DNA of 58,211 bases from a virus (IMGVR_UViG_3300029763_000003); one strand, 5' to 3'; counted from the stretch's first letter, positions 1-58,211 are shown. Made by a program: numbers and translations. Notes: a model not told the origin generated them from the letters alone.

Positions 1-123
1 CAGACCGCGAATGAATCCGTTCATTTGCAGTTCGATCATAATCTGCTCCCAGTCAGAGACCTTCATCTTCATTGCTTTTGCAGAGATAAGCTCATAGTCA
101 AATTCTTCATCGCCCTTGTGCTT
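1..123. repeat. Terminal direct repeat. Bases 1-123 are identical to 58089-58211 (circular-assembly overlap or terminal redundancy).
   Basis: The string cagaccgcgaatgaatccgttcatttgcag...cgcccttgtgctt was read at both ends of the window. Confidence 0.95.
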
Positions 124-168
124 ATCCAGCAGTTTGAGAATCTTGTAGATGGCATTAAAGTTGTCCAT
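1..168 (-). CDS. YjcQ-like winged-helix protein, N-terminal part. The gene crosses the circular junction; the rest is at 57939-58211.
   Basis: ATG at 168-166 is preceded by AAGGAG. The translation MDNFNAIYKILKLLDKHKGDEEFDYELISAKAMKMKVSDWEQIMIELQMNGFIRGL continues into ORF 57939..58160. It resembles the B. subtilis YjcQ family (from memory). Confidence 0.6.
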   Translation of the reverse strand, partial: MDNFNAIYKILKLLDKHKGDEEFDYELISAKAMKMKVSDWEQIMIELQMNGFIRGL

Positions 169-180
169 GAGCTACTCCTT

Positions 181-504
181 TCACTGGTTATATAAAGTAG
201 GCTTCGGTTCTTCATCCCCAAGCATCAACTTGTAACGAAGATACTTTTCAATAATACTGTGTCTTTCTGCCAATGTGCCATAAATAAAAACGAGAGCATC
301 TTTGGCAGCGTCATAATCATTTGGAAAAATGACAATTTCCTCGTTTGCAAAAGTTACGGTGCAATTTTCCGAATGACAGGCTTCCAAAAACCTCTTGATT
401 TCAAGGAATCCCCCAAAGTCAAGCATAGACCGTAGCGTGATGCTTCCGTTCTTAACAATTAGTTCTTCTCCCTGCATATTATCCAGCCTTTCTCTGTTCA
501 GCAA
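181..504 (-). CDS. Hypothetical protein, paralog B of a tandem pair (about 30% identical to 549-893).
   Basis: 107-aa ORF. It aligns with the upstream neighbour (ELIVKNGSITLRSMLDF vs NLIVQDGTTKLRSIFDF; both end PTLY..). The start is TTG at 504 or ATG at 477. Confidence 0.6.
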   Translation of the reverse strand: MLNRERLDNMQGEELIVKNGSITLRSMLDFGGFLEIKRFLEACHSENCTVTFANEEIVIFPNDYDAAKDALVFIYGTLAERHSIIEKYLRYKLMLGDEEPKPTLYNQ

Positions 505-583
505 TCCGATACCATGTCTGGCGGGTCACACCAAGCTGTTTGGCGGCATCATCCTTTGTATAATGTTGGCTCACGTTTGCCAT
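479..583 (-). pseudogene. 34-codon relic ORF encoding a resolvase-type C-terminal HTH (MANVSQHYTKDDAAKQLGVTRQTWYRIAEQRKAG).
   Basis: It is out of frame with both flanking paralogs. AKQLGVTRQTWYRIAE is similar to CKQLGIGKSTWYERVE at the C-terminus of the recombinase at 970-1626. Confidence 0.3.
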
Positions 584-893
584 CACAACCAACTTTCATA
601 ATGTAATCAAGATATTGCTTTACCATCGTGCTATCTTCGCAAATGCTGGCATACATAGCAAGCTGGATATTCTGTCCTAAGTTTGATTCAGTTGGTTTAA
701 TGGTCAATCCTTCATTTTCAAAAATCAGAATGGAGTTTGCCAATTTGCATCCTTCAACAAAAGCAAACAGTTCTTCATATTTCACAAAATCAAAAATTGA
801 ACGCAGCTTTGTTGTTCCATCTTGAACAATCAAATTACCGCCATGAATATTTTCTAGCTTTTCAGTTAAATCCATCTTTTGTTTCTTACTCAT
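549..893 (-). CDS. Hypothetical protein, paralog A of the tandem pair.
   Basis: ATG at 893 is preceded by GGAGGAG. The 114-aa protein is MSKKQKMDLTEKLENIHGGNLIVQDG... The longer ORF-track start at 1055 overlaps the recombinase and lacks an RBS. Confidence 0.65.
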   Translation of the reverse strand: MSKKQKMDLTEKLENIHGGNLIVQDGTTKLRSIFDFVKYEELFAFVEGCKLANSILIFENEGLTIKPTESNLGQNIQLAMYASICEDSTMVKQYLDYIMKVGCDGKREPTLYKG

Positions 894-909
894 ATTGATG
901 CTCCTCCAA

Positions 910-940
910 AAGAATGGTATACTGTGGTTGCACCATTCTT
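910..940 (-). terminator. Hairpin (9-bp stem AAGAATGGT/ACCATTCTT) followed by a T-run, lying between the recombinase and paralog A. Possible attenuator.
   Basis: Inverted repeat read directly. On the minus strand the stem is followed by TTTTGGAGG. Confidence 0.35.
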
Positions 941-969
941 TTTCCTGTTTTGGTTGGTTTGGTGTACTC

Positions 970-1626
970 TTAGCGGTGGCTTGTGGTTGGGCTGCCGCTA
1001 TTTTTATTTGCGTATCTTTCGACACGCTCATACCAAGTGGATTTCCCGATGCCAAGCTGCTTGCAGCACTCTTTTACGGTGATTTCGCCTTTTTGCTGTT
1101 GCCCTAATAGGCTTTCAAACTGCTGCTCGTCAACTTGCTTTTCCTGTCTGCCAAAGCTACGACCTGTTCTCGCCGACACTCTTTTGCCATCAACAATAGG
1201 CATGGCAGCTATACCCTCTGCCTGACGCTGCTTGGTTTTCTTGCGCTCCTGTTCAGCTACCGCGCCCAAAACCTCAATAAGGATGTTGTTTACCATTTCC
1301 AGCACCCATGTCTGGTCTTGGAAGTCAATAAGCGTGGTCGGAATGTCGAGAATGCGAACAATCACGCCTTTTTCTTTGAACCATTGAAGTTCTCGCTTCA
1401 TTTCGTCTTTGTCACGCCCGAATCGGTCAAATTCCTTAACGATGACTTCATCCCCAGCCTTGACAGTCTCTTTCAATCGTTTATATTGCGGACGATCAAA
1501 GCTACTTCCTGTCATTTTATCACAAAATACATTCTCGTCCGGGATGTCGAACCGATCTCGTGCGATTTTAAGCTGTCTTGCAAGGCTTTGCTCCTTACTA
1601 GACACTCTAGCTAAGAAGTACTGCAT
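970..1626 (-). CDS. Small serine recombinase (resolvase/invertase family) with a C-terminal HTH.
   Basis: The N-terminus YFLARVSSKEQSLARQ carries the catalytic Ser motif. The protein is 218 aa and has a C-terminal CKQLGIGKSTWYERV HTH. The RBS is GGAGG. Confidence 0.85.
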   Translation of the reverse strand: MQYFLARVSSKEQSLARQLKIARDRFDIPDENVFCDKMTGSSFDRPQYKRLKETVKAGDEVIVKEFDRFGRDKDEMKRELQWFKEKGVIVRILDIPTTLIDFQDQTWVLEMVNNILIEVLGAVAEQERKKTKQRQAEGIAAMPIVDGKRVSARTGRSFGRQEKQVDEQQFESLLGQQQKGEITVKECCKQLGIGKSTWYERVERYANKNSGSPTTSHR

Positions 1627-1649
1627 ATCATACCTCCGCTCAATTCGTT

Positions 1650-1871
1650 TTACTCAACATCATATCCGCCATCAACTTTAGTTCCTCTAGGAACCACCAT
1701 AATTTTATAATCAAGGATTCTCAGCATTTCGTCTAAAACTTTCACACTCATGTTTTTTTGAACAAGCCGATTGCAAAAAACATTCGATTTGATTTTTAGT
1801 TTGTAGCACATATCCGAAACCTTGACATTTTGAGATTTCATGATTTCAGAAACAATTTCTCCTGCCCTCAT
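1650..1871 (-). CDS. Small HTH (XRE-like) regulator, first gene of the recombinase operon.
   Basis: 73-aa ORF lying directly downstream of a consensus promoter. Confidence 0.55.
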   Translation of the reverse strand: MRAGEIVSEIMKSQNVKVSDMCYKLKIKSNVFCNRLVQKNMSVKVLDEMLRILDYKIMVVPRGTKVDGGYDVE

Positions 1872-1896
1872 TTTGCATCTTCCTTTCTCTGAATCA

Positions 1897-1925
1897 ATTA
1901 TAACTCAGATATATGTGACTGTCAA
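1897..1925 (-). promoter_or_regulatory. Consensus sigma-70-type promoter (TTGACA-17-TATAAT) on the minus strand.
   Basis: -35 is tgtcaa at 1920-1925 and -10 is attata at 1897-1902 (plus-strand text). The spacer holds the near-palindrome ACTCAGATATATGTGAC. Confidence 0.7.
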
Positions 1926-2129
1926 GAGTAAAAAAATAAATGTTTACTATCAATAGGATCACTTTTCCATCAACACTTTTTTGTGTTAGTTTACAGCTTG
2001 TATAATTATCGTATTATCAAGTTTTACTATAAATTTCCGTCCCAATTCTAACACATTAAAGTGTCAAAACCGCCATCAAAAATGTACACTAAAACGTGTT
2101 TTAACATACAAATTATACAAATTGGGCTG

Positions 2130-2158
2130 TTGACAACTATATACCAAGCGTCTATAAT
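2130..2158 (+). promoter_or_regulatory. Consensus sigma-70-type promoter (TTGACA-17-TATAAT) on the plus strand, divergent from the 1897-1925 promoter.
   Basis: TTGACA at 2130-2135 and TATAAT at 2153-2158. Confidence 0.7.
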
Positions 2159-2216
2159 CTAAGACAGCAGAACACACGATGAATCAGCCAACAACGGTAG
2201 ATTTATCCTTTGTGGC

Positions 2217-2268
2217 ATAAAAAATAGGCCGTCAGCTCCACCGACCAAAGTAGCACTGACGGCCTATT
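2217..2268 (-). terminator. 13-bp perfect hairpin (AATAGGCCGTCAG/CTGACGGCCTATT) followed by a T-run on the minus strand.
   Basis: Stem at 2223-2235 / 2256-2268; A-run at 2217-2222 on the plus strand. It may instead be a 5'-UTR structure of the plus-strand operon. Confidence 0.35.
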
Positions 2269-2370
2269 CCACCACAAAACAGAAGCTGCGCAACCAAGGG
2301 CGCAGTCTCGGTTTCTGTCAATTATTATAGCAGAAGCAGACAACTTCTGCAATAGAAAGGAGCAAAAAAC

Positions 2371-2529
2371 ATGAAATTTCCCACGACAACCGAAGAATTT
2401 CTGAAAACCATCGCACACGGCAAAGAGCCGACCAGCGAGGACAGGGAGTACGCAGAAGCACTGGGTAAGCTGTCCGAACTGAACTACCGGGCAGGGTACG
2501 AAGCGGGAGCGAACAAAAATAAGAGCTAA
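2371..2529 (+). CDS. Small hypothetical protein (52 aa), not in the ORF track.
   Basis: AAAGGAGC RBS 7 nt before the ATG. Translation: MKFPTTTEEFLKTIAHGKEPTSEDREYAEALGKLSELNYRAGYEAGANKNKS. Confidence 0.5.
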   Translation: MKFPTTTEEFLKTIAHGKEPTSEDREYAEALGKLSELNYRAGYEAGANKNKS

Positions 2530-2663
2530 GTTTTGTGCAAAACGTAGAAAGTGGTTTGTCAAGATGAACGAACACTAAATGTTGTGTTTCGTTGGTCTAT
2601 TTCCGCTTGACTTTACTACATTTTGCAATTACACTTATTGCACAGCAAAACGAAAGGGGGTTA

Positions 2664-2846
2664 ATGTGTATGAGTAGTCCTTACGCAGAGCGTTACGGTC
2701 ACACCGTTACCATCAGCGTGACGGAGCGGCAGTTTGCCAGCTTGCAGGAATACTGCATCAAGAACCGGGTGTCCATCTCTGCTGCTTTCCGTGAAGCGTT
2801 CTTCACGCTGCATCCGATGGATTCTACCGATGAAAACGAAAAATGA
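2664..2846 (+). CDS. Ribbon-helix-helix (Arc/CopG-like) small regulator.
   Basis: AAAGGGGG RBS. HTVTISVTERQFASLQEYCIKNRVSISAAFREAF fits a strand-helix-helix pattern. Confidence 0.5.
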   Translation: MCMSSPYAERYGHTVTISVTERQFASLQEYCIKNRVSISAAFREAFFTLHPMDSTDENEK

Positions 2847-2943
2847 TACGTTCGCTAAAGTTTGCCGACCGCAGCGAACGTATCATATCAACCCTGAGAG
2901 AAGCATCCTCTCGCCGTTATTATAGCAGAAAATTGCTTCTCTC
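2845..2943 (+). promoter_or_regulatory. Two hairpins between the RHH gene and the antirepressor gene: a 12-bp stem at 2845-2856/2873-2884 and GAGAGAAGCA/TGCTTCTCTC at 2896-2905/2934-2943.
   Basis: Inverted repeats read directly. No T-run follows either one. Confidence 0.4.
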
Positions 2944-2965
2944 ACAAGTGAAAAGGAGCTTTTTA

Positions 2966-3754
2966 ATGCAACTTTCTTTGTCTGAGAACATCAAAATCTT
3001 CAACAACGCCGAGTTTGGCGAAATCCGTGTCATGCTCATTGACGATGACCCTTGGTTTGTCGGCAAGGACATTGCGGTAGCCCTTGGCTACGCAAAGCCT
3101 GAGAACGCACTGTCAGCACACGTTGATGAACAAGATAAAACCACTACCCTGATTCAGGGTGATGGTTCTAATTACAAGAGCAAGACAACCATTATCAACG
3201 AATCCGGCCTGTACAGTCTGATTTTCAGCAGCAAGCTGGAAAGCGCACAGCGGTTCAAGCACTGGGTCACTCACGAAGTCCTGCCGTCCATCCGCAAGCA
3301 TGGGATGTACATGACCGACAACCTGTTGGAGACGGCTATTGCCAACCCGGACTTCGTGATCGGGCTGATTCAGAACATGAAGGCCGAAAAGGAAAAGAAC
3401 GCAGCGTTGCAGACGCAGAACAAGCAGCTCTGTGAGAAGAACGAGGAGATGCAGCCCAAAGCCGACTACTTCGACGACCTTGTGGCATGGAACGTGTCTA
3501 CCAACTTCCGCTCTACCGCAAAGGAGCTGCGTATCCCTGAACGCCTGTTCATCAAGATGCTTATTTCTGACGGATACATCTACCGCGACAAGAACAAGGG
3601 CATCCTGCCGAAAGCGGGCAAAGGTGACGGTCTCTTTGCCGTCAAGGAATACTGTAACCAGAAGAACAAGCACGGTGGCGTACAGACAAGAGTAACGCCG
3701 AAAGGCCGTGAGACATTCCGTCTGCTCTATGCAAGCATCCGTAGAAGCGTATAA
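2966..3754 (+). CDS. Phage antirepressor (BRO-N domain plus KilAC/ANT C-terminal domain).
   Basis: The N-terminus FNNAEFGEIRVMLIDDDPWFVGKDIAVALGY...ESGLYSLIFSSKLESAQRFKHWVTHEVLPSIRKHG is the classic Bro-N motif. The C-terminus ADYFDDL...TAKEL...LF..L fits KilAC. RBS is AAAGGAG. Confidence 0.8.
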   Translation: MQLSLSENIKIFNNAEFGEIRVMLIDDDPWFVGKDIAVALGYAKPENALSAHVDEQDKTTTLIQGDGSNYKSKTTIINESGLYSLIFSSKLESAQRFKHWVTHEVLPSIRKHGMYMTDNLLETAIANPDFVIGLIQNMKAEKEKNAALQTQNKQLCEKNEEMQPKADYFDDLVAWNVSTNFRSTAKELRIPERLFIKMLISDGYIYRDKNKGILPKAGKGDGLFAVKEYCNQKNKHGGVQTRVTPKGRETFRLLYASIRRSV

Positions 3755-3765
3755 CAGCCCATAAG

Positions 3766-3806
3766 AAAAGCCAGTGGTTAGAGAACATCTAGCCGCTGGC
3801 TTTTTA
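3766..3806. terminator. Bidirectional rho-independent terminator between convergent genes.
   Basis: Stem AGCCAGTGG / CCGCTGGCT is flanked by an A-run and a T-run. Confidence 0.7.
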
Positions 3807-3816
3807 TGTTATGCGA

Positions 3817-4455
3817 TTATTCCTCTACGAGGTCTGCGTACTTGACTTCAATGCGGGGCAGTTCATCGGTAGTGCTGGTCAATGCTCTTGTGATTTTTTC
3901 AAGCCCGGTGAACTCACCATAAACGGTGATAATATCATCTTCCAGAATCTTCACAGCATCGCCACCACGCTTGTCCAGCATATAATACTCGTCATCGGCA
4001 TAGAATCCGTATCCGCTGTTGTCCGTGTAGGTTCTCCACGCTTTCTCGCTGCCGGAGAAGTTTGCGTCAATAATCTGCGAGACCTTTACCTTGACTACAA
4101 TCTTAGTACCTTCATACTTTTCAGGATAACGGCACAGCTCCTTATAGTCCACAGTCTGGCACTCTGCCTTGTAATCGTCCTCGCTGATCTCAGGCACAAC
4201 AGATGCAACGGAAGAAGCGGTGGATGCACTTTCCTTGTTAGACGTAGCGTCCTTGTAGCCTTCTTCAAAGCCCTTCTTGCCGCTATCGCTAGAGCCACCA
4301 ATAGCAGACAAGACAATCAAAACAATGATAGCGATAAACCACCAGCGCTTGTAGATGGGCGGCTTGTTCTTGCCGCCGCACTGAGGGCAGACCTTTGCGC
4401 TTGCAGCAATCTCTGCGCCACAGTGCTTGCACGTTGTCATTTTACTTTTAGCCAT
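3817..4455 (-). CDS. Membrane-anchored zinc-ribbon protein with an extracellular domain (DUF4352-like). Moron or candidate exclusion protein.
   Basis: ATG at 4455 with RBS GGGAGGA. It has CKHCG..CPQCG, then the TM segment WWFIAIIVLIVLSAIGG. The 361-aa ORF-track version extends into a GC-rich non-coding island. Confidence 0.65.
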   Translation of the reverse strand: MAKSKMTTCKHCGAEIAASAKVCPQCGGKNKPPIYKRWWFIAIIVLIVLSAIGGSSDSGKKGFEEGYKDATSNKESASTASSVASVVPEISEDDYKAECQTVDYKELCRYPEKYEGTKIVVKVKVSQIIDANFSGSEKAWRTYTDNSGYGFYADDEYYMLDKRGGDAVKILEDDIITVYGEFTGLEKITRALTSTTDELPRIEVKYADLVEE

Positions 4456-4589
4456 TGTAGATTCCTCCCTTTCAAGGCTTGTAAGGCAAGTATAGCACAA
4501 AGCACAGACCCTTTGTAGGGGTCTTTTTGTTTTTGCGGGAAATTTTTGAGATTGACAATAGGGGGTGGGGTGATTTTTTTGAGCCTTTT

Positions 4590-4870
4590 TTATTTTTTCG
4601 GTGGTGACGGGACTGACCGGGCGGGGCTGGGCGGCGGCTATATACCCCGCCGGTGGAGACCCCAGCCCGGACAGACCGCACAGCACAGGCAGCAGGGCAG
4701 ACCGTGCCAGAACCAGGGCGGGGCAAGTACCAGGGCAGACCATGCAAGGCACGACACACGCCCAAACGCTGGACACGCTACACCGGTCTGCACCCGATAC
4801 CAGAAAGGCCGCGCCGGGTAGATCGTACCGGCGGCAGGGCGGTGGAGGGCGGGCAGTGTGTCCAGCAAAG
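4590..4870. other. GC-rich non-coding island A.
   Basis: Overlapping P/R/G/A-rich ORFs occur on both strands without RBSs. There is a nested hairpin GGGCTGGG-CGGCGG...CCGCCG...CCCAGCCC at about 4626-4669. Confidence 0.5.
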
Positions 4871-4930
4871 TGTACAATTTCGGACGCTATATTTATACTC
4901 ATTTATATCTGTATTTTTTGTGTAAAGCCC

Positions 4931-4958
4931 TTGACTACTCAGATATAAATGATATAAT
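4931..4958 (+). promoter_or_regulatory. Sigma-70-type promoter (TTGACT-16-TATAAT) for the 5020-5933 cassette.
   Basis: TTGACT at 4931-4936 and TATAAT at 4953-4958. The spacer contains ACTCAGATATA. Confidence 0.65.
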
Positions 4959-5019
4959 ATAGACAAGCTCAGAAATAAATGAGCACAACCACATTGAACC
5001 AAAACAGGAGGCCAAAACC

Positions 5020-5358
5020 ATGAAAACAAAAAGAACCATGCGAGATATTAAATCCCAGTACCCGACCATTATTCAAGTGAGCTATTGTGATGCACAGAAT
5101 ATGCTGTGCATGGACGACCCCGCCGCGTATACCGCTGGCGTGTACGGCTGGAACGCGGATATTTACCCAATCGCCTCAGGCGTTGCAATCTGCACCGGAT
5201 ACCGTCCCTTTGGAAACATCAAGCCCGACCGTGAAACGGTCAGCCGCTACGAAAAGCGGGCGCGGGAAATGCGCCGGGATTTGTGGAACGCTGAGGAGCT
5301 GGCAACGCACCTGCACAACTTGCAATTGGAATTTGTTCGGGAGGTGTGCAACGCATGA
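5020..5358 (+). CDS. Hypothetical protein (112 aa).
   Basis: RBS AGGAGG. First gene of a four-gene plus-strand cassette. Confidence 0.6.
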   Translation: MKTKRTMRDIKSQYPTIIQVSYCDAQNMLCMDDPAAYTAGVYGWNADIYPIASGVAICTGYRPFGNIKPDRETVSRYEKRAREMRRDLWNAEELATHLHNLQLEFVREVCNA

Positions 5359-5450
5359 TTACTCTTGACTTTACCCAGTGGGCTGCCCTCTGGTATGTGG
5401 GCGGCATGATCTCCGGCGCGCTTGTTGTGATTGCGTTTCTCAACAGCTAA
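5355..5450 (+). CDS. Small hydrophobic peptide (31 aa), not in the ORF track.
   Basis: ATGA overlap with the preceding stop. Translation: MITLDFTQWAALWYVGGMISGALVVIAFLNS. Confidence 0.4.
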   Translation: MITLDFTQWAALWYVGGMISGALVVIAFLNS

Positions 5451-5467
5451 TAAGGAGGGGGCAGAAA

Positions 5468-5665
5468 ATGACAATTGATATTTACAGGCCGGAACTTGTT
5501 GCAGAGTATCGCGGCAACGTTAAAGCTGCTATTAACGCCGGTGCTTATAGTATATGGAACGCGGAACGCATTACAGGCGCTTTTAATTTTGGGCACGGTA
5601 CACAGGCCGATTTTGAGCGACACAAAAAAGCAAATTCCGCCTTGCATCTTTTTATGGAGGTATAA
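5468..5665 (+). CDS. Hypothetical protein (65 aa).
   Basis: AAGGAGGGGG RBS before the ATG at 5468. Confidence 0.55.
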   Translation: MTIDIYRPELVAEYRGNVKAAINAGAYSIWNAERITGAFNFGHGTQADFERHKKANSALHLFMEV

Positions 5666-5669
5666 AAAA

Positions 5670-5933
5670 ATGACGTTGTTTGAAGAAAAGGTGAACGAAT
5701 ACCGCGAAAACAAGCGGCTTTTGGAAGAGCTTGAAGCAATGAACGAAAGCATTAAAGCTGATATTATCTGCATGATGCGGGGCGCGCCGGAAATGGCGCA
5801 AGGCACCGCAAAAGCCATTTACAAGGATGTGCAGAGCGTCCGGCTTGATAGCAAGCTTCTGAAGACGCTGCACCCGGATATTTACGCAGAGTGCAGCAAG
5901 CGCACAACATACAAGCGTTTTAGCGTGGTATAA
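5670..5933 (+). CDS. Hypothetical protein (87 aa).
   Basis: GGAGGT RBS before the ATG at 5670. Confidence 0.55.
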   Translation: MTLFEEKVNEYRENKRLLEELEAMNESIKADIICMMRGAPEMAQGTAKAIYKDVQSVRLDSKLLKTLHPDIYAECSKRTTYKRFSVV

Positions 5934-6023
5934 GGGGGTGCAAAAAGTGATATTATCTTGTATCCTGTTTTTCTTTTGGTTTTTCTCTGCGCTCTTCAAG
6001 GCCAGCAAATAAGAAGCATTTCA

Positions 6024-6089
6024 CCCGGTCAGAAATGGCCGGGCTTTTCTTTTGCCTTGCACCTGCTGAGGGTGCAGGGCTTTTATTTT
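6024..6089 (+). terminator. Tandem pair of rho-independent terminators ending the 5020-5933 cassette.
   Basis: CCCGGTC-agaaat-GGCCGGG followed by CTTTTCTTTT, then TGCACC-tgctgag-GGTGCA followed by GGGCTTTTATTTT. Confidence 0.7.
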
Positions 6090-6239
6090 GCCCTGCTGCA
6101 ATACAGCACAATACAAGCGTTTACAGCACGTTTTGTGCTATTAATGCAATTTATACCACACACGCCACAAAACAGCACGCAGGGCTTTACAGGGGCATTT
6201 CCTGAGATTTGCCCCATTCTACCGCCGCAAATACTAGAC

Positions 6240-6650
6240 CGACACAAACGGCTATAATACCGCCTGCGCCACGTTGAGACGTATCACAGCACCGTAACAC
6301 CTCCAGCGCATACCAGATACCAGACGCCGCGCCGGACGCTGTACAGGTCAGCACAGCCGCCCTATTATAATAAGGTATATAAGGGTGAGCCCCTGTTATA
6401 GATCCATGCCAGACGGTGCAGCATATCGCAGACCATGCCAGCCCGGCGGGGTCAGCTCCTACCGTGTGTGGATCGCTGGCAAGTGTTTACACGCTATCAG
6501 CAGTACAGACCCGGCACACCCGCTGAGGGGTCAGCGTCTCCACCTGTACAGGGCCAGCCCGGCACCCTCCACCCGGCGGGGCAGTCCAGCAGCGCGGGCG
6601 GCGCGGAACCCTTGACGGCTGCCGCCGTATCTCTTTTCGGGCTTTCGCCC
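6240..6650. other. GC-rich non-coding island B.
   Basis: Only overlapping RBS-less ORFs on both strands. It shares short strings with island A. Confidence 0.5.
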
Positions 6651-6671
6651 GATAGCTAATAGAGGTCAGCA

Positions 6672-6925
6672 ATAGTCGCAGGGTTCCGGCTGGAATAGTC
6701 GTAACCAATAGTCGTAGTTTCTCCCGAAAAATAGTCGCGGAATAGTCGTAAAGTCGTCAGATGACTAGCTTTTGAAAGTCCTATATATAGTATAGTAATG
6801 AGTAGTCCGCTGATAGTCGTAGAGCAATAGTCGCAGTATTTTCTTGCGAACATACGTCAAATAGTCATGTATTTTTTGTGTGAAATAGTCGTTTGCCTTT
6901 TAGGAAAAGAGAGGTGCGATAGTCG
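6672..6925 (+). repeat. Array of ATAGTCG boxes: 9 exact copies here, all in the same orientation, plus 3 more at 7234, 7484 and 7592. Candidate phage origin or initiator-binding sites.
   Basis: Exact heptamers start at 6672, 6695, 6708, 6731, 6742, 6813, 6827, 6885 and 6919. A variant ATAGTCA is at 6861. Confidence 0.75.
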
Positions 6926-6965
6926 CTAAGTCATCCGACCACTCCAAAAATCACCTCTCGTTCCA

Positions 6966-7167
6966 ATTTCGCATAATTTATTCTTCCGCTAGTTATATCT
7001 ATTTCGTATAACAACCGTACTTATTATAGTATACAGATATAGTTATCCCCGATAATCACTGATTATTTCGTATAATAACTCGTACCATCCGATTCGGTCT
7101 GTCCCTGCTCGATTTAATTCCCAGTAATTCGCTATGGTATTATATTCAATCCATAGTATTTCGCTAT
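6966..7167 (+). repeat. AT-rich segment with five A(T/A)TTCG(C/T)(A)TA boxes, including a 20-bp direct repeat ATTTCGTATAA(C/T)AAC(C/T)CGTAC at 7001 and 7065.
   Basis: Boxes read at 6966, 7001, 7065, 7127 and 7158. Confidence 0.6.
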
Positions 7168-7330
7168 GAATAGTTAATGCAACATTTCTATATATCCAAC
7201 CGACTGCAAAATGAAGTTAATTCTCCATGTGAAATAGTCGTAGACCATCCACCAGCCCGAATCTCACGCCAGTTCTCGCCTACGGTCTGCCCTGTTGGCT
7301 AACGGTGTAGCTTTCATCTTGGCGTGGGGA

Positions 7331-7355
7331 CATGAAATAGCTTGTCTATTTCATG
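7331..7355. repeat. Perfect inverted repeat CATGAAATAG-cttgt-CTATTTCATG.
   Basis: Read directly. Confidence 0.8.
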
Positions 7356-7438
7356 GAAGGGAGATAGAGAGATAGATAGATAATAATAGGGGGTTATAGG
7401 GGGGAAGAAGAAGGAAGGAAGAGAGGAAGATTGGTATG
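7353..7438 (+). other. 86-nt stretch with no C on the plus strand; purine-rich GA/GGA tract.
   Basis: No c occurs between 7352 and 7439. Sequence: ggaagggagatagagagatagatagataataatagggggttataggggggaagaagaaggaaggaagagaggaagattggtatg. Confidence 0.85.
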
Positions 7439-7660
7439 CGAACGCATCATGTGCATCCACTTGCATGCAAACGCATCACGCTTATAGTCGTAGCCATATT
7501 AGCCCAACCGCCACTTGATCGTGACGGTTTCTGCTCAAAATCAGACTTTGCCGTTTTCTCTAGATAAATAACAGACGAAAAAAAACACGGAATAGTCGCA
7601 GAGGGTAGTTTTACTACCTGATACCATTCCATGCTTTTCATTCCATTTGTTAATTGGTGA

Positions 7661-7969
7661 TTATAGCGGAGATTTGAATTCTGCTGTCTGCTTGCATCTT
7701 GCTGCTTGCATCTTGCGCATACGCTCCGCAGCCGCTTCTTTTTGTTCGTCCGTCATAATTCTTGTGGTTGCAAACCGAACCAGTCGCTTGGGCATCTCAT
7801 ACCACTTACCGTCCTTGTCCTGTTTGACCAGCTTGTACGATGCAGGCTCACGTTCGCACAGCTTGTCAAGCTTGCGCATATACACCGGGTCAGCGGTATA
7901 AACCGATGCAGTATCTTCCGCTGCATTGAAGTTGACGATGGTCTCTTGTTCCAGTCGAGTGATGTTCAT
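7661..7969 (-). CDS. Hypothetical protein (102 aa), last gene of the early operon.
   Basis: GGAGGAAAA RBS before the ATG at 7969. Confidence 0.55.
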   Translation of the reverse strand: MNITRLEQETIVNFNAAEDTASVYTADPVYMRKLDKLCEREPASYKLVKQDKDGKWYEMPKRLVRFATTRIMTDEQKEAAAERMRKMQAARCKQTAEFKSPL

Positions 7970-8109
7970 AATCGTTTTCCTCCGTTTGTTGATTGATAAA
8001 AAATATTTATTGGGTTCAGACGGTAACTTTATCGCCCAGACCATGTTATCTGTTTTTCTTGCCTATTCTACCGTGAAGATACGAGCGCAGAAACGATGCT
8101 AGGCTACTA

Positions 8110-8385
8110 TCACTCAATCGCTTCGTATGTTTTCTCGAAAATGTCAGGTTTACACGGGTAGATTTCGCCATTTACGCCACGAATGATATAATCGCCAGTC
8201 CTAGCAATCATAGTCCCTTCGAGCGTTTTAATCTCGCACCACGCAGGGTCATCGTGAAACTTTCCGAAATCATGCGTGATAATCTCATTGCTACTTACTG
8301 CATTCCAGAACCAATCTTCTCCAACAAGGCCTCGTGCATTAAGTTTGAATGCCTCGATAACAACTGGCTTCTTGCGGTATTTCAT
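8110..8385 (-). CDS. Hypothetical protein (91 aa).
   Basis: GAGAGGAGAA RBS before the ATG at 8385. Confidence 0.55.
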   Translation of the reverse strand: MKYRKKPVVIEAFKLNARGLVGEDWFWNAVSSNEIITHDFGKFHDDPAWCEIKTLEGTMIARTGDYIIRGVNGEIYPCKPDIFEKTYEAIE

Positions 8386-8401
8386 GTTTATTCTCCTCTC
8401 G

Positions 8402-9625
8402 TTACATCCACACGCATTCTTTGAACTGCTGAGTTTCCATCTGGAACGTGATGTCCAGCGACCCCACGTTGCCCTCTTTGTTCTTCTCAAGCGCAAAGTG
8501 ATAATGCGGCTCTGGTCGCTTTTTTGTGGTCACGTTCTGCGCCAGCAGGATAATTGCATCTGCGTCCTGCTCGATTTGCCCGGATTCTCGCAAGTCTGCG
8601 GCGGTCGGTGGGATGCCTGCTCTTGCGGTCTCTCGATTGAGCTGCGCAAGGGCTACCACCAGCGTTCCCGTGGACTGTGCGAACTCATGTAGTGCCATGC
8701 TGATCTCCGTAACGGCACTGTATCGGTCTTTCGCTCCGGCTTGATGGATAAGCTGCAAATAGTCAATGAAAACCACTTTAGCTTGCATCCTGATGGACTG
8801 CGTTCTAATCCACCCAACGCTCTTACCAGCGGCAGAGCGGACGAATAGCGGATATTTCTTGATAGCCGCCAGCCGGTCAAGCTCGTTAATGTTGACGGTC
8901 TTGTTCTTGACCGTGTGCAGCGGTACGCCTAGCTGGTTTGCGATAATACGAGCATAGAGCGTGTCCGGGTCGGTCTCTAGGCTGAAATACGCCACCTTGC
9001 GTCCGTTTTTTGCTATTTCACAGGCAAGTTGCAAGGACAGAGCTGTTTTACCGGCAGATGGTCTGCCGCCGATCACAACGAAGTTGCCCGGCACAAGATG
9101 CAAGTTGTTGTCCAACACTCTAAGCCCTGTGCTGATATACTCCGGCTTATCATCTAGCTTGCGGATGTAATTGTCTATGCCGTCACACATCGGGATGAAA
9201 TCGCTTCTCTCGTTGTGCAGGTTTATAGCTTCGCCTAGCTGCTCATAAATGCCTGTCAGGTCTGCATATCTGGTCGAGCCATCAACGATTTTGAATGCAA
9301 TCTCTCTGGCTCTGGACAATGCCGCCTTTTCCTTGACGATTCCAGCCCATCCAAGCATCATGTCGTGAGTGACGTTGCGGATGAACTCTGCACCGAAGGC
9401 ATCCAGACATTCACCCATTGCTTTCTTGCAGTTATCGTACCGCCCCATGACTTCTACCGGGTTCCACTTGTCGTTGTGTTCCCAATAGCCACAAATGGCA
9501 GCGAATGTATCACGCAGTTCAGGGCAGAAATCGTCGATTTTAAGGTCTTGCAGCACATCGGCATATTCCGAGAACGTGAGGACTGCCCCCAGCAGGATGT
9601 ATTGGGTCTGATTTTCAATATTCAC
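8402..9625 (-). CDS. dnaB: Replicative DNA helicase (DnaB family).
   Basis: Walker A IGGRPSAGKTALSLQLA. Also FSLET...VVFIDYLQLI and LAQLNRE... motifs. 407 aa; GTG start overlaps the upstream stop (GTGA). Confidence 0.85.
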   Translation of the reverse strand: MNIENQTQYILLGAVLTFSEYADVLQDLKIDDFCPELRDTFAAICGYWEHNDKWNPVEVMGRYDNCKKAMGECLDAFGAEFIRNVTHDMMLGWAGIVKEKAALSRAREIAFKIVDGSTRYADLTGIYEQLGEAINLHNERSDFIPMCDGIDNYIRKLDDKPEYISTGLRVLDNNLHLVPGNFVVIGGRPSAGKTALSLQLACEIAKNGRKVAYFSLETDPDTLYARIIANQLGVPLHTVKNKTVNINELDRLAAIKKYPLFVRSAAGKSVGWIRTQSIRMQAKVVFIDYLQLIHQAGAKDRYSAVTEISMALHEFAQSTGTLVVALAQLNRETARAGIPPTAADLRESGQIEQDADAIILLAQNVTTKKRPEPHYHFALEKNKEGNVGSLDITFQMETQQFKECVWM

Positions 9626-10302
9626 CGCAGAAAGTCTCCCTCGTCAGGCAATTCAGCCATTGTCTGCTGATAGCCACCGTTCCAGTCCTTCACGTTACGC
9701 ATCCAGTTCCGTGCAGCAGCCTTCCAGTCTTTCATAGGCGATTTGCCAACTTTCCAGCCATTTGCCGTGAAGTGGTCAACAAACCGCTCTGCTTCTGATT
9801 CCATGTAGCCTTTATCCGCAAAGTATTCTTTGGCTTGCTCGACAGTCGGTGCTTTGAAGCGTTTTACTTCGTTGGCATTTTTCTTTTCACATTTTTCTTT
9901 TTTGTCAGATTCAGATACAGAATCAGATACAGATAAGCTACCATTCGTATCAGTTGGTATGTTTGGTATACCATTTATACCATTCGTATCCTGTGATACC
10001 ATTGGTATGCTTTCGTATTTTTTATCGTTCCAACGCTTGTTTATATTTTTCTTGTTTGCTTCTCGTCTACGTCTATCACGTTCTTCCATCTTCTGCACGT
10101 TCATATCATCAAACGCCTTAACGACTTTCCAGAGCATCCGCATAGCACGATCGTTGTCGTATGCTGGCTCAAGTCCAGTCTCAACATACTGTGCATAGTT
10201 GCGGACGAACGCTCCCAATTCCTCGTCTGTCAGCTCGTCCATCGCATGAACGTGTTCCAACAGAAGAATCATTGATGTTCTCGGCTTGTGTTCCTGCTCC
10301 AT
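9622..10302 (-). CDS. Replication protein (replisome-organizer/DnaD-like).
   Basis: It lies immediately upstream of dnaB and is translationally coupled to it. The C-terminus FKAPTVEQAKEYFADKGY..AERFVDHFTANGWKVGKSPMKDWKAAARNW is typical of phage replication organizers (from memory). Confidence 0.5.
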   Translation of the reverse strand: MEQEHKPRTSMILLLEHVHAMDELTDEELGAFVRNYAQYVETGLEPAYDNDRAMRMLWKVVKAFDDMNVQKMEERDRRRREANKKNINKRWNDKKYESIPMVSQDTNGINGIPNIPTDTNGSLSVSDSVSESDKKEKCEKKNANEVKRFKAPTVEQAKEYFADKGYMESEAERFVDHFTANGWKVGKSPMKDWKAAARNWMRNVKDWNGGYQQTMAELPDEGDFLR

Positions 10303-10304
10303 TT

Positions 10305-10535
10305 TCAGTCCTCTTTGTAGCGTTTGTTCCATGCTTCGATAAGGTCGGCTTTAATTCTTTCTTTATCCTTTTCGGAGCAATCAAACCAATACTCCCCACT
10401 TTCCATAAAAACACGGCAAGTGCATTTGTTTTCTCCGTGCGCTCTCGAAATAAACATCCATTTCTTTACATCAGTCCCTGTTTCTGCAATAGCCACTTCC
10501 CCACCGCAGAACGGACATCTCTTGAGTTCTTCCAT
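10305..10535 (-). CDS. Lar-family-like zinc-ribbon protein (candidate for restriction alleviation).
   Basis: The N-terminus LKRCPFCGGEVAI and the 76-aa size resemble the Lar family (from memory). Confidence 0.45.
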   Translation of the reverse strand: MEELKRCPFCGGEVAIAETGTDVKKWMFISRAHGENKCTCRVFMESGEYWFDCSEKDKERIKADLIEAWNKRYKED

Positions 10536-10547
10536 TTTTAATTCTCC

Positions 10548-10829
10548 TTAAACCGGGCACTCAGCGTCAGATTCACGCAGCCAACCTTCGCCCGGAATAT
10601 TGACTATCTCATAATATTGCCGCGCAACGTAGATTGTTTTCTGCCCATCCTCAGCAATCAGACCGACAATCAGATAGTTACCAGCTGCCATAAAGAACCA
10701 AGGGTTGCTCTTATAGGTTTCGCCCTTCATCCAATTCTTCATTCTATTCACGGCTTTTTCAATGTCCTTGTCGGGGCAGTCTGGGTTTTCGTATGCAAAG
10801 AAATCCTCAGGAAATTCAAGCTTTTTCAC
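10548..10829 (-). CDS. Hypothetical protein (93 aa).
   Basis: GTG start overlaps the upstream stop (GTGA); RBS GAGGGA. Confidence 0.5.
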   Translation of the reverse strand: MKKLEFPEDFFAYENPDCPDKDIEKAVNRMKNWMKGETYKSNPWFFMAAGNYLIVGLIAEDGQKTIYVARQYYEIVNIPGEGWLRESDAECPV

Positions 10830-11290
10830 TTTCTAAATCCCTCTCTCGTTCTCATAATTCGCTTGTGGCCTTCATGTAGTTTTGCGCCTTTACGGTATAC
10901 AGGTCGATTGTGCTTCTGCTTGATGTAACCACACCGCGTTTCGGATTGTCTGATAGCATTTGCAAGCTGTTCAATTGATGCAGCACATCGGTTCATCGCT
11001 TCTGTTAACGCTTCAAATCCATCCATATTTAGTCCTCCGTAGGTGGTTCTGGCATATTTGCCCCAGTGCGTCACTTGTGCGTACTTTTCGCCAAACTCGC
11101 TTTTCTCGAAATTGTAGTAGCCTTCGTAGGTATCAGCCCAGCATCGACCCTTCCAAACCGCCTCAAATACTTCTGGTTTGTCTCCAATAAGGGTTTTAAG
11201 GGTTTGAATTGAAACAAGCACCGCATTGCAATCGTTAGGTGGAAGCCCTTCTTTTTCAATGGAGTGCCAAATCACTTCGCTTTCACTCAT
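10826..11290 (-). CDS. Hypothetical protein with a DUF551-like N-terminus.
   Basis: RBS GGAGGA. Pattern WHSIEKEGLPP...THW. Confidence 0.5.
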   Translation of the reverse strand: MSESEVIWHSIEKEGLPPNDCNAVLVSIQTLKTLIGDKPEVFEAVWKGRCWADTYEGYYNFEKSEFGEKYAQVTHWGKYARTTYGGLNMDGFEALTEAMNRCAASIEQLANAIRQSETRCGYIKQKHNRPVYRKGAKLHEGHKRIMRTREGFRK

Positions 11291-11299
11291 ATTGTCCTC

Positions 11300-11533
11300 C
11301 TACACCATCGGAAACGCCATCCAATGCGTCACCGTTACATTTTTCGGCAATCTCTCACCTATCTCATCCCAGAATTGACCATCTGCGTAACAGCCTAGAA
11401 AGTATGCTGTCGGCGAGATTCCTTGCAACATTTTTCCATCCTTATCACGCCACGTTGTCTTAGTCGCAAGCAACAAAGGCTGCGTCCGCTTTCGTGGCGG
11501 TTCGCTTGCTGGATACCAAAGGGTGTTAGCCAT
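11300..11533 (-). CDS. DUF551-like protein.
   Basis: ATG at 11533 follows AAGAGGTGA. Pattern WYPASEPP...THWMAFP. Confidence 0.5.
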   Translation of the reverse strand: MANTLWYPASEPPRKRTQPLLLATKTTWRDKDGKMLQGISPTAYFLGCYADGQFWDEIGERLPKNVTVTHWMAFPMV

Positions 11534-11538
11534 CTCTA

Positions 11539-11736
11539 TCACCTCTTATATTTGACGCACAGCAGATAAAAGCCAATAGCAAAAGCAATCATATGCGCTA
11601 ATGCTTCAATAGCCATTCCGTATATAGACGTTCCTCCAGCAATCATCCATGCAAAATACTCAAATGTGCAGACGTTAACAATAACCACCATTCCAACAAA
11701 AATTGAAAGCAAAACGCCCATCAAAACGTCACTCAT
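11539..11736 (-). CDS. Small membrane protein (65 aa, 2 TM).
   Basis: RBS GGGAGAA. Hydrophobic segments GVLLSIFVGMVVIV and AHMIAFAIGFYLL. Confidence 0.5.
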   Translation of the reverse strand: MSDVLMGVLLSIFVGMVVIVNVCTFEYFAWMIAGGTSIYGMAIEALAHMIAFAIGFYLLCVKYKR

Positions 11737-12196
11737 TGCTTTTTCTCCCTTCAATCTCCTTGCAAACCGCCTTGTAGAACGCATCCCACGTTTCGCAGTC
11801 GCAGGAATCGTCAAAGTCAAAGCCTGTCCGCTTGCGCTCTGCAATGTCACGCTCAAAGCAATCAAGCGTCTTGTCGGTCAGCTCCGGCAAAAGCGGTGTG
11901 ATGTGTCCGCAGACAAGGCTAGGCATATATGACCGTCTGCCCAAGCAGTAGCGGACAGCGCAGTTGCAGACCGCTCCGAAATCGTCATTGGTGGGGTCAA
12001 TTAACGTAGACTTTAAGTCAGATGCGTTGCATTTTAGATAGTCTGCTACAATTTCAAGTTCTCGCTCGCCAAGAATCCTGTAGCCAAGCTCTACATTTGC
12101 AATGTAGTTTGAACCATGACCGAGTTGTTTTGCAAGTTCTTGTCGAGTTACGGAAAGCTCATATCTTCGCTTCCTGATTTTCTCCCCTGTTGTCAT
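11729..12196 (-). CDS. XRE-family HTH protein with a Cys-rich C-terminal domain.
   Basis: GEKIRKRRYELSVTRQELAKQLGHGSNYIANVELG is an HTH_3 pattern. RBS GGGAGAA. Confidence 0.6.
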   Translation of the reverse strand: MTTGEKIRKRRYELSVTRQELAKQLGHGSNYIANVELGYRILGERELEIVADYLKCNASDLKSTLIDPTNDDFGAVCNCAVRYCLGRRSYMPSLVCGHITPLLPELTDKTLDCFERDIAERKRTGFDFDDSCDCETWDAFYKAVCKEIEGRKSNE

Positions 12197-12425
12197 CTTT
12201 GTTCTCCCATTCTTTGCATCCACGTTCGTCCAACACGAAGTCTGCAACGTGTTCTGACTGGTCGTTCACACACACGCCCTCTGGCTCTGCGTACCATTTG
12301 CAAGAGCCACAGGACGGCTCTGATTTGTTCTCACAGGATTCTGCTGTGCATCGGATAGCTTTTCCAGCAGAGAACTGCTTGATGCCCATGCAAGAGCAAT
12401 GTTCGGTGGTGCAGTAAACATCCAT
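12159..12425 (-). CDS. Cys-rich hypothetical protein (88 aa).
   Basis: TAATG overlap with the upstream gene. Confidence 0.5.
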   Translation of the reverse strand: MDVYCTTEHCSCMGIKQFSAGKAIRCTAESCENKSEPSCGSCKWYAEPEGVCVNDQSEHVADFVLDERGCKEWENKDDNRGENQEAKI

Positions 12426-12634
12426 TATCTCTGCCCTCTCTTTCTCCTTCTGTTGGCATTGAACCGTCCAATCACTCGCTTATACTCCTCATAGCACTCC
12501 GGGCACAGGTCGCCTGTGTCCCTGCGCCACGCCCAGTCCTTGAAGTATTCGTCGGGGTTCATCATCCTGCCGCCCAGAACTGCTCCGCAGCGGTCACACA
12601 CTCGCTTGTGGTAGATTCCTCTGTCAGTTTGCAT
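12425..12634 (-). CDS. Zinc-ribbon hypothetical protein (69 aa).
   Basis: CDRCG...CPEC motifs. Confidence 0.45.
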   Translation of the reverse strand: MQTDRGIYHKRVCDRCGAVLGGRMMNPDEYFKDWAWRRDTGDLCPECYEEYKRVIGRFNANRRRKRGQR

Positions 12635-12824
12635 CAGATTCGCCTGCTTTCTTTTTAGATGCGCGTTTTTTCTTTGGGTTTTCAATCTGTTGCGGAATAG
12701 AATCAATCAGCTTCTTGAACTTCTGCATAGTTTGATATTCAGTCAAACCAAACATAAACTGCGCTAGTTCTAACGGCGTTCCAACCTGTTCTGAACGACC
12801 GTCAGGATATGTAATGATTTTCAT
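12624..12824 (-). CDS. Hypothetical protein (66 aa).
   Basis: ATGA overlap with the upstream stop. Confidence 0.45.
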   Translation of the reverse strand: MKIITYPDGRSEQVGTPLELAQFMFGLTEYQTMQKFKKLIDSIPQQIENPKKKRASKKKAGESDAN

Positions 12825-13606
12825 TGCTCGTTCTCCCCAACATCCTTGAACAGGATTTCCTTGTAAGCTTCCCAGTCTTTGATTTTGCACGGAATATCTG
12901 TGCCGGGTACGGTCTTTTTCAAACCATCCATCTGCCAAACATTCCATGAGATGATGTCTGTGATACAGTCAAGGGACATAGGCATACAGCCGATTTCCAA
13001 CCTTTTACCATCAAACCGATACCTGAAATTTTCAATCAGCGTCAGGAACAGGTTGCACCTTGCCAGCAAGAGGTTGTCTCCCTGCCACTCATAGCCGTAT
13101 GTCGATGCGTAGGCACTGATTGCCCAGCACATCCACATATCGTAGTCATGGAACTGCTCTGCCAAAACATTCAGCTTTCTATCCAGCAGACCGATTCTGT
13201 CCGGCACGGCAATCATTTGTCCTGTCGTGGTATCGTATCGGCTTGTGAGGAACGGCGCTTCTCCACAGGTGACTTCAAGACAAGTCTTGTTGATGTACTC
13301 TTTCCAGTCCTCGCCTACCAAGTCTTTCTCTGCAACGTCTGCCATCTTCTTGCAAACCCAAGTCGGCGTGAACACCTCAGCTTTCTTGCTGGTGCGCTTC
13401 TTCTGGTCTGCAATCCGTTTCTGCACACGAGGGACAAACTGAACTTTTTCCAACTGTTCCAGCGTGATTTCATCTGCAAAGCCCACGCCTAGTTCAGGCG
13501 GCGGGTCTGTCGCCCAGATAATGTTCTTGCCTGTCGTGTGGTCTTGCAAGAGGACAGGAAGGAATGTGCGTAGGCAGGGGTCGGAAAAGTCAATCAAAGT
13601 TCCCAT
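12821..13606 (-). CDS. DNA-methyltransferase-like protein with degenerate motifs. Function unclear.
   Basis: AEVFTPTWVCKKM resembles the TaqI/Eco57I-type G-x-V-x-TP motif, and CLEVTCGEAPFL resembles a degenerate LEPxCGxGxFL motif I. There is no NPPY; only DPPPE near the N-terminus. Confidence 0.35.
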   Translation of the reverse strand: MGTLIDFSDPCLRTFLPVLLQDHTTGKNIIWATDPPPELGVGFADEITLEQLEKVQFVPRVQKRIADQKKRTSKKAEVFTPTWVCKKMADVAEKDLVGEDWKEYINKTCLEVTCGEAPFLTSRYDTTTGQMIAVPDRIGLLDRKLNVLAEQFHDYDMWMCWAISAYASTYGYEWQGDNLLLARCNLFLTLIENFRYRFDGKRLEIGCMPMSLDCITDIISWNVWQMDGLKKTVPGTDIPCKIKDWEAYKEILFKDVGENEQ

Positions 13607-13788
13607 TTGTCAGCCCTCACCATGATTTTGTTCTTCTCTTTCAGCCAGTCCTTGACGCAATGAAAGCAATGCTCACGGTTCTGGCAACGCTCCGGGTCAC
13701 GATGTTTGATAAGCTCACAGATGCCCCGCGTAAAGTTTTCTGTAATATCTTCGTCCGTCATAGAGCGGATAAAATCGCCGTTAGTCAT
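13594..13788 (-). CDS. Hypothetical protein (64 aa).
   Basis: RBS AAAGAGGAAAA. Confidence 0.5.
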   Translation of the reverse strand: MTNGDFIRSMTDEDITENFTRGICELIKHRDPERCQNREHCFHCVKDWLKEKNKIMVRADKWEL

Positions 13789-13812
13789 GTTTTTTCCTCT
13801 TTATGTTCCCCG

Positions 13813-14676
13813 TCAATCGGCTTTTGTTACAACTGTATCTGCTCCATTGACAGTAACCCATCCATGCTTCAGTCTGGCTTCAGCTTCTTTCATCTGAATC
13901 AGTTCGGGAGTGATGGATTCCGACACGATACGATTCGATTCTGCTTCTGCCTGTGCTTCGATCACTTTCACATCGGCCTCCGTCTGAGCCTTCACCTTGT
14001 CCGTCTCAGCCTGTGCAAGAGCAGTCTGCTTGTTCAGCTCAGCGATCTCAGCGTCCTGCTTTGCTTGTTCTTTCGCTCTAATCTTTTCGGTCAGGGTGTC
14101 ATCCAGCTCTACGTCAATCACGAGGGCACTTGAAACGTTGATTCCGTATTCATTGGTAAGCTTTTCGTTCAAATAATTTGTGATTGCGTTGTTTACTTCC
14201 GTTTTCTTTTCAGAATAAATATCCATTACAGAAAACTGGGGCGTTACCTCCTTGACGTAGGCGATAATGCTGTTCTGGATGCGGCTTTCCACAAGCGTTT
14301 CGCCATCCATTCCGTTAAAACGGCTGTAGAGTTCAACAACACGATCTGGAATGAAGTTATAATTTACGGTAAGGTTTACTCCAACCATTCCACCGCTTGC
14401 AGGAGCATCAATATGCCAATCTGCGTGTTCTTTTGCGTTATAATCTGCCGGGTCATCCGAAAAAATAAGTTGCTGCTGACTGATAGGGAACTTGCTAACG
14501 TGCTTCATGGGAGAAAGAAAGTGCCAACCCTGTGACAAGGTGTTCTGCTCAACACCTCGTGCTGAATAAACAACTCCAACATAACCAACAGGTACTCTCT
14601 CCAAACACAGCAAAAGAACCACTGCAACAAAAAATGCTGCTACCACAGAAGAAATAATAGTTGCTACTTTTTTCAT
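13813..14676 (-). CDS. SPFH/Band-7 (prohibitin/stomatin-like) membrane protein.
   Basis: N-terminal TM VVAAFFVAVVLLLCL, then ERVPVGYVGVVYS...QGWHFLSP and a C-terminal A/E/K/Q coiled coil. This is the typical SPFH architecture. Confidence 0.8.
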   Translation of the reverse strand: MKKVATIISSVVAAFFVAVVLLLCLERVPVGYVGVVYSARGVEQNTLSQGWHFLSPMKHVSKFPISQQQLIFSDDPADYNAKEHADWHIDAPASGGMVGVNLTVNYNFIPDRVVELYSRFNGMDGETLVESRIQNSIIAYVKEVTPQFSVMDIYSEKKTEVNNAITNYLNEKLTNEYGINVSSALVIDVELDDTLTEKIRAKEQAKQDAEIAELNKQTALAQAETDKVKAQTEADVKVIEAQAEAESNRIVSESITPELIQMKEAEARLKHGWVTVNGADTVVTKAD

Positions 14677-14756
14677 GTTTTACTCCTTATCGTTAAAATT
14701 GTTGATAATCAAAAAAGCAACCGCCCAAGATAACAAAAAGAAAGCAATAAGTTCTT

Positions 14757-15509
14757 TCACCTCTCTGTCACCTCTCTGTACTCCACGTCAATCCCTTTTG
14801 GCAAAGCCGTCTGGTACTTCTGAGCCAACTGTTCTGCGCTCTGGGCATCACCCAACGGCTGTTCAGGCGGTGCAACGGTGACTTCCACGTTGTCACGCAT
14901 ACCAAAGTAGTTCTTGGCCCGGAAAATCCACTCTGCCGGGTTCTCCTGACCGTACATACCGTTGTACGCCCACATGGACTGCATTTGCAGAATCAGTTTC
15001 AGGATGTACTTCTGTTGTAAGCTGTCGTCACGACGCTTGCCCGCCATAATTTGCTTCAAGCTCACCCATTCGATGCCCAGAACCAGTGCAATCCATTCCA
15101 CCACAGGGGAAATTCTAGCTTCGATGCAAGCGTCAAAAAAGAAGTCAAGGCGCTGCTGCACTTCAATTGGGTTGTTCATGTCCACGCTCGGAAGGTCGCC
15201 AAAATACTTGGCTGCAATCATGCCGATGACCTTCTTGTCCTCTTCATCACCGATTCTCGACTGCAAATCGCCTGTGTTCATCATCTTCGACCTCGTGATT
15301 GCCAACTCCTGTTGCTCTTTCACCTTTTTACTTACCTGTGAGCGGATAGATTTCCGCTTGTTAAGCATCTGTTGTTTCTTCTTCTCACGCTCTTTTTCAC
15401 GCTTCGCAGCGGCTTCTTCTTTCGCCTTTTGCGCCCGCTTCTCACGCTTTTTCTTTTCAGCTTCGGTCAGCGGCGGTCTGCCACGACCACGCTTTGGGGG
15501 GGTTGCCAA
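14757..15509 (-). CDS. terS: Terminase small subunit-like protein with an N-terminal AT-hook.
   Basis: KRGRGRPP AT-hook. The C-terminal LDFFFDACIE...ISPVVEWIALVLGI...WIFRAKNYFGMRDN matches the Terminase_2-type F.LKN.FGW.D signature (from memory). TTG start with a GAGGTGA RBS. Confidence 0.6.
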   Translation of the reverse strand: MATPPKRGRGRPPLTEAEKKKREKRAQKAKEEAAAKREKEREKKKQQMLNKRKSIRSQVSKKVKEQQELAITRSKMMNTGDLQSRIGDEEDKKVIGMIAAKYFGDLPSVDMNNPIEVQQRLDFFFDACIEARISPVVEWIALVLGIEWVSLKQIMAGKRRDDSLQQKYILKLILQMQSMWAYNGMYGQENPAEWIFRAKNYFGMRDNVEVTVAPPEQPLGDAQSAEQLAQKYQTALPKGIDVEYREVTER

Positions 15510-15515
15510 GAGTTA

Positions 15516-15878
15516 TCACCTCTTTTGCTCTTTTTCTACTCTTTCAAAGAAAAATTCGATTGGCTTTTCGTTTTCAATTACATTTCCATAAGCTACGCCG
15601 ATTTTATAAATGTAGTCGTTTCTTAGCTTGCGTGGAATTTCAGAAATGTATCGTCGGAACACTTCTAAGGAATTTGCACGTTTATAATGATTGCACATAC
15701 GACAAGCGGGCATGAGATTTGAAACGTCATTGGCGTTTTTGTCTTTTGTTTCCCACGACCGTAATGGTTTGAAATGATCTACTTGCATATCCTTGTAAGA
15801 GATTTCTTTCCCGCAATAAGCACAGCGTCCGCCGTATTTTTGATATATAATTTCACGAATTTTTTTGTTAATTGACAT
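15516..15878 (-). CDS. HNH endonuclease.
   Basis: CAYCGKEISYKDMQVDHFKP...NLMPACRMCNHYK. Confidence 0.8.
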   Translation of the reverse strand: MSINKKIREIIYQKYGGRCAYCGKEISYKDMQVDHFKPLRSWETKDKNANDVSNLMPACRMCNHYKRANSLEVFRRYISEIPRKLRNDYIYKIGVAYGNVIENEKPIEFFFERVEKEQKR

Positions 15879-16065
15879 TACATGCCTCCGACAAAAAAGT
15901 TTTGCAAAATACGCCTCGTTCACTCTTTAGCAAAATTTGTTCTGCCTGATTGAATACGTCATCTGGAACTGAAAGTTCAATGGTTCCATCGTTTTTCTTC
16001 GCAATCACGTTAATAATCAAAATATCCGGTTCTATATTTTTCATTTTTGGTTTGGGTGTTGCCAT
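15868..16065 (-). CDS. Hypothetical protein (65 aa).
   Basis: RBS AAGGAGG. Confidence 0.5.
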   Translation of the reverse strand: MATPKPKMKNIEPDILIINVIAKKNDGTIELSVPDDVFNQAEQILLKSERGVFCKTFLSEACNVN

Positions 16066-16068
16066 GTA

Positions 16069-16395
16069 TCAGACCTCCTTGACAGGCTTCCAAACAGGGT
16101 ATGCGCATGGATGCTTTGCAACTACATTCCACAACCACTTATATGGATAACCTACGCAATCGGACTTTGTAATTTGCCCAGCAATCGCCGTCACATAGCC
16201 GTTTTCATCTGCATCTTCTTTCTTGGGCGGCTTCTCAAATGTGCTTATCCACAAGCCCTCAAAGCCAATTTCGCTATAAGAACAGGTTTCAAAATAGTGC
16301 GTAGCCATTCCAAGTTCCTGCTCAATATCGCTAAGGATGCTCTTGTCATCCTCGTCTGCTTCGGTTTCGAGAACAAGGTAAATTCGCTTTTTCAT
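16069..16395 (-). CDS. Hypothetical protein (108 aa).
   Basis: RBS GAAGAGG. Confidence 0.5.
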   Translation of the reverse strand: MKKRIYLVLETEADEDDKSILSDIEQELGMATHYFETCSYSEIGFEGLWISTFEKPPKKEDADENGYVTAIAGQITKSDCVGYPYKWLWNVVAKHPCAYPVWKPVKEV

Positions 16396-16399
16396 ACTC

Positions 16400-16567
16400 T
16401 TACCTCTTCATTTTCGTTTCGATGCCGTCTAGCTTACATGAAATCCACCAGACGGAACAACAGTTTTCAACCTGCCGCCACCAAGCGCACTTTTCTTTCT
16501 CGCAGACGCACCGACCAAGCGGATTGCTGGTCATCTTCATCGGGCAGTAAAGTTCGTTGTCCATCAT
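16400..16567 (-). CDS. Cys-rich small protein (55 aa).
   Basis: ATGA overlap with the upstream stop. Confidence 0.45.
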   Translation of the reverse strand: MMDNELYCPMKMTSNPLGRCVCEKEKCAWWRQVENCCSVWWISCKLDGIETKMKR

Positions 16568-16746
16568 TTCCACCCCATCACAACAGCCGTACAAACGGCC
16601 AGACACACGTTGACGAACAGCCAGACAAGCATTGCCTGCCGTTTTTCAAACAGGTTGTCTACCGTGTTTTTGATTGTCCGTTCAGACTGAACTACTACCG
16701 CCAGCAGGACTAAGCAGACCAGCCAGCGGGTTACAAATTCAAACAT
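16564..16746 (-). CDS. Small membrane protein.
   Basis: ATG at 16746 follows AAAGGTGGAG. Hydrophobic segments. Confidence 0.45.
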   Translation of the reverse strand: MFEFVTRWLVCLVLLAVVVQSERTIKNTVDNLFEKRQAMLVWLFVNVCLAVCTAVVMGWK

Positions 16747-16748
16747 TG

Positions 16749-17072
16749 TTAGCTCCACCTTTCTCTCAACTCTTTTTCTACCTGTTCTGACTTTGCGGTG
16801 ATGTAATCCGCAAACTCGTCAGTGGTCATGTTTTCGCTTTTGAACTGTCCAACCATCTCCCAGTACCTATCACCAATGCGGATGATTTTCTGCACCTGTT
16901 CATCGGTCAGGTCTGCATCGCACCGAAGATTCTGGATCAGTGCGCCCCATGTGGCGGTGACACCATCCAGAGCCATGCGAAAGCCGTACAACTGGTTCTG
17001 CCGTGCAATTTTGCGGAGGTTGGATGACATTGCCTGATTGCCATTCGAGGGGCGGTTTCTGCGCTTATTCAT
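16749..17072 (-). CDS. Hypothetical protein (107 aa).
   Basis: RBS AAGGAG. Confidence 0.5.
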   Translation of the reverse strand: MNKRRNRPSNGNQAMSSNLRKIARQNQLYGFRMALDGVTATWGALIQNLRCDADLTDEQVQKIIRIGDRYWEMVGQFKSENMTTDEFADYITAKSEQVEKELRERWS

Positions 17073-17328
17073 CTGACTGCTCCTTATCGGCGGAAAGCTC
17101 GAATGTAACTTTTAGCTTCTTGTTTCCAGTAACGCCCCACACTTTTTCGAGTTTCGCTTTGTCTAAACTATCCATTTCAATAACAAAATGAGACAGAACA
17201 GCGGAGACCGCTTCATCGGTCACATCAGACTTGCTTCTCCATAGTTGCAATCCATCTTTCCGTTGCTTCATCATCGTTCCGGCATAGATGGTTCCGAATA
17301 GCCCACATCCAACATAATATTCAGCCAT
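17065..17328 (-). CDS. Hypothetical protein (87 aa).
   Basis: RBS AAAGGAGAA before the ATG at 17328. Confidence 0.5.
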   Translation of the reverse strand: MAEYYVGCGLFGTIYAGTMMKQRKDGLQLWRSKSDVTDEAVSAVLSHFVIEMDSLDKAKLEKVWGVTGNKKLKVTFELSADKEQSDE

Positions 17329-17623
17329 TTTTATTCTCCTTTGCTTCAAGGCGAGAGAGCCAACGGGCTTCCTTTTCGTGTTGCATTTTCTGCATTCGAT
17401 CAAAGGCTGCATCGTCCAAGTCCAAAGCAATACTGCAGTTCACAACATCTGCATATTCTTCCTCAAATGCCTTTCGGCATTCTTTCACGCTCTTCGGTGT
17501 CGGGTTCGTGCCATCCAGCGCACGGCGCAGCTTCAACGCAGCCTGTGCCAGCTCGGATGCTTCTTCTGCCAACTGCGCCAAGATTTCCGTCTCGGGCAAG
17601 ATGTCTGAAACTTTCTTGCTCAC
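17321..17623 (-). CDS. MazG-like nucleotide pyrophosphohydrolase.
   Basis: GTG start follows AAAGGAGAA. LAQLAEEASELAQAALKL...EEEYADVVN matches the EExxE...D pattern of MazG-like proteins. Confidence 0.5.
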   Translation of the reverse strand: MSKKVSDILPETEILAQLAEEASELAQAALKLRRALDGTNPTPKSVKECRKAFEEEYADVVNCSIALDLDDAAFDRMQKMQHEKEARWLSRLEAKENKNG

Positions 17624-17636
17624 TTCTGTTCTCCTT

Positions 17637-18041
17637 TCAGTCGATGTACCGCCATGCAACGATTTTGACATCACTTGAAACCCACTCACCACTGCTTTGA
17701 AACCAGCGTTTATCGTTATATCTACGGTACGCAATGTCGAGGTCTCCATTTTCAAGCTTTATTTCGACAGCCGCTCCACATTGCGGTTGAGTAGTCATGT
17801 TTTTCCATTCGTTCTTGTTTTCGTTGTCTGGTTTTTCTTTGTTTGGCTCTAACCAGTCATTCAGTTCTTTCATGCAGGACGGACAAAGTTGAATCGGTTC
17901 TTCGCCCAGTCCAAAACGGTTGTGTTCCACCGTGCAATCTAAGAACAGAATCGAATTTGCAGTACCGTAGCAATCGTTTATGTCATGCACTTTCCGATTA
18001 AAAATCTCACCGCACCTGTCGCACTTAAAGACAACCCTCAC
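17637..18041 (-). CDS. Zinc-ribbon protein with a DUF551-like C-terminus; paralog of 18038-18358.
   Basis: CDRCGEIF...LCPSCMKELNDWL is shared with its neighbour. Confidence 0.5.
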   Translation of the reverse strand: MRVVFKCDRCGEIFNRKVHDINDCYGTANSILFLDCTVEHNRFGLGEEPIQLCPSCMKELNDWLEPNKEKPDNENKNEWKNMTTQPQCGAAVEIKLENGDLDIAYRRYNDKRWFQSSGEWVSSDVKIVAWRYID

Positions 18042-18358
18042 TCTTTTATTCCCTCCATTCTTGAACCACAGTTAGGGCAATAATCAAAATCCGATACACG
18101 TTCATACGGCGAGAGTTTGTATTCTGCTCTGCATTTGTCACACTCGATTGAGTTGCTTTCATGGTCGTAAATCCATTTTGCTTGTCGTTCCTGTTCTCCT
18201 TTCAACCAATCGTTCAGCTTTGCCATGCAAGAGGGGCAAAGAAGAACGCCCCACCCTTCTTCCCCTCCAATTATTGGACGAACTTCAATTTTCCTATTCA
18301 TTTTGTTCCATTCTTCAAGCGTAAACGTTTCGCCACACCTATTACATATCAATGCCAT
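18038..18358 (-). CDS. Zinc-ribbon protein (paralog).
   Basis: CNRCGETF...LCPSCMAKLNDWL...CPNCG. Confidence 0.5.
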   Translation of the reverse strand: MALICNRCGETFTLEEWNKMNRKIEVRPIIGGEEGWGVLLCPSCMAKLNDWLKGEQERQAKWIYDHESNSIECDKCRAEYKLSPYERVSDFDYCPNCGSRMEGIKE

Positions 18359-18875
18359 GTTCTTTCTCCAATCTTTTTAGCAATCCATCCACGTCATACC
18401 GCCAATGGACACGCAGCCTTTTTGCTTTGACCTCTATTCCCCCTTGCTCTGCCCACTGCCAAGGGATGCTCTTCCTGCCCTCGTTGTAACGGAACGCCAG
18501 AACCTTGCTGGCAGGGATTGCAAAGGTGCGATTGACCGCCCTGTAATTGACTATCACATGGGCGGTCTGACCTCCGTACCCCATCGCTTCCACCATGTCA
18601 GTGATGTGCTTTTCCTTGCGGTACTTGCACTTTTCCTTGTCATACTTACCAAACACCTTTTCCAAAGGGATAGAGGGCGTTTCGATGGTTTTCAGTTCAA
18701 ACAGGTGGTTCATCGGGTATCGGTACACAAGGAAATCGCAGATGTTGTCGATGGAAAAGGATAGGTTCTCGTTGCCGCCGTAGTATGTAGCAGCACTGTC
18801 TTTCAGACGGTAGCACCACGCATCGGATGGGATGGATGCCTTGAAGTCTGCTTCAAACTGCTTGCCGGTGTTCAT
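18342..18875 (-). CDS. RecU-like Holliday-junction resolvase.
   Basis: GKQFEADFKASI...DFLVY...LFELKT matches the D..(E)xK nuclease core pattern of RecU (from memory). Confidence 0.55.
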   Translation of the reverse strand: MNTGKQFEADFKASIPSDAWCYRLKDSAATYYGGNENLSFSIDNICDFLVYRYPMNHLFELKTIETPSIPLEKVFGKYDKEKCKYRKEKHITDMVEAMGYGGQTAHVIVNYRAVNRTFAIPASKVLAFRYNEGRKSIPWQWAEQGGIEVKAKRLRVHWRYDVDGLLKRLEKEHGIDM

Positions 18876-19063
18876 TCGTTGCCCTCGATTTTTTTGGCTT
18901 CTCTGATACGCAGCCGAGCAAGTTCACTATTTGCATATCGCAGTTGCCAGCTACCAAACCAGCCTTTGTGAACAAGTTTTCCGGCGCAGTAAACAAACTC
19001 CTGCTTCATCAAGTCATCAAGTGAAATGATGTAACCGCCCGGCTTATACTTTCTTTTGCTCAT
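18872..19063 (-). CDS. Hypothetical protein (63 aa).
   Basis: RBS AAAGGTG. Confidence 0.5.
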   Translation of the reverse strand: MSKRKYKPGGYIISLDDLMKQEFVYCAGKLVHKGWFGSWQLRYANSELARLRIREAKKIEGNE

Positions 19064-19081
19064 CCTCGTTCACCTTTAAGC

Positions 19082-19357
19082 TCACGGAATATGAGTTGCT
19101 TTGTCAGCTGGCTTTTCCATTTCCTTCATGATTCGCTTGTGTTCTTCAGTAGTCATGTTGTTTGGAAAGAAACACCTGTCAACAATCTCAAACGGCTCAA
19201 TATAATGGTCAAGAACATCTCTTGCTTCTTCTCGTGCCTTTTCGACACACATTTCGATGTAATCATCTTCTGTCATGTTGTAATCGGTAATACAATCTAC
19301 AACCGAAGAAAACCGACACAGCAAACCGTTAGGCTGTCTTGCAATAAAAGCTCCCAT
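19082..19357 (-). CDS. Hypothetical protein (91 aa).
   Basis: RBS GGGGTG. It abuts the upstream stop. Confidence 0.5.
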   Translation of the reverse strand: MGAFIARQPNGLLCRFSSVVDCITDYNMTEDDYIEMCVEKAREEARDVLDHYIEPFEIVDRCFFPNNMTTEEHKRIMKEMEKPADKATHIP

Positions 19358-19573
19358 TTATTGTTCACCCCTAAATTCATTTCCGAGAAACCGTTTCTTG
19401 CCTTTTTCTCGGTGCTTGTCCTCGTAGTCACGGTGGTACACGCTCTGGCTACGGTTCAGTTCATACACGAATGCCTTGCGTTCCTCAAAGTCTTTCTTCT
19501 CTGCCTTGTACTTCTCGCAAGTATCGTGACAGGCTGTGTGGCGTGATGTGCAGTTTAGACAGCAGGTAATCAT
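19358..19573 (-). CDS. Cys/His-rich small protein (71 aa).
   Basis: CCLNCTSRHTACHDTC motif. Confidence 0.5.
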   Translation of the reverse strand: MITCCLNCTSRHTACHDTCEKYKAEKKDFEERKAFVYELNRSQSVYHRDYEDKHREKGKKRFLGNEFRGEQ

Positions 19574-19626
19574 CTTTCCAAACGCCCGTCCAGCCAGATA
19601 GCGCAGCTCTTATATAAGGTAGGCGG

Positions 19627-20037
19627 TCAAGACGAAGGAACTTCTTCGCAGATGGTTTCGAGTTCTTCAACATCTGCTGGCTCAAAAACAAGAGATGCGC
19701 CTTCGCATTCATATTTCTTTGCTTCCCAGTCCACTTTGAATTTTTCAAAATCGTTCTTGTATCGAGGGAACGGATGCGTTTGCTCTGCGTAATAAACGCC
19801 CATCATAACTTTTTCATCATCTTCTGGCTTCCAGCTTTCGAGATGATAACTTTCGTGGTTGTCATACTCCCAAAGGGACAGTTCAACAATCAATCCAGAA
19901 AAAGCATCGTACATCTGTTGGAGACTTTCAAAATCCCGATAAACCAGCCCTTGCCCCTTGTGGGATTCTTTGATTTGTTCGATGCTTTTCCCGCCAGTTT
20001 TCAGGCGGCATCGAACTACTTTCGGACGGTAAAACAT
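19627..20037 (-). CDS. Hypothetical protein (136 aa).
   Basis: RBS GAAAGGAA. Confidence 0.5.
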   Translation of the reverse strand: MFYRPKVVRCRLKTGGKSIEQIKESHKGQGLVYRDFESLQQMYDAFSGLIVELSLWEYDNHESYHLESWKPEDDEKVMMGVYYAEQTHPFPRYKNDFEKFKVDWEAKKYECEGASLVFEPADVEELETICEEVPSS

Positions 20038-20076
20038 AGCGTTCCTTTCTCGCCTTTTGTTCCGGTAGCGTAACCG

Positions 20077-20649
20077 TTAGTTAAAAGGGAGCGAACCGTC
20101 GTCCTCAATCACGGAAAAGTCATCGTTCACACCCTGCGAGTAGCCGGAGCCAGACCCACCAGACAGCGTTTTCTTCGGTCTGACTTCATAATCGCCGGAA
20201 CGAATCTTGTCCACGCTGGTAAAGCGGTCAACAACGAGCTTGGTCTTGACGTTGCCATCGTTGCCCATGTACTCTTCCTCACGGAGAACCACGCCGACCA
20301 GCTTGCCACGCAGGGCCTTTTCATCGTTGTTGAACTTGTAGCCGGGATTGGACTGCTCCACAGCGGTGATGAAACCCTTGAAGAATGGCAGCGCCTTCTC
20401 TTTGTAGCTCTTGATGGTCTTGCCGCCCCATGCCCATTCGCCCGGATTCAGCTTACCGCGCTCGATAAGGGAAGCTGTCTGCTCACGCCAGTAACCCTTG
20501 AACTCGCCCTCTGCGACTTCCCACTCGATGTTCAGACGCTCCTTTGCGGGTTCGTCCGTTGCCTTGCAGATACCGGCAACATAGCCGCCAACAGGCAAGT
20601 CACGGCGTTCGGTGGCTTCCTGCACGTCATTCCAGTTGATGTTCTTCAT
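20077..20649 (-). CDS. Phage SSB-like protein (DUF669-type) with an acidic SSB-style C-terminal tip.
   Basis: It lies next to the Sak4-like ATPase. The C-terminus is DDFSVIEDDGSLPFN. Confidence 0.5.
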   Translation of the reverse strand: MKNINWNDVQEATERRDLPVGGYVAGICKATDEPAKERLNIEWEVAEGEFKGYWREQTASLIERGKLNPGEWAWGGKTIKSYKEKALPFFKGFITAVEQSNPGYKFNNDEKALRGKLVGVVLREEEYMGNDGNVKTKLVVDRFTSVDKIRSGDYEVRPKKTLSGGSGSGYSQGVNDDFSVIEDDGSLPFN

Positions 20650-20652
20650 CTG

Positions 20653-21285
20653 TTACTCTCCTTTGCTGTCCGGCTGAACCGGGATGTTGTAATACTCACG
20701 GATGGTCTTGTCTACGGCGGCGAGGTCGTTCTCGATCAGTGCATCGTTGAACATTCCCAGAGGGGTTTTCACGGTGTCCATCCCATCATTGCGAGTGCTG
20801 AACAGGTATCGCCCATCCTGTACAACGGTTTTCAGGACGATGGTGAAGTACCCCTCCACGCAGACCTTCTCGTCCAGCAGCTTACCGATGGTCTTGAACT
20901 TCTCGCCACCGTCTCCGTCACGCTCGCTGTGACCGAAAAAGTAGACCACAACATCATCCGGCAGTTCTTTCGCCCGCATCAGCAAGGTGTTGAAGTTGGC
21001 TGCCATGTCGGTAAACTTCTGGTATCCAGCGACCTTTGCGTTCCGCATGAACTCGCCAGTCATAAGGTAGGTGGCATCGTCAATGACGATGGACTTACGC
21101 TTGGTGCTGTGGATTGCAGCATCAATCTTGCCGTAGTCGTTTGTGATATAGGTTTTCATGTTGCTGCGGAACGGCAGCGGCTTTCCAAGCACGTTGATAA
21201 CCGCAACCTGTTCCGGGTCAAAGTTCCGAAGCGAAGCGGATTTACCGCTGCCGGAGTGACCGTAGACCATTACTAATACTGCCAT
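20653..21285 (-). CDS. Sak4-like (AAA_24) recombination ATPase.
   Basis: Walker A VYGHSGSGKSASL and Walker B SIVIDDATY. About 210 aa. Confidence 0.65.
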   Translation of the reverse strand: MAVLVMVYGHSGSGKSASLRNFDPEQVAVINVLGKPLPFRSNMKTYITNDYGKIDAAIHSTKRKSIVIDDATYLMTGEFMRNAKVAGYQKFTDMAANFNTLLMRAKELPDDVVVYFFGHSERDGDGGEKFKTIGKLLDEKVCVEGYFTIVLKTVVQDGRYLFSTRNDGMDTVKTPLGMFNDALIENDLAAVDKTIREYYNIPVQPDSKGE

Positions 21286-21300
21286 TTTTCTTTCCTTTCT

Positions 21301-21350
21301 TCGGCTTCATTAGGCTTCATTGTTCTTACTTTGGCTTAACTTGGCTGTAC
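21301..21350 (-). repeat. Mini-array of the same 10-bp-phased RAGCC decamers as at 28771-28970, in inverted orientation.
   Basis: Plus-strand text tcGGCTtcat taGGCTtcat tgttcttact ttGGCTtaac ttGGCTgtac. This corresponds on the minus strand to gtacAGCCaa gttaAGCCaa agtaagaaca atgaAGCCta atgaAGCCga. Confidence 0.7.
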
Positions 21351-21354
21351 AAAA

Positions 21355-21549
21355 TCAACCAGCCATCAGCTCCTCCAACTGTGCCCGGAGGTCTTTCAAC
21401 TCCGCTTCCCTGTCCTCGATTTCAGACCGCAAGTCCTCAATCTCAGCCAGCCGGTCAGCTTCTTTGGCTTCTGCTTCCTGCTCATGGGTCAGGAAATACA
21501 CGCCGTCCTCCGGCTCTGTAACGCCACCGAACCTGTCAAGGTTAATCAT
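21355..21549 (-). CDS. Acidic coiled-coil small protein (64 aa).
   Basis: Internal ATG at 21549. The longer ORF-track start overlaps the upstream gene. Confidence 0.45.
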   Translation of the reverse strand: MINLDRFGGVTEPEDGVYFLTHEQEAEAKEADRLAEIEDLRSEIEDREAELKDLRAQLEELMAG

Positions 21550-21736
21550 CTTTTGGTCTCCCCCTCTTACGTTTCTCTTTGATTTGCAACGCACTGTACC
21601 ACTGGTCTTTGTCAATTTCGATGGTAGACCACCGATGGTTACAGACAAGGCACTTTTTTCTGCGAACGATGCTGTCGTGGTCTGACCGGCTGTCAACCGT
21701 TGTAATGTTGTCGCTACCGCACACTGGGCATTTCAC
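21542..21736 (-). CDS. NrdR-like zinc-ribbon small protein.
   Basis: KCPVCGSDNITTVDSRSDHDSIVRRKKCLVCNHRWSTIE resembles the NrdR N-terminal zinc ribbon. The GTG start is coupled to the upstream stop (GTGA). Confidence 0.5.
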   Translation of the reverse strand: MKCPVCGSDNITTVDSRSDHDSIVRRKKCLVCNHRWSTIEIDKDQWYSALQIKEKRKRGRPKDD

Positions 21737-21996
21737 CGTACATCCCTCCACTTGTTAGTATGAGCGGGAATGCGGTTCAACTTCCCCATCCGTTCGTTAT
21801 CTTCGTGCTCTTTTTCCGAGCTCACTCCAAGCGCACACAAAACCAGAGCGGTGGCTAGTAACATCAGCGAAACAAATGCCCATCCAAGCATCTGTACTGT
21901 ACTCTCGCATCCATTTATTGTATCGCCACAGCTAACGGCTACGATTGCGGCGACGATACCAAGTATGGTAAGCACGTTTCCTTTTACGGTTTTCAT
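21733..21996 (-). CDS. Membrane protein (87 aa, 2 TM).
   Basis: Hydrophobic segments LTILGIVAAIVAV and WAFVSLMLLATALVLCALG. Confidence 0.5.
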   Translation of the reverse strand: MKTVKGNVLTILGIVAAIVAVSCGDTINGCESTVQMLGWAFVSLMLLATALVLCALGVSSEKEHEDNERMGKLNRIPAHTNKWRDVR

Positions 21997-22229
21997 TTTG
22001 TCCCTTCTTTCAGAATGATATCGAATAAAAATGGTTTGCTTGCATCAATCACGACTATTGCATTTAGCACTTCAGCTATTTTTGCAAGCGTATCAGCCTT
22101 AACGCCCGTCTTGTATGGCGCTTTATTCGGGCTTGTAATGTTGTATATCGTTGGAGCCGACACGCCACTTCTGCGGATAAGCTCCGATGCCTTCATATCG
22201 CGTTCTTCAAGAGCGGCTTCCAGCGTCAT
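21993..22229 (-). CDS. XRE-family HTH protein (78 aa).
   Basis: ATG at 22229 follows AGAGGAAAAGG. MKASELIRRSGVSAPTIYNI. Confidence 0.55.
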   Translation of the reverse strand: MTLEAALEERDMKASELIRRSGVSAPTIYNITSPNKAPYKTGVKADTLAKIAEVLNAIVVIDASKPFLFDIILKEGTK

Positions 22230-22435
22230 GCCTTTTCCTCTGTGTTCTTTGATTCTCTGCGTCTGAAAATCCAACCGGTTGTCATCAAAGCGCCAACACC
22301 TATGATGTACCATGTCGCCTTAGCTCCGACTAAAAGCTCGATGTGATGCACCAGCCAGAAGTTCAGCAGAAACACTGCGAGAATAAACGCTAAGACAATG
22401 CCCCAGATCATGGCGATTTCTACAAGTGCTTTCAT
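22226..22435 (-). CDS. Small membrane protein (69 aa).
   Basis: RBS AGGAGA. Two hydrophobic segments. Confidence 0.5.
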   Translation of the reverse strand: MKALVEIAMIWGIVLAFILAVFLLNFWLVHHIELLVGAKATWYIIGVGALMTTGWIFRRRESKNTEEKA

Positions 22436-22515
22436 TTTTCTCCTTTCGTTTTTGAATGTTTTTCAGCCGTTCCTTTTCACGGCTGTGCCAACGGATTTCC
22501 CGCTGGTCGTAGTAT

Positions 22516-22941
22516 TTACCATTCATAAGTCAGTTCCCCTGTTGCAAGCATCCTCGATACCTCACCGTAATGCTTGCCCATCTTATCTGCAAGAGCTTGA
22601 ACCTGCCCTATGGATGGAATCTTTTTTTCTTCCAGTGCTTTCTCGTTTAAGGCTCGTTCTCTTCGTATGCTCTGATGTTTCGCAATACTTGCAAAAGCTG
22701 CATCTTTCGCGCAATCTTTGTGGTACTTTTGTGCCGCAGACATTTTAATCATTGGCTTACCGCACCATTGGCACACGGTTTTTACTGGAGTGAACCCACG
22801 TCCTGAACTCAATGCTTTACGTCTCGCGCGCTTTTGTTCGCACGAGGCATCCCTTTTACATTGTGTGCAATATTTTTTGCGTGGGTTTACCCTACCCAAA
22901 AAAACTCCGCAGCGCTCGCAATATTTAATCTCCATCTTCAT
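22516..22941 (-). CDS. Double zinc-ribbon protein (141 aa).
   Basis: CERCG..CTQC and CQWCG...HKDC. Confidence 0.5.
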   Translation of the reverse strand: MKMEIKYCERCGVFLGRVNPRKKYCTQCKRDASCEQKRARRKALSSGRGFTPVKTVCQWCGKPMIKMSAAQKYHKDCAKDAAFASIAKHQSIRRERALNEKALEEKKIPSIGQVQALADKMGKHYGEVSRMLATGELTYEW

Positions 22942-22946
22942 TCGGT

Positions 22947-23102
22947 TTACCCGCTTTTTTTGGCTTCCCGATTGTGCCGTTCAAAGCACTGGTTGATGGA
23001 TTTCTCCATCCATAGCACCTTGTTAGCATCGTTTCTGGATACGCCAGCAGCCATTGCAAGCTTTAGCCTGCGCTTACGGCTTTGCGCTTTACGAAATTTC
23101 AT
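22947..23102 (-). CDS. Small basic protein (51 aa), not in the ORF track.
   Basis: TGATG overlap with the upstream stop. Translation: MKFRKAQSRKRRLKLAMAAGVSRNDANKVLWMEKSINQCFERHNREAKKSG. Confidence 0.4.
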   Translation of the reverse strand: MKFRKAQSRKRRLKLAMAAGVSRNDANKVLWMEKSINQCFERHNREAKKSG

Positions 23103-23482
23103 CACCAGCACTCACCAGCCTTATCTATGATGAACTTCGGGACTTCCTTTCCTGTGGCAATGCACAGCGCAACTAGCTTTTCGACCCAGATGTCAAACAG
23201 GCTTTCTTTTGGCATATAGCACTGGCCAACGCAAGGCTCCTTAAAGCTTTTCCAGATTGTCAGGCCGACAGCGCCATCCGTAACCGTCCATATCATACTG
23301 TAGCCTTCATTGCACAGGTTGTGCAAAATGTCTCGTGCTCTGCTTTTGGCTTCGTTGATTTCAAAGGCATCCCAGCGCTTTTTGCTTTCTTCGTAGGCCT
23401 TGACCGCCTCGTCAATGGCGTGGTGCGCTTCTTCCGGGTGCTCAAGGTCAACTTCAACCTTTAAAGTGATAAACCGCCTCAT
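23102..23482 (-). CDS. Hypothetical protein (126 aa).
   Basis: RBS GAAGGAGGA. Confidence 0.55.
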   Translation of the reverse strand: MRRFITLKVEVDLEHPEEAHHAIDEAVKAYEESKKRWDAFEINEAKSRARDILHNLCNEGYSMIWTVTDGAVGLTIWKSFKEPCVGQCYMPKESLFDIWVEKLVALCIATGKEVPKFIIDKAGECW

Positions 23483-23484
23483 GT

Positions 23485-23703
23485 TCAGTCCTCCTTCTGC
23501 TCGATTTCAAGAATCTTGCAGATGCTCTGGATAATCTTCTCCGGCTTTCGCTCGCCACGAAGAATCTTGTAGAGGTACGAATCGTCAAGGAACAATCCAG
23601 TATCGCTTTGAACCGCCTGAATCAGCTCCGTTTGCTTCATACCTCGCTGCAACAGCTTCATCTTCACTTCCAGCTCAAAGCCAGAACGGAAGTTTTCTTT
23701 CAA
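23485..23703 (-). CDS. Cro-like HTH regulator, first gene of the early operon.
   Basis: TTG start follows GGAGGTG. MKQTELIQAVQSDTGLFLDDSYLYKILRGERKP. Divergent from the repressor gene. Confidence 0.6.
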   Translation of the reverse strand: MKENFRSGFELEVKMKLLQRGMKQTELIQAVQSDTGLFLDDSYLYKILRGERKPEKIIQSICKILEIEQKED

Positions 23704-23730
23704 AATTCCACCTCCATTTGCTAAAATCTA

Positions 23731-23873
23731 TTGACAAGTACGGAAAACTGTACTAATATAAGGGTGTAAAGAGTTTATACCGTACAGTGTTCTGTACTGC
23801 CCATGTCTGTATTATAGTACAGACTTCTGTACAAGTCAACTCTTTTGTACAAAATTCTGTGCATTTGTATACT
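23731..23873. promoter_or_regulatory. Genetic-switch region with four 16-bp operators (GTACAG-N4-CTGTAC type) and three promoters.
   Basis: Operators at 23738-23753 (GTACGGAAAACTGTAC), 23782-23797 (GTACAGTGTTCTGTAC), 23817-23832 (GTACAGACTTCTGTAC) and 23847-23862 (GTACAAAATTCTGTGC). Plus-strand promoters: TTGACA 23731 / TAATAT 23754, and TTGTAC 23845 / TATACT 23868. Minus-strand promoter TTGACT-17-TATAAT with -35 at 23834-23839 and -10 at 23811-23816. Confidence 0.7.
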
Positions 23874-23896
23874 TGCACAAATATGGGAGTGTTCTT

Positions 23897-24226
23897 ATGT
23901 CGGACTTGTACAGCAACATCCATACACTCTGTGAAAAAGAGGGCATTAAAGACGGAACCCTTTGTAGCAACATTGGGATTCGCCGCAGTTTTCTTTCCGA
24001 ATTGAAAGCTGGAAGAACCAAGAGCCTGTCCGCAGAGGTTCTTTCTAAAATTGCAGCCTACTTCAACGTATCGGTAGACTACCTTCTCACTGGCGAACAA
24101 AAAGAAAACCCGCCCCAGCAGCCGCAAAGTGAAGTCGATGCAGCAGTGGAACGGATTAGAAAAAAGCTTGAATCTATGCCGACAGCGCAGCGTGAAGCGC
24201 TGATGAACCTGATCGAGAAGATGTGA
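23897..24226 (+). CDS. XRE-family repressor (CI-like, no peptidase domain).
   Basis: LCEKEGIKDGTLCSNIGIRRSFLSELKAGRTKSLSAEVLSKIAAYFNVSVDYLL. RBS GGGAG. Confidence 0.7.
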   Translation: MSDLYSNIHTLCEKEGIKDGTLCSNIGIRRSFLSELKAGRTKSLSAEVLSKIAAYFNVSVDYLLTGEQKENPPQQPQSEVDAAVERIRKKLESMPTAQREALMNLIEKM

Positions 24227-24235
24227 GGTAAGCCC

Positions 24236-24370
24236 GTGTATTACTTGTTGTGCGGCTGCGCCTTTTGCTTTTGGTTCATGCAGGCCTTGTTAAAAGGCAA
24301 TGACCGTGTGCTATATGGCAACAGCAGAAAATATCGTTACCGTAGAAACCGAAAAAAGAAATGGTTCTGA
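24236..24370 (+). CDS. Possible small hydrophobic/basic peptide (44 aa) co-transcribed with the repressor.
   Basis: GTG start 7 nt after GAGG. Translation: YYLLCGCAFCFWFMQALLKGNDRVLYGNSRKYRYRRNRKKKWF. A terminator follows. Confidence 0.3.
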   Translation: MYYLLCGCAFCFWFMQALLKGNDRVLYGNSRKYRYRRNRKKKWF

Positions 24371-24376
24371 CCCGGT

Positions 24377-24429
24377 AAAATAAAAACCCCTTGTGCCGGG
24401 CTGGTGTAGCTCTGCGCAAGGGGTTTTCT
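24377..24429. terminator. Bidirectional rho-independent terminator.
   Basis: Stem CCCCTTG...CAAGGGG is flanked by AAAATAAAAA and TTTTCTG. Confidence 0.7.
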
Positions 24430-24430
24430 G

Positions 24431-24532
24431 TTATTCTAGGCCTAAGGCTTGCTCCGCTGCCGGAATCTTATCAGGGTGTTCCAACAGCCATGCGATAAAC
24501 CTGTCAATCTTAGCTCTTTCTTGTTCGCTCAT
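24431..24532 (-). CDS. Small protein (33 aa), not in the ORF track.
   Basis: GGGAGGA RBS. Translation: MSEQERAKIDRFIAWLLEHPDKIPAAEQALGLE. Confidence 0.4.
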   Translation of the reverse strand: MSEQERAKIDRFIAWLLEHPDKIPAAEQALGLE

Positions 24533-24579
24533 TGCAGCATATCCTCCCGATCAGTAAATACGATTGTTCATTTGATACG

Positions 24580-24607
24580 ATTATACATCTTTCAGTTGTA
24601 TAGTCAA
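24580..24607 (-). promoter_or_regulatory. Sigma-70-type promoter (TTGACT-16-TATAAT) on the minus strand, with two AATCGTAT direct repeats downstream.
   Basis: -35 is agtcaa at 24602-24607 and -10 is attata at 24580-24585 (plus-strand text). Confidence 0.6.
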
Positions 24608-24723
24608 TACAATTTGAACAACTTTGCAAAAATCGAATGTTTTCTTCGCATCCGTTACTTTTCATCGGGGAAGCCACGAGCGTTCAAGTCAAAAGGGACA
24701 ACGCCTATCCATTTTTCCTCCAA

Positions 24724-24930
24724 TCACAGCTCTACGAGCTGTCCGTCAATGCGTTCGATGTTATCTGCCGGGTCGCGCCCATCGTCTAAGGCGGCTACGG
24801 CACGTTCTAGGATGCCTTTCGCTTCGAGGTAAGCATCTTTATCAGCTTCGTACCCAGAAAGGCTCAGGACAAGCTCCAGCGTCCGTCTGCGGGCGTATGG
24901 GACAATCAGAGCATCTACAGTTCGGTTCAT
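24724..24930 (-). CDS. Hypothetical protein (68 aa).
   Basis: TAATG overlap with the upstream small ORF. RBS GGGAGGAAAG. Confidence 0.5.
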   Translation of the reverse strand: MNRTVDALIVPYARRRTLELVLSLSGYEADKDAYLEAKGILERAVAALDDGRDPADNIERIDGQLVEL

Positions 24931-25040
24931 TAGCTTTCCTCCCATGGTTCAGGTGTGTGTGGCTGCCCATCGGTAATGCTGGCGGGCATTCCGTCGATGA
25001 TTGGCATACGTTCATGGTTCCAGATTGCAGTTTCTTTCAT
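24930..25040 (-). CDS. Small protein (36 aa).
   Basis: RBS GAAAGGAAAC. Translation: MKETAIWNHERMPIIDGMPASITDGQPHTPEPWEES. Confidence 0.4.
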   Translation of the reverse strand: MKETAIWNHERMPIIDGMPASITDGQPHTPEPWEES

Positions 25041-25182
25041 TTTGTGTTTCCTTTCTATTTGGAATTTTTTGACAATATAGTTATAACACAGGCTGCTGTT
25101 GGTTCTCCATAGCAGCTTTTTCCATTTTTTGGCTTGTCGAATCCGGCAGTTTTGCAGAATTTTGTTGAAAGGGCGTGAATTT

Positions 25183-25776
25183 ATGGATGAATATTTAGTA
25201 AGAACGGCCAAAGCATTAGAGATGGCACGGATGCACTCTGGTCTAAGCCAGCAGAAGCTGGCGGCACGGATGGGCATAAATCGTGGCACGGTCGCCAATT
25301 GGGAGCAAGGCCTGGCAGCTATTTCCCTGCCAACGGCTATGCGCTGGTTTACCTGCTGTGGTGTATCGGCGGCTCGATACATGGACGCTTGCATTTACCC
25401 GGGGCTGCTGGAGCATTTGGAAGATGACCTTCCTGGTCTGGAGAAGCGGCAGATTCTCATAGATGCTATGATGGAATGTTCTTCCTATGAGATAGATGCC
25501 TTGTTGTATATCCGGTACGGAGATCACGGCTCAGACCATATGGGTGTGCTGACGGAGGTTCTGGCAAACCTCCACACACCGTTGAAGGACAGGGTCTCTG
25601 TTTGCCGGATGGTATCGGGCAACTACGAGATAGCGCAAGCTACCGGAACAGACCCAGACCCGAATGGAGCCGCCCCGAAGATGGAAATTCTCTATCAGGC
25701 GCAGGACGCTGGAACGGAAGCTGCTATGAAGTCCAACGATTCTTATACCGTGAATCCAAATAATATAACTGGCTGA
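25183..25776 (+). CDS. XRE-family HTH regulator with an uncharacterised C-terminal domain (198 aa).
   Basis: MHSGLSQQKLAARMGINRGTVANWEQG. Confidence 0.65.
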   Translation: MDEYLVRTAKALEMARMHSGLSQQKLAARMGINRGTVANWEQGLAAISLPTAMRWFTCCGVSAARYMDACIYPGLLEHLEDDLPGLEKRQILIDAMMECSSYEIDALLYIRYGDHGSDHMGVLTEVLANLHTPLKDRVSVCRMVSGNYEIAQATGTDPDPNGAAPKMEILYQAQDAGTEAAMKSNDSYTVNPNNITG

Positions 25777-25843
25777 TTGTCGAATTATCGCAGTTTTTGA
25801 AGAACATTTTATCCACGTTTATCCACTTTTTGTACACGTTTCA

Positions 25844-26208
25844 TGCAGATTGGGTATACCTTCGCCTTGTCAATTTGTCCCCCATAGGCTATGAATCGAC
25901 AATATTTGCGCGGAATAAATAACGTAGTAGCGATAATACGCAGCTTGCATTTAATCGGTTCGTCAATCCGTCCCCCCATAACATCGGCTTAAAAGTTTTT
26001 CATCCACATTTTGTACACGTTAGAAAGCGCTAACAACGTAAGCACGTTTAATTTTGCCCCATTTCATGCAGATTTAGTATACCTTTAGTTCATACATGGT
26101 GCACACATAGTTAAACATCATTGTACAATAACAACGTATTATCGCATATTTGTGTTTTGCGCAATAAAACCGCTATCGAAAGAACGCTCTGTGCAGTTTT
26201 TGTATACC
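25844..26208 (-). repeat. Three inverted-orientation copies of the Rep iteron (25844-25860, 26067-26083, 26192-26208). Each is paired with an ATCCAC-N-TTTTGTACACGTT box.
   Basis: Read as tgcagattgggtatacc, tgcagatttagtatacc and tgcagtttttgtatacc. Confidence 0.7.
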
Positions 26209-26423
26209 TTTCCATCCACTTTTTGTCCTCGTTTAACGTGCCTAACCGTAGATGGTGCGCCTCTCGGCTTGCTTCTAGCTTGCATTTATTGGCTTTGGAT
26301 GCTATTGTTTTCAACAAGATTTGAAAATTCAAGAAGTGTGTGTTGAAAAGTGTCTGCTTCTTTGCTATTTAGTAGATGTTATTTATCTCTCTTGTTTAGT
26401 ATCTTGTTTAATATATGTAAGGA

Positions 26424-26505
26424 GGCATACCAAATCTGCACGAAGGTATACTAAAACTGCATAGAGGTATACAAAATCTGCACGGACAGGTATACCAAAT
26501 CTGCA
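26424..26505 (+). repeat. Four tandem 17-bp iterons GG(C/T)ATAC(C/T/A)AAA(T/A)CTGCA at 21-23-bp spacing, next to an AT-rich stretch (26340-26420). Plasmid-type oriV.
   Basis: Copies at 26424, 26445, 26466 and 26489. Confidence 0.8.
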
Positions 26506-26524
26506 TGATGGTAGAAATGAACTC

Positions 26525-26553
26525 TTGATAATTCAACCGTGTTGTGATATACT
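26525..26553 (+). promoter_or_regulatory. rep promoter (TTGATA-17-TATACT).
   Basis: TTGATA at 26525-26530 and TATACT at 26548-26553. Confidence 0.6.
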
Positions 26554-26598
26554 GGTATCAACAAGTGGGAAGGATGTGAGAACTTGGGAGACTTGTCA

Positions 26599-27660
26599 AT
26601 GAACAATCTCGTAGAAAAGAGCAAGGCTCTTGTGTGGGCAAAGTTCAGGGACTATACCGCTGGAGAACTTCGTCTGCTAGAAGTATACCTGTCAAGAATC
26701 AACCCTCGCGACCCTGAAAGTGCAACTGTTCAGTTCACACTGAAAGAATACTGTGACTTTTTGGGTATCCGTCTGAACAGTAAAGATTTGAAGCAACAGC
26801 TTAGGCACTTCATTGAGAACACAGTAGCCGTCCCTCTTGAAGGGAAGGACGAATACACTCTGTACACCCTGTTTGCTATGGCGCAAATTCGATTTGACCC
26901 GGAGTGCTTTACATACATGGTCTCAATCAGATGCAACCCTTTGTTGCAGCCTGTGTTCTTTGATATTGCAGAAAAAGGGTATGTTCGGTATCGTCTGCGA
27001 TACACGGCAAGCATGAAGTCTCAGTATAGCATATTGCTTTATTCAATTCTTCGTGACTGGATGAACATGGGGTCGAAGGGGCATGAAATCAGCATCAAGA
27101 AGCTGAAGGAGCAACTTGGTGCGACAGCAAGCAGTTATGACCAGTTCAAATTTTTTAGAGCAAAGGTCTTGGATGTTGCCGTTGCTGAAATCAATGAAAT
27201 ATCCGACATTTCTGTGTCGTATAAAAAACGGACTGTTGGGCACAGAACAGTATCGATTATCTTTGACGTAAAGATAAAACGCTCTGAGCCGGTCATAGAT
27301 GCCGAATCCAGCGAGATTGAGACAACCCCATTAAGAGACGTCTCTGACAACGAAAAGCCTGTAAAAAGCCCTAGAAACGGCGCATACGAAGATGTTGACT
27401 GGGCAAGCCTGATGCCGGGCGTTGACGAAAAGCAGTGTGCAAGCATTGCAAGGTCTGTTGCAAGGCGAATAAAATCTGAATACCCGAATATTCGCAAAGA
27501 CAAGAAGAAGGATGCTGTTGTGAACATTGTGCAGGGCGCATACGAGCAAGCCGTAAAGGGCAAACCGGATGTTGAAGTGCCAGAAGCTTACCTTCGAACG
27601 GTTATCAAGGATTCTCAGTTAAGCAAGTTTGCGACATTCGGGTTCGATTATCTTGAATAA
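26599..27660 (+). CDS. Plasmid replication initiator (Rep_3/RepB-like, iteron-binding).
   Basis: The N-terminus NNLVEKSKALVWAKFRDYTAGELRLLEVYLSRINP...FTLKEYCDFLGI and later SQYSILLYSILRDW are typical Rep_3 patterns. Iterons lie upstream. Confidence 0.75.
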   Translation: MNNLVEKSKALVWAKFRDYTAGELRLLEVYLSRINPRDPESATVQFTLKEYCDFLGIRLNSKDLKQQLRHFIENTVAVPLEGKDEYTLYTLFAMAQIRFDPECFTYMVSIRCNPLLQPVFFDIAEKGYVRYRLRYTASMKSQYSILLYSILRDWMNMGSKGHEISIKKLKEQLGATASSYDQFKFFRAKVLDVAVAEINEISDISVSYKKRTVGHRTVSIIFDVKIKRSEPVIDAESSEIETTPLRDVSDNEKPVKSPRNGAYEDVDWASLMPGVDEKQCASIARSVARRIKSEYPNIRKDKKKDAVVNIVQGAYEQAVKGKPDVEVPEAYLRTVIKDSQLSKFATFGFDYLE

Positions 27661-27675
27661 AGAAAGAGTGATAAA

Positions 27676-28443
27676 ATGGCAAAAATCATAGCTGTCGCCA
27701 ACCAGAAGGGCGGCACAGGAAAGACTACCACAAGCACCTGTCTGGCCGGTGCGTTGCAGTTGCTCGGAAAGAAGGTACTGCTGGTGGACTGCGATGCCCA
27801 GTGCAACACAACGGATACCTACGGAGCACAGACAGAGGACGTATGCACCTTGTTTGATGTGATGACCCGGCAAGGTACGGTCGAAGAAGGAATCCAGCAC
27901 TGTGAAGCTGGTGACATTCTTCCGTCCGACAACGCATTGAAGGACATTGACGAGCAGCTTGTCCGGGACATGGGCAAGAACTTCAGATTGCGAGAAGCCC
28001 TTGAAAGCGTATCTGGGCAGTACGATTACATTGTGCTAGACACTCCCCCGCAGCTTGGTCTTGCGCTTGTGAACGCGCTGATCGCCGCCAACAGCATCAT
28101 CGTTCCCATCACAGCAGACCGATACGCACTGGCTGGTTTGAGCCAGCTTTCGCAGACCATCGGCGATGTTCGCAGATACTTCAATCCGACTTTGAAGATT
28201 GAAGGTCTGCTTCTGAACCAGTACAAGAGCCGTGAGAACCTGTCCAAAGAGGTTGTGGAGCAGCTTCCTGTAATTGCACAAAGCATGGGAACAAAGCTAC
28301 TGGACGTGAAAATTAGACCGTCTATGGGCGTTCGTAAGGCACAGGCAGAGCGTCACAGCCTGTTCAGTGGTGACACGGCAAAGAGTACCAGCGCAGAGGA
28401 TTTCAAGGCGTTGGCGAAGATGATTGTAGAGGGGGATGTGTAG
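27676..28443 (+). CDS. parA: ParA/Soj-type partition ATPase.
   Basis: Deviant Walker A VANQKGGTGKTTTS, plus LLVDCDAQ and YDYIVLDTPP. Confidence 0.85.
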   Translation: MAKIIAVANQKGGTGKTTTSTCLAGALQLLGKKVLLVDCDAQCNTTDTYGAQTEDVCTLFDVMTRQGTVEEGIQHCEAGDILPSDNALKDIDEQLVRDMGKNFRLREALESVSGQYDYIVLDTPPQLGLALVNALIAANSIIVPITADRYALAGLSQLSQTIGDVRRYFNPTLKIEGLLLNQYKSRENLSKEVVEQLPVIAQSMGTKLLDVKIRPSMGVRKAQAERHSLFSGDTAKSTSAEDFKALAKMIVEGDV

Positions 28444-28700
28444 TGAATGTAGTTAGATATAAAGAGTTGGAAAAAGCCGAGTTTGAATTGCAAAGCAAAT
28501 TCAGCTCGAAAGATGTTATGTTTTTCCGCCGAGGGGATGGAATAGACAATCCGATTTATTATGTTGTTTCGCAAAGACATTGTGGGGCGTTAAGTCCCGA
28601 AGAAGCCATAAAAGCCGGAAAAGTTTTGATTGAAGCTGGAAATGCGGCGAAATCTTTTCGGTACAACGGGTATTTTATTGATTGGAGTGACACACAGTGA
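28443..28700 (+). CDS. Small protein (85 aa) translationally coupled to parA. Possible partition adaptor.
   Basis: GTG start overlaps the parA stop (GTGTAGTGA). RBS GAGGGGGA. Confidence 0.5.
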   Translation: MNVVRYKELEKAEFELQSKFSSKDVMFFRRGDGIDNPIYYVVSQRHCGALSPEEAIKAGKVLIEAGNAAKSFRYNGYFIDWSDTQ

Positions 28701-29269
28701 AAAAGTCCAGCAAAAAAACATCCGGCTTGTTGGGCGGGTTTGATTTCCAGCCTATTTCTTCGGGGCGGGCATTAAGCCAAAGTGAGCCAAAGGAAGAAGA
28801 AGTAAGCCAAGCAAAGCCGAACGAAGCCGAACAAGAACAGATTGAGCCCAGTGAAGCCACAGGCAGCCATGCACAGCCTAATGAAGCACGGTTAAGCAAT
28901 ATTAAGCCGAAGCAAGCCAAAGACAGCGGAACACAGCCAAACAATGCAGTAGTAAGCGAAAGTAAGCCAAAGAAGCTGAAACAGGCGAAAGAAGTTCAAC
29001 GTCTTATCGAACAAGGCGATGTTCCAGGAGCACTAGCAGAAGCTGGTTTGACAAAGAAAAAAATCCCGATGCCGGAATCGCATCAGGGCGTTGCAAGCGG
29101 TGATGGCAAGCGTTCTAAGCGCATTACCATCCTTATGAGCGAGGAAGAACGCAAGTACATCAACCGTGAAGCAAGACGGCACGGAATGACCATCGGGCAG
29201 TATGTGTACGCTCTGGCTGCTGCTGCGGCAGACGGAAAGATTGAATTGGAGGATTTTTTAGATGAATGA
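28697..29269 (+). CDS. Ribbon-helix-helix DNA-binding protein with a low-complexity E/K/P/Q/S N-terminal half.
   Basis: The C-terminus KRITILMSEEERKYINREARRHGMTIGQYVYALAAAAA fits an RHH pattern. The GTG start overlaps the upstream stop. Confidence 0.6.
   Translation: MKKSSKKTSGLLGGFDFQPISSGRALSQSEPKEEEVSQAKPNEAEQEQIEPSEATGSHAQPNEARLSNIKPKQAKDSGTQPNNAVVSESKPKKLKQAKEVQRLIEQGDVPGALAEAGLTKKKIPMPESHQGVASGDGKRSKRITILMSEEERKYINREARRHGMTIGQYVYALAAAAADGKIELEDFLDE
28771..28970 (+). repeat. Twenty consecutive decamers with RAGCC in fixed phase (12 exact AGCC, 4 AGCA/AGCG). Candidate centromere/operator array inside a coding sequence.
   Basis: AGCC occupies positions 5-8 of the decamers starting at 28771, 28781, 28801, 28811, 28821, 28841, 28851, 28861, 28871, 28901, 28911, 28931 and 28961. 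AGCA or AGCG occupies them at 28881, 28891, 28921 and 28951. Confidence 0.8.
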
Positions 29270-29681
29270 CGTGTGGACTGATATTGGGCAGAAATATGAA
29301 GCAATGGCAAATATGGGATGCAAGCCTTATGGTTTCAAGCGAGTTCCATTAAATTTTGTGTTTGATGAAGATAAGTCGGTGAAGTGGAACAAAGAACAAG
29401 CGCAAAAGAACAACGATGATTACGACAATGAAGTTAAGCGACTGAATCAAGAAAAAATGAAGCGCAGGGATGAAATCTACGCAGAGATTTATAAGACGAT
29501 TCAAGAAGAAGTCGGTTTTGGGATTTCAGAAAAGAAAGCGGCAAAAATTTGGCGGTACGCTTACGATAGAGGGCATTCAGCAGGATGGTATGAAATAATC
29601 ATCAATTTGGAAGAAATTGAAGAACTCGTAAAGTTCGTATTAGGTAAAAAAACTGAGTTGGAGGATTTCTTAGATGAATGA
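29262..29681 (+). CDS. Hypothetical protein (139 aa).
   Basis: ATGAATGA overlap with the upstream stop. The C-terminus is ELEDFLDE. Confidence 0.6.
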   Translation: MNDVWTDIGQKYEAMANMGCKPYGFKRVPLNFVFDEDKSVKWNKEQAQKNNDDYDNEVKRLNQEKMKRRDEIYAEIYKTIQEEVGFGISEKKAAKIWRYAYDRGHSAGWYEIIINLEEIEELVKFVLGKKTELEDFLDE

Positions 29682-30555
29682 TAGTGAACGACGCCTTATT
29701 CGATTTGTTTGCGATGGTGATATGCGAAACGCGCAAAAAGCTGTTAAAATCATTTTGAATTCCATATCATCCAAAAAAGATGAGCAGTTCAAAGAAAATA
29801 TGCTTCGCAAGTTGGAAAGCAAAAGAGAATTTATTGAATTGCCATATAACTTACAGCATCTTTTGATCGCAGAGGATACAGAAGAATTTCCAGAAGCAAG
29901 ATTCCTTCTTAGGAACGAAGAAAAAAGTATAACGCAGAAAATCATTGCTATTTATCGAGCATCTGAAAAATTGAACGAAATGGGCATTCCTTATTTGCCA
30001 GCATTGATGCTTTATGGACAAAGCGGATGCGGAAAAACCATGCTGGCTAGGTATATCGCTCATAAAGCAAAACTTCCGTTTTTGAGGATTCAATTTTCAA
30101 GTCTAGTTGATTCGCACTTAGGGCAAACTCAATCTAACCTTGCGAGAATTTTTGATTATGTGAGAACCGCTCCTTGCGTTCTTTGTTTTGATGAAATAGA
30201 TGCGGTCGGAATGGCTCGTGGGCAAAACGATGACGTTGGGGAAATGAACCGTGTGGTTATTGCGATTATGCAAGAAATGGATAGATTGCCGAATAATGTC
30301 ATCATTATCGGAACGACAAACCGATTTGATAGGATTGACCCTGCGCTTACAAGAAGATTTCCGTTGCAATACGAATTAAAGCCGTTGTGCCGTGCGGATG
30401 CAGAAATACTTTCCAAAAGGTTCTTTGAATATGCAGGAGCACAATATGAAAACATAGCTTATGAAGACCACGTCCCCGCATCTACTGTTATCAAAGAATG
30501 TACAGAACGAATTGTAAATCAAGTTCTGAATCAAGAGGATTTCTTGGAGGATTGA
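29674..30555 (+). CDS. AAA+ ATPase (classical AAA family, PF00004-like).
   Basis: Walker A GQSGCGKTMLARYIA and Walker B VLCFDEIDAV. Also IIGTTNRFDRIDPALTRRF (sensor / Arg finger). Confidence 0.8.
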   Translation: MNDSERRLIRFVCDGDMRNAQKAVKIILNSISSKKDEQFKENMLRKLESKREFIELPYNLQHLLIAEDTEEFPEARFLLRNEEKSITQKIIAIYRASEKLNEMGIPYLPALMLYGQSGCGKTMLARYIAHKAKLPFLRIQFSSLVDSHLGQTQSNLARIFDYVRTAPCVLCFDEIDAVGMARGQNDDVGEMNRVVIAIMQEMDRLPNNVIIIGTTNRFDRIDPALTRRFPLQYELKPLCRADAEILSKRFFEYAGAQYENIAYEDHVPASTVIKECTERIVNQVLNQEDFLED

Positions 30556-30558
30556 CGA

Positions 30559-30837
30559 ATGGGCGTAACCATCAAATGCAAAAAGACTGGGCGTGAAATG
30601 GATGTGGGCTATTTCGGGTTTTTCAAGTTGAGAACGAAGGTTGCAGAACTTGTTGGTTCGGAAGTCGGAGAGCACTATAAAAAACTTGATGACATTCTCG
30701 ACATACCATCTCCCGAAAAAGAACACGTTCTAGAATCATACAATGACGAAACAGAGCGATTGGTTGAAAGCAAAATGCTTCCGATTAAAATTGCAGATTT
30801 CCTTTATCAATCGGACTGTGACGGAAAAATCCGATAA
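30559..30837 (+). CDS. Hypothetical protein (92 aa) ending at an in-frame TAA that is followed by 50 open codons.
   Basis: GGAGGA RBS. See the feature at 30838-30990. Confidence 0.55.
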   Translation: MGVTIKCKKTGREMDVGYFGFFKLRTKVAELVGSEVGEHYKKLDDILDIPSPEKEHVLESYNDETERLVESKMLPIKIADFLYQSDCDGKIR

Positions 30838-30990
30838 GGTGCCTGCAAGGAAATCTTAAAAGTTATAGGTGATTATGACGATAGCATTATTTACGGATAT
30901 GCTGGTAGAGAAAACCCCGCAAAGTTCAAAGACTTCAAAGAAATCCTTCAAGATTGTGTAGGCAATAAGTGCTTTATGATTTGGAGATAA
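30838..30990 (+). other. In-frame 50-codon extension downstream of the TAA at 30835-30837. It has no start codon of its own.
   Basis: Translation: GACKEILKVIGDYDDSIIYGYAGRENPAKFKDFKEILQDCVGNKCFMIWR, then a stop. The operon terminator follows this second stop, not the first. Confidence 0.5.
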
Positions 30991-30995
30991 CAATA

Positions 30996-31037
30996 AACCC
31001 CTGTGTAGTCACAATGACCGCACAGGGGTTCTGTTTT
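30996..31037. terminator. Bidirectional rho-independent terminator (10-bp stem AACCCCTGTG/CACAGGGGTT).
   Basis: It lies between convergent operons. The T-run CTGTTTT follows. Confidence 0.75.
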
Positions 31038-31674
31038 ACTTATCAGCAATGCAATCCCAGTAGAGATACGCCTTGCCATCTGCAGCATCTGCGTCTTCAA
31101 GGAACGCCTTTGCCATGTCAGCGTAGAAGCCAGGAGTGTCAACGGACTGGCGCTTTGCGACCTGACAATAATCCGAGTACATCATGTTCATAACAGCCCA
31201 GAAATCGTTCGGGTCACAGGTGATATTGCGCTGTTTCGCAACGTCCTGTGTCTGTTCCAGCGTCCAGTGACAGCCCTTCGTGCCATCAGCGTTCACCATG
31301 CTGTCGCACCATTCCTCTGCTTCATCATGGGTGAGGTGCTGGCGCGGCATCTTGATGGAGCGGCCATCTGCACCGCCACGCTCATACTGCCCAGACCGCT
31401 TGTTCCAGTCACCGTTCTGCGAGAAGCCAATTTGCGGCATTCTGCGCCCATTCTCTACGTCAGGGTAGCGGGGGATAGGGTAGGGGTCGATGTAGCGGTT
31501 CTCTTCCTGCGGATAGTAGGGATAACGGTCGTTGCCGCCTTCCAGTTTACGCAGACGGCGTTCCATCTCACGCTCCCTGCGGTCACGCTCTTCCTCAAGG
31601 CGGTCACGCTCCGGCTCACGGTCTTTGTCGTGGTCGCGGAGCATCATCATGCGGCGAAAATTAGTCTTGCCCAT
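31036..31674 (-). CDS. Hypothetical protein (212 aa): R/E/D-rich N-terminal half and a Cys-containing C-terminal domain.
   Basis: RBS GAGGAGG. DREPERDRLEEERDRREREMERRLRKLE, then HLTHDEAEEWCDSMVNADGTKGCHW...NMMYSDYC. Confidence 0.6.
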   Translation of the reverse strand: MGKTNFRRMMMLRDHDKDREPERDRLEEERDRREREMERRLRKLEGGNDRYPYYPQEENRYIDPYPIPRYPDVENGRRMPQIGFSQNGDWNKRSGQYERGGADGRSIKMPRQHLTHDEAEEWCDSMVNADGTKGCHWTLEQTQDVAKQRNITCDPNDFWAVMNMMYSDYCQVAKRQSVDTPGFYADMAKAFLEDADAADGKAYLYWDCIADK

Positions 31675-31687
31675 AATCTATACCTCC

Positions 31688-32059
31688 TCAAGAAATGGAC
31701 GCGGGCGCACCAGCGTGGGAGCGGCAGAAGCAGCCAAGATACTTGAACGTGCCGGTGCCGGTCGCAGACGTTGCAACGCGGGTAGCGTAGCGGGTGCGAG
31801 TGTGGATGCTCTCGGCGGTTGCCTGAGCGCAGTTGCAGTCGGTCAGAGGGTATGCGGTCGTCCCTGCACCGATGGTGATAACCACAGGGGCGTTGATGGT
31901 GGTCGTGTCCGGTATGCTCTGGGCAACCACAATGCAATACTTCTCTCCGTTCTGGTATGCACCAGCAGGGATGTTGATAGTCAGCGTATCGTTGGCGAAA
32001 GTGACCGCCTGACTGATGACCAAGTGCGGGCAGAGTTTGCAGCTTGTTTTGCAAGCCAT
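31688..32059 (-). CDS. Cys-rich beta-rich small protein (123 aa).
   Basis: RBS AGGAGGAAAA. N-terminal MACKTSCKLCPH, internal DCNC and GCFC. Confidence 0.6.
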   Translation of the reverse strand: MACKTSCKLCPHLVISQAVTFANDTLTINIPAGAYQNGEKYCIVVAQSIPDTTTINAPVVITIGAGTTAYPLTDCNCAQATAESIHTRTRYATRVATSATGTGTFKYLGCFCRSHAGAPASIS

Positions 32060-32071
32060 AATGTTTTCCTC

Positions 32072-32109
32072 CTAAAAAATCAGGGGCAGAGGTGTATCAC
32101 CCCTGCCCC
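32072..32109 (-). terminator. Hairpin GGGGCAG/CTGCCCC followed by a T-run on the minus strand, lying between cassette genes. Possible attenuator.
   Basis: Stem at 32083-32089 / 32103-32109. A-run at 32074-32080 on the plus strand. Confidence 0.45.
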
Positions 32110-32144
32110 GATGGTTCACCCGGTGTTATCGGGGAGTGTGTAGG

Positions 32145-33017
32145 TTAGCAGCAGCCGCAGCAGTTCACGCCCACGTTAGGGTTTGCCACCTGATAAGCGG
32201 GAATCGGACGAGGATTGACCCGGTTCAGAATGGTATCGGTCTGCTGGGACATCACGGTGGTCAGAAGCGCATTCTGGCGATCCTGAGAAGCCGCGAACTT
32301 CAGGCTCTGGTTCTCGGCGGTCAGAGTTGCAATCTTATCCTGTGTGAAGTAGTCCATCATGCTGCGGAAGTTGGCGTTGCAGTTGTCCACAATGGCACGG
32401 GCGTTGTCTGCGATAGCCTGACGGGTAGCGCAGTCCTGCTGTGCGATGGTGTACTTCAGGTCGCCGATCAGCTGCTTGTTCTCGCAGCAGCAAGATGCCA
32501 GCTGCGTAGCAAGAGCGGTCTGACCCGCCTGCCGTGCGTTGCCCTCCTGCATGATGGCAAGGCTGATAGCGTTGTCACCGTTGGACACGCTGCGTTCCAG
32601 ACCGTTCACGAGCTGTGCGTTCTGGTAGCCAAGCTGACAGATGGCACTGTTCACACCAGCAAAGCCGTTCGCGATGTTGGCGTTGAGGCCGTTGATCTGC
32701 GCCAGCTGGTCATACCCCAGAGAGCAGATACCGCTCTGGATACCCGCCAGAGAGCGGGAGGTATCCTGCTGGTAGAAGCCCTCAGACAGAGCCGCGCGGG
32801 TGTCTGCACCGCCCTGACCGGTTGCGCCAGTGCCGACCAGATAGGGGATGTAGGCGTTCATGCCGTTGTCACCACCGTTCCGGCCATAGCCGTTTGTGCC
32901 CCAGCCGAAAATGATGGCGAGGATAATAACCGCCCACAGACCTTCGTTGCCGAAGAATCCGCCGTTGTTATTGCCACCGTCCTGCCCAGCCAGATAGCCA
33001 GTTGCAAAATCGTCCAT
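32145..33017 (-). CDS. Membrane-anchored G/N-rich, Cys-containing coiled-coil-like protein (290 aa) ending in CCGCC.
   Basis: ATG at 33017 follows AAAGGAG. GGNNNGGFFGNEGLWAVIILAIIFGWGTNGYGRNGG contains the TM segment. ASCCCENK occurs internally. The C-terminus is NPNVGVNCCGCC. Confidence 0.6.
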   Translation of the reverse strand: MDDFATGYLAGQDGGNNNGGFFGNEGLWAVIILAIIFGWGTNGYGRNGGDNGMNAYIPYLVGTGATGQGGADTRAALSEGFYQQDTSRSLAGIQSGICSLGYDQLAQINGLNANIANGFAGVNSAICQLGYQNAQLVNGLERSVSNGDNAISLAIMQEGNARQAGQTALATQLASCCCENKQLIGDLKYTIAQQDCATRQAIADNARAIVDNCNANFRSMMDYFTQDKIATLTAENQSLKFAASQDRQNALLTTVMSQQTDTILNRVNPRPIPAYQVANPNVGVNCCGCC

Positions 33018-33156
33018 AACAAAACTCCTTTCAGTTTTGCGTATGCTATCCCACCGCCGTATGCGATGGGCGAAGCCAAACAAAAGCGGTTTTTGTCAAG
33101 TCCGCAAAACTGAGAAGCGTTTCGCTTAGAGGAATGCTTATTTTAGGATCGTTAAG

Positions 33157-33318
33157 TCAGCTTGGAGGGTTGTCTTTTTTATCTTTTGGGTCATCCCACT
33201 TTTTGCTGGCAGCACCGAAAATGAAGCCAAGCATTAAAGGAACCCATATTTTGTCATCGCCACACAGATTGTTGATGTCAAAATCTTTTTCGGAATGGCT
33301 GTTTTCAAAATCATCCAT
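33157..33318 (-). CDS. Small membrane protein (53 aa), not in the ORF track.
   Basis: AGGAG RBS. Translation: MDDFENSHSEKDFDINNLCGDDKIWVPLMLGFIFGAASKKWDDPKDKKDNPPS. Confidence 0.45.
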   Translation of the reverse strand: MDDFENSHSEKDFDINNLCGDDKIWVPLMLGFIFGAASKKWDDPKDKKDNPPS

Positions 33319-33330
33319 TGCAAAGTCTCC

Positions 33331-33582
33331 TCACTTCGGAAGCGTCAAATTCAGGACGCTTGCCAGCTGGTTCAGGTCGATGCCACGCTCTTTGGCGAGG
33401 TTCTGCGCCATCGTTCGGAGTTGCGCTTCGTTTTTGCCCTGAATCAGGTTCAAGCCCTGCATGATGGGGGCATTCTGCCCGCTCAACTGCTGGATAAGCC
33501 CCATCGGGTTTTGCCCGGCACGAGCCAGATTTGCAAGCTGCATGATGGGGCTGTGAGTAATCATATCAAATGGAGAGGACAT
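33331..33582 (-). CDS. Hypothetical Q/N/L-rich protein (83 aa).
   Basis: RBS GAAAGGAGAA. Confidence 0.55.
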   Translation of the reverse strand: MSSPFDMITHSPIMQLANLARAGQNPMGLIQQLSGQNAPIMQGLNLIQGKNEAQLRTMAQNLAKERGIDLNQLASVLNLTLPK

Positions 33583-33585
33583 CGC

Positions 33586-34104
33586 TTATTCTCCTTTCTT
33601 CGCTGTGGCAGTGGGCTTAGAAAAGCTCTTCTGCCACTTTTCCAGTTCGTCCAGCCGATGCACAAGGGCGTTGTACTGCTCAATAGGCACGTACTGCTGT
33701 GTCGGTGCAGCGGTCTGCTGTGCCTGTTGTGCTTGCATCTGCCGCCATGCTTCCGGGCTGTAGAACTCCTGTACATAGGATTCACAGGTGTCCGGGTTGA
33801 GCCGCTTGCAATAAATCACACCGCTGCGCAAGTCCGGGCAGTAGGTCGGTCTGCCGTACAGGTCAGACGGTATTGCCAAAAACTCCTCCCTGCTGGAAAC
33901 GGGTCTACCAAGCAACCAACCGCCATCTTGTGCCGACTGCTGAACAGGCTGTTGCCCATTCATCGGCTGCGGACGCTGCGGTTGTGCCTGTTGCATCTGC
34001 GTGTTGGGTAGGGGAGTGGCAAGCCCGACCGTACCCATGCCGCCGTAAGGATTGACAGGCTGCTGTGGAACGTAGGGCGCGCCGGGTGTCGGATAATAGC
34101 TCAT
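33586..34104 (-). CDS. Hypothetical protein with a P/Q-rich N-terminus and a Cys-containing core (172 aa).
   Basis: ATG at 34104 follows AAGGAGGGA. MSYYPTPGAPYVPQQPVNPYGG... Confidence 0.6.
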   Translation of the reverse strand: MSYYPTPGAPYVPQQPVNPYGGMGTVGLATPLPNTQMQQAQPQRPQPMNGQQPVQQSAQDGGWLLGRPVSSREEFLAIPSDLYGRPTYCPDLRSGVIYCKRLNPDTCESYVQEFYSPEAWRQMQAQQAQQTAAPTQQYVPIEQYNALVHRLDELEKWQKSFSKPTATAKKGE

Positions 34105-34150
34105 AAAAACATCCCTCCTTGTGCATCCAGTGTACCGCATCAGCAAAAAG

Positions 34151-34182
34151 CGAAGGACAACGAAGCGACAACGAAGGACAAA
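34151..34182. repeat. Three tandem 10-11-nt repeats CGAAGGACAA / CGAAGCGACAA / CGAAGGACAAA, just upstream of the cassette.
   Basis: Read directly. Confidence 0.6.
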
Positions 34183-34264
34183 AAAGAAAAGCGCCCACAC
34201 AGCACAGGGCTGTATGAGCGCTCAAGTATTTGCACGCAACGCGTATAAAATTTTCAAAAAAGTC

Positions 34265-34293
34265 TTGACAATTATACGCAATGCGTGTATAAT
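34265..34293 (+). promoter_or_regulatory. Perfect-consensus promoter TTGACA-17-TATAAT. The inverted repeat ACGCA-A-TGCGT lies in its spacer.
   Basis: TTGACA at 34265-34270 and TATAAT at 34288-34293. Confidence 0.75.
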
Positions 34294-34345
34294 AAAGACA
34301 ATGAAAGGCACCACACAAACACATGGAGACATGGAGGTAACAATT

Positions 34346-34630
34346 ATGAAAAAGCTCACTGCTGACGAGTTTGCAACCAAGGTTATGGCCACCGGCACCG
34401 AAATCGAGTACGACAACGGCGTTTGGATGATCTACGCGCACCTGACCTATGATGGCGACGTCAAAACCTCTCATCTGGACGCTCGCGACCTGATGGTCAC
34501 TACCAGCATCGAACTCTCCGATGAAGAGGGTGAGGCACTCATGAACGGCAATCTGGACGACGTTGAGAGACAGGCCGTAGTGGAAGACCTTTACCCGAAG
34601 TATCTTGAAGCTCTGGAAGATATGGAGTAA
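34346..34630 (+). CDS. Hypothetical acidic protein (94 aa).
   Basis: GGAGGT RBS 7 nt before the ATG at 34346. Confidence 0.55.
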   Translation: MKKLTADEFATKVMATGTEIEYDNGVWMIYAHLTYDGDVKTSHLDARDLMVTTSIELSDEEGEALMNGNLDDVERQAVVEDLYPKYLEALEDME

Positions 34631-34690
34631 AGAAAATCTCCCCAGCCGATGTGCGTACATCGACCGGGGAGATTTAAGAAGGAGAAGACT

Positions 34691-35014
34691 ATGTATACTA
34701 CTGCTGAACTCTTTATTATGGCTGCTGACCCGGAAGCGTCCAGGGCAGCGTTCCTCAACAGCATCACTCTTAGCGTCCCGGATGACGCTTCCGGCTGCAT
34801 CGACTTGGATGCCGAGAAGGCAAGGCTGTCCACCATCTGGGATTTAGCTCATCTTCCAATGCGTGAGCTGGTAGCCCGCACTGGTCTGTCGCAGACCGCT
34901 TTTGCAAAGCAGGCGGGCGTCCCGCGGCGCACCGTGCAGGACTGGTGCGGCGAAAAGCGTGCGTGCCCCACATACGTCAGATTCCTGTTGGCAGAGCATT
35001 ATAATCTGCTATAA
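34691..35014 (+). CDS. HTH protein with an MqsA/HigA-like C-terminal HTH (107 aa).
   Basis: MRELVARTGLSQTAFAKQAGVPRRTVQDWCGEKRACPTYVRFLLAE. RBS AAGGAGAA. Confidence 0.55.
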   Translation: MYTTAELFIMAADPEASRAAFLNSITLSVPDDASGCIDLDAEKARLSTIWDLAHLPMRELVARTGLSQTAFAKQAGVPRRTVQDWCGEKRACPTYVRFLLAEHYNLL

Positions 35015-35068
35015 CCTTAACCGGATGAAATCCGTGGGCTATATATAACCGAAAGGAAGGCTTACATT

Positions 35069-35368
35069 ATGGATAAAATTAAAAAACCCTATCTCATCAC
35101 GGAAGATGGGATGAGCCACTATGACGAGTTCTGCACCACCTTGAGCGGAGAGCTCACCTCCATCCCGTCTCCGTTTATGCCGAACAGGAAGCCGATGGTC
35201 AACAGCGATTTCCCCGAAGGCAGGGTATACTCTGTGACCCTGCGGGAAAAGGGTGAACTCGGTGCAGAAGCCACCGTCCGTTTTGTCACCTACGAAGAAG
35301 CCAGTCAGTTCATGCACAGCGTGTCCTGCCGTTGCAAGACGATAAAGGAAGCACTGGCACTGGCATAA
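35069..35368 (+). CDS. Hypothetical protein (99 aa).
   Basis: RBS GAAAGGAAGG. Confidence 0.55.
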   Translation: MDKIKKPYLITEDGMSHYDEFCTTLSGELTSIPSPFMPNRKPMVNSDFPEGRVYSVTLREKGELGAEATVRFVTYEEASQFMHSVSCRCKTIKEALALA

Positions 35369-35369
35369 A

Positions 35370-35408
35370 GAAACCCCCGATGCTCCAAGCGGAACATCGG
35401 GGGTTTAT
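35370..35408. terminator. Bidirectional rho-independent terminator (9-bp stem CCCCCGATG/CATCGGGGG).
   Basis: AAA lies before the stem and TTTAT after it. It sits between convergent transcription units. Confidence 0.75.
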
Positions 35409-35551
35409 GCTGCCGAAACGGCAAAGTCTAAAATCAAGAGCGGAACTGCCCACAGGCAATGCCGCTCTCTACAAAGGCCGTAGAGCCTTTCAAATATCCA
35501 CCCTAATGCGCTTCTTCGAGAGGCCGGGTGGATTTCGTTGGTTTAATTTTA

Positions 35552-35960
35552 TCACACATCCAGTATTTTATCAATGATTTTTAACCTATTACCAATCGAT
35601 GTACGGCAATAAGGCACACGCGCTGCAATATCAACTTGGCATAGCTGGTCAACGTACCGCAACCGGGCGATTTTCCGGTCATACCTCCCAAGCGGCGCAC
35701 GTTTTATCACAGCTTTTATCTGTTCTGCATTAAGCCCTTGCAACGCTGGCGGAAAGACTACGCGAGCCGCCGCCACAGGCAGCACCGAGCCAGAAAGGCT
35801 GCGGCAGCTGTCCGGCGTTGCGCACTCGAGCGGTCACAGCACGGTAATGCCCCATTTTGCCAACGGCGGCAAAATGGTCACACACTGCGGGCCACAAAAT
35901 CGGGTACGCACGCTGATCATAATAATAGCGAGGCGTTTGCTCGTATGTAGTGCTTGCCAT
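35552..35960 (-). pseudogene. Sigma-70 region-4-like small transcription factor, split into two overlapping frames (35730-35960 and 35552-35785).
   Basis: The upstream part starts at ATG 35960 with an AAGGAG RBS. The downstream part (KIARLRYVDQLCQVDIAARVPYCRTSIGNRLKIIDKI, HTH) has only an RBS-less GTG. The overlap includes a GGCGGCGGC run. Confidence 0.4.
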
Positions 35961-35964
35961 GATA

Positions 35965-36270
35965 TCACTCCTTATTGTGAACAATGATATAACGAATTGT
36001 GGAAATTTTGACGATAACGCTATCGTCCGGGTTGTTTTGTTGCACACCGCTGAGCGCAACATATTCGCCATTTAGCCACAAAATACTTCCTTCCAACCGC
36101 ATGAGCCATTTTCCGCTACCATCGAAATCAGCGGCATGATTATCCAAGTCGATTTCGAGGTAAAAACCATCGTTCTGTTTTGCAAAGTATTTTTGCAGAA
36201 CAGAAGTGATTTCTTCCGTACTCATGTTTTCAGAATCAGCAATGACTTTGATGTAGTGATAATGAAACAT
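35965..36270 (-). CDS. Hypothetical protein (102 aa).
   Basis: ATG at 36270 follows AAGGAGAC. Confidence 0.5.
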   Translation of the reverse strand: MFHYHYIKVIADSENMSTEEITSVLQKYFAKQNDGFYLEIDLDNHAADFDGSGKWLMRLEGSILWLNGEYVALSGVQQNNPDDSVIVKISTIRYIIVHNKE

Positions 36271-36280
36271 TTTTGTCTCC

Positions 36281-36505
36281 TTACTGTGTGATTTCCTCAG
36301 CGTTCGCCTTGTCCTCAGCGTCCAGTGCGTCGTAGTACGCCTGTGCAAGGGCTTCCACCTCTGCGATGTCGTCCTCCGTCAGCAGGCCGCTGTCCAGATG
36401 GGTGTACGCCTTGTCCAGCCAGTATGCCACGTCGCGTCCTGCGGCGATCTCCCGCTTGATGGAGCGCAGGGTCAGGTCATGCCGTGCTTTGCTTTTAATA
36501 GCCAT
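36281..36505 (-). CDS. Hypothetical protein (74 aa).
   Basis: RBS AAAGGAGGA. Confidence 0.5.
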   Translation of the reverse strand: MAIKSKARHDLTLRSIKREIAAGRDVAYWLDKAYTHLDSGLLTEDDIAEVEALAQAYYDALDAEDKANAEEITQ

Positions 36506-36518
36506 AGTCAGTCCTCCT

Positions 36519-38300
36519 TTAGGTCGTAGTCATTGATGCAATGGCGTCCTCAAGATTTTTGACGACGAGATTTACGTCCCGCTGGTAGTCCAACTTGATG
36601 CCAGCACCGTCACCCGCTTGCACTACCGTGTCAGGGCCGTAAGTGACGAAGGCTTTGTAAGCGGCAATTTCGGCAGGGGTGAGCGGGGTTTCGATGGGAG
36701 TGGCGAGAATTTTGTAAAGCACAACATTCTCGTTGAACCACATCTTGAACTCACCCGGTGTAGTGCAAATACCTAAAGACTTGGATATGTTAAAAATACC
36801 TTCGCCAGTCGATATAACAAAACCGTTTTCAATGCCCTTGTTGTAGAAGTCCATAAACGGGTAAGAGATAAAACGATTACACGGGCCGCCACTTTCGATG
36901 GTTTGATTAAAAGATCCTTGATATGTAAGAATTTGATAGGAGTAGCTTTTACTTGCGTCCCACCAATTCGGGTCACGAGATACAATGCAATGCTCAATGA
37001 AAGCCCTTCCAACTCTCTGCACCCTCACACCCCTTTCCAAGTCCACCTCGTCGCACACCCACTGCTGGCCGCTTTGGTCAGTGTAGTTGCCGCCAGAGGT
37101 GACAGGGATGCCGGGGAGACCAGTGGGTGTGGGCAGAGTGAGAGTTTGCGTTTTGCCTTTTCCATCGCTGAATGTCACCGCCACGCTGCCGCTGTCGCCT
37201 GCGCTTACGATAGGCACAGGTGCATCCGGCGTGGGTGTGCCGTCCTGCGTGCTCCGACCGTACACGGTCAGGCCGCACAGGGGTGCAGCGAAAGCGTCGT
37301 CAACGCTGATGGGGTTACCTGTTTCGCTGCCTGTGAGGATGTTCTGCCGCGCTTTGACTGCGCTGATAGCGTCACCCGTGGCTTTTGCGTCAGCGGCTTC
37401 GCCCTCGTGGGTGAGGGTGGTGTCCACGGTGGCGTCTTTTCCGGGGTCACCTTGCTTGCCGTCCATCACATCGACGGAGCTTGTCCCTGTCGCATCCGTG
37501 ATGACGATACGATGCCCACCAGCGATATCCTGCACGGTGACTGTGGGTGATGTGCCGGGCTCGCCTTTGAAGTCACCGCTTGCAATTTCGTCCTTCAGCT
37601 CCTGCAGGCTGCCAGCGGCTTCCTGAGCGCTCTGGCTGGCACTGCCTGCACTGGTGGCCGCTTCACTGGCGGCGGTCTGAGCGGCTTCTGTAGAGGCTTC
37701 CACCTGCTGGAGAGCCTCGTCCCGGGCTGTGTCCACAACCTTCGTGGCGGCGGCCTGCTTGTCACCGATGGCTTTCAGTGCGTCTTCTTTGGCGGTGATG
37801 GTGTCAGAAAGAGCCTGTCCGGCCTTTTTGGCAGATGCCCCGGCCTGCTGTGCTGCCGTCTGTGCATCGGTCTTGGCCTGCTCTGCGGCGGTGGCATCGG
37901 CGTGGACGGCATCCACCAGCTGCTGCCATGCAGGGGTGCCCGGCTCCGGCTCGGTGCCGTCCTCTGTGCCGGAGTTGGCGCTGACACGATACTGCAGGTC
38001 TGCGCTGGTAACGGTCTTTGTGCCGTCGCTGCCCTCAAAGGTGAGGCACCCGCTTCCGGGCTGTGCGGTCACGCTGGCGGGCACGTCCACAGAGCCGTCT
38101 ACCACCAGCGAGGATGCCGGGTCTTTGCCGTCCTGGACATGCCAGAAGCAGCGGATAGCCAGCCCTTCCCACTCGCCGGAAACGGTGACGCGCAGGCGAT
38201 ACACGCCCCGGTTCTTGGTGTAGCCAAAGCGCACCAGCTGCTCATAGCCCGGCACTTTGACGACGCCATTGGATGCGAGAGATACGCTTTGCTCGATCAT
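36519..38300 (-). CDS. Tail-fibre-like protein (593 aa) located downstream of the lysis genes.
   Basis: A/Q/E-rich coiled-coil centre. The motif DTTLTHEGEAADAKATGDAI is shared with the fibre at 40262-41146 (DKTLSVEGAPADAKAVGDAL). Confidence 0.6.
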   Translation of the reverse strand: MIEQSVSLASNGVVKVPGYEQLVRFGYTKNRGVYRLRVTVSGEWEGLAIRCFWHVQDGKDPASSLVVDGSVDVPASVTAQPGSGCLTFEGSDGTKTVTSADLQYRVSANSGTEDGTEPEPGTPAWQQLVDAVHADATAAEQAKTDAQTAAQQAGASAKKAGQALSDTITAKEDALKAIGDKQAAATKVVDTARDEALQQVEASTEAAQTAASEAATSAGSASQSAQEAAGSLQELKDEIASGDFKGEPGTSPTVTVQDIAGGHRIVITDATGTSSVDVMDGKQGDPGKDATVDTTLTHEGEAADAKATGDAISAVKARQNILTGSETGNPISVDDAFAAPLCGLTVYGRSTQDGTPTPDAPVPIVSAGDSGSVAVTFSDGKGKTQTLTLPTPTGLPGIPVTSGGNYTDQSGQQWVCDEVDLERGVRVQRVGRAFIEHCIVSRDPNWWDASKSYSYQILTYQGSFNQTIESGGPCNRFISYPFMDFYNKGIENGFVISTGEGIFNISKSLGICTTPGEFKMWFNENVVLYKILATPIETPLTPAEIAAYKAFVTYGPDTVVQAGDGAGIKLDYQRDVNLVVKNLEDAIASMTTT

Positions 38301-38303
38301 AAA

Positions 38304-38639
38304 TTACTCCTTGTTGATGGTAGGCTTCTTTTCTGCCAGTGCCTTTTTCATCATGCTGACGGCCTTTTCGATCACACTGTCCAGTACTTCATCCGTGATG
38401 AAAGGCTTCAGCCAGTCCGGCAGTGCGCCGCGCAGCGCAGCAAAGACCTGTGCCTTTTTCTTGGCACCCTGACCGCTGCCCATGATGCTGTCCTCGGCGA
38501 TGGTCACGAGCTCCAGTGCCCACTGCTTGACGTACTGCTTGTAGCCCAGCCGGATGGCACCAACGGCCAGCGCGGCAAAGCCGATGAGCATCAGTACCAG
38601 TGCGATGGGTGCGGGGATAAAGTTAAACATTGATTCCAT
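38304..38639 (-). CDS. Holin (LL-H-family-like).
   Basis: N-terminal TM PAPIALVLMLIGFAALAVGAI followed by a soluble tail. About 110 aa, next to the endolysin. Confidence 0.5.
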   Translation of the reverse strand: MESMFNFIPAPIALVLMLIGFAALAVGAIRLGYKQYVKQWALELVTIAEDSIMGSGQGAKKKAQVFAALRGALPDWLKPFITDEVLDSVIEKAVSMMKKALAEKKPTINKE

Positions 38640-39012
38640 GATTCGTTACTCCTTTCAGTAGGTAGTTGTTAATATCGGATTTGCTTTTTTGCATACCTTC
38701 GCGGTTGTTGCCAGACAGCTGCGAATCCAAAAGATTTTGCACGCCAACGAGCACGAGACGCATTTCTTCATCGAGGCCGTCAAAGCGGCGCAGGTCTCTT
38801 GCAAGGGCCTGTGCGTGCTGAAGCTGTCCCTGTTCCAGCACGCCAAGTCTTTTTTCAAGCGTATCCATTCGCTTGTTCTGCGCATCGTCGGGGGCCTGTG
38901 CCTTTTTGACGTACTTGTGGATGATGTCCAGCACCTTGTCAATGGTGATGGCCGCAGCGCACAGGCTGCCCAGAATGCCCAGCACCCACAGTAAAGCTTC
39001 TTTTTCGGTCAT
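38623..39012 (-). CDS. N-terminally anchored coiled-coil protein (129 aa). Lysis accessory?
   Basis: TM segment LLWVLGILGSLCAAAITI. ATGA overlap with the endolysin stop. Confidence 0.45.
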   Translation of the reverse strand: MTEKEALLWVLGILGSLCAAAITIDKVLDIIHKYVKKAQAPDDAQNKRMDTLEKRLGVLEQGQLQHAQALARDLRRFDGLDEEMRLVLVGVQNLLDSQLSGNNREGMQKSKSDINNYLLKGVTNHGINV

Positions 39013-39662
39013 TTACCCTCCCGGAGACGGGTCAGACCCTTCTTGCTGATGATACCCGCATAGTCCTTGTATGCGTGGGACATGTCCACGTTGGTGGTCA
39101 CACCGGGTACACGGGCCTTGCTGGTATACTGCCACATGCCAAAGGGCCAGCCGGGAGCGGGCTTCTTCGTCCGGTAGGCAGCCAGCCACACGTCGTATGG
39201 CTTCAGGGCTGCGCCGCCCATGTACAGGAAGGTGCTGCCGAACCACAGGCCGGTGTAGAGCAGAGCGTACACGCCCCAGCTTTCCACCGTGCTCAGCATG
39301 TAGGCCGTCAGGTCGGTCAGTGCGGCCTTGCCCAGCGGCTTCTGCACTTCGTCCTCAATGTCCACGGCTACCGGCAGCTCAAAGCTCCGGCCGGCGAGCA
39401 GCTCCTTGAAGTAAGCCAGCTCCTTGTCAGCCTGCTCCCGGTTGACCGCTTTAAAGTAGCCATACACGCCGCAGTGGATGCCCAGCCGCTTGCATTCGGC
39501 GTAGTTGCGGGCAAACTGTGGGTCAGTGTAGGGAGCGCTGGGCCTGCCCGTTGCGCTGTTGCCCATGGCGCGAATCATTACACCGTCCACCTTCCCGCTT
39601 GCCTTGACCTTCTCCCAGTTGATCGTGCCCTGATATCGGGATACATCCATGATTTCAGCCAT
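39009..39662 (-). CDS. Endolysin, GH25 muramidase.
   Basis: IMDVSRYQGTINWEKVKASGKVDGVMIRA...LPVAVDIED...WQYTS. ATG at 39662 follows AAGGAGGA. Confidence 0.85.
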   Translation of the reverse strand: MAEIMDVSRYQGTINWEKVKASGKVDGVMIRAMGNSATGRPSAPYTDPQFARNYAECKRLGIHCGVYGYFKAVNREQADKELAYFKELLAGRSFELPVAVDIEDEVQKPLGKAALTDLTAYMLSTVESWGVYALLYTGLWFGSTFLYMGGAALKPYDVWLAAYRTKKPAPGWPFGMWQYTSKARVPGVTTNVDMSHAYKDYAGIISKKGLTRLREGK

Positions 39663-39672
39663 AGCGTCCTCC

Positions 39673-39864
39673 TTACTGTACGATTTCCTCAAAACCGCTC
39701 TTGATGAGCAGTGCCTTGACCTTCTCCTTCAGCAGGCGGGGGCAACGCTCGTACAGAGCCTTTGCGTCCTCCATAGTCTCAGCAGACATGATTTCCTGTG
39801 CCCACAACATTGCCATCATAAATACCATCCTTTCGATTTTTTGTGTGATTTTATGCATAAACAA
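39673..39864 (-). CDS. Small phage protein (XkdX-like position). The likely true start is ATG at 39819.
   Basis: AAAGGA lies 8 nt before the ATG at 39819 (MMAMLWAQEIM...). Confidence 0.45.
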   Translation of the reverse strand: MFMHKITQKIERMVFMMAMLWAQEIMSAETMEDAKALYERCPRLLKEKVKALLIKSGFEEIVQ

Positions 39865-40243
39865 TCTCGCTCATTTCAAGCAAGCATTGCTTGAGCATCT
39901 TGTTTTCTTTTTGCAGTGCCTCCACCGTCTCCGGCAGCTTCTCCCAGGCTTCGGCCTTTTTGCGTGCTTCTTCCTGCGCGGCCAGCTCTTCGGCGGTGTA
40001 GCGGATGTACTTCTGGATGGGCACCTGTTCAACCCATTCCTCCTGTGCCTGAACGCCGGGACGGTCAACGACCTTCTGCACGTCCTTGCCACCGTTCGGA
40101 TACTCGGTCACGGTCTCCCAGTGCCACTGTTCCTCCACGCCCTCTACGGCGGGGTGGGTGATCTCTTCGGTGCTGGCGGTCAGGTAGCCAAGGGTCAGGT
40201 CGGGGTTTTCCACGACCGCGCCGGTCTCGTCAATGATCTTCAT
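39851..40243 (-). CDS. Hypothetical tail-associated protein (130 aa).
   Basis: RBS GAAAGGAGG. Confidence 0.5.
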   Translation of the reverse strand: MKIIDETGAVVENPDLTLGYLTASTEEITHPAVEGVEEQWHWETVTEYPNGGKDVQKVVDRPGVQAQEEWVEQVPIQKYIRYTAEELAAQEEARKKAEAWEKLPETVEALQKENKMLKQCLLEMSEIVYA

Positions 40244-40261
40244 CGCTCAAAACCTCCTTTC

Positions 40262-41146
40262 TCATGCCACGCGCTTCCAGATGTGCACATAGTAGGCGGC
40301 GGGCTGCACGGTGGCGCTGCGGCCGTAGATGGCGTTGGACTTGGACGCATCCAGACTGAACTTATATACCTCAGCATCGTTGTTGTCTGCGCCCGTACTT
40401 GCGAGCCGGTTGGAAGCAGTGATCGCACCGGATACAGTATGTTTACCAACGCGTACATTCGCGACAAAAGAGCCTGTGATATTGGGCAGACCCGCCTCAA
40501 CAGTGGTGCCTGCTGCGTGGCCGCTGCCAGCACCCATCAGTACCCGGTTCTGCGCAATCTCCTGCCATGTACCGCCGAACAGTGCGGCAGGGCTTGTACG
40601 TGCGGTGCTCTGGTAGATGCTGCCCACGGGGTAGGCAGCCAAAGCGCTGTCCGCAGAAAGTGTTCCGTCCGCATCGACCGTCAGACCGCTGCCCACCTTC
40701 ACGCCGCCCAGCGTGGTGGCGGTGGCAATAGGGAGCTTGATGCCTTTCAGCGCATCGCCAACAGCCTTTGCGTCAGCCGGAGCGCCCTCGACGCTCAGCG
40801 TCTTATCGGTGCTCACGATGGCCGCAGCCCTGTCCGCTTCAGCTTTGGCAGAAGCGGCAGAGTTTCTCGCGTTCGTTGCGTCTACGGATGCTGACTGTGC
40901 GCTTTTGACTGCGCTGGTGGCGGCAGAATTTGCGCTAGATGCAGCCGAAACGGCTTCTTCTTTTGCGTTAATTGCGCCCGCAACGGTACTCAGCTCGTTT
41001 AAGGTGGATGCATTGATTGGCGTTCCTTCTTTTGTTGGCTCGTCATTTCGGATAAGAGTGACAATTTCGGATGTTCCATCCGATTTTACCATTGTCCACC
41101 GACCCGGATATTTCGCCACACGGTCTTCAAAAACCATATTGTCCAT
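40262..41146 (-). CDS. Tail fibre protein with a collar-type C-terminal domain.
   Basis: AYPVGSIYQSTARTSPAALFGGTWQEIAQNRVLMGAG is a tail-collar-like pattern. A/S-rich coiled stalk. Confidence 0.7.
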   Translation of the reverse strand: MDNMVFEDRVAKYPGRWTMVKSDGTSEIVTLIRNDEPTKEGTPINASTLNELSTVAGAINAKEEAVSAASSANSAATSAVKSAQSASVDATNARNSAASAKAEADRAAAIVSTDKTLSVEGAPADAKAVGDALKGIKLPIATATTLGGVKVGSGLTVDADGTLSADSALAAYPVGSIYQSTARTSPAALFGGTWQEIAQNRVLMGAGSGHAAGTTVEAGLPNITGSFVANVRVGKHTVSGAITASNRLASTGADNNDAEVYKFSLDASKSNAIYGRSATVQPAAYYVHIWKRVA

Positions 41147-41585
41147 CTCCTGTCATGTATTCGCCGGAAAACGTAACGTATGTTTTAGCAAGCGTTTCAA
41201 TGTCGAACAAAATTTGCTCGATTTGATTCATCCTTAAAAAATCGAGTTTATTCATGCTTTCTGGAGTATCTGCAATAGCAGATGGGCCAGAGCATTTAGC
41301 ACGAATGGAGTTGATGTTGGAAAGCCAACGTGTTGCATCGGAGACTTTCATATATCCATCGACTGTCCAATCAGTCCGAACAGAAACAGATGCGCCAACA
41401 ATGGAGCCAAGCTCTTGAATACCGGATTCTATGCGGTTAAAATCCGTATAGCTTAAAGCGCCCTTCATTCCGGCAAGCCATTCCGATTGTTCGGCTTTTG
41501 TCCACGTACCTGTTCTTGCCTTTGCGGTAATTTCTTTCACGTGGTCAACATCCGATTGCATTCGGTCTGTAATCCAACGAATCAT
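41127..41585 (-). CDS. Hypothetical tail/baseplate-associated protein (152 aa).
   Basis: RBS GAGGAAGAA. Confidence 0.5.
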   Translation of the reverse strand: MIRWITDRMQSDVDHVKEITAKARTGTWTKAEQSEWLAGMKGALSYTDFNRIESGIQELGSIVGASVSVRTDWTVDGYMKVSDATRWLSNINSIRAKCSGPSAIADTPESMNKLDFLRMNQIEQILFDIETLAKTYVTFSGEYMTGDGQYGF

Positions 41586-41588
41586 AGA

Positions 41589-44195
41589 TTATTCTTCCTC
41601 AACTCTGTTTTGATACCCAATAGGCAAATTGCTCGGAACGGTAAACATGTAATGATAGCAATTGCGGCCATCGTTGCCAGAACCGATACAGTCATAAAAA
41701 AATAATTCGTCTTCGTCATCATAACTGCCAAGATGTGCTCTGTCCCAATACTTTGAAACAACGATAGAACGATAATAGATATCCCCAACAGAAGGGCCCA
41801 TGCCCCAATATTCAAGATGGGTAATGGGAGTTCTCGTCCACTGCTCATACGGGCTGTAAACGTTTCCGCCCATAAAAAAAGGATTTCTCAGAAGTTCTTT
41901 TGCTGTAGGGAGCGGGCTTCCTTCTACGTTGCATCCATAACCCCAAATTTCGTTAATATCACTACTGTTATCAGGAAATCCGTAGTATATTTCTTTTGCG
42001 GAAGGTAAAAATATACTGCGAGATAGAGTAGACACAGCAGAAGGTACGTAATTGTTAGAATCATTTTTTTTGAACGCTGGGGTATAATAAAAAGTAGTTT
42101 TGCCGATTTTTTTCTGCATGAAATCAGAAAAAGAATTTTTTATGTTTCCGTTCAATAAGGCATCAATACTGCTGGTCGAATACTCTGCGGGAGTTGTCAT
42201 TTTACTATCCCACGCAATGTTTTCTGTTTTCGCGTCTTTAAGAGCAAGAAGCGTTCTCCCTTTGCCATTTAATTCTGGCTCGTAATTATGCTTTGAGACA
42301 AGAAAAGCGGTATAAGCGCCAGCGACGGAGATGTAAACGGTATCGCCTTCTTTGAGGTTGGAAATCTCATCCGCAATCGCAGTAGCATTGCAAGAAGCAG
42401 AAAGGCTCGCAACTGTAGCTGTAATCGTTGCATTTCCGCTGTGTAAATACGTAACGTTGCAGACAGATACGCCGCGTTCGTTCTTGATGACATTCAGCTC
42501 AACGATACCAGCGGGAGATGCATTCCAAACAATAACAGGGGAATCGGCAGATGCAGGGGTAAGCGTTGCAGTGAGCGTGATCGTGTCGGAAGGATGTAAG
42601 TAAATCTCAGAAGCATCGATTTGTAACGAATCAACATCTTCAATCATATACCCGGTAACGGAGCCCTTGAAGCTACCATTAAACGTGTAAGAAACATCCG
42701 TGATCAACAAGTTAGAAGAATATCCGAACTGATGATTGAGCTTGACAAAATCAAGAGCATCGTTGTGCGGGCTTGCACGATAAGACAGGGTAGCTTTTCG
42801 ACGATTAGAAAGCACTTTATAGCTTTCAGTTAGAACATTCTTTGGCTGGGAGACGACGGAAGAAGAGATAAGCGCATTATTTACACTTTGCGTAACGCCA
42901 TCGCCAGTAGCACCATTCGGATACAATGACGAAACTCCATTTAGAGAGTAAGAGATGTTTTTTAACTTATTAGAAAAAGTGATTTCCGGATACTGATAAT
43001 CATTGATTTCAGTGATTTCATAAATGTCGGACTTGTTTTCAGGAAGGTACGGAACCCGGTCAATCCGAATCTCACCGTTTCTTGTCTGATACAAAGCCAT
43101 ACCGGCTGCGTTAGCAGAAAGCTGTAGCACATCAGCGTTTTTATACGAAGAATTTCCGTTGTTAAAATCAGCTGTATAATCCTTCAAAGATTCATTGATG
43201 TAATAGCTGATACCGGAAACATCAAGAAGTTCCAAAGCGTCATAACACATTTCGTATAAAGTTCCGCTTTTCCTTCCGGTATATAGTGAATCGATTAAAA
43301 ACACCAAAGCATCTCGAGCTTCAAAGGAAGCGGTAATGCCATTAGAAGGAATGTTCCAACTAGAAAGGTAAAACTTACCTCCGTTAATCCATTCAGTCTG
43401 TCCGTCCAAGTCCATGCCATACTTTACAAAAACAGCTTGGCGTTCATACAGATACTTGTAGAGACCGTCTGGGTTGATAGGATTCCATTTTTGATCGCTG
43501 TTATCAACGGAAAAAGAAATTGAATCCTTGGAAAGTTGACCGGAAATTGGGTCTCGCTTTGATTTATGGGAATACGACAGAAGGTCTGTTTTGCTAAATT
43601 TCACACGTTGTCCAAATTCCACTTGCGAGATACGAGCTCTTCGGTTTGGAATACACCATTCAAGAATTTCAATAATAACCAAATCATAATTGGAAATCTC
43701 AAATTCAATTGAAGTTTCGGCGGAATCGTTGTTGTCAATTTGCTTTTCCAAAAGAAGAGCGGTTCCTTTGTAAGCGGAAACTTTAAATGATTTTGCCCAT
43801 TCATTTAAAATTTCAGACCAAATGATTGTCAGACCCGGTATTTTTTCTTCGTGGCTTTTACTAAAAGAAAATGTGATGGTTGGATGATTGGAGCTTGATA
43901 CGCATTCACCGCTTACATAGCCGCATTCTTGATACGGTTCAGAATTCGGGACGATATCAAAGCTTCCATCTAAAACCCAAAAATTAGTTTCAGCAGTCGC
44001 GTAATTTCCAGAAGTGGAAATGTCCAGGTCAGTGATGGATGCCGCATTACTAAACACGGTTTGCGAACCTGAACTTGCAATAGCGTCCGTTTGCGCCGCA
44101 TCATCAGCTGCATGATAAGTAATCTGAATAAAAGTTTCGGGTACAAGCGTATTATTATATTGTGAAAGCCACTTATCGGACGGCTTTACAGACAT
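41589..44195 (-). CDS. Tail-tip/receptor-binding protein with an Ig-like (Big_2-type) domain (868 aa).
   Basis: Position after the tape measure and a short distal tail gene. TITLTATLTPASADSPVIVWNASPAGIVEL...NATITATV fits a Big_2 pattern. The C-terminal domain has QWTRTP. Confidence 0.6.
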   Translation of the reverse strand: MSVKPSDKWLSQYNNTLVPETFIQITYHAADDAAQTDAIASSGSQTVFSNAASITDLDISTSGNYATAETNFWVLDGSFDIVPNSEPYQECGYVSGECVSSSNHPTITFSFSKSHEEKIPGLTIIWSEILNEWAKSFKVSAYKGTALLLEKQIDNNDSAETSIEFEISNYDLVIIEILEWCIPNRRARISQVEFGQRVKFSKTDLLSYSHKSKRDPISGQLSKDSISFSVDNSDQKWNPINPDGLYKYLYERQAVFVKYGMDLDGQTEWINGGKFYLSSWNIPSNGITASFEARDALVFLIDSLYTGRKSGTLYEMCYDALELLDVSGISYYINESLKDYTADFNNGNSSYKNADVLQLSANAAGMALYQTRNGEIRIDRVPYLPENKSDIYEITEINDYQYPEITFSNKLKNISYSLNGVSSLYPNGATGDGVTQSVNNALISSSVVSQPKNVLTESYKVLSNRRKATLSYRASPHNDALDFVKLNHQFGYSSNLLITDVSYTFNGSFKGSVTGYMIEDVDSLQIDASEIYLHPSDTITLTATLTPASADSPVIVWNASPAGIVELNVIKNERGVSVCNVTYLHSGNATITATVASLSASCNATAIADEISNLKEGDTVYISVAGAYTAFLVSKHNYEPELNGKGRTLLALKDAKTENIAWDSKMTTPAEYSTSSIDALLNGNIKNSFSDFMQKKIGKTTFYYTPAFKKNDSNNYVPSAVSTLSRSIFLPSAKEIYYGFPDNSSDINEIWGYGCNVEGSPLPTAKELLRNPFFMGGNVYSPYEQWTRTPITHLEYWGMGPSVGDIYYRSIVVSKYWDRAHLGSYDDEDELFFYDCIGSGNDGRNCYHYMFTVPSNLPIGYQNRVEEE

Positions 44196-44210
44196 ATAAA
44201 ATCACCACCT

Positions 44211-44579
44211 TTAGACCTCAACCAGGCTCAAAGAACAATCCGTCCAGCCCATCACATTTCCGGTGTTTGGGCCCCTTCGCCACATTCCGGCTGTTCGATC
44301 GGAAACATACATCTGACGTGTGGAATAAGAAGCTGTTGCTTGATTGTAAAATCGTACCGTGCAATAAAAGTTTGTAGTGAATGGGCCGATGACGGAAGCC
44401 CATTGTTTTGCGGTAAGGTATTTCCACTTAAGAGCCACTTTTGCAACATCGTGTCGAACCACAGAGCCAACAACCTTGCCTTGCACGTTTCGGCCAGAAT
44501 CAACGATGGTTGAAGTCGTTGCGCTATAAGAGGAAGGCTCTGGCAAATCTACGCCGTTCACTGATACAAGAGCTTGCAT
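44211..44579 (-). CDS. Short distal-tail-like protein (122 aa).
   Basis: It lies immediately after the tape measure gene. RBS AAGGAAGG. Confidence 0.35.
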   Translation of the reverse strand: MQALVSVNGVDLPEPSSYSATTSTIVDSGRNVQGKVVGSVVRHDVAKVALKWKYLTAKQWASVIGPFTTNFYCTVRFYNQATASYSTRQMYVSDRTAGMWRRGPNTGNVMGWTDCSLSLVEV

Positions 44580-44596
44580 AATTCACCGTTCCTTCC

Positions 44597-47500
44597 TTAA
44601 TAGCTATACACTTCCGTCCCCATAATTTGCACGCCACGGTCAGCCTGCTGCTTTTCGACCGAAGCAGTAATCTGCTTTCCGTCAATGAACAGCCTGACTT
44701 CCTTGCCACCGGTAATTTCGTCACCATAGCGCTGGAAAATATCAAGAAACGCATTATAGCAGCCGTTATAAACCGCGCCTTGCAGATCGGAAGAGCTTGT
44801 TGACCCGGATGATGTATTGCTGTAGTATCCATTTGCAGAAGTGGTGGAACCTGTAGAAGCATCGTATTCAGGGGTTCCGACGTAAGAAGAATTGTCAGTT
44901 GAATATTTCCCACCGAGATTGCTCACAATACCCGCAATCGCAGCGCCTAAGGCAATTGCGGCCGCGCCCACAATAAGCGCTACAGGAATGCCGAAAACTG
45001 TAGACGAAAGCGCACCGGCAATAGAAGTAAGAAGGCCAACAAACGCAGAGCCAACACTTCCAATCAAGCCGCCCATTGCAGCAAAAATTTCAGGGAAAGA
45101 GCTTACAAGACCACCGAAAAGGCCTTGACTGATCGCAGTGCCAGTGGTAGCTAAAGGCACCTTCAACGCGCTAATTGATGTAGAAATCGTAGTTCCAAGA
45201 TTGGAAACGCTCTTTACGATTTTTCCAAAATTGCTTGTTATGCCGCTCCAGATAACCTTGCCAACTTTTAACGCTTCGTTAAACAAGGTTTTGGATGCAT
45301 CCTTCAAAATTCCAGCAATGTTGGAAATAAAGCTTTGCGCATATGCTTTTACCTGATTTCGGTTGCCTTCTCCCATCGCCTGCCAGATAATAGCAGCGGC
45401 AGTTGTACCAATTGTTTTTAAGTCGCCGTTCTGCACAGCATTCCAAAGATTCTGCACTGTGCCGAAGAAGTCATTCTGCAAGCCGGAATCAAGTTCTTGC
45501 CACTTGCTGTCCAGACCGTTGAAAAAACCATCAACAAAATTCGTTGCGGTGGTCGTGCCATAGTCAATCATTTCGTTGCCCTTCTGCTGAACAACGTTCG
45601 CCAGATTGGTCATAGCTTGTTCAACGTAAAGAAGTGCTGCAGTGATACCGTTCGCAAGGCCTTGGTCAATAAATTCACCAAAGCGCTCAAACAGAGCGGA
45701 GGGAGAGTGAATTTCAGTGTCGTTCGTAAACTTATCAATAATAGCTTTTGCAAGATTTGCCGCAGCGCCTTTTGCGGTTTCAATGCCGCTTTTGATACCA
45801 TTTACGAGGCCCTGCCAAATGTTTTTGCCTGCTTCAAACATTTTGGAAGGAAGAGAAGCAATAGCATTTGCAACGGCTGTTACCATATCGGAAGCAGCTT
45901 TTGCGGCATCTTTTGCCCACGTTTTGATATCATCGATAAATCCACGAACAGCTCTCGCACCGTTTTCGACGTGTTCATCGAGATGTACGAACCATGTAAC
46001 AACATCCTTTACCCAATTGATAAGGTCAGAAAAACCAAGAACCGCCTTTTCGATGAAGTTACCGTTCATCTGAATATCAAGACGGTCGGTTTCACTCACT
46101 CCATTGGTAATCCATCCGACAAACACTCCAACATCGTGAATCAGCTGAGCAATGCCCATGACGGCATTCTCGATGAAATTACCGTTCATCTGTAAGTCAA
46201 GCCTGTCAGTTTCGGAAACACCGTTCTGAATCCATCCAATAAAAATTGCGAAATCATTGATAAGGTTTCCAATGGCTGTAATTGCGCCACCTACAAAATC
46301 AGCAACTTTTTCGCCCATAGACTTGAAAGCATTGAACCAGTCCGTTTCCATCTCAAAAGCTTCTTTTTGACTTTCGCTACCAAGACCACGAACTGCAACA
46401 GTGATAGCTTCAAAACCAAGAACAGCAAGACCGGCTACAGGATGACCGCTAACAATAAGACCGATGCCCATAAGTGTTGTAATTAAATCACCAACATCAA
46501 GATCAAGGTCTTTTACAACGTCAGAGATTGTTTTGAACGCAGAAGAAATGCCCTCCTGCCAACTTTCTGGAATGAGATTCCAGATTACTTGCTTTAAGTT
46601 AGAAAAAGATTCTTTCAGGTATTTGATGGATTCTCCGAGTTTTCCATCTGTGAGTGATATATTCCAACCCTGCCTAAGCCCTTCCGCAGCAAGGTAAATC
46701 ATAGCTTGAACACGTTCAAGGCCTTTTCGGAACGCCTCACTGTTTTGGTACAGGTCAACAAAACGAGCAACCATGATGCCAACAGCGACAGCTGCTCCCA
46801 TAATGGGAGACTTCCAAAGCTTGAGAATTCCTTCAATTAAAGAGCCATCGCCTTTGATTTTATTGAGAGCTTCAAGCAAAGCGTTGCCAATAGCCCACGT
46901 TGCAAATCCGGCAGAAATACCAGCAATCAATGGCGCAAGCTTTTCCAGCTTTGCCTTGATTTCGTCCACGGCGTTGCCAACATAGTTCTTGAACATATCG
47001 TAGCCGGACAGGTCTACATCGCCCAAGATGTTGCCAGCAGATGCACCGCCGCCAGAGCCGGAGCTCCCCTGTGTGGGGTCAATGATGTTCAGTTCATCAA
47101 AGCCCATCGTGTAGTCCTTGAGGGCTTTGGCGGCTTTCTTTGTCGAATCTGCCGTGTCATCCATTGCGTCACCGATTCCGCCAACGCTATCAGCGCTCTT
47201 GGTAAAATCAGTGAACACGACCTTCACACCCATCAGCTTTGCCACCCATTCAACGAACTCTCGAATGAGCTGTACGGCGGCAATCAGCGGGGGAAGAATG
47301 GATTTCATGGCAGGGTAGAGCAGTGAGCCAACAGACTTCGCCAGCATATCCAGCTGCGCTTTCAGAATCTTAATCTGGTTCGCAGGGCTTTGGATGGTCT
47401 GTGCAAGGTTGCCCTGCACGTTAGCAGTCTGCTTCATAATGGCAATGTAACGCAGAACTGCCTTATCCGCCTGAGACAGACTAGAAACCTGTTTGTTAAA

Positions 47501-48628
47501 GCCTAAAGCAAGAAGCTCCTGCTGCAACCGGGCCTGAGACAGATCAATGCCCAAACGGCGAATAGGCTCAATCTCGCCAGAGATTGCGGAGGACATTGCA
47601 GTAAATGTCTCTGCAACGTCCTTATTCCAATAGGAGCCTTCGTCATAAGCAAGCTGAGTCAAGTTCTTAGACAGAATGTACGCTTTGTCGCTGGCCAGAC
47701 CAAACGAAGTACCCAAGCTCTGGATGGTAGCCATGTAGGTCATCGCTTTGGTCGGATCAACACCAAGCAACCCCTGCATCTTGCTAATGAGCGTATCGGC
47801 TTCTCCGCTTAAATTGCCCATAGCATTATGAAACAGGTCTGTTGCCTCGTAAAAGTCATTGAACTTCGCAACAGCGTTGCCAAGATACTCAGCGATAGCT
47901 TTCAACGAAACCAGCTTTGCCATATTCCGCATAAAGCCGTTCATCTGATTGGACAGGCTAAGATAGCTCTTGCGCTGCTTTTCATTGGCTGCGGTCACAC
48001 GGTTCGCTTGTGTGACTACCTTGCTCAACTGCGGAGGGAGCTTCGCAAAAGCGTTGCCTACCTTATCCAGTTGAGATGCAAGGGGAGCAAGAGCAGCAGA
48101 AATCTTCTGACAAGAGCTTGCAAAAGAATCAAGGTCAGTCGCTTTCAGCTTGTCGGTCAGGTCAGGAACCTTTCCGATCGCATTGAAAGCGCTGCCAAGA
48201 GCTTTAAGATTCGATGCGTCCAGAATGGACAGCGGAGCCAAAGCGTTAGTGAGCTGAGTAATGCTTCCAGACATGGAGTAAAAGTCCACGCCGTTCAAAC
48301 CAGACACAGCCGCAGGAATCTTCTTGATTGCATTCACGACCGTGTTGATGCTCTTTGCGCTTGCAGTTGTGTTGACGTTAGAAAGCCCATTCAGAAAACT
48401 GGTAATTTTGTCCAGCCCGGACATTCCAGCGGATGCCTGTTTCAGCGTTGCAATGGAACCAGCCAGCTTATCAAGGCTGTTCACAACCTTTGTGACGTTG
48501 CCTTTTGTCCGCAAATTGGAAATGGCGGCAGTGAGCTTGTCGATATTAAGCTCTGCACCCTGCGATTCCGCAGAAATCTCTACGGATAAGCTCGTAATAT
48601 CAACATCAGCCATCACTACCACCATCAC
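44597..48628 (-). CDS. Tail tape measure protein.
   Basis: About 1340 aa, follows the G/GT chaperone pair, and has hydrophobic G/A-rich C-terminal segments. The start may be ATG at 48613. Confidence 0.9.
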   Translation of the reverse strand: MMVVVMADVDITSLSVEISAESQGAELNIDKLTAAISNLRTKGNVTKVVNSLDKLAGSIATLKQASAGMSGLDKITSFLNGLSNVNTTASAKSINTVVNAIKKIPAAVSGLNGVDFYSMSGSITQLTNALAPLSILDASNLKALGSAFNAIGKVPDLTDKLKATDLDSFASSCQKISAALAPLASQLDKVGNAFAKLPPQLSKVVTQANRVTAANEKQRKSYLSLSNQMNGFMRNMAKLVSLKAIAEYLGNAVAKFNDFYEATDLFHNAMGNLSGEADTLISKMQGLLGVDPTKAMTYMATIQSLGTSFGLASDKAYILSKNLTQLAYDEGSYWNKDVAETFTAMSSAISGEIEPIRRLGIDLSQARLQQELLALGFNKQVSSLSQADKAVLRYIAIMKQTANVQGNLAQTIQSPANQIKILKAQLDMLAKSVGSLLYPAMKSILPPLIAAVQLIREFVEWVAKLMGVKVVFTDFTKSADSVGGIGDAMDDTADSTKKAAKALKDYTMGFDELNIIDPTQGSSGSGGGASAGNILGDVDLSGYDMFKNYVGNAVDEIKAKLEKLAPLIAGISAGFATWAIGNALLEALNKIKGDGSLIEGILKLWKSPIMGAAVAVGIMVARFVDLYQNSEAFRKGLERVQAMIYLAAEGLRQGWNISLTDGKLGESIKYLKESFSNLKQVIWNLIPESWQEGISSAFKTISDVVKDLDLDVGDLITTLMGIGLIVSGHPVAGLAVLGFEAITVAVRGLGSESQKEAFEMETDWFNAFKSMGEKVADFVGGAITAIGNLINDFAIFIGWIQNGVSETDRLDLQMNGNFIENAVMGIAQLIHDVGVFVGWITNGVSETDRLDIQMNGNFIEKAVLGFSDLINWVKDVVTWFVHLDEHVENGARAVRGFIDDIKTWAKDAAKAASDMVTAVANAIASLPSKMFEAGKNIWQGLVNGIKSGIETAKGAAANLAKAIIDKFTNDTEIHSPSALFERFGEFIDQGLANGITAALLYVEQAMTNLANVVQQKGNEMIDYGTTTATNFVDGFFNGLDSKWQELDSGLQNDFFGTVQNLWNAVQNGDLKTIGTTAAAIIWQAMGEGNRNQVKAYAQSFISNIAGILKDASKTLFNEALKVGKVIWSGITSNFGKIVKSVSNLGTTISTSISALKVPLATTGTAISQGLFGGLVSSFPEIFAAMGGLIGSVGSAFVGLLTSIAGALSSTVFGIPVALIVGAAAIALGAAIAGIVSNLGGKYSTDNSSYVGTPEYDASTGSTTSANGYYSNTSSGSTSSSDLQGAVYNGCYNAFLDIFQRYGDEITGGKEVRLFIDGKQITASVEKQQADRGVQIMGTEVYSY
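46050..46289 (-). repeat. Tandem 120-bp (40-aa) duplication inside the tape measure gene.
   Basis: tcgatgaagttaccgttcatctgaatatcaagacggtcggtttc... at 46050 versus tcgatgaaattaccgttcatctgtaagtcaagcctgtcagtttc... at 46170. Peptide: NGVSETDRLD(L/I)QMNGNFIE. Confidence 0.85.
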
Positions 48629-49360
48629 TTTCCATCATAGAGAACATCGTTCTCTTGATTCGCTCCTGCGCCTCAACTGCGCGTTGGTATTCATACTCGT
48701 CTTTCTCCTTTTGAGTAAGGGGAAGTGGTCTATCCATGTACTTGATCGGCTTAGACCCTTTCTTTCGGAACATATTGCCAACCGTAGAGGAAAGCGCAGA
48801 TGCTGTGTAGAAACCATTTCTCCACGCTTCAACATTGGCTCTGCGTTCCCGCAGCTCCTCTGCGTCACGATAGACCTTCGCCAGCCAGACATCGCCGTGC
48901 CAGAACTGGTCATAGGTCATGCCGATGGAGATGTAATAGGCTTCTACATCGTGGAACAGCTTGGAGAAGAAGAATGGTTCTCCCTCTCCGTCTGTTTCTT
49001 GAGATTGTGCGGTTACACAATCTCCCACGTTGCGTTTTTTGCGGTCTTGTCCTCAGTGTCAGTTGCCAGCAGGGACTTGGAAGCATCCACGAACATCTCA
49101 AGCAGAACGCCCATCAGGTCTTCCTTCTCCTCGATGTGCTGAAACATCTCGTCAACAACCTTGCGCTTGATGCCCTTGTTCCGGGCGATGAAAGCGCCGT
49201 AGAACAGGGCACGGGAATTGGACAGCAGATTGGTCATCTGGGTGTACTGGCCAATCTGAAAACCTGCACGCTCGGTGGCTTCCACGCTGTCACGGGTGAA
49301 GGTCAGCTCGTAAGTGTTCTTGCCATCGGGGGAATGAAAGTTGATAACCTTAGCAGCCAT
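48606..49360 (-). CDS. Tail assembly chaperone pair G / G-T. G is 49013-49360. G-T is made by a -1 frameshift into ORF 48606-49028.
   Basis: Two overlapping ORFs lie between the major tail and tape measure genes. The slippery heptamer A_AAA_AAC sits near the end of G. Confidence 0.75.
49034..49040 (-). other. Programmed -1 ribosomal frameshift site A AAA AAC.
   Basis: 0-frame is ...ACC GCA AAA AAC GCA ACG TGG GAG ATT GTG TAA. The -1 frame reads AAA AAA CGC AAC GTG GGA GAT TGT GTA ACC = ..KKRNVGDCVT, matching ORF 48606-49028. Confidence 0.7.
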
Positions 49361-49386
49361 AATAAATGCTCTCCTTTATAAATAGT

Positions 49387-49417
49387 GGCAGAACCAAATC
49401 CGTTGTTCAGTTCTGCC
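49387..49417 (-). terminator. Hairpin GGCAGAAC/GTTCTGCC just after the major tail gene. Possible partial terminator/attenuator.
   Basis: Read directly. A weak T-rich tail follows on the minus strand. Confidence 0.4.
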
Positions 49418-49444
49418 CGGTTTGATTGATTCGATTTTTGCGGT

Positions 49445-49882
49445 TTAGCCGCCGTTGACAGTCAAGGCCTCGCTGAACTCAGGCTTCTTGGTGAAGATGC
49501 AGTTGATGGTCATTTCAACAACCTCGTCCACACCGAAGCCGGACAGACCAACCTGATGCATACCCTGCCAAGTGAAGCCGGAGCCGTCCTGCATTTTCAG
49601 GGCGTAGTACTTTACGGCGTTGCTCTCGGAAGTCTCATCATAGCCAGCCTCCTTGACCTTCTTGTAGTCAGTCTTGTTGTAGTTGGCAGTAAAGGACTTG
49701 GTGTCGCTCTGGATAATGCCGAAGATGTTGACCTGCATGGGGTCGGACAGGGTAGTTGCATCCAGAAGGTTCGGCTCAGAGATCAGGTCGGGTACATCCT
49801 TGATGTCGCACAGCTTCGTCAGAGCGGTTGCGCTGTCGCCACAATACAGGGTGGTATTCAGACCGGAGATAGCAGTACTCAT
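49445..49882 (-). CDS. Major tail protein.
   Basis: 145 aa, strong AAGGAGG RBS, positioned before the chaperone pair. Confidence 0.6.
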   Translation of the reverse strand: MSTAISGLNTTLYCGDSATALTKLCDIKDVPDLISEPNLLDATTLSDPMQVNIFGIIQSDTKSFTANYNKTDYKKVKEAGYDETSESNAVKYYALKMQDGSGFTWQGMHQVGLSGFGVDEVVEMTINCIFTKKPEFSEALTVNGG

Positions 49883-49897
49883 AGAATGTTTACCTCC

Positions 49898-50299
49898 TTA
49901 GTTTCGGTAAATCATTCCGTCCTCTCCGATTGTTGCCCCGTAGCTGCAATCAATCCGATAGACGGAATTGTTGTACAGCCCATTCAACGGGGCAAACGAT
50001 TTGCGATAAAATTTAAGCGGTTCAAGAACAGAATCCACGATGTCAACAATGGAACGTGCTTCTGCAATGCGTCCCGTGTCTTTGTTAGAGTAGACCCGCA
50101 CACGCAGGGAAACGGCAGCATACTTGCTGTGACCAGCAGAATCAATGTGTACAGGAAGATTGCTGTTTTCCTCTATCTGCACACACGGAAACTTTTTGAC
50201 GTTGCTGTCATTGATTTCACCAGTAACGAAAATGCCGGGCACTTGCTTTCGCAGTTCCTTAGCAACAGCCGTGAAGATAGAATTGAAATAATCGATCAA
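49898..50299 (-). CDS. Tail completion/terminator-like protein (133 aa).
   Basis: Called from gene order only. Confidence 0.4.
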   Translation of the reverse strand: MIDYFNSIFTAVAKELRKQVPGIFVTGEINDSNVKKFPCVQIEENSNLPVHIDSAGHSKYAAVSLRVRVYSNKDTGRIAEARSIVDIVDSVLEPLKFYRKSFAPLNGLYNNSVYRIDCSYGATIGEDGMIYRN

Positions 50300-50817
50300 C
50301 TATTCCAAACCTCCCTCCACGTTGCTTCAACTTGAGAAGCCATTTCCTCAACAGCTCCCCACATAGCCATAGCTGCATCGTTGCCGCTGGTGTAATTCAA
50401 CTGGCCTTTACCATCCACCTGTTTGACAGGCGTGCCAGCATTGCCGGATTCTCCGTAGTAGTACCATCTGCGGTTTGCGCCTTGCCCTTTGCCGTAGGAG
50501 CCATGCGCACCAACACCGGGCGGCAGCTCACCGCCATATCCATTGTGATGTATGCCGGTGCCAAACTCGATAAAGGCAACTGCTTTGCCCTCTGCAATGA
50601 TGGTGCAGGTGCTTCCGTTCTGCTCAACACGGCAAGAGACATCGTTGTTACCGGCATATTCTGCATTGGCAAAGCGAACTTTCGCCACATCAAGCCCTTT
50701 GTCAGCCAACGCCTTTGCAAACTCCTGCGCCTTTTTATTCAGGGTGGCCTTGTACTCCTGTATCTGACGTTCCGCATCACGAAGTCCGGCATCGCTCAAC
50801 CTCACTTTAATTTTCAC
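50296..50817 (-). CDS. HK97 gp10-like head-tail joining protein.
   Basis: AFIEFGTG motif and gene order. Confidence 0.5.
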   Translation of the reverse strand: MKIKVRLSDAGLRDAERQIQEYKATLNKKAQEFAKALADKGLDVAKVRFANAEYAGNNDVSCRVEQNGSTCTIIAEGKAVAFIEFGTGIHHNGYGGELPPGVGAHGSYGKGQGANRRWYYYGESGNAGTPVKQVDGKGQLNYTSGNDAAMAMWGAVEEMASQVEATWREVWNS

Positions 50818-51184
50818 TTGCAGCCACCTCTTTCAGTGCATACTTCGTGTCTGTAATATGCTCTGCGACTTTGACCACAATGTAATTGAAGGGCTTTGAA
50901 ACATCCGCTTGAAACCAGACGCGCGTACCTTCATAAAGCGGTGCGTTGTGCTTTTTGCTGGACGAACTGACAACGTAGCTGTAATCCGTGAACGCTCCAA
51001 AAGGGTTTGCTTCCGCAGAACCAGTAGGAGGGCTGACATTCAGCATCAACTTTGCGGGGGTACTCCACGATTCGTATGCGGATTCGCCAGTCTCGTTTCC
51101 CCACTCGTCCACGACAGGAGATTTCTCTCCGATGGGGTTTGAATACCAAAGCGGGCGCTTGTCCAGTGGGCTTCCGTTAAACAT
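50807..51184 (-). CDS. Head closure/adaptor-like protein (125 aa).
   Basis: Called from gene order. TGATG overlap with the upstream stop. Confidence 0.4.
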   Translation of the reverse strand: MFNGSPLDKRPLWYSNPIGEKSPVVDEWGNETGESAYESWSTPAKLMLNVSPPTGSAEANPFGAFTDYSYVVSSSSKKHNAPLYEGTRVWFQADVSKPFNYIVVKVAEHITDTKYALKEVAASEN

Positions 51185-51528
51185 CAGCCGATAACACCTA
51201 CTCTCGGAACCACTTCGTTAAGCAGGGACTGTGCCACGTCGGAGCTTTCCCACACACGAGTAATGCCATTGTTGGTGTAACTTGTCTGTCCGTTTGCACC
51301 GATGTGGTTGTACAGTTCCGCTGCAATGCGTATCTGCAACGACTGATACTGTGAGGGCAAATCATCCGGTCTGTTGCCGAAAGGGTAGCCCTGTGCAAAT
51401 ATCTTGTCTTTGGCGAAATCAAGCAGCAGGTCGAAGAGCGGGTAGTCCTCGTCCGTGATTTCACGGTCAAGTGCAGGAGCGATGTACTGCCCCAGCTTGA
51501 CTGCCGCTTCGGAATACTGGTCTCCCAT
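51184..51528 (-). CDS. Head-tail connector (gp6-like) protein.
   Basis: 114 aa, directly after the capsid gene. Pattern ...QIRIAAELYNH... Confidence 0.5.
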   Translation of the reverse strand: MGDQYSEAAVKLGQYIAPALDREITDEDYPLFDLLLDFAKDKIFAQGYPFGNRPDDLPSQYQSLQIRIAAELYNHIGANGQTSYTNNGITRVWESSDVAQSLLNEVVPRVGVIG

Positions 51529-51548
51529 GCTGCTTTCCTCCTTTCGCC

Positions 51549-52625
51549 TTAGTAAGCCTTGATGCAGTACACAGCGTCCATGCGCTCAAAGGACGGCAGG
51601 ACGATTTCAGAAGCATAGACGTTGGCGTTGACCGGGTGAATAGTCAGTTCAGTGGTGATGGCAACGCCGGTGTTCACGATGGACACGGATGCACCGGACT
51701 GACCAGACAGCAGGTCGGCTTCCTCAGGAGTAGTGCCGTACCAAGTGCTACCCAGAGCGCCGGAAGGAGCAACCACCACCATGCCGTCAGGCAGGTACTT
51801 TTCGCTTGCACTGTACTGGTCTGCCTTGAACATCTTGTCGTACAGATGGATGGTCAGACCGGTTGCAGATTCGATAATCTGCCGTGCTTCGGCATCCAAC
51901 AGAACGGCGTTCGCCTTTGCGGTTACGGTCATAAACCGATTCTTCACCTCGTCCGCAGCAATCATGTTGCGGAAGGTGGCGGTGTTCATGTACACTTCGG
52001 TCACGACCTCACCAACGCTTGCCAGAACAGCATCCTTTGCAGCGTTCAGGTCAGCAATGGGGGTGGCGGTGGCGACGTTCCACTTGGACTTTGCGACAGA
52101 GACTTCCTTGTAGTTGGTGGACTTCCAAGTGCCGTCCGGGTCGTAGTTGTAGGTGTAGTTCACGCCGTTTGCCTTGATGGTGATGCCCGGAACGCCATTG
52201 GCGGGAGCCAGCAGCTGCCAGATCATGCGCTCAGGAACGATACGAGCGCCAGTGATAAGCTGTGCGGTGTCATCGTACAGACGGTTCATCACATCACGGG
52301 CATAGGGGTCGTTGCTGTCCAGAACACGCAGGATTTCCTGACGGTCTTTCTCGCCCAGATGGTAGCCCTCGCGGAAGAACGGCATCTCGGTCTCATCGAA
52401 CTTGAAGCCCTCACGGGTGCGGAACGTAGCCTTTGCGTCAAATGCGCTGGGCATCAGGGAAACGCCAACGCCCTTGTGACCACGCAGCCACTTCAGGTCG
52501 AGACCGGCCTTCTTCTTGGCGGGAAACAGTGCATCAGATGCAAAGGGCATCGCGTTGGTAGGGTCATTCGTCCAATAGGCGGCAATCGCAGCCGGGGCAA
52601 AGACTTCCTTAAGATTCAGTGCCAT
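51549..52625 (-). CDS. Major capsid protein (lambda gpE-like family).
   Basis: 358 aa with an AGGAGGT RBS. The N-terminus ...LFPAKKKAGLDLKWLRGHKGVGVSLMPSAFDAKATFRTREGF resembles Phage_cap_E (from memory). It is preceded by scaffold and decoration-like genes. Confidence 0.7.
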   Translation of the reverse strand: MALNLKEVFAPAAIAAYWTNDPTNAMPFASDALFPAKKKAGLDLKWLRGHKGVGVSLMPSAFDAKATFRTREGFKFDETEMPFFREGYHLGEKDRQEILRVLDSNDPYARDVMNRLYDDTAQLITGARIVPERMIWQLLAPANGVPGITIKANGVNYTYNYDPDGTWKSTNYKEVSVAKSKWNVATATPIADLNAAKDAVLASVGEVVTEVYMNTATFRNMIAADEVKNRFMTVTAKANAVLLDAEARQIIESATGLTIHLYDKMFKADQYSASEKYLPDGMVVVAPSGALGSTWYGTTPEEADLLSGQSGASVSIVNTGVAITTELTIHPVNANVYASEIVLPSFERMDAVYCIKAY

Positions 52626-52641
52626 GTTGTTTTACCTCCTA

Positions 52642-53010
52642 TTAAGCGTTCACGCTGATGTTGTCACGGCAGAAGATGCCAGGAATGGCAGTCTTGAGCG
52701 CAGTAACCGCATCAGAATCATAGGTGAAGCCAGAGCTTGCGGCAGCCTTTTTGGTGTCGATAACGCCACGAATCAGCAGGGAAGCGTTGGGGTTCTCTGC
52801 CGGGTCAACGTCATACAGCAGGATGCCGTCAGCGTTGATGGTCTTAGAACCAGTCTCTCCAGCAGCAACAGCTTTCTTGCCAGCCAGCGTCATGGGATAG
52901 CCAGCCTTAACCGCAGCAGTTTCGGTCACGGTAAAGGGAATGGCGGTGTAGTCATTGGAAGCAAGGATGGTATCGTTGATTCCGTTGACCGTGTTTCGGG
53001 TAAACTTCAT
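52642..53010 (-). CDS. Head decoration-like protein (122 aa).
   Basis: ATG at 53010 follows AAGGAGGAAAA. Position between the scaffold and capsid genes, as with lambda gpD. Confidence 0.4.
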   Translation of the reverse strand: MKFTRNTVNGINDTILASNDYTAIPFTVTETAAVKAGYPMTLAGKKAVAAGETGSKTINADGILLYDVDPAENPNASLLIRGVIDTKKAAASSGFTYDSDAVTALKTAIPGIFCRDNISVNA

Positions 53011-53023
53011 GTTTTCCTCCTTG

Positions 53024-53605
53024 TTAATGGAAAGCACTCATTGCGTCACTCGATGCCTTAGAAGTATTTGCGTTCTGCTGCGCAAGGCTCTTAGCAAACG
53101 CCACACCTTCGCTGTCAGAACCGCCCTTGCCATCCGCACCCGGAGGTGTGGGCATATCCTTCAGCAGAGAAGCCTTGTATGCGGTGTCATGGGCGGTCAT
53201 AAACTCCGACTGGAACTTAAACACATTGTCCATGTCACCGTCAGCCAGTGCAGATGCAGCCTTGTTGGCAAGTTCAGCGTCATAACCCTGTGCAACAAAC
53301 TTCTCACGGTAAGATGCAAGGGTCTTTTCCTTGACAAGATTCTCCTTGTCGGCAGTCAGGGCTTCAATCTGCTTCTGCATCTCTGCCAGCTTGTCAGCCT
53401 GTTCCTGTGCGGCATTCTCGTCATCGGTACGCTTTGCCTTGAGCTGCTTCTTGTACTCAGCAGCTTCGCCATTGGCTTTCGTCACGGCGTTGCGCAGCTT
53501 CTCGACCTCTGCGCTAGGGTCTGCAACCTTTTCAAGCGCAGAAATGATTTCATCGGCGGTCATGCCCTCTTTGTAGGCATCACCAAGCAACACATTGAGT
53601 TTCAT
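53024..53605 (-). CDS. Scaffolding protein.
   Basis: ATG at 53605 follows GGAGGA. Alpha-helical A/E/K-rich protein between the portal and capsid genes. Confidence 0.65.
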   Translation of the reverse strand: MKLNVLLGDAYKEGMTADEIISALEKVADPSAEVEKLRNAVTKANGEAAEYKKQLKAKRTDDENAAQEQADKLAEMQKQIEALTADKENLVKEKTLASYREKFVAQGYDAELANKAASALADGDMDNVFKFQSEFMTAHDTAYKASLLKDMPTPPGADGKGGSDSEGVAFAKSLAQQNANTSKASSDAMSAFH

Positions 53606-53699
53606 ATCGTTAATTTCCTCCTGCGTTTTTTTACCGTTGCTTCCCTGCAACGCTGCGAAATTTATATCCCGGCTTCCCTGCCGTGTTTATGGCAAAGGA

Positions 53700-55214
53700 C
53701 TATTCGCCCTCTGTTTCTTTGTTGGTATCAGTAGACTGTTTGTCTGCCACGTTTCCGGCATTTGTGTTGGTAGCATCCTGTTTAGGCTGTTCCTGCGGCT
53801 TCGGCGCTTTCCCGTCCTCGCCCAGCTTGCCAGCGGCAATCAGGAAGGGCTTACTCATCTCATAAGCAGCCTGCGGGTCGGGGAACAGACCAGGCGTAGT
53901 AAACGCCAACTGCGGGTCAATGGTCTGCTGCAACATCTGCGCAAAAATCTGAACTTTGCTCTGCTGGTTATCGTACTGACGGCGTGGCAGTTTGATGTTG
54001 ATGTCACTTGCCATCAGCTTAGAACCAGCCGCGTCACGCAGGATTTTGAGCATCACAGACAAGCTCTGACGTTCAGCGTACTTGAACATATTCTCGTACT
54101 GCTGTGCCCTTGCTTCGGTGTGATTCCAGCCGTTGCGGACGATAACTGCACCCACGTTGTCGGATGTTGCGCTCTCGCTGCCAGTAGCACTGGGCATTGC
54201 AGTCAGACTGCGGTACACGTTCAGCATGGAATCAAGCAAGGTCTGGCTCTGCTGCTGGTCAAGCTCATTTGCAATCTGAGAAACAGAAGCGGGCAGACCA
54301 GAAGTGGATTTCAGGCACATTGCGCCAAGTTCTTTGACTTGGTCGAGAGCATCCTTGTCCACAAGGCAGTTGGTAAACACCATGATGGACTGGATGAACT
54401 GTGCCAGACCGTCCAAACGGTTGCTTTCAAGGTCGTTGATAGCATCCAGCACAGGAATAGCCGGTTCAAACAGACCCATCCGCTCCGGGTTCAGCTTGTA
54501 TTCGACCATCGGCAACATTCCGAGAGAGTGGTTCTCTGTTTTCGTAACCTTGCCGTTGTCGATTTCAAAGTACTGGTTCGGCGTATACACGCAAATCAGG
54601 TCGTTAAGGTCGTTCTGATAATTGCGTGGAATGTGCAGCACGTTGGCGATGGGCTTGTGCCCGATGCCGGAGTTGTAAATCACATATGCCATATCCGGGT
54701 CTGGAACATCCACCAGCAGGGGTGTTTCGTCCGGGTAGTTGCCGTTGTACCCCTTGTCAGGAAGAACAATGCGGTATCCCTGTCCGCACTCCAACATCCA
54801 CTGCCAGAGCCGCCGATCAAGAGAATCCTTGCCCTCATACTGCAAAGCATTGGACAGGCGGGCGATTTCCTCACCGTCACCAGTTGCCGTTTCAGACCGC
54901 ACATAAGAACAAGGAGTGCCGCTCATGTAGCCTGTGTAGAAGCCCACGCACTCGTTGGCGTGGTTCTCTACAATGCGGTTGGTGATTTCAGCGTGGTACT
55001 CCTTCGTGCGGTGGAGGACAGGCTGGCTACCCAAGTAGTAGTTGTGCAGAAAGCGAATCTCATTCTTGTTCAGCAGATGAATAGGCTCTGCCTTACCCAT
55101 GACCACTTTCAGCACGTTTGACCGATTGATTTCCGTTTCCGGCGTTTCAATCGGTCTGCGGCCGGTCAGCGGCTCATTCAAAAAGCCGCCAACGACCATC
55201 TGATACTCAGCCAT
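53700..55214 (-). CDS. Portal protein (SPP1 gp6-like).
   Basis: ATG at 55214 follows AAAGGAGGAA. 505 aa, first large gene after terL. Motif FLHNYYLGSQPVLHRTK. Confidence 0.8.
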   Translation of the reverse strand: MAEYQMVVGGFLNEPLTGRRPIETPETEINRSNVLKVVMGKAEPIHLLNKNEIRFLHNYYLGSQPVLHRTKEYHAEITNRIVENHANECVGFYTGYMSGTPCSYVRSETATGDGEEIARLSNALQYEGKDSLDRRLWQWMLECGQGYRIVLPDKGYNGNYPDETPLLVDVPDPDMAYVIYNSGIGHKPIANVLHIPRNYQNDLNDLICVYTPNQYFEIDNGKVTKTENHSLGMLPMVEYKLNPERMGLFEPAIPVLDAINDLESNRLDGLAQFIQSIMVFTNCLVDKDALDQVKELGAMCLKSTSGLPASVSQIANELDQQQSQTLLDSMLNVYRSLTAMPSATGSESATSDNVGAVIVRNGWNHTEARAQQYENMFKYAERQSLSVMLKILRDAAGSKLMASDINIKLPRRQYDNQQSKVQIFAQMLQQTIDPQLAFTTPGLFPDPQAAYEMSKPFLIAAGKLGEDGKAPKPQEQPKQDATNTNAGNVADKQSTDTNKETEGE

Positions 55215-55306
55215 GCGTTCCTCCTTTCCGGCAAAATAAAAAGCGCAGCAAGACAAACCCGTTAAGGCCTATCTCACTGCGCTTACAACTGCGCTTCAAA
55301 AGCTAT

Positions 55307-55495
55307 TCAGTTTTTAAACTTTGGTACGGAGATCCATGTATCTTTTGGAAGGTTGGAATCTCCAATTGTAATCCAATGGCAAAGAGGGCACAGAAGGGAG
55401 AACCTACCTTCCACTTCGCCAAGATAACGTCCGCAATCGCACGGATTGCCGTTTGCGTCCTTGTGAGGATGCCTACACCTAACTTTTGCTTTCAT
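55307..55495 (-). CDS. Small zinc-ribbon protein (62 aa).
   Basis: RBS AAAGGAG. CRHPH..CDCG...CPLCH. Confidence 0.5.
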   Translation of the reverse strand: MKAKVRCRHPHKDANGNPCDCGRYLGEVEGRFSLLCPLCHWITIGDSNLPKDTWISVPKFKN

Positions 55496-55663
55496 CTGTG
55501 CTCCTTTCGTTGGATTTCTGGAAACAGGCTGTTGAGCACAGACCTGTCAGAAGCTACTGGGAAACTGTTCGCACTTCCAGCCGTGCTATTCTTCGCCCGA
55601 AGAAAACCATTGCAGCCTTTACATTCAGTTGTCGGACAGACGTAAACGGGTCAGCTGCAATTT

Positions 55664-55740
55664 TGGGTGCGGGGGCTGGATTTGAACCAGCGTCCTCCAG
55701 CTTATGAGGCTGGCGAGCTACCGTGCTGCTCTACTCCGCC
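55664..55740 (-). tRNA. tRNA-Met (anticodon CAU), initiator-like. CCA is encoded.
   Basis: Hand-folded: GGCGGAG-TA-GAGC-AGCACGGTA-GCTC-G-CCAGC-CTCATAA-GCTGG-AGGAC-GCTGG-TTCAAAT-CCAGC-CCCCGCA-C-CCA. There are two acceptor-stem mismatches (1:72 and 6:67). Confidence 0.75.
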
Positions 55741-55865
55741 ATAAACCCGGCTTGATTGGTTAACCGCTGCTCTTTGCAATGTCATGCCTAACCATTGCAT
55801 CGAGAGCCGGGAATAGCGGTGGAGGTTTTGGAGAATAAGTCCATGCAAAGCTAGGTGGTTGGTTG

Positions 55866-55946
55866 TGCTGCGTAACGGAATCGAACCGTTGCTTGCCAGC
55901 CATGGGGGAGACAGGCTGGCATTCCCCTTACAATTGGAAACGCAAC
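55866..55946 (-). tRNA. tRNA-like element with a canonical acceptor stem and T-arm but an aberrant anticodon arm (7-bp stem, 12-nt loop).
   Basis: GTTGCGT..TCC-AATTGTAAGG-GGA..GCCAGCC-TGTCTCCCCCAT-GGCTGGC-AAGC-AACGG-TTCGATT-CCGTT-ACGCAGC-A. I could not assign an anticodon. Confidence 0.35.
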
Positions 55947-56091
55947 ATATAAAGTCCGGTGAAGGTGAAAGAGTGAGAAAACCTCCACCGGTGAAAGGAG
56001 GAATATGCTTGTTGACACGCACGCGAGTAAAATGACAAAACCCCGCGTGCAAGCTATTCCTTTAAGGGAAGCTGCAAAACTTCCTGCGTAC

Positions 56092-56121
56092 ATTATAAGC
56101 CTTGTCAAGTGATGAAATCAA
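56092..56121 (-). promoter_or_regulatory. Candidate promoter TTGATT-18-TATAAT upstream of the tRNA cluster.
   Basis: -35 is aatcaa at 56116-56121 and -10 is attata at 56092-56097 (plus-strand text). Confidence 0.4.
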
Positions 56122-56160
56122 ATAAATAGACCAAGCGAACACAATATATTGTGTTTTTAA

Positions 56161-57828
56161 TCAAAATGGCCTCTTGACAGGCTCAATTTTACTGATCCCG
56201 TTATACAATTCATCAGCAAGCTGTGCCAGACTGTCCGGTGCATCATCGTGCGGAACTTTGCCAAGCTGTGTGAACATTGTCACCTGTTCCATGAACGCCT
56301 TGTACTCTTTCGACTGGTGTTTCTCGTCAAGGAAATAGAATCGTTTGATGTCCGGCGCATACTGGATGATTCTGGACAGCTTGCTCTGCCCACTGGGCGC
56401 ACGTTGGCTGCGGACAGAGCAGTGATAGCCTTGCTGCCGAAGCTGGCTGTCTACCACATCACAATATTCGTCACCGCCGTTGTTGGCTTCGCCCCGCACC
56501 ACATTGATTTTGTGCTGGATGATTTTGCCCACTACTTCCGGTCTGGTCACGGTCTTATCGCCGTTATTGAACACAAGGTCTGGGATGAACACAGCATCCC
56601 CGTACACATAAGCGATAGGACAGGCGGTAAAGTCGCCGCCGCCCCATGCAATATCCATGACCATGAGTTTGCGATCAGGTTCTCCGTCAGGCAGAACGCC
56701 GTTGAAATACCGCAGTTCATCGGCAGGAAAGAGCAGACCTTCACGCACATAGGGCTTGCCCATGTACTTTGCCCACCATGTTGCATCATCAATGCTGGAT
56801 TTCATGTCAGCATAGTAGGCATCGTCAAATCCCACACCGTAGTCATAATTGAAATTGCTGTGTCCGTTCTCATCCACAGCGGGAATCACCCGAAATCTGT
56901 ACTTAGGGTTGTCTGAGTACTGGTTCTGGATGCGTCCCAGAGGGTCAAGCACGTTCCAGCGTGTACCGACCATCAGTTCCAATGCGCCTTGCTTTTTACG
57001 GTCTTTCAGCTGGTTCAAATAGGCATCGTACTTGTTGTTCAGACGCTCGACGTTCAGACTTTCCTCCAAGTCCTCAATCAGGTCATCACTGTACAGAACG
57101 CCGCCCTCACCAATTTCAACAGCACCAGTCAGCGTACCACCGATAGAGCGGCAAGTCAGGGTCGGGAAACGCTTCTTTCGGTTCAGGTCAACGCTTTCGT
57201 CCTTTGCGCTCTTGTCCACAAGCTGAACGTCAGGGAAGATTTTGCCCCAGTTGTAGGTCACAGGGTCAGTGATGATGGATAGCACCTCGCCGTAGAAGCC
57301 GTTGGTCAGCTTGTCAGAGTGTCCGCTCATGACCGATGCAACGTCAGGGCGGTTTCCCATCAGCCATGTGATGAAAAAGATGCACAGCGTGGACTTGCCG
57401 ACGCGAGCAGGTAGACTAACTCCCAAGAAGTCAATCCGCTTATAAAACAAGTCCTCAAGGTCATCTGCAAGCACTTTCAGAACCTTGCGTCTCGGCTGGT
57501 AGAACTTCTTCTCCGGCGCACGGTTCCATTCAAGGTAGATGCAATAGCTGTCGAACACATCTTTTGCTTCAAACAGGTACGTCCGACCGATAATGTCATA
57601 GACCTTCGCCACGTCCTCGCCTGTTTTCATCTTACCCATCATGGCTGCGCAGACGGAGCGCAGCTCACCAGAGTATTTGTAGGCATCGAACCGCTTGTCT
57701 TGCGGCAGGGCATCTCTCAGGTTTACCACCGCCTGAAACCAGTCCTCGTAGACCTGTGCTTCGGTTGGATTCTGCTTTGCATACGCTTTGATGCTGTCAA
57801 TGATGGCGATACACTGCTTTGACTGCAT
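56161..57828 (-). CDS. terL: Terminase large subunit.
   Basis: ATG at 57828. Walker-A-like LGVSLPARVGKSTL; nuclease-domain motifs ...MDIAWGGGDFTA.. About 555 aa, followed by the portal gene. Confidence 0.85.
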   Translation of the reverse strand: MQSKQCIAIIDSIKAYAKQNPTEAQVYEDWFQAVVNLRDALPQDKRFDAYKYSGELRSVCAAMMGKMKTGEDVAKVYDIIGRTYLFEAKDVFDSYCIYLEWNRAPEKKFYQPRRKVLKVLADDLEDLFYKRIDFLGVSLPARVGKSTLCIFFITWLMGNRPDVASVMSGHSDKLTNGFYGEVLSIITDPVTYNWGKIFPDVQLVDKSAKDESVDLNRKKRFPTLTCRSIGGTLTGAVEIGEGGVLYSDDLIEDLEESLNVERLNNKYDAYLNQLKDRKKQGALELMVGTRWNVLDPLGRIQNQYSDNPKYRFRVIPAVDENGHSNFNYDYGVGFDDAYYADMKSSIDDATWWAKYMGKPYVREGLLFPADELRYFNGVLPDGEPDRKLMVMDIAWGGGDFTACPIAYVYGDAVFIPDLVFNNGDKTVTRPEVVGKIIQHKINVVRGEANNGGDEYCDVVDSQLRQQGYHCSVRSQRAPSGQSKLSRIIQYAPDIKRFYFLDEKHQSKEYKAFMEQVTMFTQLGKVPHDDAPDSLAQLADELYNGISKIEPVKRPF

Positions 57829-57938
57829 AAAAAAATGGGCACCCCCTACCTGAAAATGTAAAGAGTGCCTACAACTGCACAAAAATCAAATATTCGGTTT
57901 TATAATGCGATTTTAGAAAATTTCTTTCTCAAAATAAA

Positions 57939-58211
57939 TTAAAAGAACTGCCCGATCGTTTCTAATCCTTTTTCTACCTTCTTCATTATGCTGTTTTCGG
58001 ATAGATACTCCATGCCTTTCAAGGTAATCTGCGGGTGAATCGGCTCTACAATATGCGGGAACTTGTTCGTCAGGTCTTGCGTGTAGACCAGACCGCGAAT
58101 GAATCCGTTCATTTGCAGTTCGATCATAATCTGCTCCCAGTCAGAGACCTTCATCTTCATTGCTTTTGCAGAGATAAGCTCATAGTCAAATTCTTCATCG
58201 CCCTTGTGCTT
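57939..58211 (-). CDS. YjcQ-like winged-helix protein, C-terminal part. It continues at 124-168 across the circular junction.
   Basis: Same reading frame as 1-168. Bases 58089-58211 duplicate 1-123. Confidence 0.6.
   Translation of the reverse strand, partial: KHKGDEEFDYELISAKAMKMKVSDWEQIMIELQMNGFIRGLVYTQDLTNKFPHIVEPIHPQITLKGMEYLSENSIMKKVEKGLETIGQFF
58089..58211. repeat. Second copy of the 123-bp terminal repeat.
   Basis: Identical to 1-123. Confidence 0.95.

Follow-up and report, generated by a model that had tools for sequence, protein, structure and literature searches.

A cysteine-rich phage gene cassette appears to be one copy of a widespread accessory module with a putative RNA control element

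What is the purpose of a linked set of phage genes, none of which fits the usual virion, lysis or lysogeny families? Such a set was noticed in viral DNA of 58,211 nucleotides (IMGVR_UViG_3300029763_000003; this whole stretch is referred to as the window). The first-pass annotation had described it as an orphan cassette of six genes, bounded by terminators and provided with its own upstream region. The six ORFs (P1 to P6) were confirmed on the minus strand with the protein sequences as first quoted, and each has a strong GGAGG-type Shine-Dalgarno sequence 6–10 nt upstream (6/6). Since homologues of all but P3 occur in the same order at many other loci, the cassette is coding sequence and not a collection of chance ORFs. 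The bounding terminators are real, with stable hairpins on both sides. Profile searches that included Pfam, PHROG, PADLOC and NCBIfam assigned no cassette protein to a standard virion, lysis or lysogeny family, as had been claimed. The host signals of the window, namely the GGAGG Shine-Dalgarno sequences and the relatives of its major capsid protein, are of the Bacillota type. The coordinates of all features are collected in Table 1.

Table 1. Features of the cassette and its surroundings in the window
Feature	Position	Strand	Description
Closing terminator hairpin	30985-31030		Between convergent genes; -26.4 kcal/mol, z -6.2
P6, 212 aa	31036-31674	minus	Pfam PF25223, 7e-26
P5, 123 aa	31688-32059	minus	Start MACKTSCKLCPH; eight-stranded beta-sandwich
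Two-hairpin RNA motif	32075-32135	minus	Directly 3' of P4; covariance model, covariation, MFE fold
Second hairpin of the motif	32083-32109	minus	12-bp stem and T-run; fits the intrinsic-terminator pattern
P4, 290 aa	32145-33017	minus	phrog_16490, 2e-40
Structured P3-P4 spacer	33018-33125	minus	-44.2 kcal/mol, z -5.3; seen in the window only
P3, 53 aa	33157-33318	minus	One hydrophobic segment (hydropathy)
P2, 83 aa	33331-33582	minus	Small, Q/N/P/M-rich, predicted helical
P1, 172 aa	33586-34104	minus	phrog_21718, 2e-9
Terminator-like hairpin and T-run	34189-34223	minus	Directly upstream of P1; -25.6 kcal/mol, z -6.2
Distal terminator	35375-35415	both	Stable on both strands; -36 and -32 kcal/mol
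Small sigma-70-region-4 / LuxR(GerE)-type HTH protein	35552-35785	minus	phmmer, iterated HMM

We compared the locus with related loci by tblastn and HMM searches, the HMM counts being taken over 87 loci and the tblastn count for P3 over 92. About 115 related loci showed a fixed order: a small HTH gene, P1, P2, P4, P5 or a BclA_C-like alternative, and usually P6. P4 adjoined P5 in 81 of the 87 loci, P1 was found in 69, P2 in 52, and P6 and the HTH family (the latter by iterated HMM) in 46 each. P3 was found by tblastn at none of the 92 loci; it appears to be lineage-specific and to lie outside the conserved module. With that exception, the genes are linked elsewhere in a fixed order. They travel together on one strand and insert as a unit at varied sites in late operons, most commonly 3' of the lysis genes at a prophage end. 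The carriers include Butyrivibrio virus Ceridwen, bajarodcaudo virus 5, Dulem virus 35 and the Clostridium perfringens phage CPD1, and a prophage of Anaerotruncus colihominis DSM 17241. In Oscillospirales prophages the module follows the lysis genes, beside integrases or host genes; in Dulem virus 35 it lies between the portal/minor capsid and major capsid protein genes, in MT835477.1 between head-tail connector genes, and in CPD1 and C3_41T2LP among early genes. Homologues of P4 and P6 were found in Crassvirales, where they stand beside lysis and structural genes, in a Bacteroides uniformis phage, in C. perfringens phages and in viruses of Methanomassiliicoccales. The term orphan fails, because the P4 and P5 families are very large, with about 990 representative clusters at 50% identity and more than 2000 clusters, respectively. 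Judged by sequence comparison, it is a single copy of a self-regulated accessory module that is widespread among gut phages.

P4 is the core protein of the module. Its G/N-rich N-terminus carries a hydrophobic anchor of 13–16 residues, and the protein further has a long N/Q/A-rich helical region, LAASQ and PxPAY motifs, the sequence SCCCENK, and the terminus NCCGCC. In the alignment the CCC triplet (C176-178) is invariant, and the C-terminal cysteines and the G-rich hydrophobic segment are conserved. The hydrophobic stretch is short; instead of spanning the membrane as a helix, it could be an anchor that lies buried. Third-party annotators have labelled P4 homologues 'outer capsid protein/viral fiber' or 'spike'. 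Among the conserved module proteins only P4 has a membrane segment, and in the cassette only P3 has another; a signal peptide is absent from all cassette proteins, and their translations contain no lipobox. The suggestion of an extracytoplasmic location was thus not borne out.

In P5, an N-terminal Cx3Cx2C motif (C3, C7, C10), C42 and C77 are invariant in the alignment. No other protein of the module is as well conserved as P5, whose median identity is 64%, against 31–43% for its neighbours. Its AF2 model reached a pLDDT of only 75. A fold search of BFVD with this protein returned, with probability 1.0, the knob domains at the C-terminus of tail-fibre, collagen-repeat and receptor-binding proteins, at a TM of about 0.5 and E values from 1e-3 to 3e-5, and also a fusion of a P5-like protein to DUF7841 from a crAss-like virus. 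Foldseek against the PDB gave no significant match, the best being a phage baseplate chain (E 0.14). No Pfam family matched P5 at E<=1, DUF3992, DUF4183 and BclA_C included, and there was no NCBIfam match. At some loci the P5 slot is filled by BclA_C-like proteins that lack the N-terminal Cys motif. The gene in this slot of Dulem virus 35 matches BclA_C at 4e-7, below the gathering score, and a protein in the slot at another locus (L093) is related to it. Phage fibre tips often have the BclA_C fold as well. It may be noted that a BclA_C-like protein in this position partly echoes an earlier hunch about the exosporium.

P6 has an R/D/E/Y-rich, disordered N-terminal half, followed at residues 110-202 by a five-helix DUF7841 domain (AF2 pLDDT 85-90) for which the PDB held no fold match. 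Its Crassvirales homologue, cr52_1 gp22, adjoins a P4 homologue. P1 is of low complexity and rich in Y/P/Q/G at its N-terminus; a domain of about 50 aa is conserved (V.S.EEA...F.G....D...G.IY.K..N..G...F in the alignment), and the C-terminus is a helix that carries a basic tail. P1 had no Pfam or PDB match. P2 matched no family in the Pfam and PHROG profile searches. Of the cysteine content said to be shared across the cassette, the clusters of P4 and P5 are conserved and the cysteines of P6 are not. The conserved clusters point to a possible cross-linked or metal-bridged assembly.

A hairpin at 32072-32109, ahead of the P5 gene, had been taken as a hint of differential expression. The hint gains support, for the hairpin forms part of a conserved structured RNA with the architecture 5'-UC[stem-loop]UGA, 5–9 nt, UC[GC-rich stem-loop]UGAUUUU. 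A covariance model (R1) scored the motif of the window at 37.7 bits (E 3e-6); run over 1 Mb, it found 54 matches with E<0.005, each of them right behind P4. Pairing was retained in 93% compared with 77% in shuffles, with CG<->GC swaps, and the MFE fold of the window agrees with the model. When IMG/VR was searched with the pattern, 26 of 28 independent matches followed a P4 gene, and 26 of the 28 loci found by the RNA pattern alone carried the full cassette. Like the intrinsic terminators and attenuators between phage late genes, the motif has a GC-rich hairpin with a U-run between co-oriented genes, and its second hairpin is intrinsic-terminator-like, so that termination is predicted there. 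A simple terminator rule recognised it at 49 of 75 loci; a clear U-run, or the motif itself, is missing in about a third of loci. Unlike the known elements, it has a second covarying hairpin ahead of the terminator-like one, both hairpins are closed by an invariant UC...UGA with a bulged U, and it is specific to the 3' end of P4 genes. Rfam contained no family for it, the best overlapping match being CRISPR-DR35 (E 6, nowhere near the gathering score). The motif is a putative, previously undescribed RNA control element within the module. In the window, a long hairpin of the P3-P4 spacer is also predicted to pair with the P4 Shine-Dalgarno region.

The hairpin upstream of P1 is predicted to shield the cassette from upstream transcription. 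After it come three direct repeats of 10-11 nt, TTGTC(C/G)(C)TTCG, at 34151-34181. At many loci a terminator and then an extended -10-like TGnTAnAAT precede P1; no sigma-70 consensus promoter was found upstream of P1 in the window. The HTH gene, usually the first gene of the module, lies outside the span originally assigned to the cassette, and a three-gene plus-strand insert parts it from P1. This ORF begins with GTG, lacks a clear ribosome-binding site, and overlaps an ORF at 35730-35960. phmmer ties its product to small proteins just 5' of P1 at other loci, members of the family have Sigma70_r4 or GerE Pfam matches, and the HTH protein matches phrog_36, a transcriptional regulator (9e-4).

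In organisation the module resembles phage morons, or lysogenic-conversion cassettes, such as those that bring toxins and surface proteins in Gram-positive prophages: it is self-contained, has terminators on both sides and its own upstream region, stands after the lysis genes at the junction with integrase or host, occurs sporadically, and moves as a whole between unrelated phages and to different backbone sites. It differs from them in comprising five to six co-inherited genes that lack signal peptides and enzymatic domains, in having a dedicated HTH protein and a predicted internal RNA attenuator, and in occurring also in virulent Crassvirales and archaeal viruses. The general layout of P4 is that of i-spanins (Rz, LysB-like), in that it joins an N-terminal membrane anchor to a long helical region and has cysteines that are conserved, and its gene often neighbours holin and endolysin genes; in cr52_1 a LysB/FtsL-like gene lies two genes upstream of it, and the DUF7841 gene alone stands between the two. 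However, P4 matches no spanin profile despite this layout, is three times longer, travels with P1, P2, P5 and P6, and has no lipoprotein (o-spanin) partner, and the hosts here are monoderm Bacillota.

We favour, with a probability of about 0.4, a mobile, autonomous module of the moron type, carried by tailed phages of anaerobic gut communities, whose products assemble at the host membrane into a cysteine- or metal-linked complex that P4 anchors, with P5 and P6 under attenuation. The short hydrophobic segment would tether P4 in the host cytoplasmic membrane, and P4 would form a long helical stalk. Thiol or metal bridges would link the knob-like P5 to the Cys-rich end of P4 or to its CCC ring, with P1 (Tyr/Gln/Pro-rich) and P6 (Arg/Asp/Glu/Tyr-rich, with DUF7841) as adaptors. 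As no partner has an export signal, the complex would form at the membrane's cytoplasmic side, unless it is freed only at lysis. The RNA element would end most transcripts after P4, and P5 and P6 would therefore be made at a lower or conditional level. Late in an infection, or in a lysogen, the complex may benefit the phage at the cell membrane, through control of lysis or egress or through exclusion of competing phages. The linkage and mobility of the genes, the hydrophobic segment of P4 together with the lack of export signals, the conserved cysteines, the RNA element, the insulated unit and the lack of matches to known defence, lysis or virion families speak for this reading, as do the knob fold, the swappable beta-sandwich, the P5-like/DUF7841 fusion and the neighbouring DUF7841 and P4 genes of cr52_1. 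The lack of a sigma-70-type promoter 5' of P1 in the window and of the motif or U-run in about a third of loci speak against it, and the P5 fold, the BclA_C-like alternatives and the outside annotations of P4 fit a virion fibre equally well.

Such a fibre would be an accessory decoration of the particle: a trimeric coiled-coil stalk of P4 plugged by its hydrophobic N-terminus into capsid or tail, a distal knob of P5 or a BclA_C-like protein, and P1, P2 and P6 as assembly factors, helping particles to adhere in the gut. Two-part fibres such as reovirus sigma-1, phage fibre tips and the C1q-like C-terminal domain of BclA likewise combine a coiled-coil stalk with a trimeric knob, to which the long helical P4 with its hydrophobic N-terminal anchor and the knob-type beta-sandwich of P5 and the BclA_C-like proteins may be compared. 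The absence of signal peptides, the location of the module within blocks of head or structural genes (Dulem virus 35, MT835477.1, Crassvirales), and the spread of hosts over Bacillota, Bacteroidota and archaea would also suit a virion-intrinsic role. However, stalk and knob are separate polypeptides here, collagen-like GXX repeats are absent from the translations of P1 to P6, and the conserved, hydrophobic, G-rich N-terminus of P4 resembles a membrane anchor. P5 has the distal knob fold in BFVD but no significant PDB match, and its strong conservation and varying location differ from the fast evolution and tail-module setting of hypervariable receptor binders. A dedicated HTH protein, flanking terminators and a predicted internal attenuator are unusual for structural genes. 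The placement among early or recombination genes in CPD1 and C3_41T2LP and the sporadic carriage across sipho-, myo- and podovirus-type genomes also count against the fibre. We consider this fibre unlikely. A prophage system for anti-phage defence or superinfection exclusion, with P4 as membrane effector, P5 as sensor of an incoming phage part and the HTH protein as regulator, would fit the membrane protein, the insulated autonomous unit, its sporadic and mobile distribution, its place at the prophage end beside the integrase, typical of conversion and defence cargo, and the anti-CRISPR-like genes near it at one locus (L004). Yet PADLOC-DB 2.0 gave no match for P1, P3, P4, P5, P6 or the HTH protein and only a marginal PDC-S02 match for P2 (E 0.025), no component has an enzymatic or NTPase domain in Pfam or NCBIfam profiles, and the module is always co-oriented with late genes and is conserved within structural regions of virulent Crassvirales; the chance of such a role seems small.

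The cysteines themselves could instead make P5, and possibly P4, an iron-sulfur or zinc sensor of redox state or oxygen, with the HTH protein as output. The five invariant cysteines in a cytoplasmic beta-sandwich, the invariant CCC of P4 and the anoxic gut origin of all carriers would be in keeping with this, but there is no likeness to any known Fe-S or Zn family, the BclA_C-like alternatives lack the N-terminal motif, and it is a motif that suggests the idea, which we hold to be improbable. Still harder to credit is a remodelling of the spore surface in hosts that sporulate, where a GerE-like regulator would direct the prophage to make Cys-cross-linked subunits of coat, exosporium or appendages; the first-pass annotation had hinted at such a relation. 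P5 does have the layout of Ena endospore appendage subunits (DUF3992), a Cys-rich N-terminal extension before an eight-stranded beta-sandwich with body cysteines; BclA_C-like proteins occupy its slot elsewhere, some small HTH proteins match GerE weakly, coat proteins also lack signal peptides, and many hosts are Clostridia. But the likeness ends at the layout: P5 carries none of the spore-family domains searched for, the BclA_C domain of the exosporium nap protein BclA among them, and no Ena entry was present among the 50 listed PDB matches. The module is phage-borne and stands among early genes of virulent C. perfringens phages, and its partner genes P4 and P6 are not confined to spore-forming hosts. 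A spore-specific role is largely refuted because P4 and P6 homologues occur in viruses of non-sporulating hosts (Crassvirales, the B. uniformis phage and the methanogen viruses). The module is very probably not a spore structure, and is unlikely to be a core part of the virion.

The preferred reading, a complex anchored by P4 at the host membrane, can be taken further. The module may be an unrecognised, phage-built split fibre or scaffold at that membrane, in which P4 would be the stalk, carrying a swappable beta-sandwich cap, and P1 and P6 would be low-complexity adaptors that may co-condense, the whole being held by cysteine-metal or thiol bridges and governed by an RNA attenuator of a new class that responds to protein or to translation. 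We regard this as possible but doubtful. It would be common to phages of Bacillota, Bacteroidota (Crassvirales) and methanogens, because the cytoplasmic membrane is the one feature that these hosts share. If true, the split fibre or scaffold might, for example, be a general device for egress or exclusion that acts on the cytoplasmic membrane.

The cassette forms a module that is conserved, mobile and bounded by terminators, with a regulator gene of its own and a structured RNA inside it. Its six open reading frames (P1–P6) lie on the minus strand, together with every sequence feature quoted for them in the first-pass annotation. Each is preceded by a GGAGG-type ribosome-binding site. The G+C content of the cassette is 57–58%, compared with 40% in the adjoining plasmid module, and terminator-like hairpins occur at its flanks and within it.

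Coordinates of the cassette and of other features in the window
Feature	Position	Strand	Remark
Rep3, ParA, NikA-like protein, AAA ATPase	26584-30837	+	plasmid module
Terminator-like hairpin	30985-31030		cassette flank
P6	31036-31674	-	212 aa
P5	31688-32059	-	123 aa
Two-hairpin RNA motif	32075-32135	-	sole covariance-model match in window
Terminator-like hairpin	32083-32109		between P4 and P5
P4	32145-33017	-	290 aa
P3-P4 spacer	33018-33125	-	stable fold
P3	33157-33318	-	53 aa
P2	33331-33582	-	83 aa
P1	33586-34104	-	172 aa
Three tandem direct repeats	34151-34181	-	candidate regulator site
Terminator-like hairpin	34189-34223		just upstream of P1
Insert promoter	34265-34293		TTGACA-17-TATAAT, perfect
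Insert operon	34265-35368	+	~93 aa, 107-aa HTH_3-like protein, 99 aa
Terminator-like hairpin	35375-35415		cassette flank; stable on both strands
Module HTH ORF	35552-35785	-	GTG start
76-aa ORF	35730-35960	-	overlapped by HTH ORF
593-aa gene	36519-38300	-	after holin
tRNA-Met (CAT)	55664-55740	-	between terminase and portal regions of late operon

The window, as judged from its sequence, is a siphovirus-like phage-plasmid. Besides the plus-strand plasmid genes, it has minus-strand genes for terminase, portal, capsid and tape measure, for a Gp10_C baseplate protein, for a GH25 endolysin and a holin, and for a protein of 593 aa. It looks complete at ~58 kb and is probably close to the whole genome; contigs with its proteins are typically 55–60 kb and number in the hundreds in gut metagenomes. 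The exact P5 sequence is present on 776 contigs, so the element is very common there. No match to the Rep3-ParA region was obtained in PLSDB. Strong GGAGG Shine-Dalgarno sequences throughout the window and capsid relatives solely in Bacillota phages indicate a Bacillota host, and on the same grounds Segatella, the host named in one NCBI label, was dropped. The genome is compositionally mosaic: G+C reaches 63% at 37001–38000, within the 593-aa gene, against 40–50% in most of the remainder. The 593-aa protein gave only weak collagen-flanked-repeat and weak Mitofilin matches, both under Pfam cut-offs, and may represent a fibre-like late gene sited after the lysis genes.

Homology searches did not bear out the earlier description of the cassette as an orphan. 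Clusters of homologues number more than 2000 for P5 (90% identity), and P4 has about 990 representative clusters (50% identity); across 87 loci both gene order and strand were constant: small HTH, P1, P2, P4, P5, P6. By HMM, P4 was detected in 81 of the 87 loci, P1 in 69, P2 in 52, and P6 and the small HTH in 46 each, many of the loci being cut by contig ends. P1, P2, P4, P5 and P6 are thus linked in other phages; P3 was found in no locus of this comparison. P4 matches phrog_16490, P1 matches phrog_21718 and P6 carries Pfam DUF7841. A scan with the P5 alignment (one genome per species) yielded 80 loci, nearly all from Oscillospirales or Clostridia, the isolates including Anaerotruncus colihominis DSM 17241, whose prophage lies at about 1.672–1.685 Mb of NZ_CP102255.1, Flintibacter muris (strain DSM 110149) and Agathobaculum desmolans (strain ATCC 43058). 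P5 was the most conserved component, with a median pairwise identity of 64% over the same 32 loci that gave 43% for P4, 36% for P6, 32% for P2 and 31% for P1. The 90% cluster of the 123-aa P5 also contains 212-aa proteins of P6 length and is represented by a P6 sequence; an ORF that was fused or mis-called has probably distorted the clustering.

In Oscillospirales prophages, mainly endolysins and holins lie upstream of the module, and integrases, serine recombinases or host housekeeping genes lie downstream. Hence, the module is the last unit at the prophage end. The whole unit, including the HTH gene, is also inserted elsewhere in other phages: between the portal/minor-capsid genes and the capsid gene (Dulem virus 35), between head-tail connector genes (MT835477.1), among early or recombination genes beside an HNH endonuclease (CPD1, C3_41T2LP), and adjoining lysis and structural genes (Crassvirales). 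In those late-operon and Crassvirales loci that were examined, it runs in the same direction as the late genes around it.

HTH, P1 and P4 were found in Butyrivibrio virus Ceridwen and Dulem virus 35, and HTH, P1, P2, P4 and P5 in bajarodcaudo virus 5 and C. perfringens phage CPD1. Altogether, P4 was found in six phages of C. perfringens (CPD1 and XP41-N3 among the carriers), at least 15 genomes of Crassvirales, Bacteroides uniformis phage C3_41T2LP and two Methanomassiliicoccales viruses. In the crAss-like phage cr52_1, a P6 homologue (HMM 6e-31) lies immediately upstream of the P4 homologue; it is a DUF7841 protein whose R/D/E/Y-rich tail stands at the C-terminal end. One crAss-like protein in BFVD joins a P5-like fold to DUF7841. 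Going by these carriers, the host envelopes range from monoderm and diderm to archaeal, and a function specific to spores is thereby excluded for the family.

Several further observations were made on the carriers. Sibling phage-plasmids (loci L093–L095) have the same Rep3-ParA backbone and, at the same site, a different module allele with a shorter P4, a BclA_C-like protein in the P5 position (slot 5) and a DUF7841 protein of 169 aa that is ~90% identical to P6 over the domain. One protein of this type is labelled Segatella hominis at NCBI (WP_440486375.1), in conflict with the Bacillota-type signals; the label may reflect a contaminant or binning error. Free-standing HNH homing-endonuclease genes adjoin or lie near P4 in three unrelated phages, CPD1 (L011, 4600–5223), C3_41T2LP (L096, 4934–5554) and cr52_1 (L098, 7664–8242), and may help the module to spread. 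The region 2522–7526 of cr52_1 has in-frame stops under table 11, indicating a putative reassigned stop codon. Just upstream of its module copy, a reverse transcriptase beside a tail protein resembles a diversity-generating retroelement.

P4 has a conserved G-rich N-terminus with a 13–16-residue hydrophobic segment, an invariant CCC triplet, LAASQ and PxPAY motifs, a Cys-rich C-terminus and a long N/Q/A-rich region that we infer to be helical. Extra domains in distant P4 relatives were considered and dropped, the top 150 representatives being only 58–340 aa long. P5 is predicted to be an eight-stranded beta-sandwich (AF2 model, pLDDT 75) with invariant cysteines C3, C7 and C10 (Cx3Cx2C), C42 and C77. 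In BFVD its fold matches C-terminal knobs from numerous phage proteins (fibre, collagen-repeat and receptor-binding); in other loci, the sibling phage-plasmids included, slot 5 holds a BclA_C-like beta-sandwich. In P1, a disordered N-terminus rich in Tyr, Pro, Gln and Gly is accompanied by a conserved domain of ~50 residues and a helix at the C-terminal end. P6 combines a disordered Arg/Asp/Glu/Tyr-rich half with a five-helix DUF7841 domain modelled confidently by AF2.

Foldseek searches of the PDB with the AF2 models returned no significant match for P5, and for the DUF7841 domain of P6 only weak, non-significant HIV matrix-like matches. Alignment profiles of P1, P4, P5 and P6 found nothing among PDB sequences, and P1 has no Pfam or PDB relatives, a Pfam scan of 56 homologues giving noise only. 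When the six proteins, the HTH and the neighbours were scanned against Pfam, PHROGs, NCBIfam and PADLOC, only DUF7841 and the two function-unknown PHROGs emerged; the sole PADLOC/NCBIfam match to a component was a marginal PADLOC match for P2 (E 0.025). Nothing relevant was found in the literature on DUF7841, the matched PHROGs, the carrier phages or phage-plasmids. The first-pass annotation had suggested an extracytoplasmic or disulfide-cross-linked assembly and a loose likeness of P5 to spore-appendage or exosporium-type subunits. Linkage is upheld by the 87 loci, and the cysteines of P4 and P5 are conserved; those of P6 are not. The extracytoplasmic location fails, since no cassette protein has a signal peptide; a hydrophobic segment occurs in P4 and P3 only. 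Spore-appendage and exosporium models likewise failed, P5 having no Ena match and the carriers having diderm and archaeal hosts.

A two-hairpin RNA motif begins 4–33 nt past the P4 stop codon in most loci. Its form is 5'-UC(4–5-bp stem, 3–9-nt loop)UGA, 5–9 nt, UC(GC-rich stem-loop)UGAUUUU, with UC and UGA invariant; in both hairpins U-A and C-G closing pairs flank a bulged U. A covariance model built from 14 sequences gave 54 matches at E<0.005 in 1 Mb, all just 3' of P4. On the model-fitted alignment, 93% of cells were paired, compared with 77% in shuffles and 39–54% in slid controls, and helix 1 switched from CG to GC in 16–19 of 51 sequences. As an independent test, IMG/VR was searched with the bare pattern: 26 of the 28 matches fell within full cassettes, where each followed immediately on a P4 homologue, and the other two belonged to one high-G+C phage, 3' of its capsid gene. 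No Rfam family matches the motif, a candidate new cis-regulatory family. It stays by P4, not P5, even where an extra ORF intervenes; such an ORF, of 65–80 aa, lies between the motif and P5 in L019, L026, L041, L046, L068, L077 and L089.

Recoding or selenocysteine insertion at the invariant UGA after hairpin 1 was considered and dropped: the UGA falls in all three P4 frames (28, 13 and 11 loci), and so is not a recoding signal. The second hairpin with its U-run is probably an intrinsic terminator, and the first may serve in recognition or alternative pairing; the two would jointly limit P5-P6 expression or make it conditional. The internal hairpin taken in the first-pass annotation as a hint of differential expression is half of this conserved motif, in keeping with that hint. 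The P3-P4 spacer has a long stable fold (-44 kcal/mol, z -5.3) in which the Shine-Dalgarno region of P4 is paired, suggesting possible translational control of P4.

The small HTH is of the sigma-70-region-4/LuxR type, family members matching Sigma70_r4 or, weakly, GerE. In the window a three-gene plus-strand insert, which has its own promoter and ends at the bidirectional terminator, parts it from P1; the insert is possibly a regulatory switch or toxin-antitoxin-like. An imperfect inverted repeat (CGCATTGCGTATAA / TTATACGCGTTGCG) stands on either side of the insert promoter. No ribosome-binding site is visible for the GTG-initiated HTH ORF, which overlaps the 76-aa ORF at the end of the latter; the 76-aa ORF itself has a good one. 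These features may point to a regulator gene that is frameshifted or decaying, or else to programmed frameshifting. In many loci the region upstream of P1 contains a terminator and, after it, an extended -10-like TGnTAnAAT. The window has no consensus promoter there; between the upstream terminator and P1 are three 10–11-nt repeats, TTGTC(C/G)(C)TTCG, a candidate site for the module's regulator.

As regards function, P4 would be tethered to the cytoplasmic membrane, and Cys-mediated contacts, by thiol or metal, would join the knob-like slot-5 protein and the low-complexity P1 and P6 to it. Since these partners lack export signals, the assembly would form on the cytoplasmic side, or only after lysis. 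A virion fibre is a live alternative for the module proteins, in view of the fibre-tip fold of P5, the BclA_C-like alternatives in slot 5 and a host range that crosses domains; however, it sits less easily with a dedicated regulator, a membrane anchor, sporadic carriage and a variable genomic position that includes early regions. We therefore favour a membrane-associated accessory function, in lysis/egress control or competitor exclusion, over a virion part.

The module is common and crosses phage families and host domains. Its recognition removes a tempting but mistaken link to spores, and treating the six 'hypothetical proteins' as a single unit, complete with regulator and cis-RNA, makes of them a system that can be tested. 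For annotation, phrog_16490, DUF7841, the P5 family and the RNA motif form a marker set; module and motif are well-delimited targets for experiment. If control of lysis, egress or inter-phage exclusion proves to be the role, the module would matter for the dynamics of abundant phages of the gut, the crAss-like ones among them.
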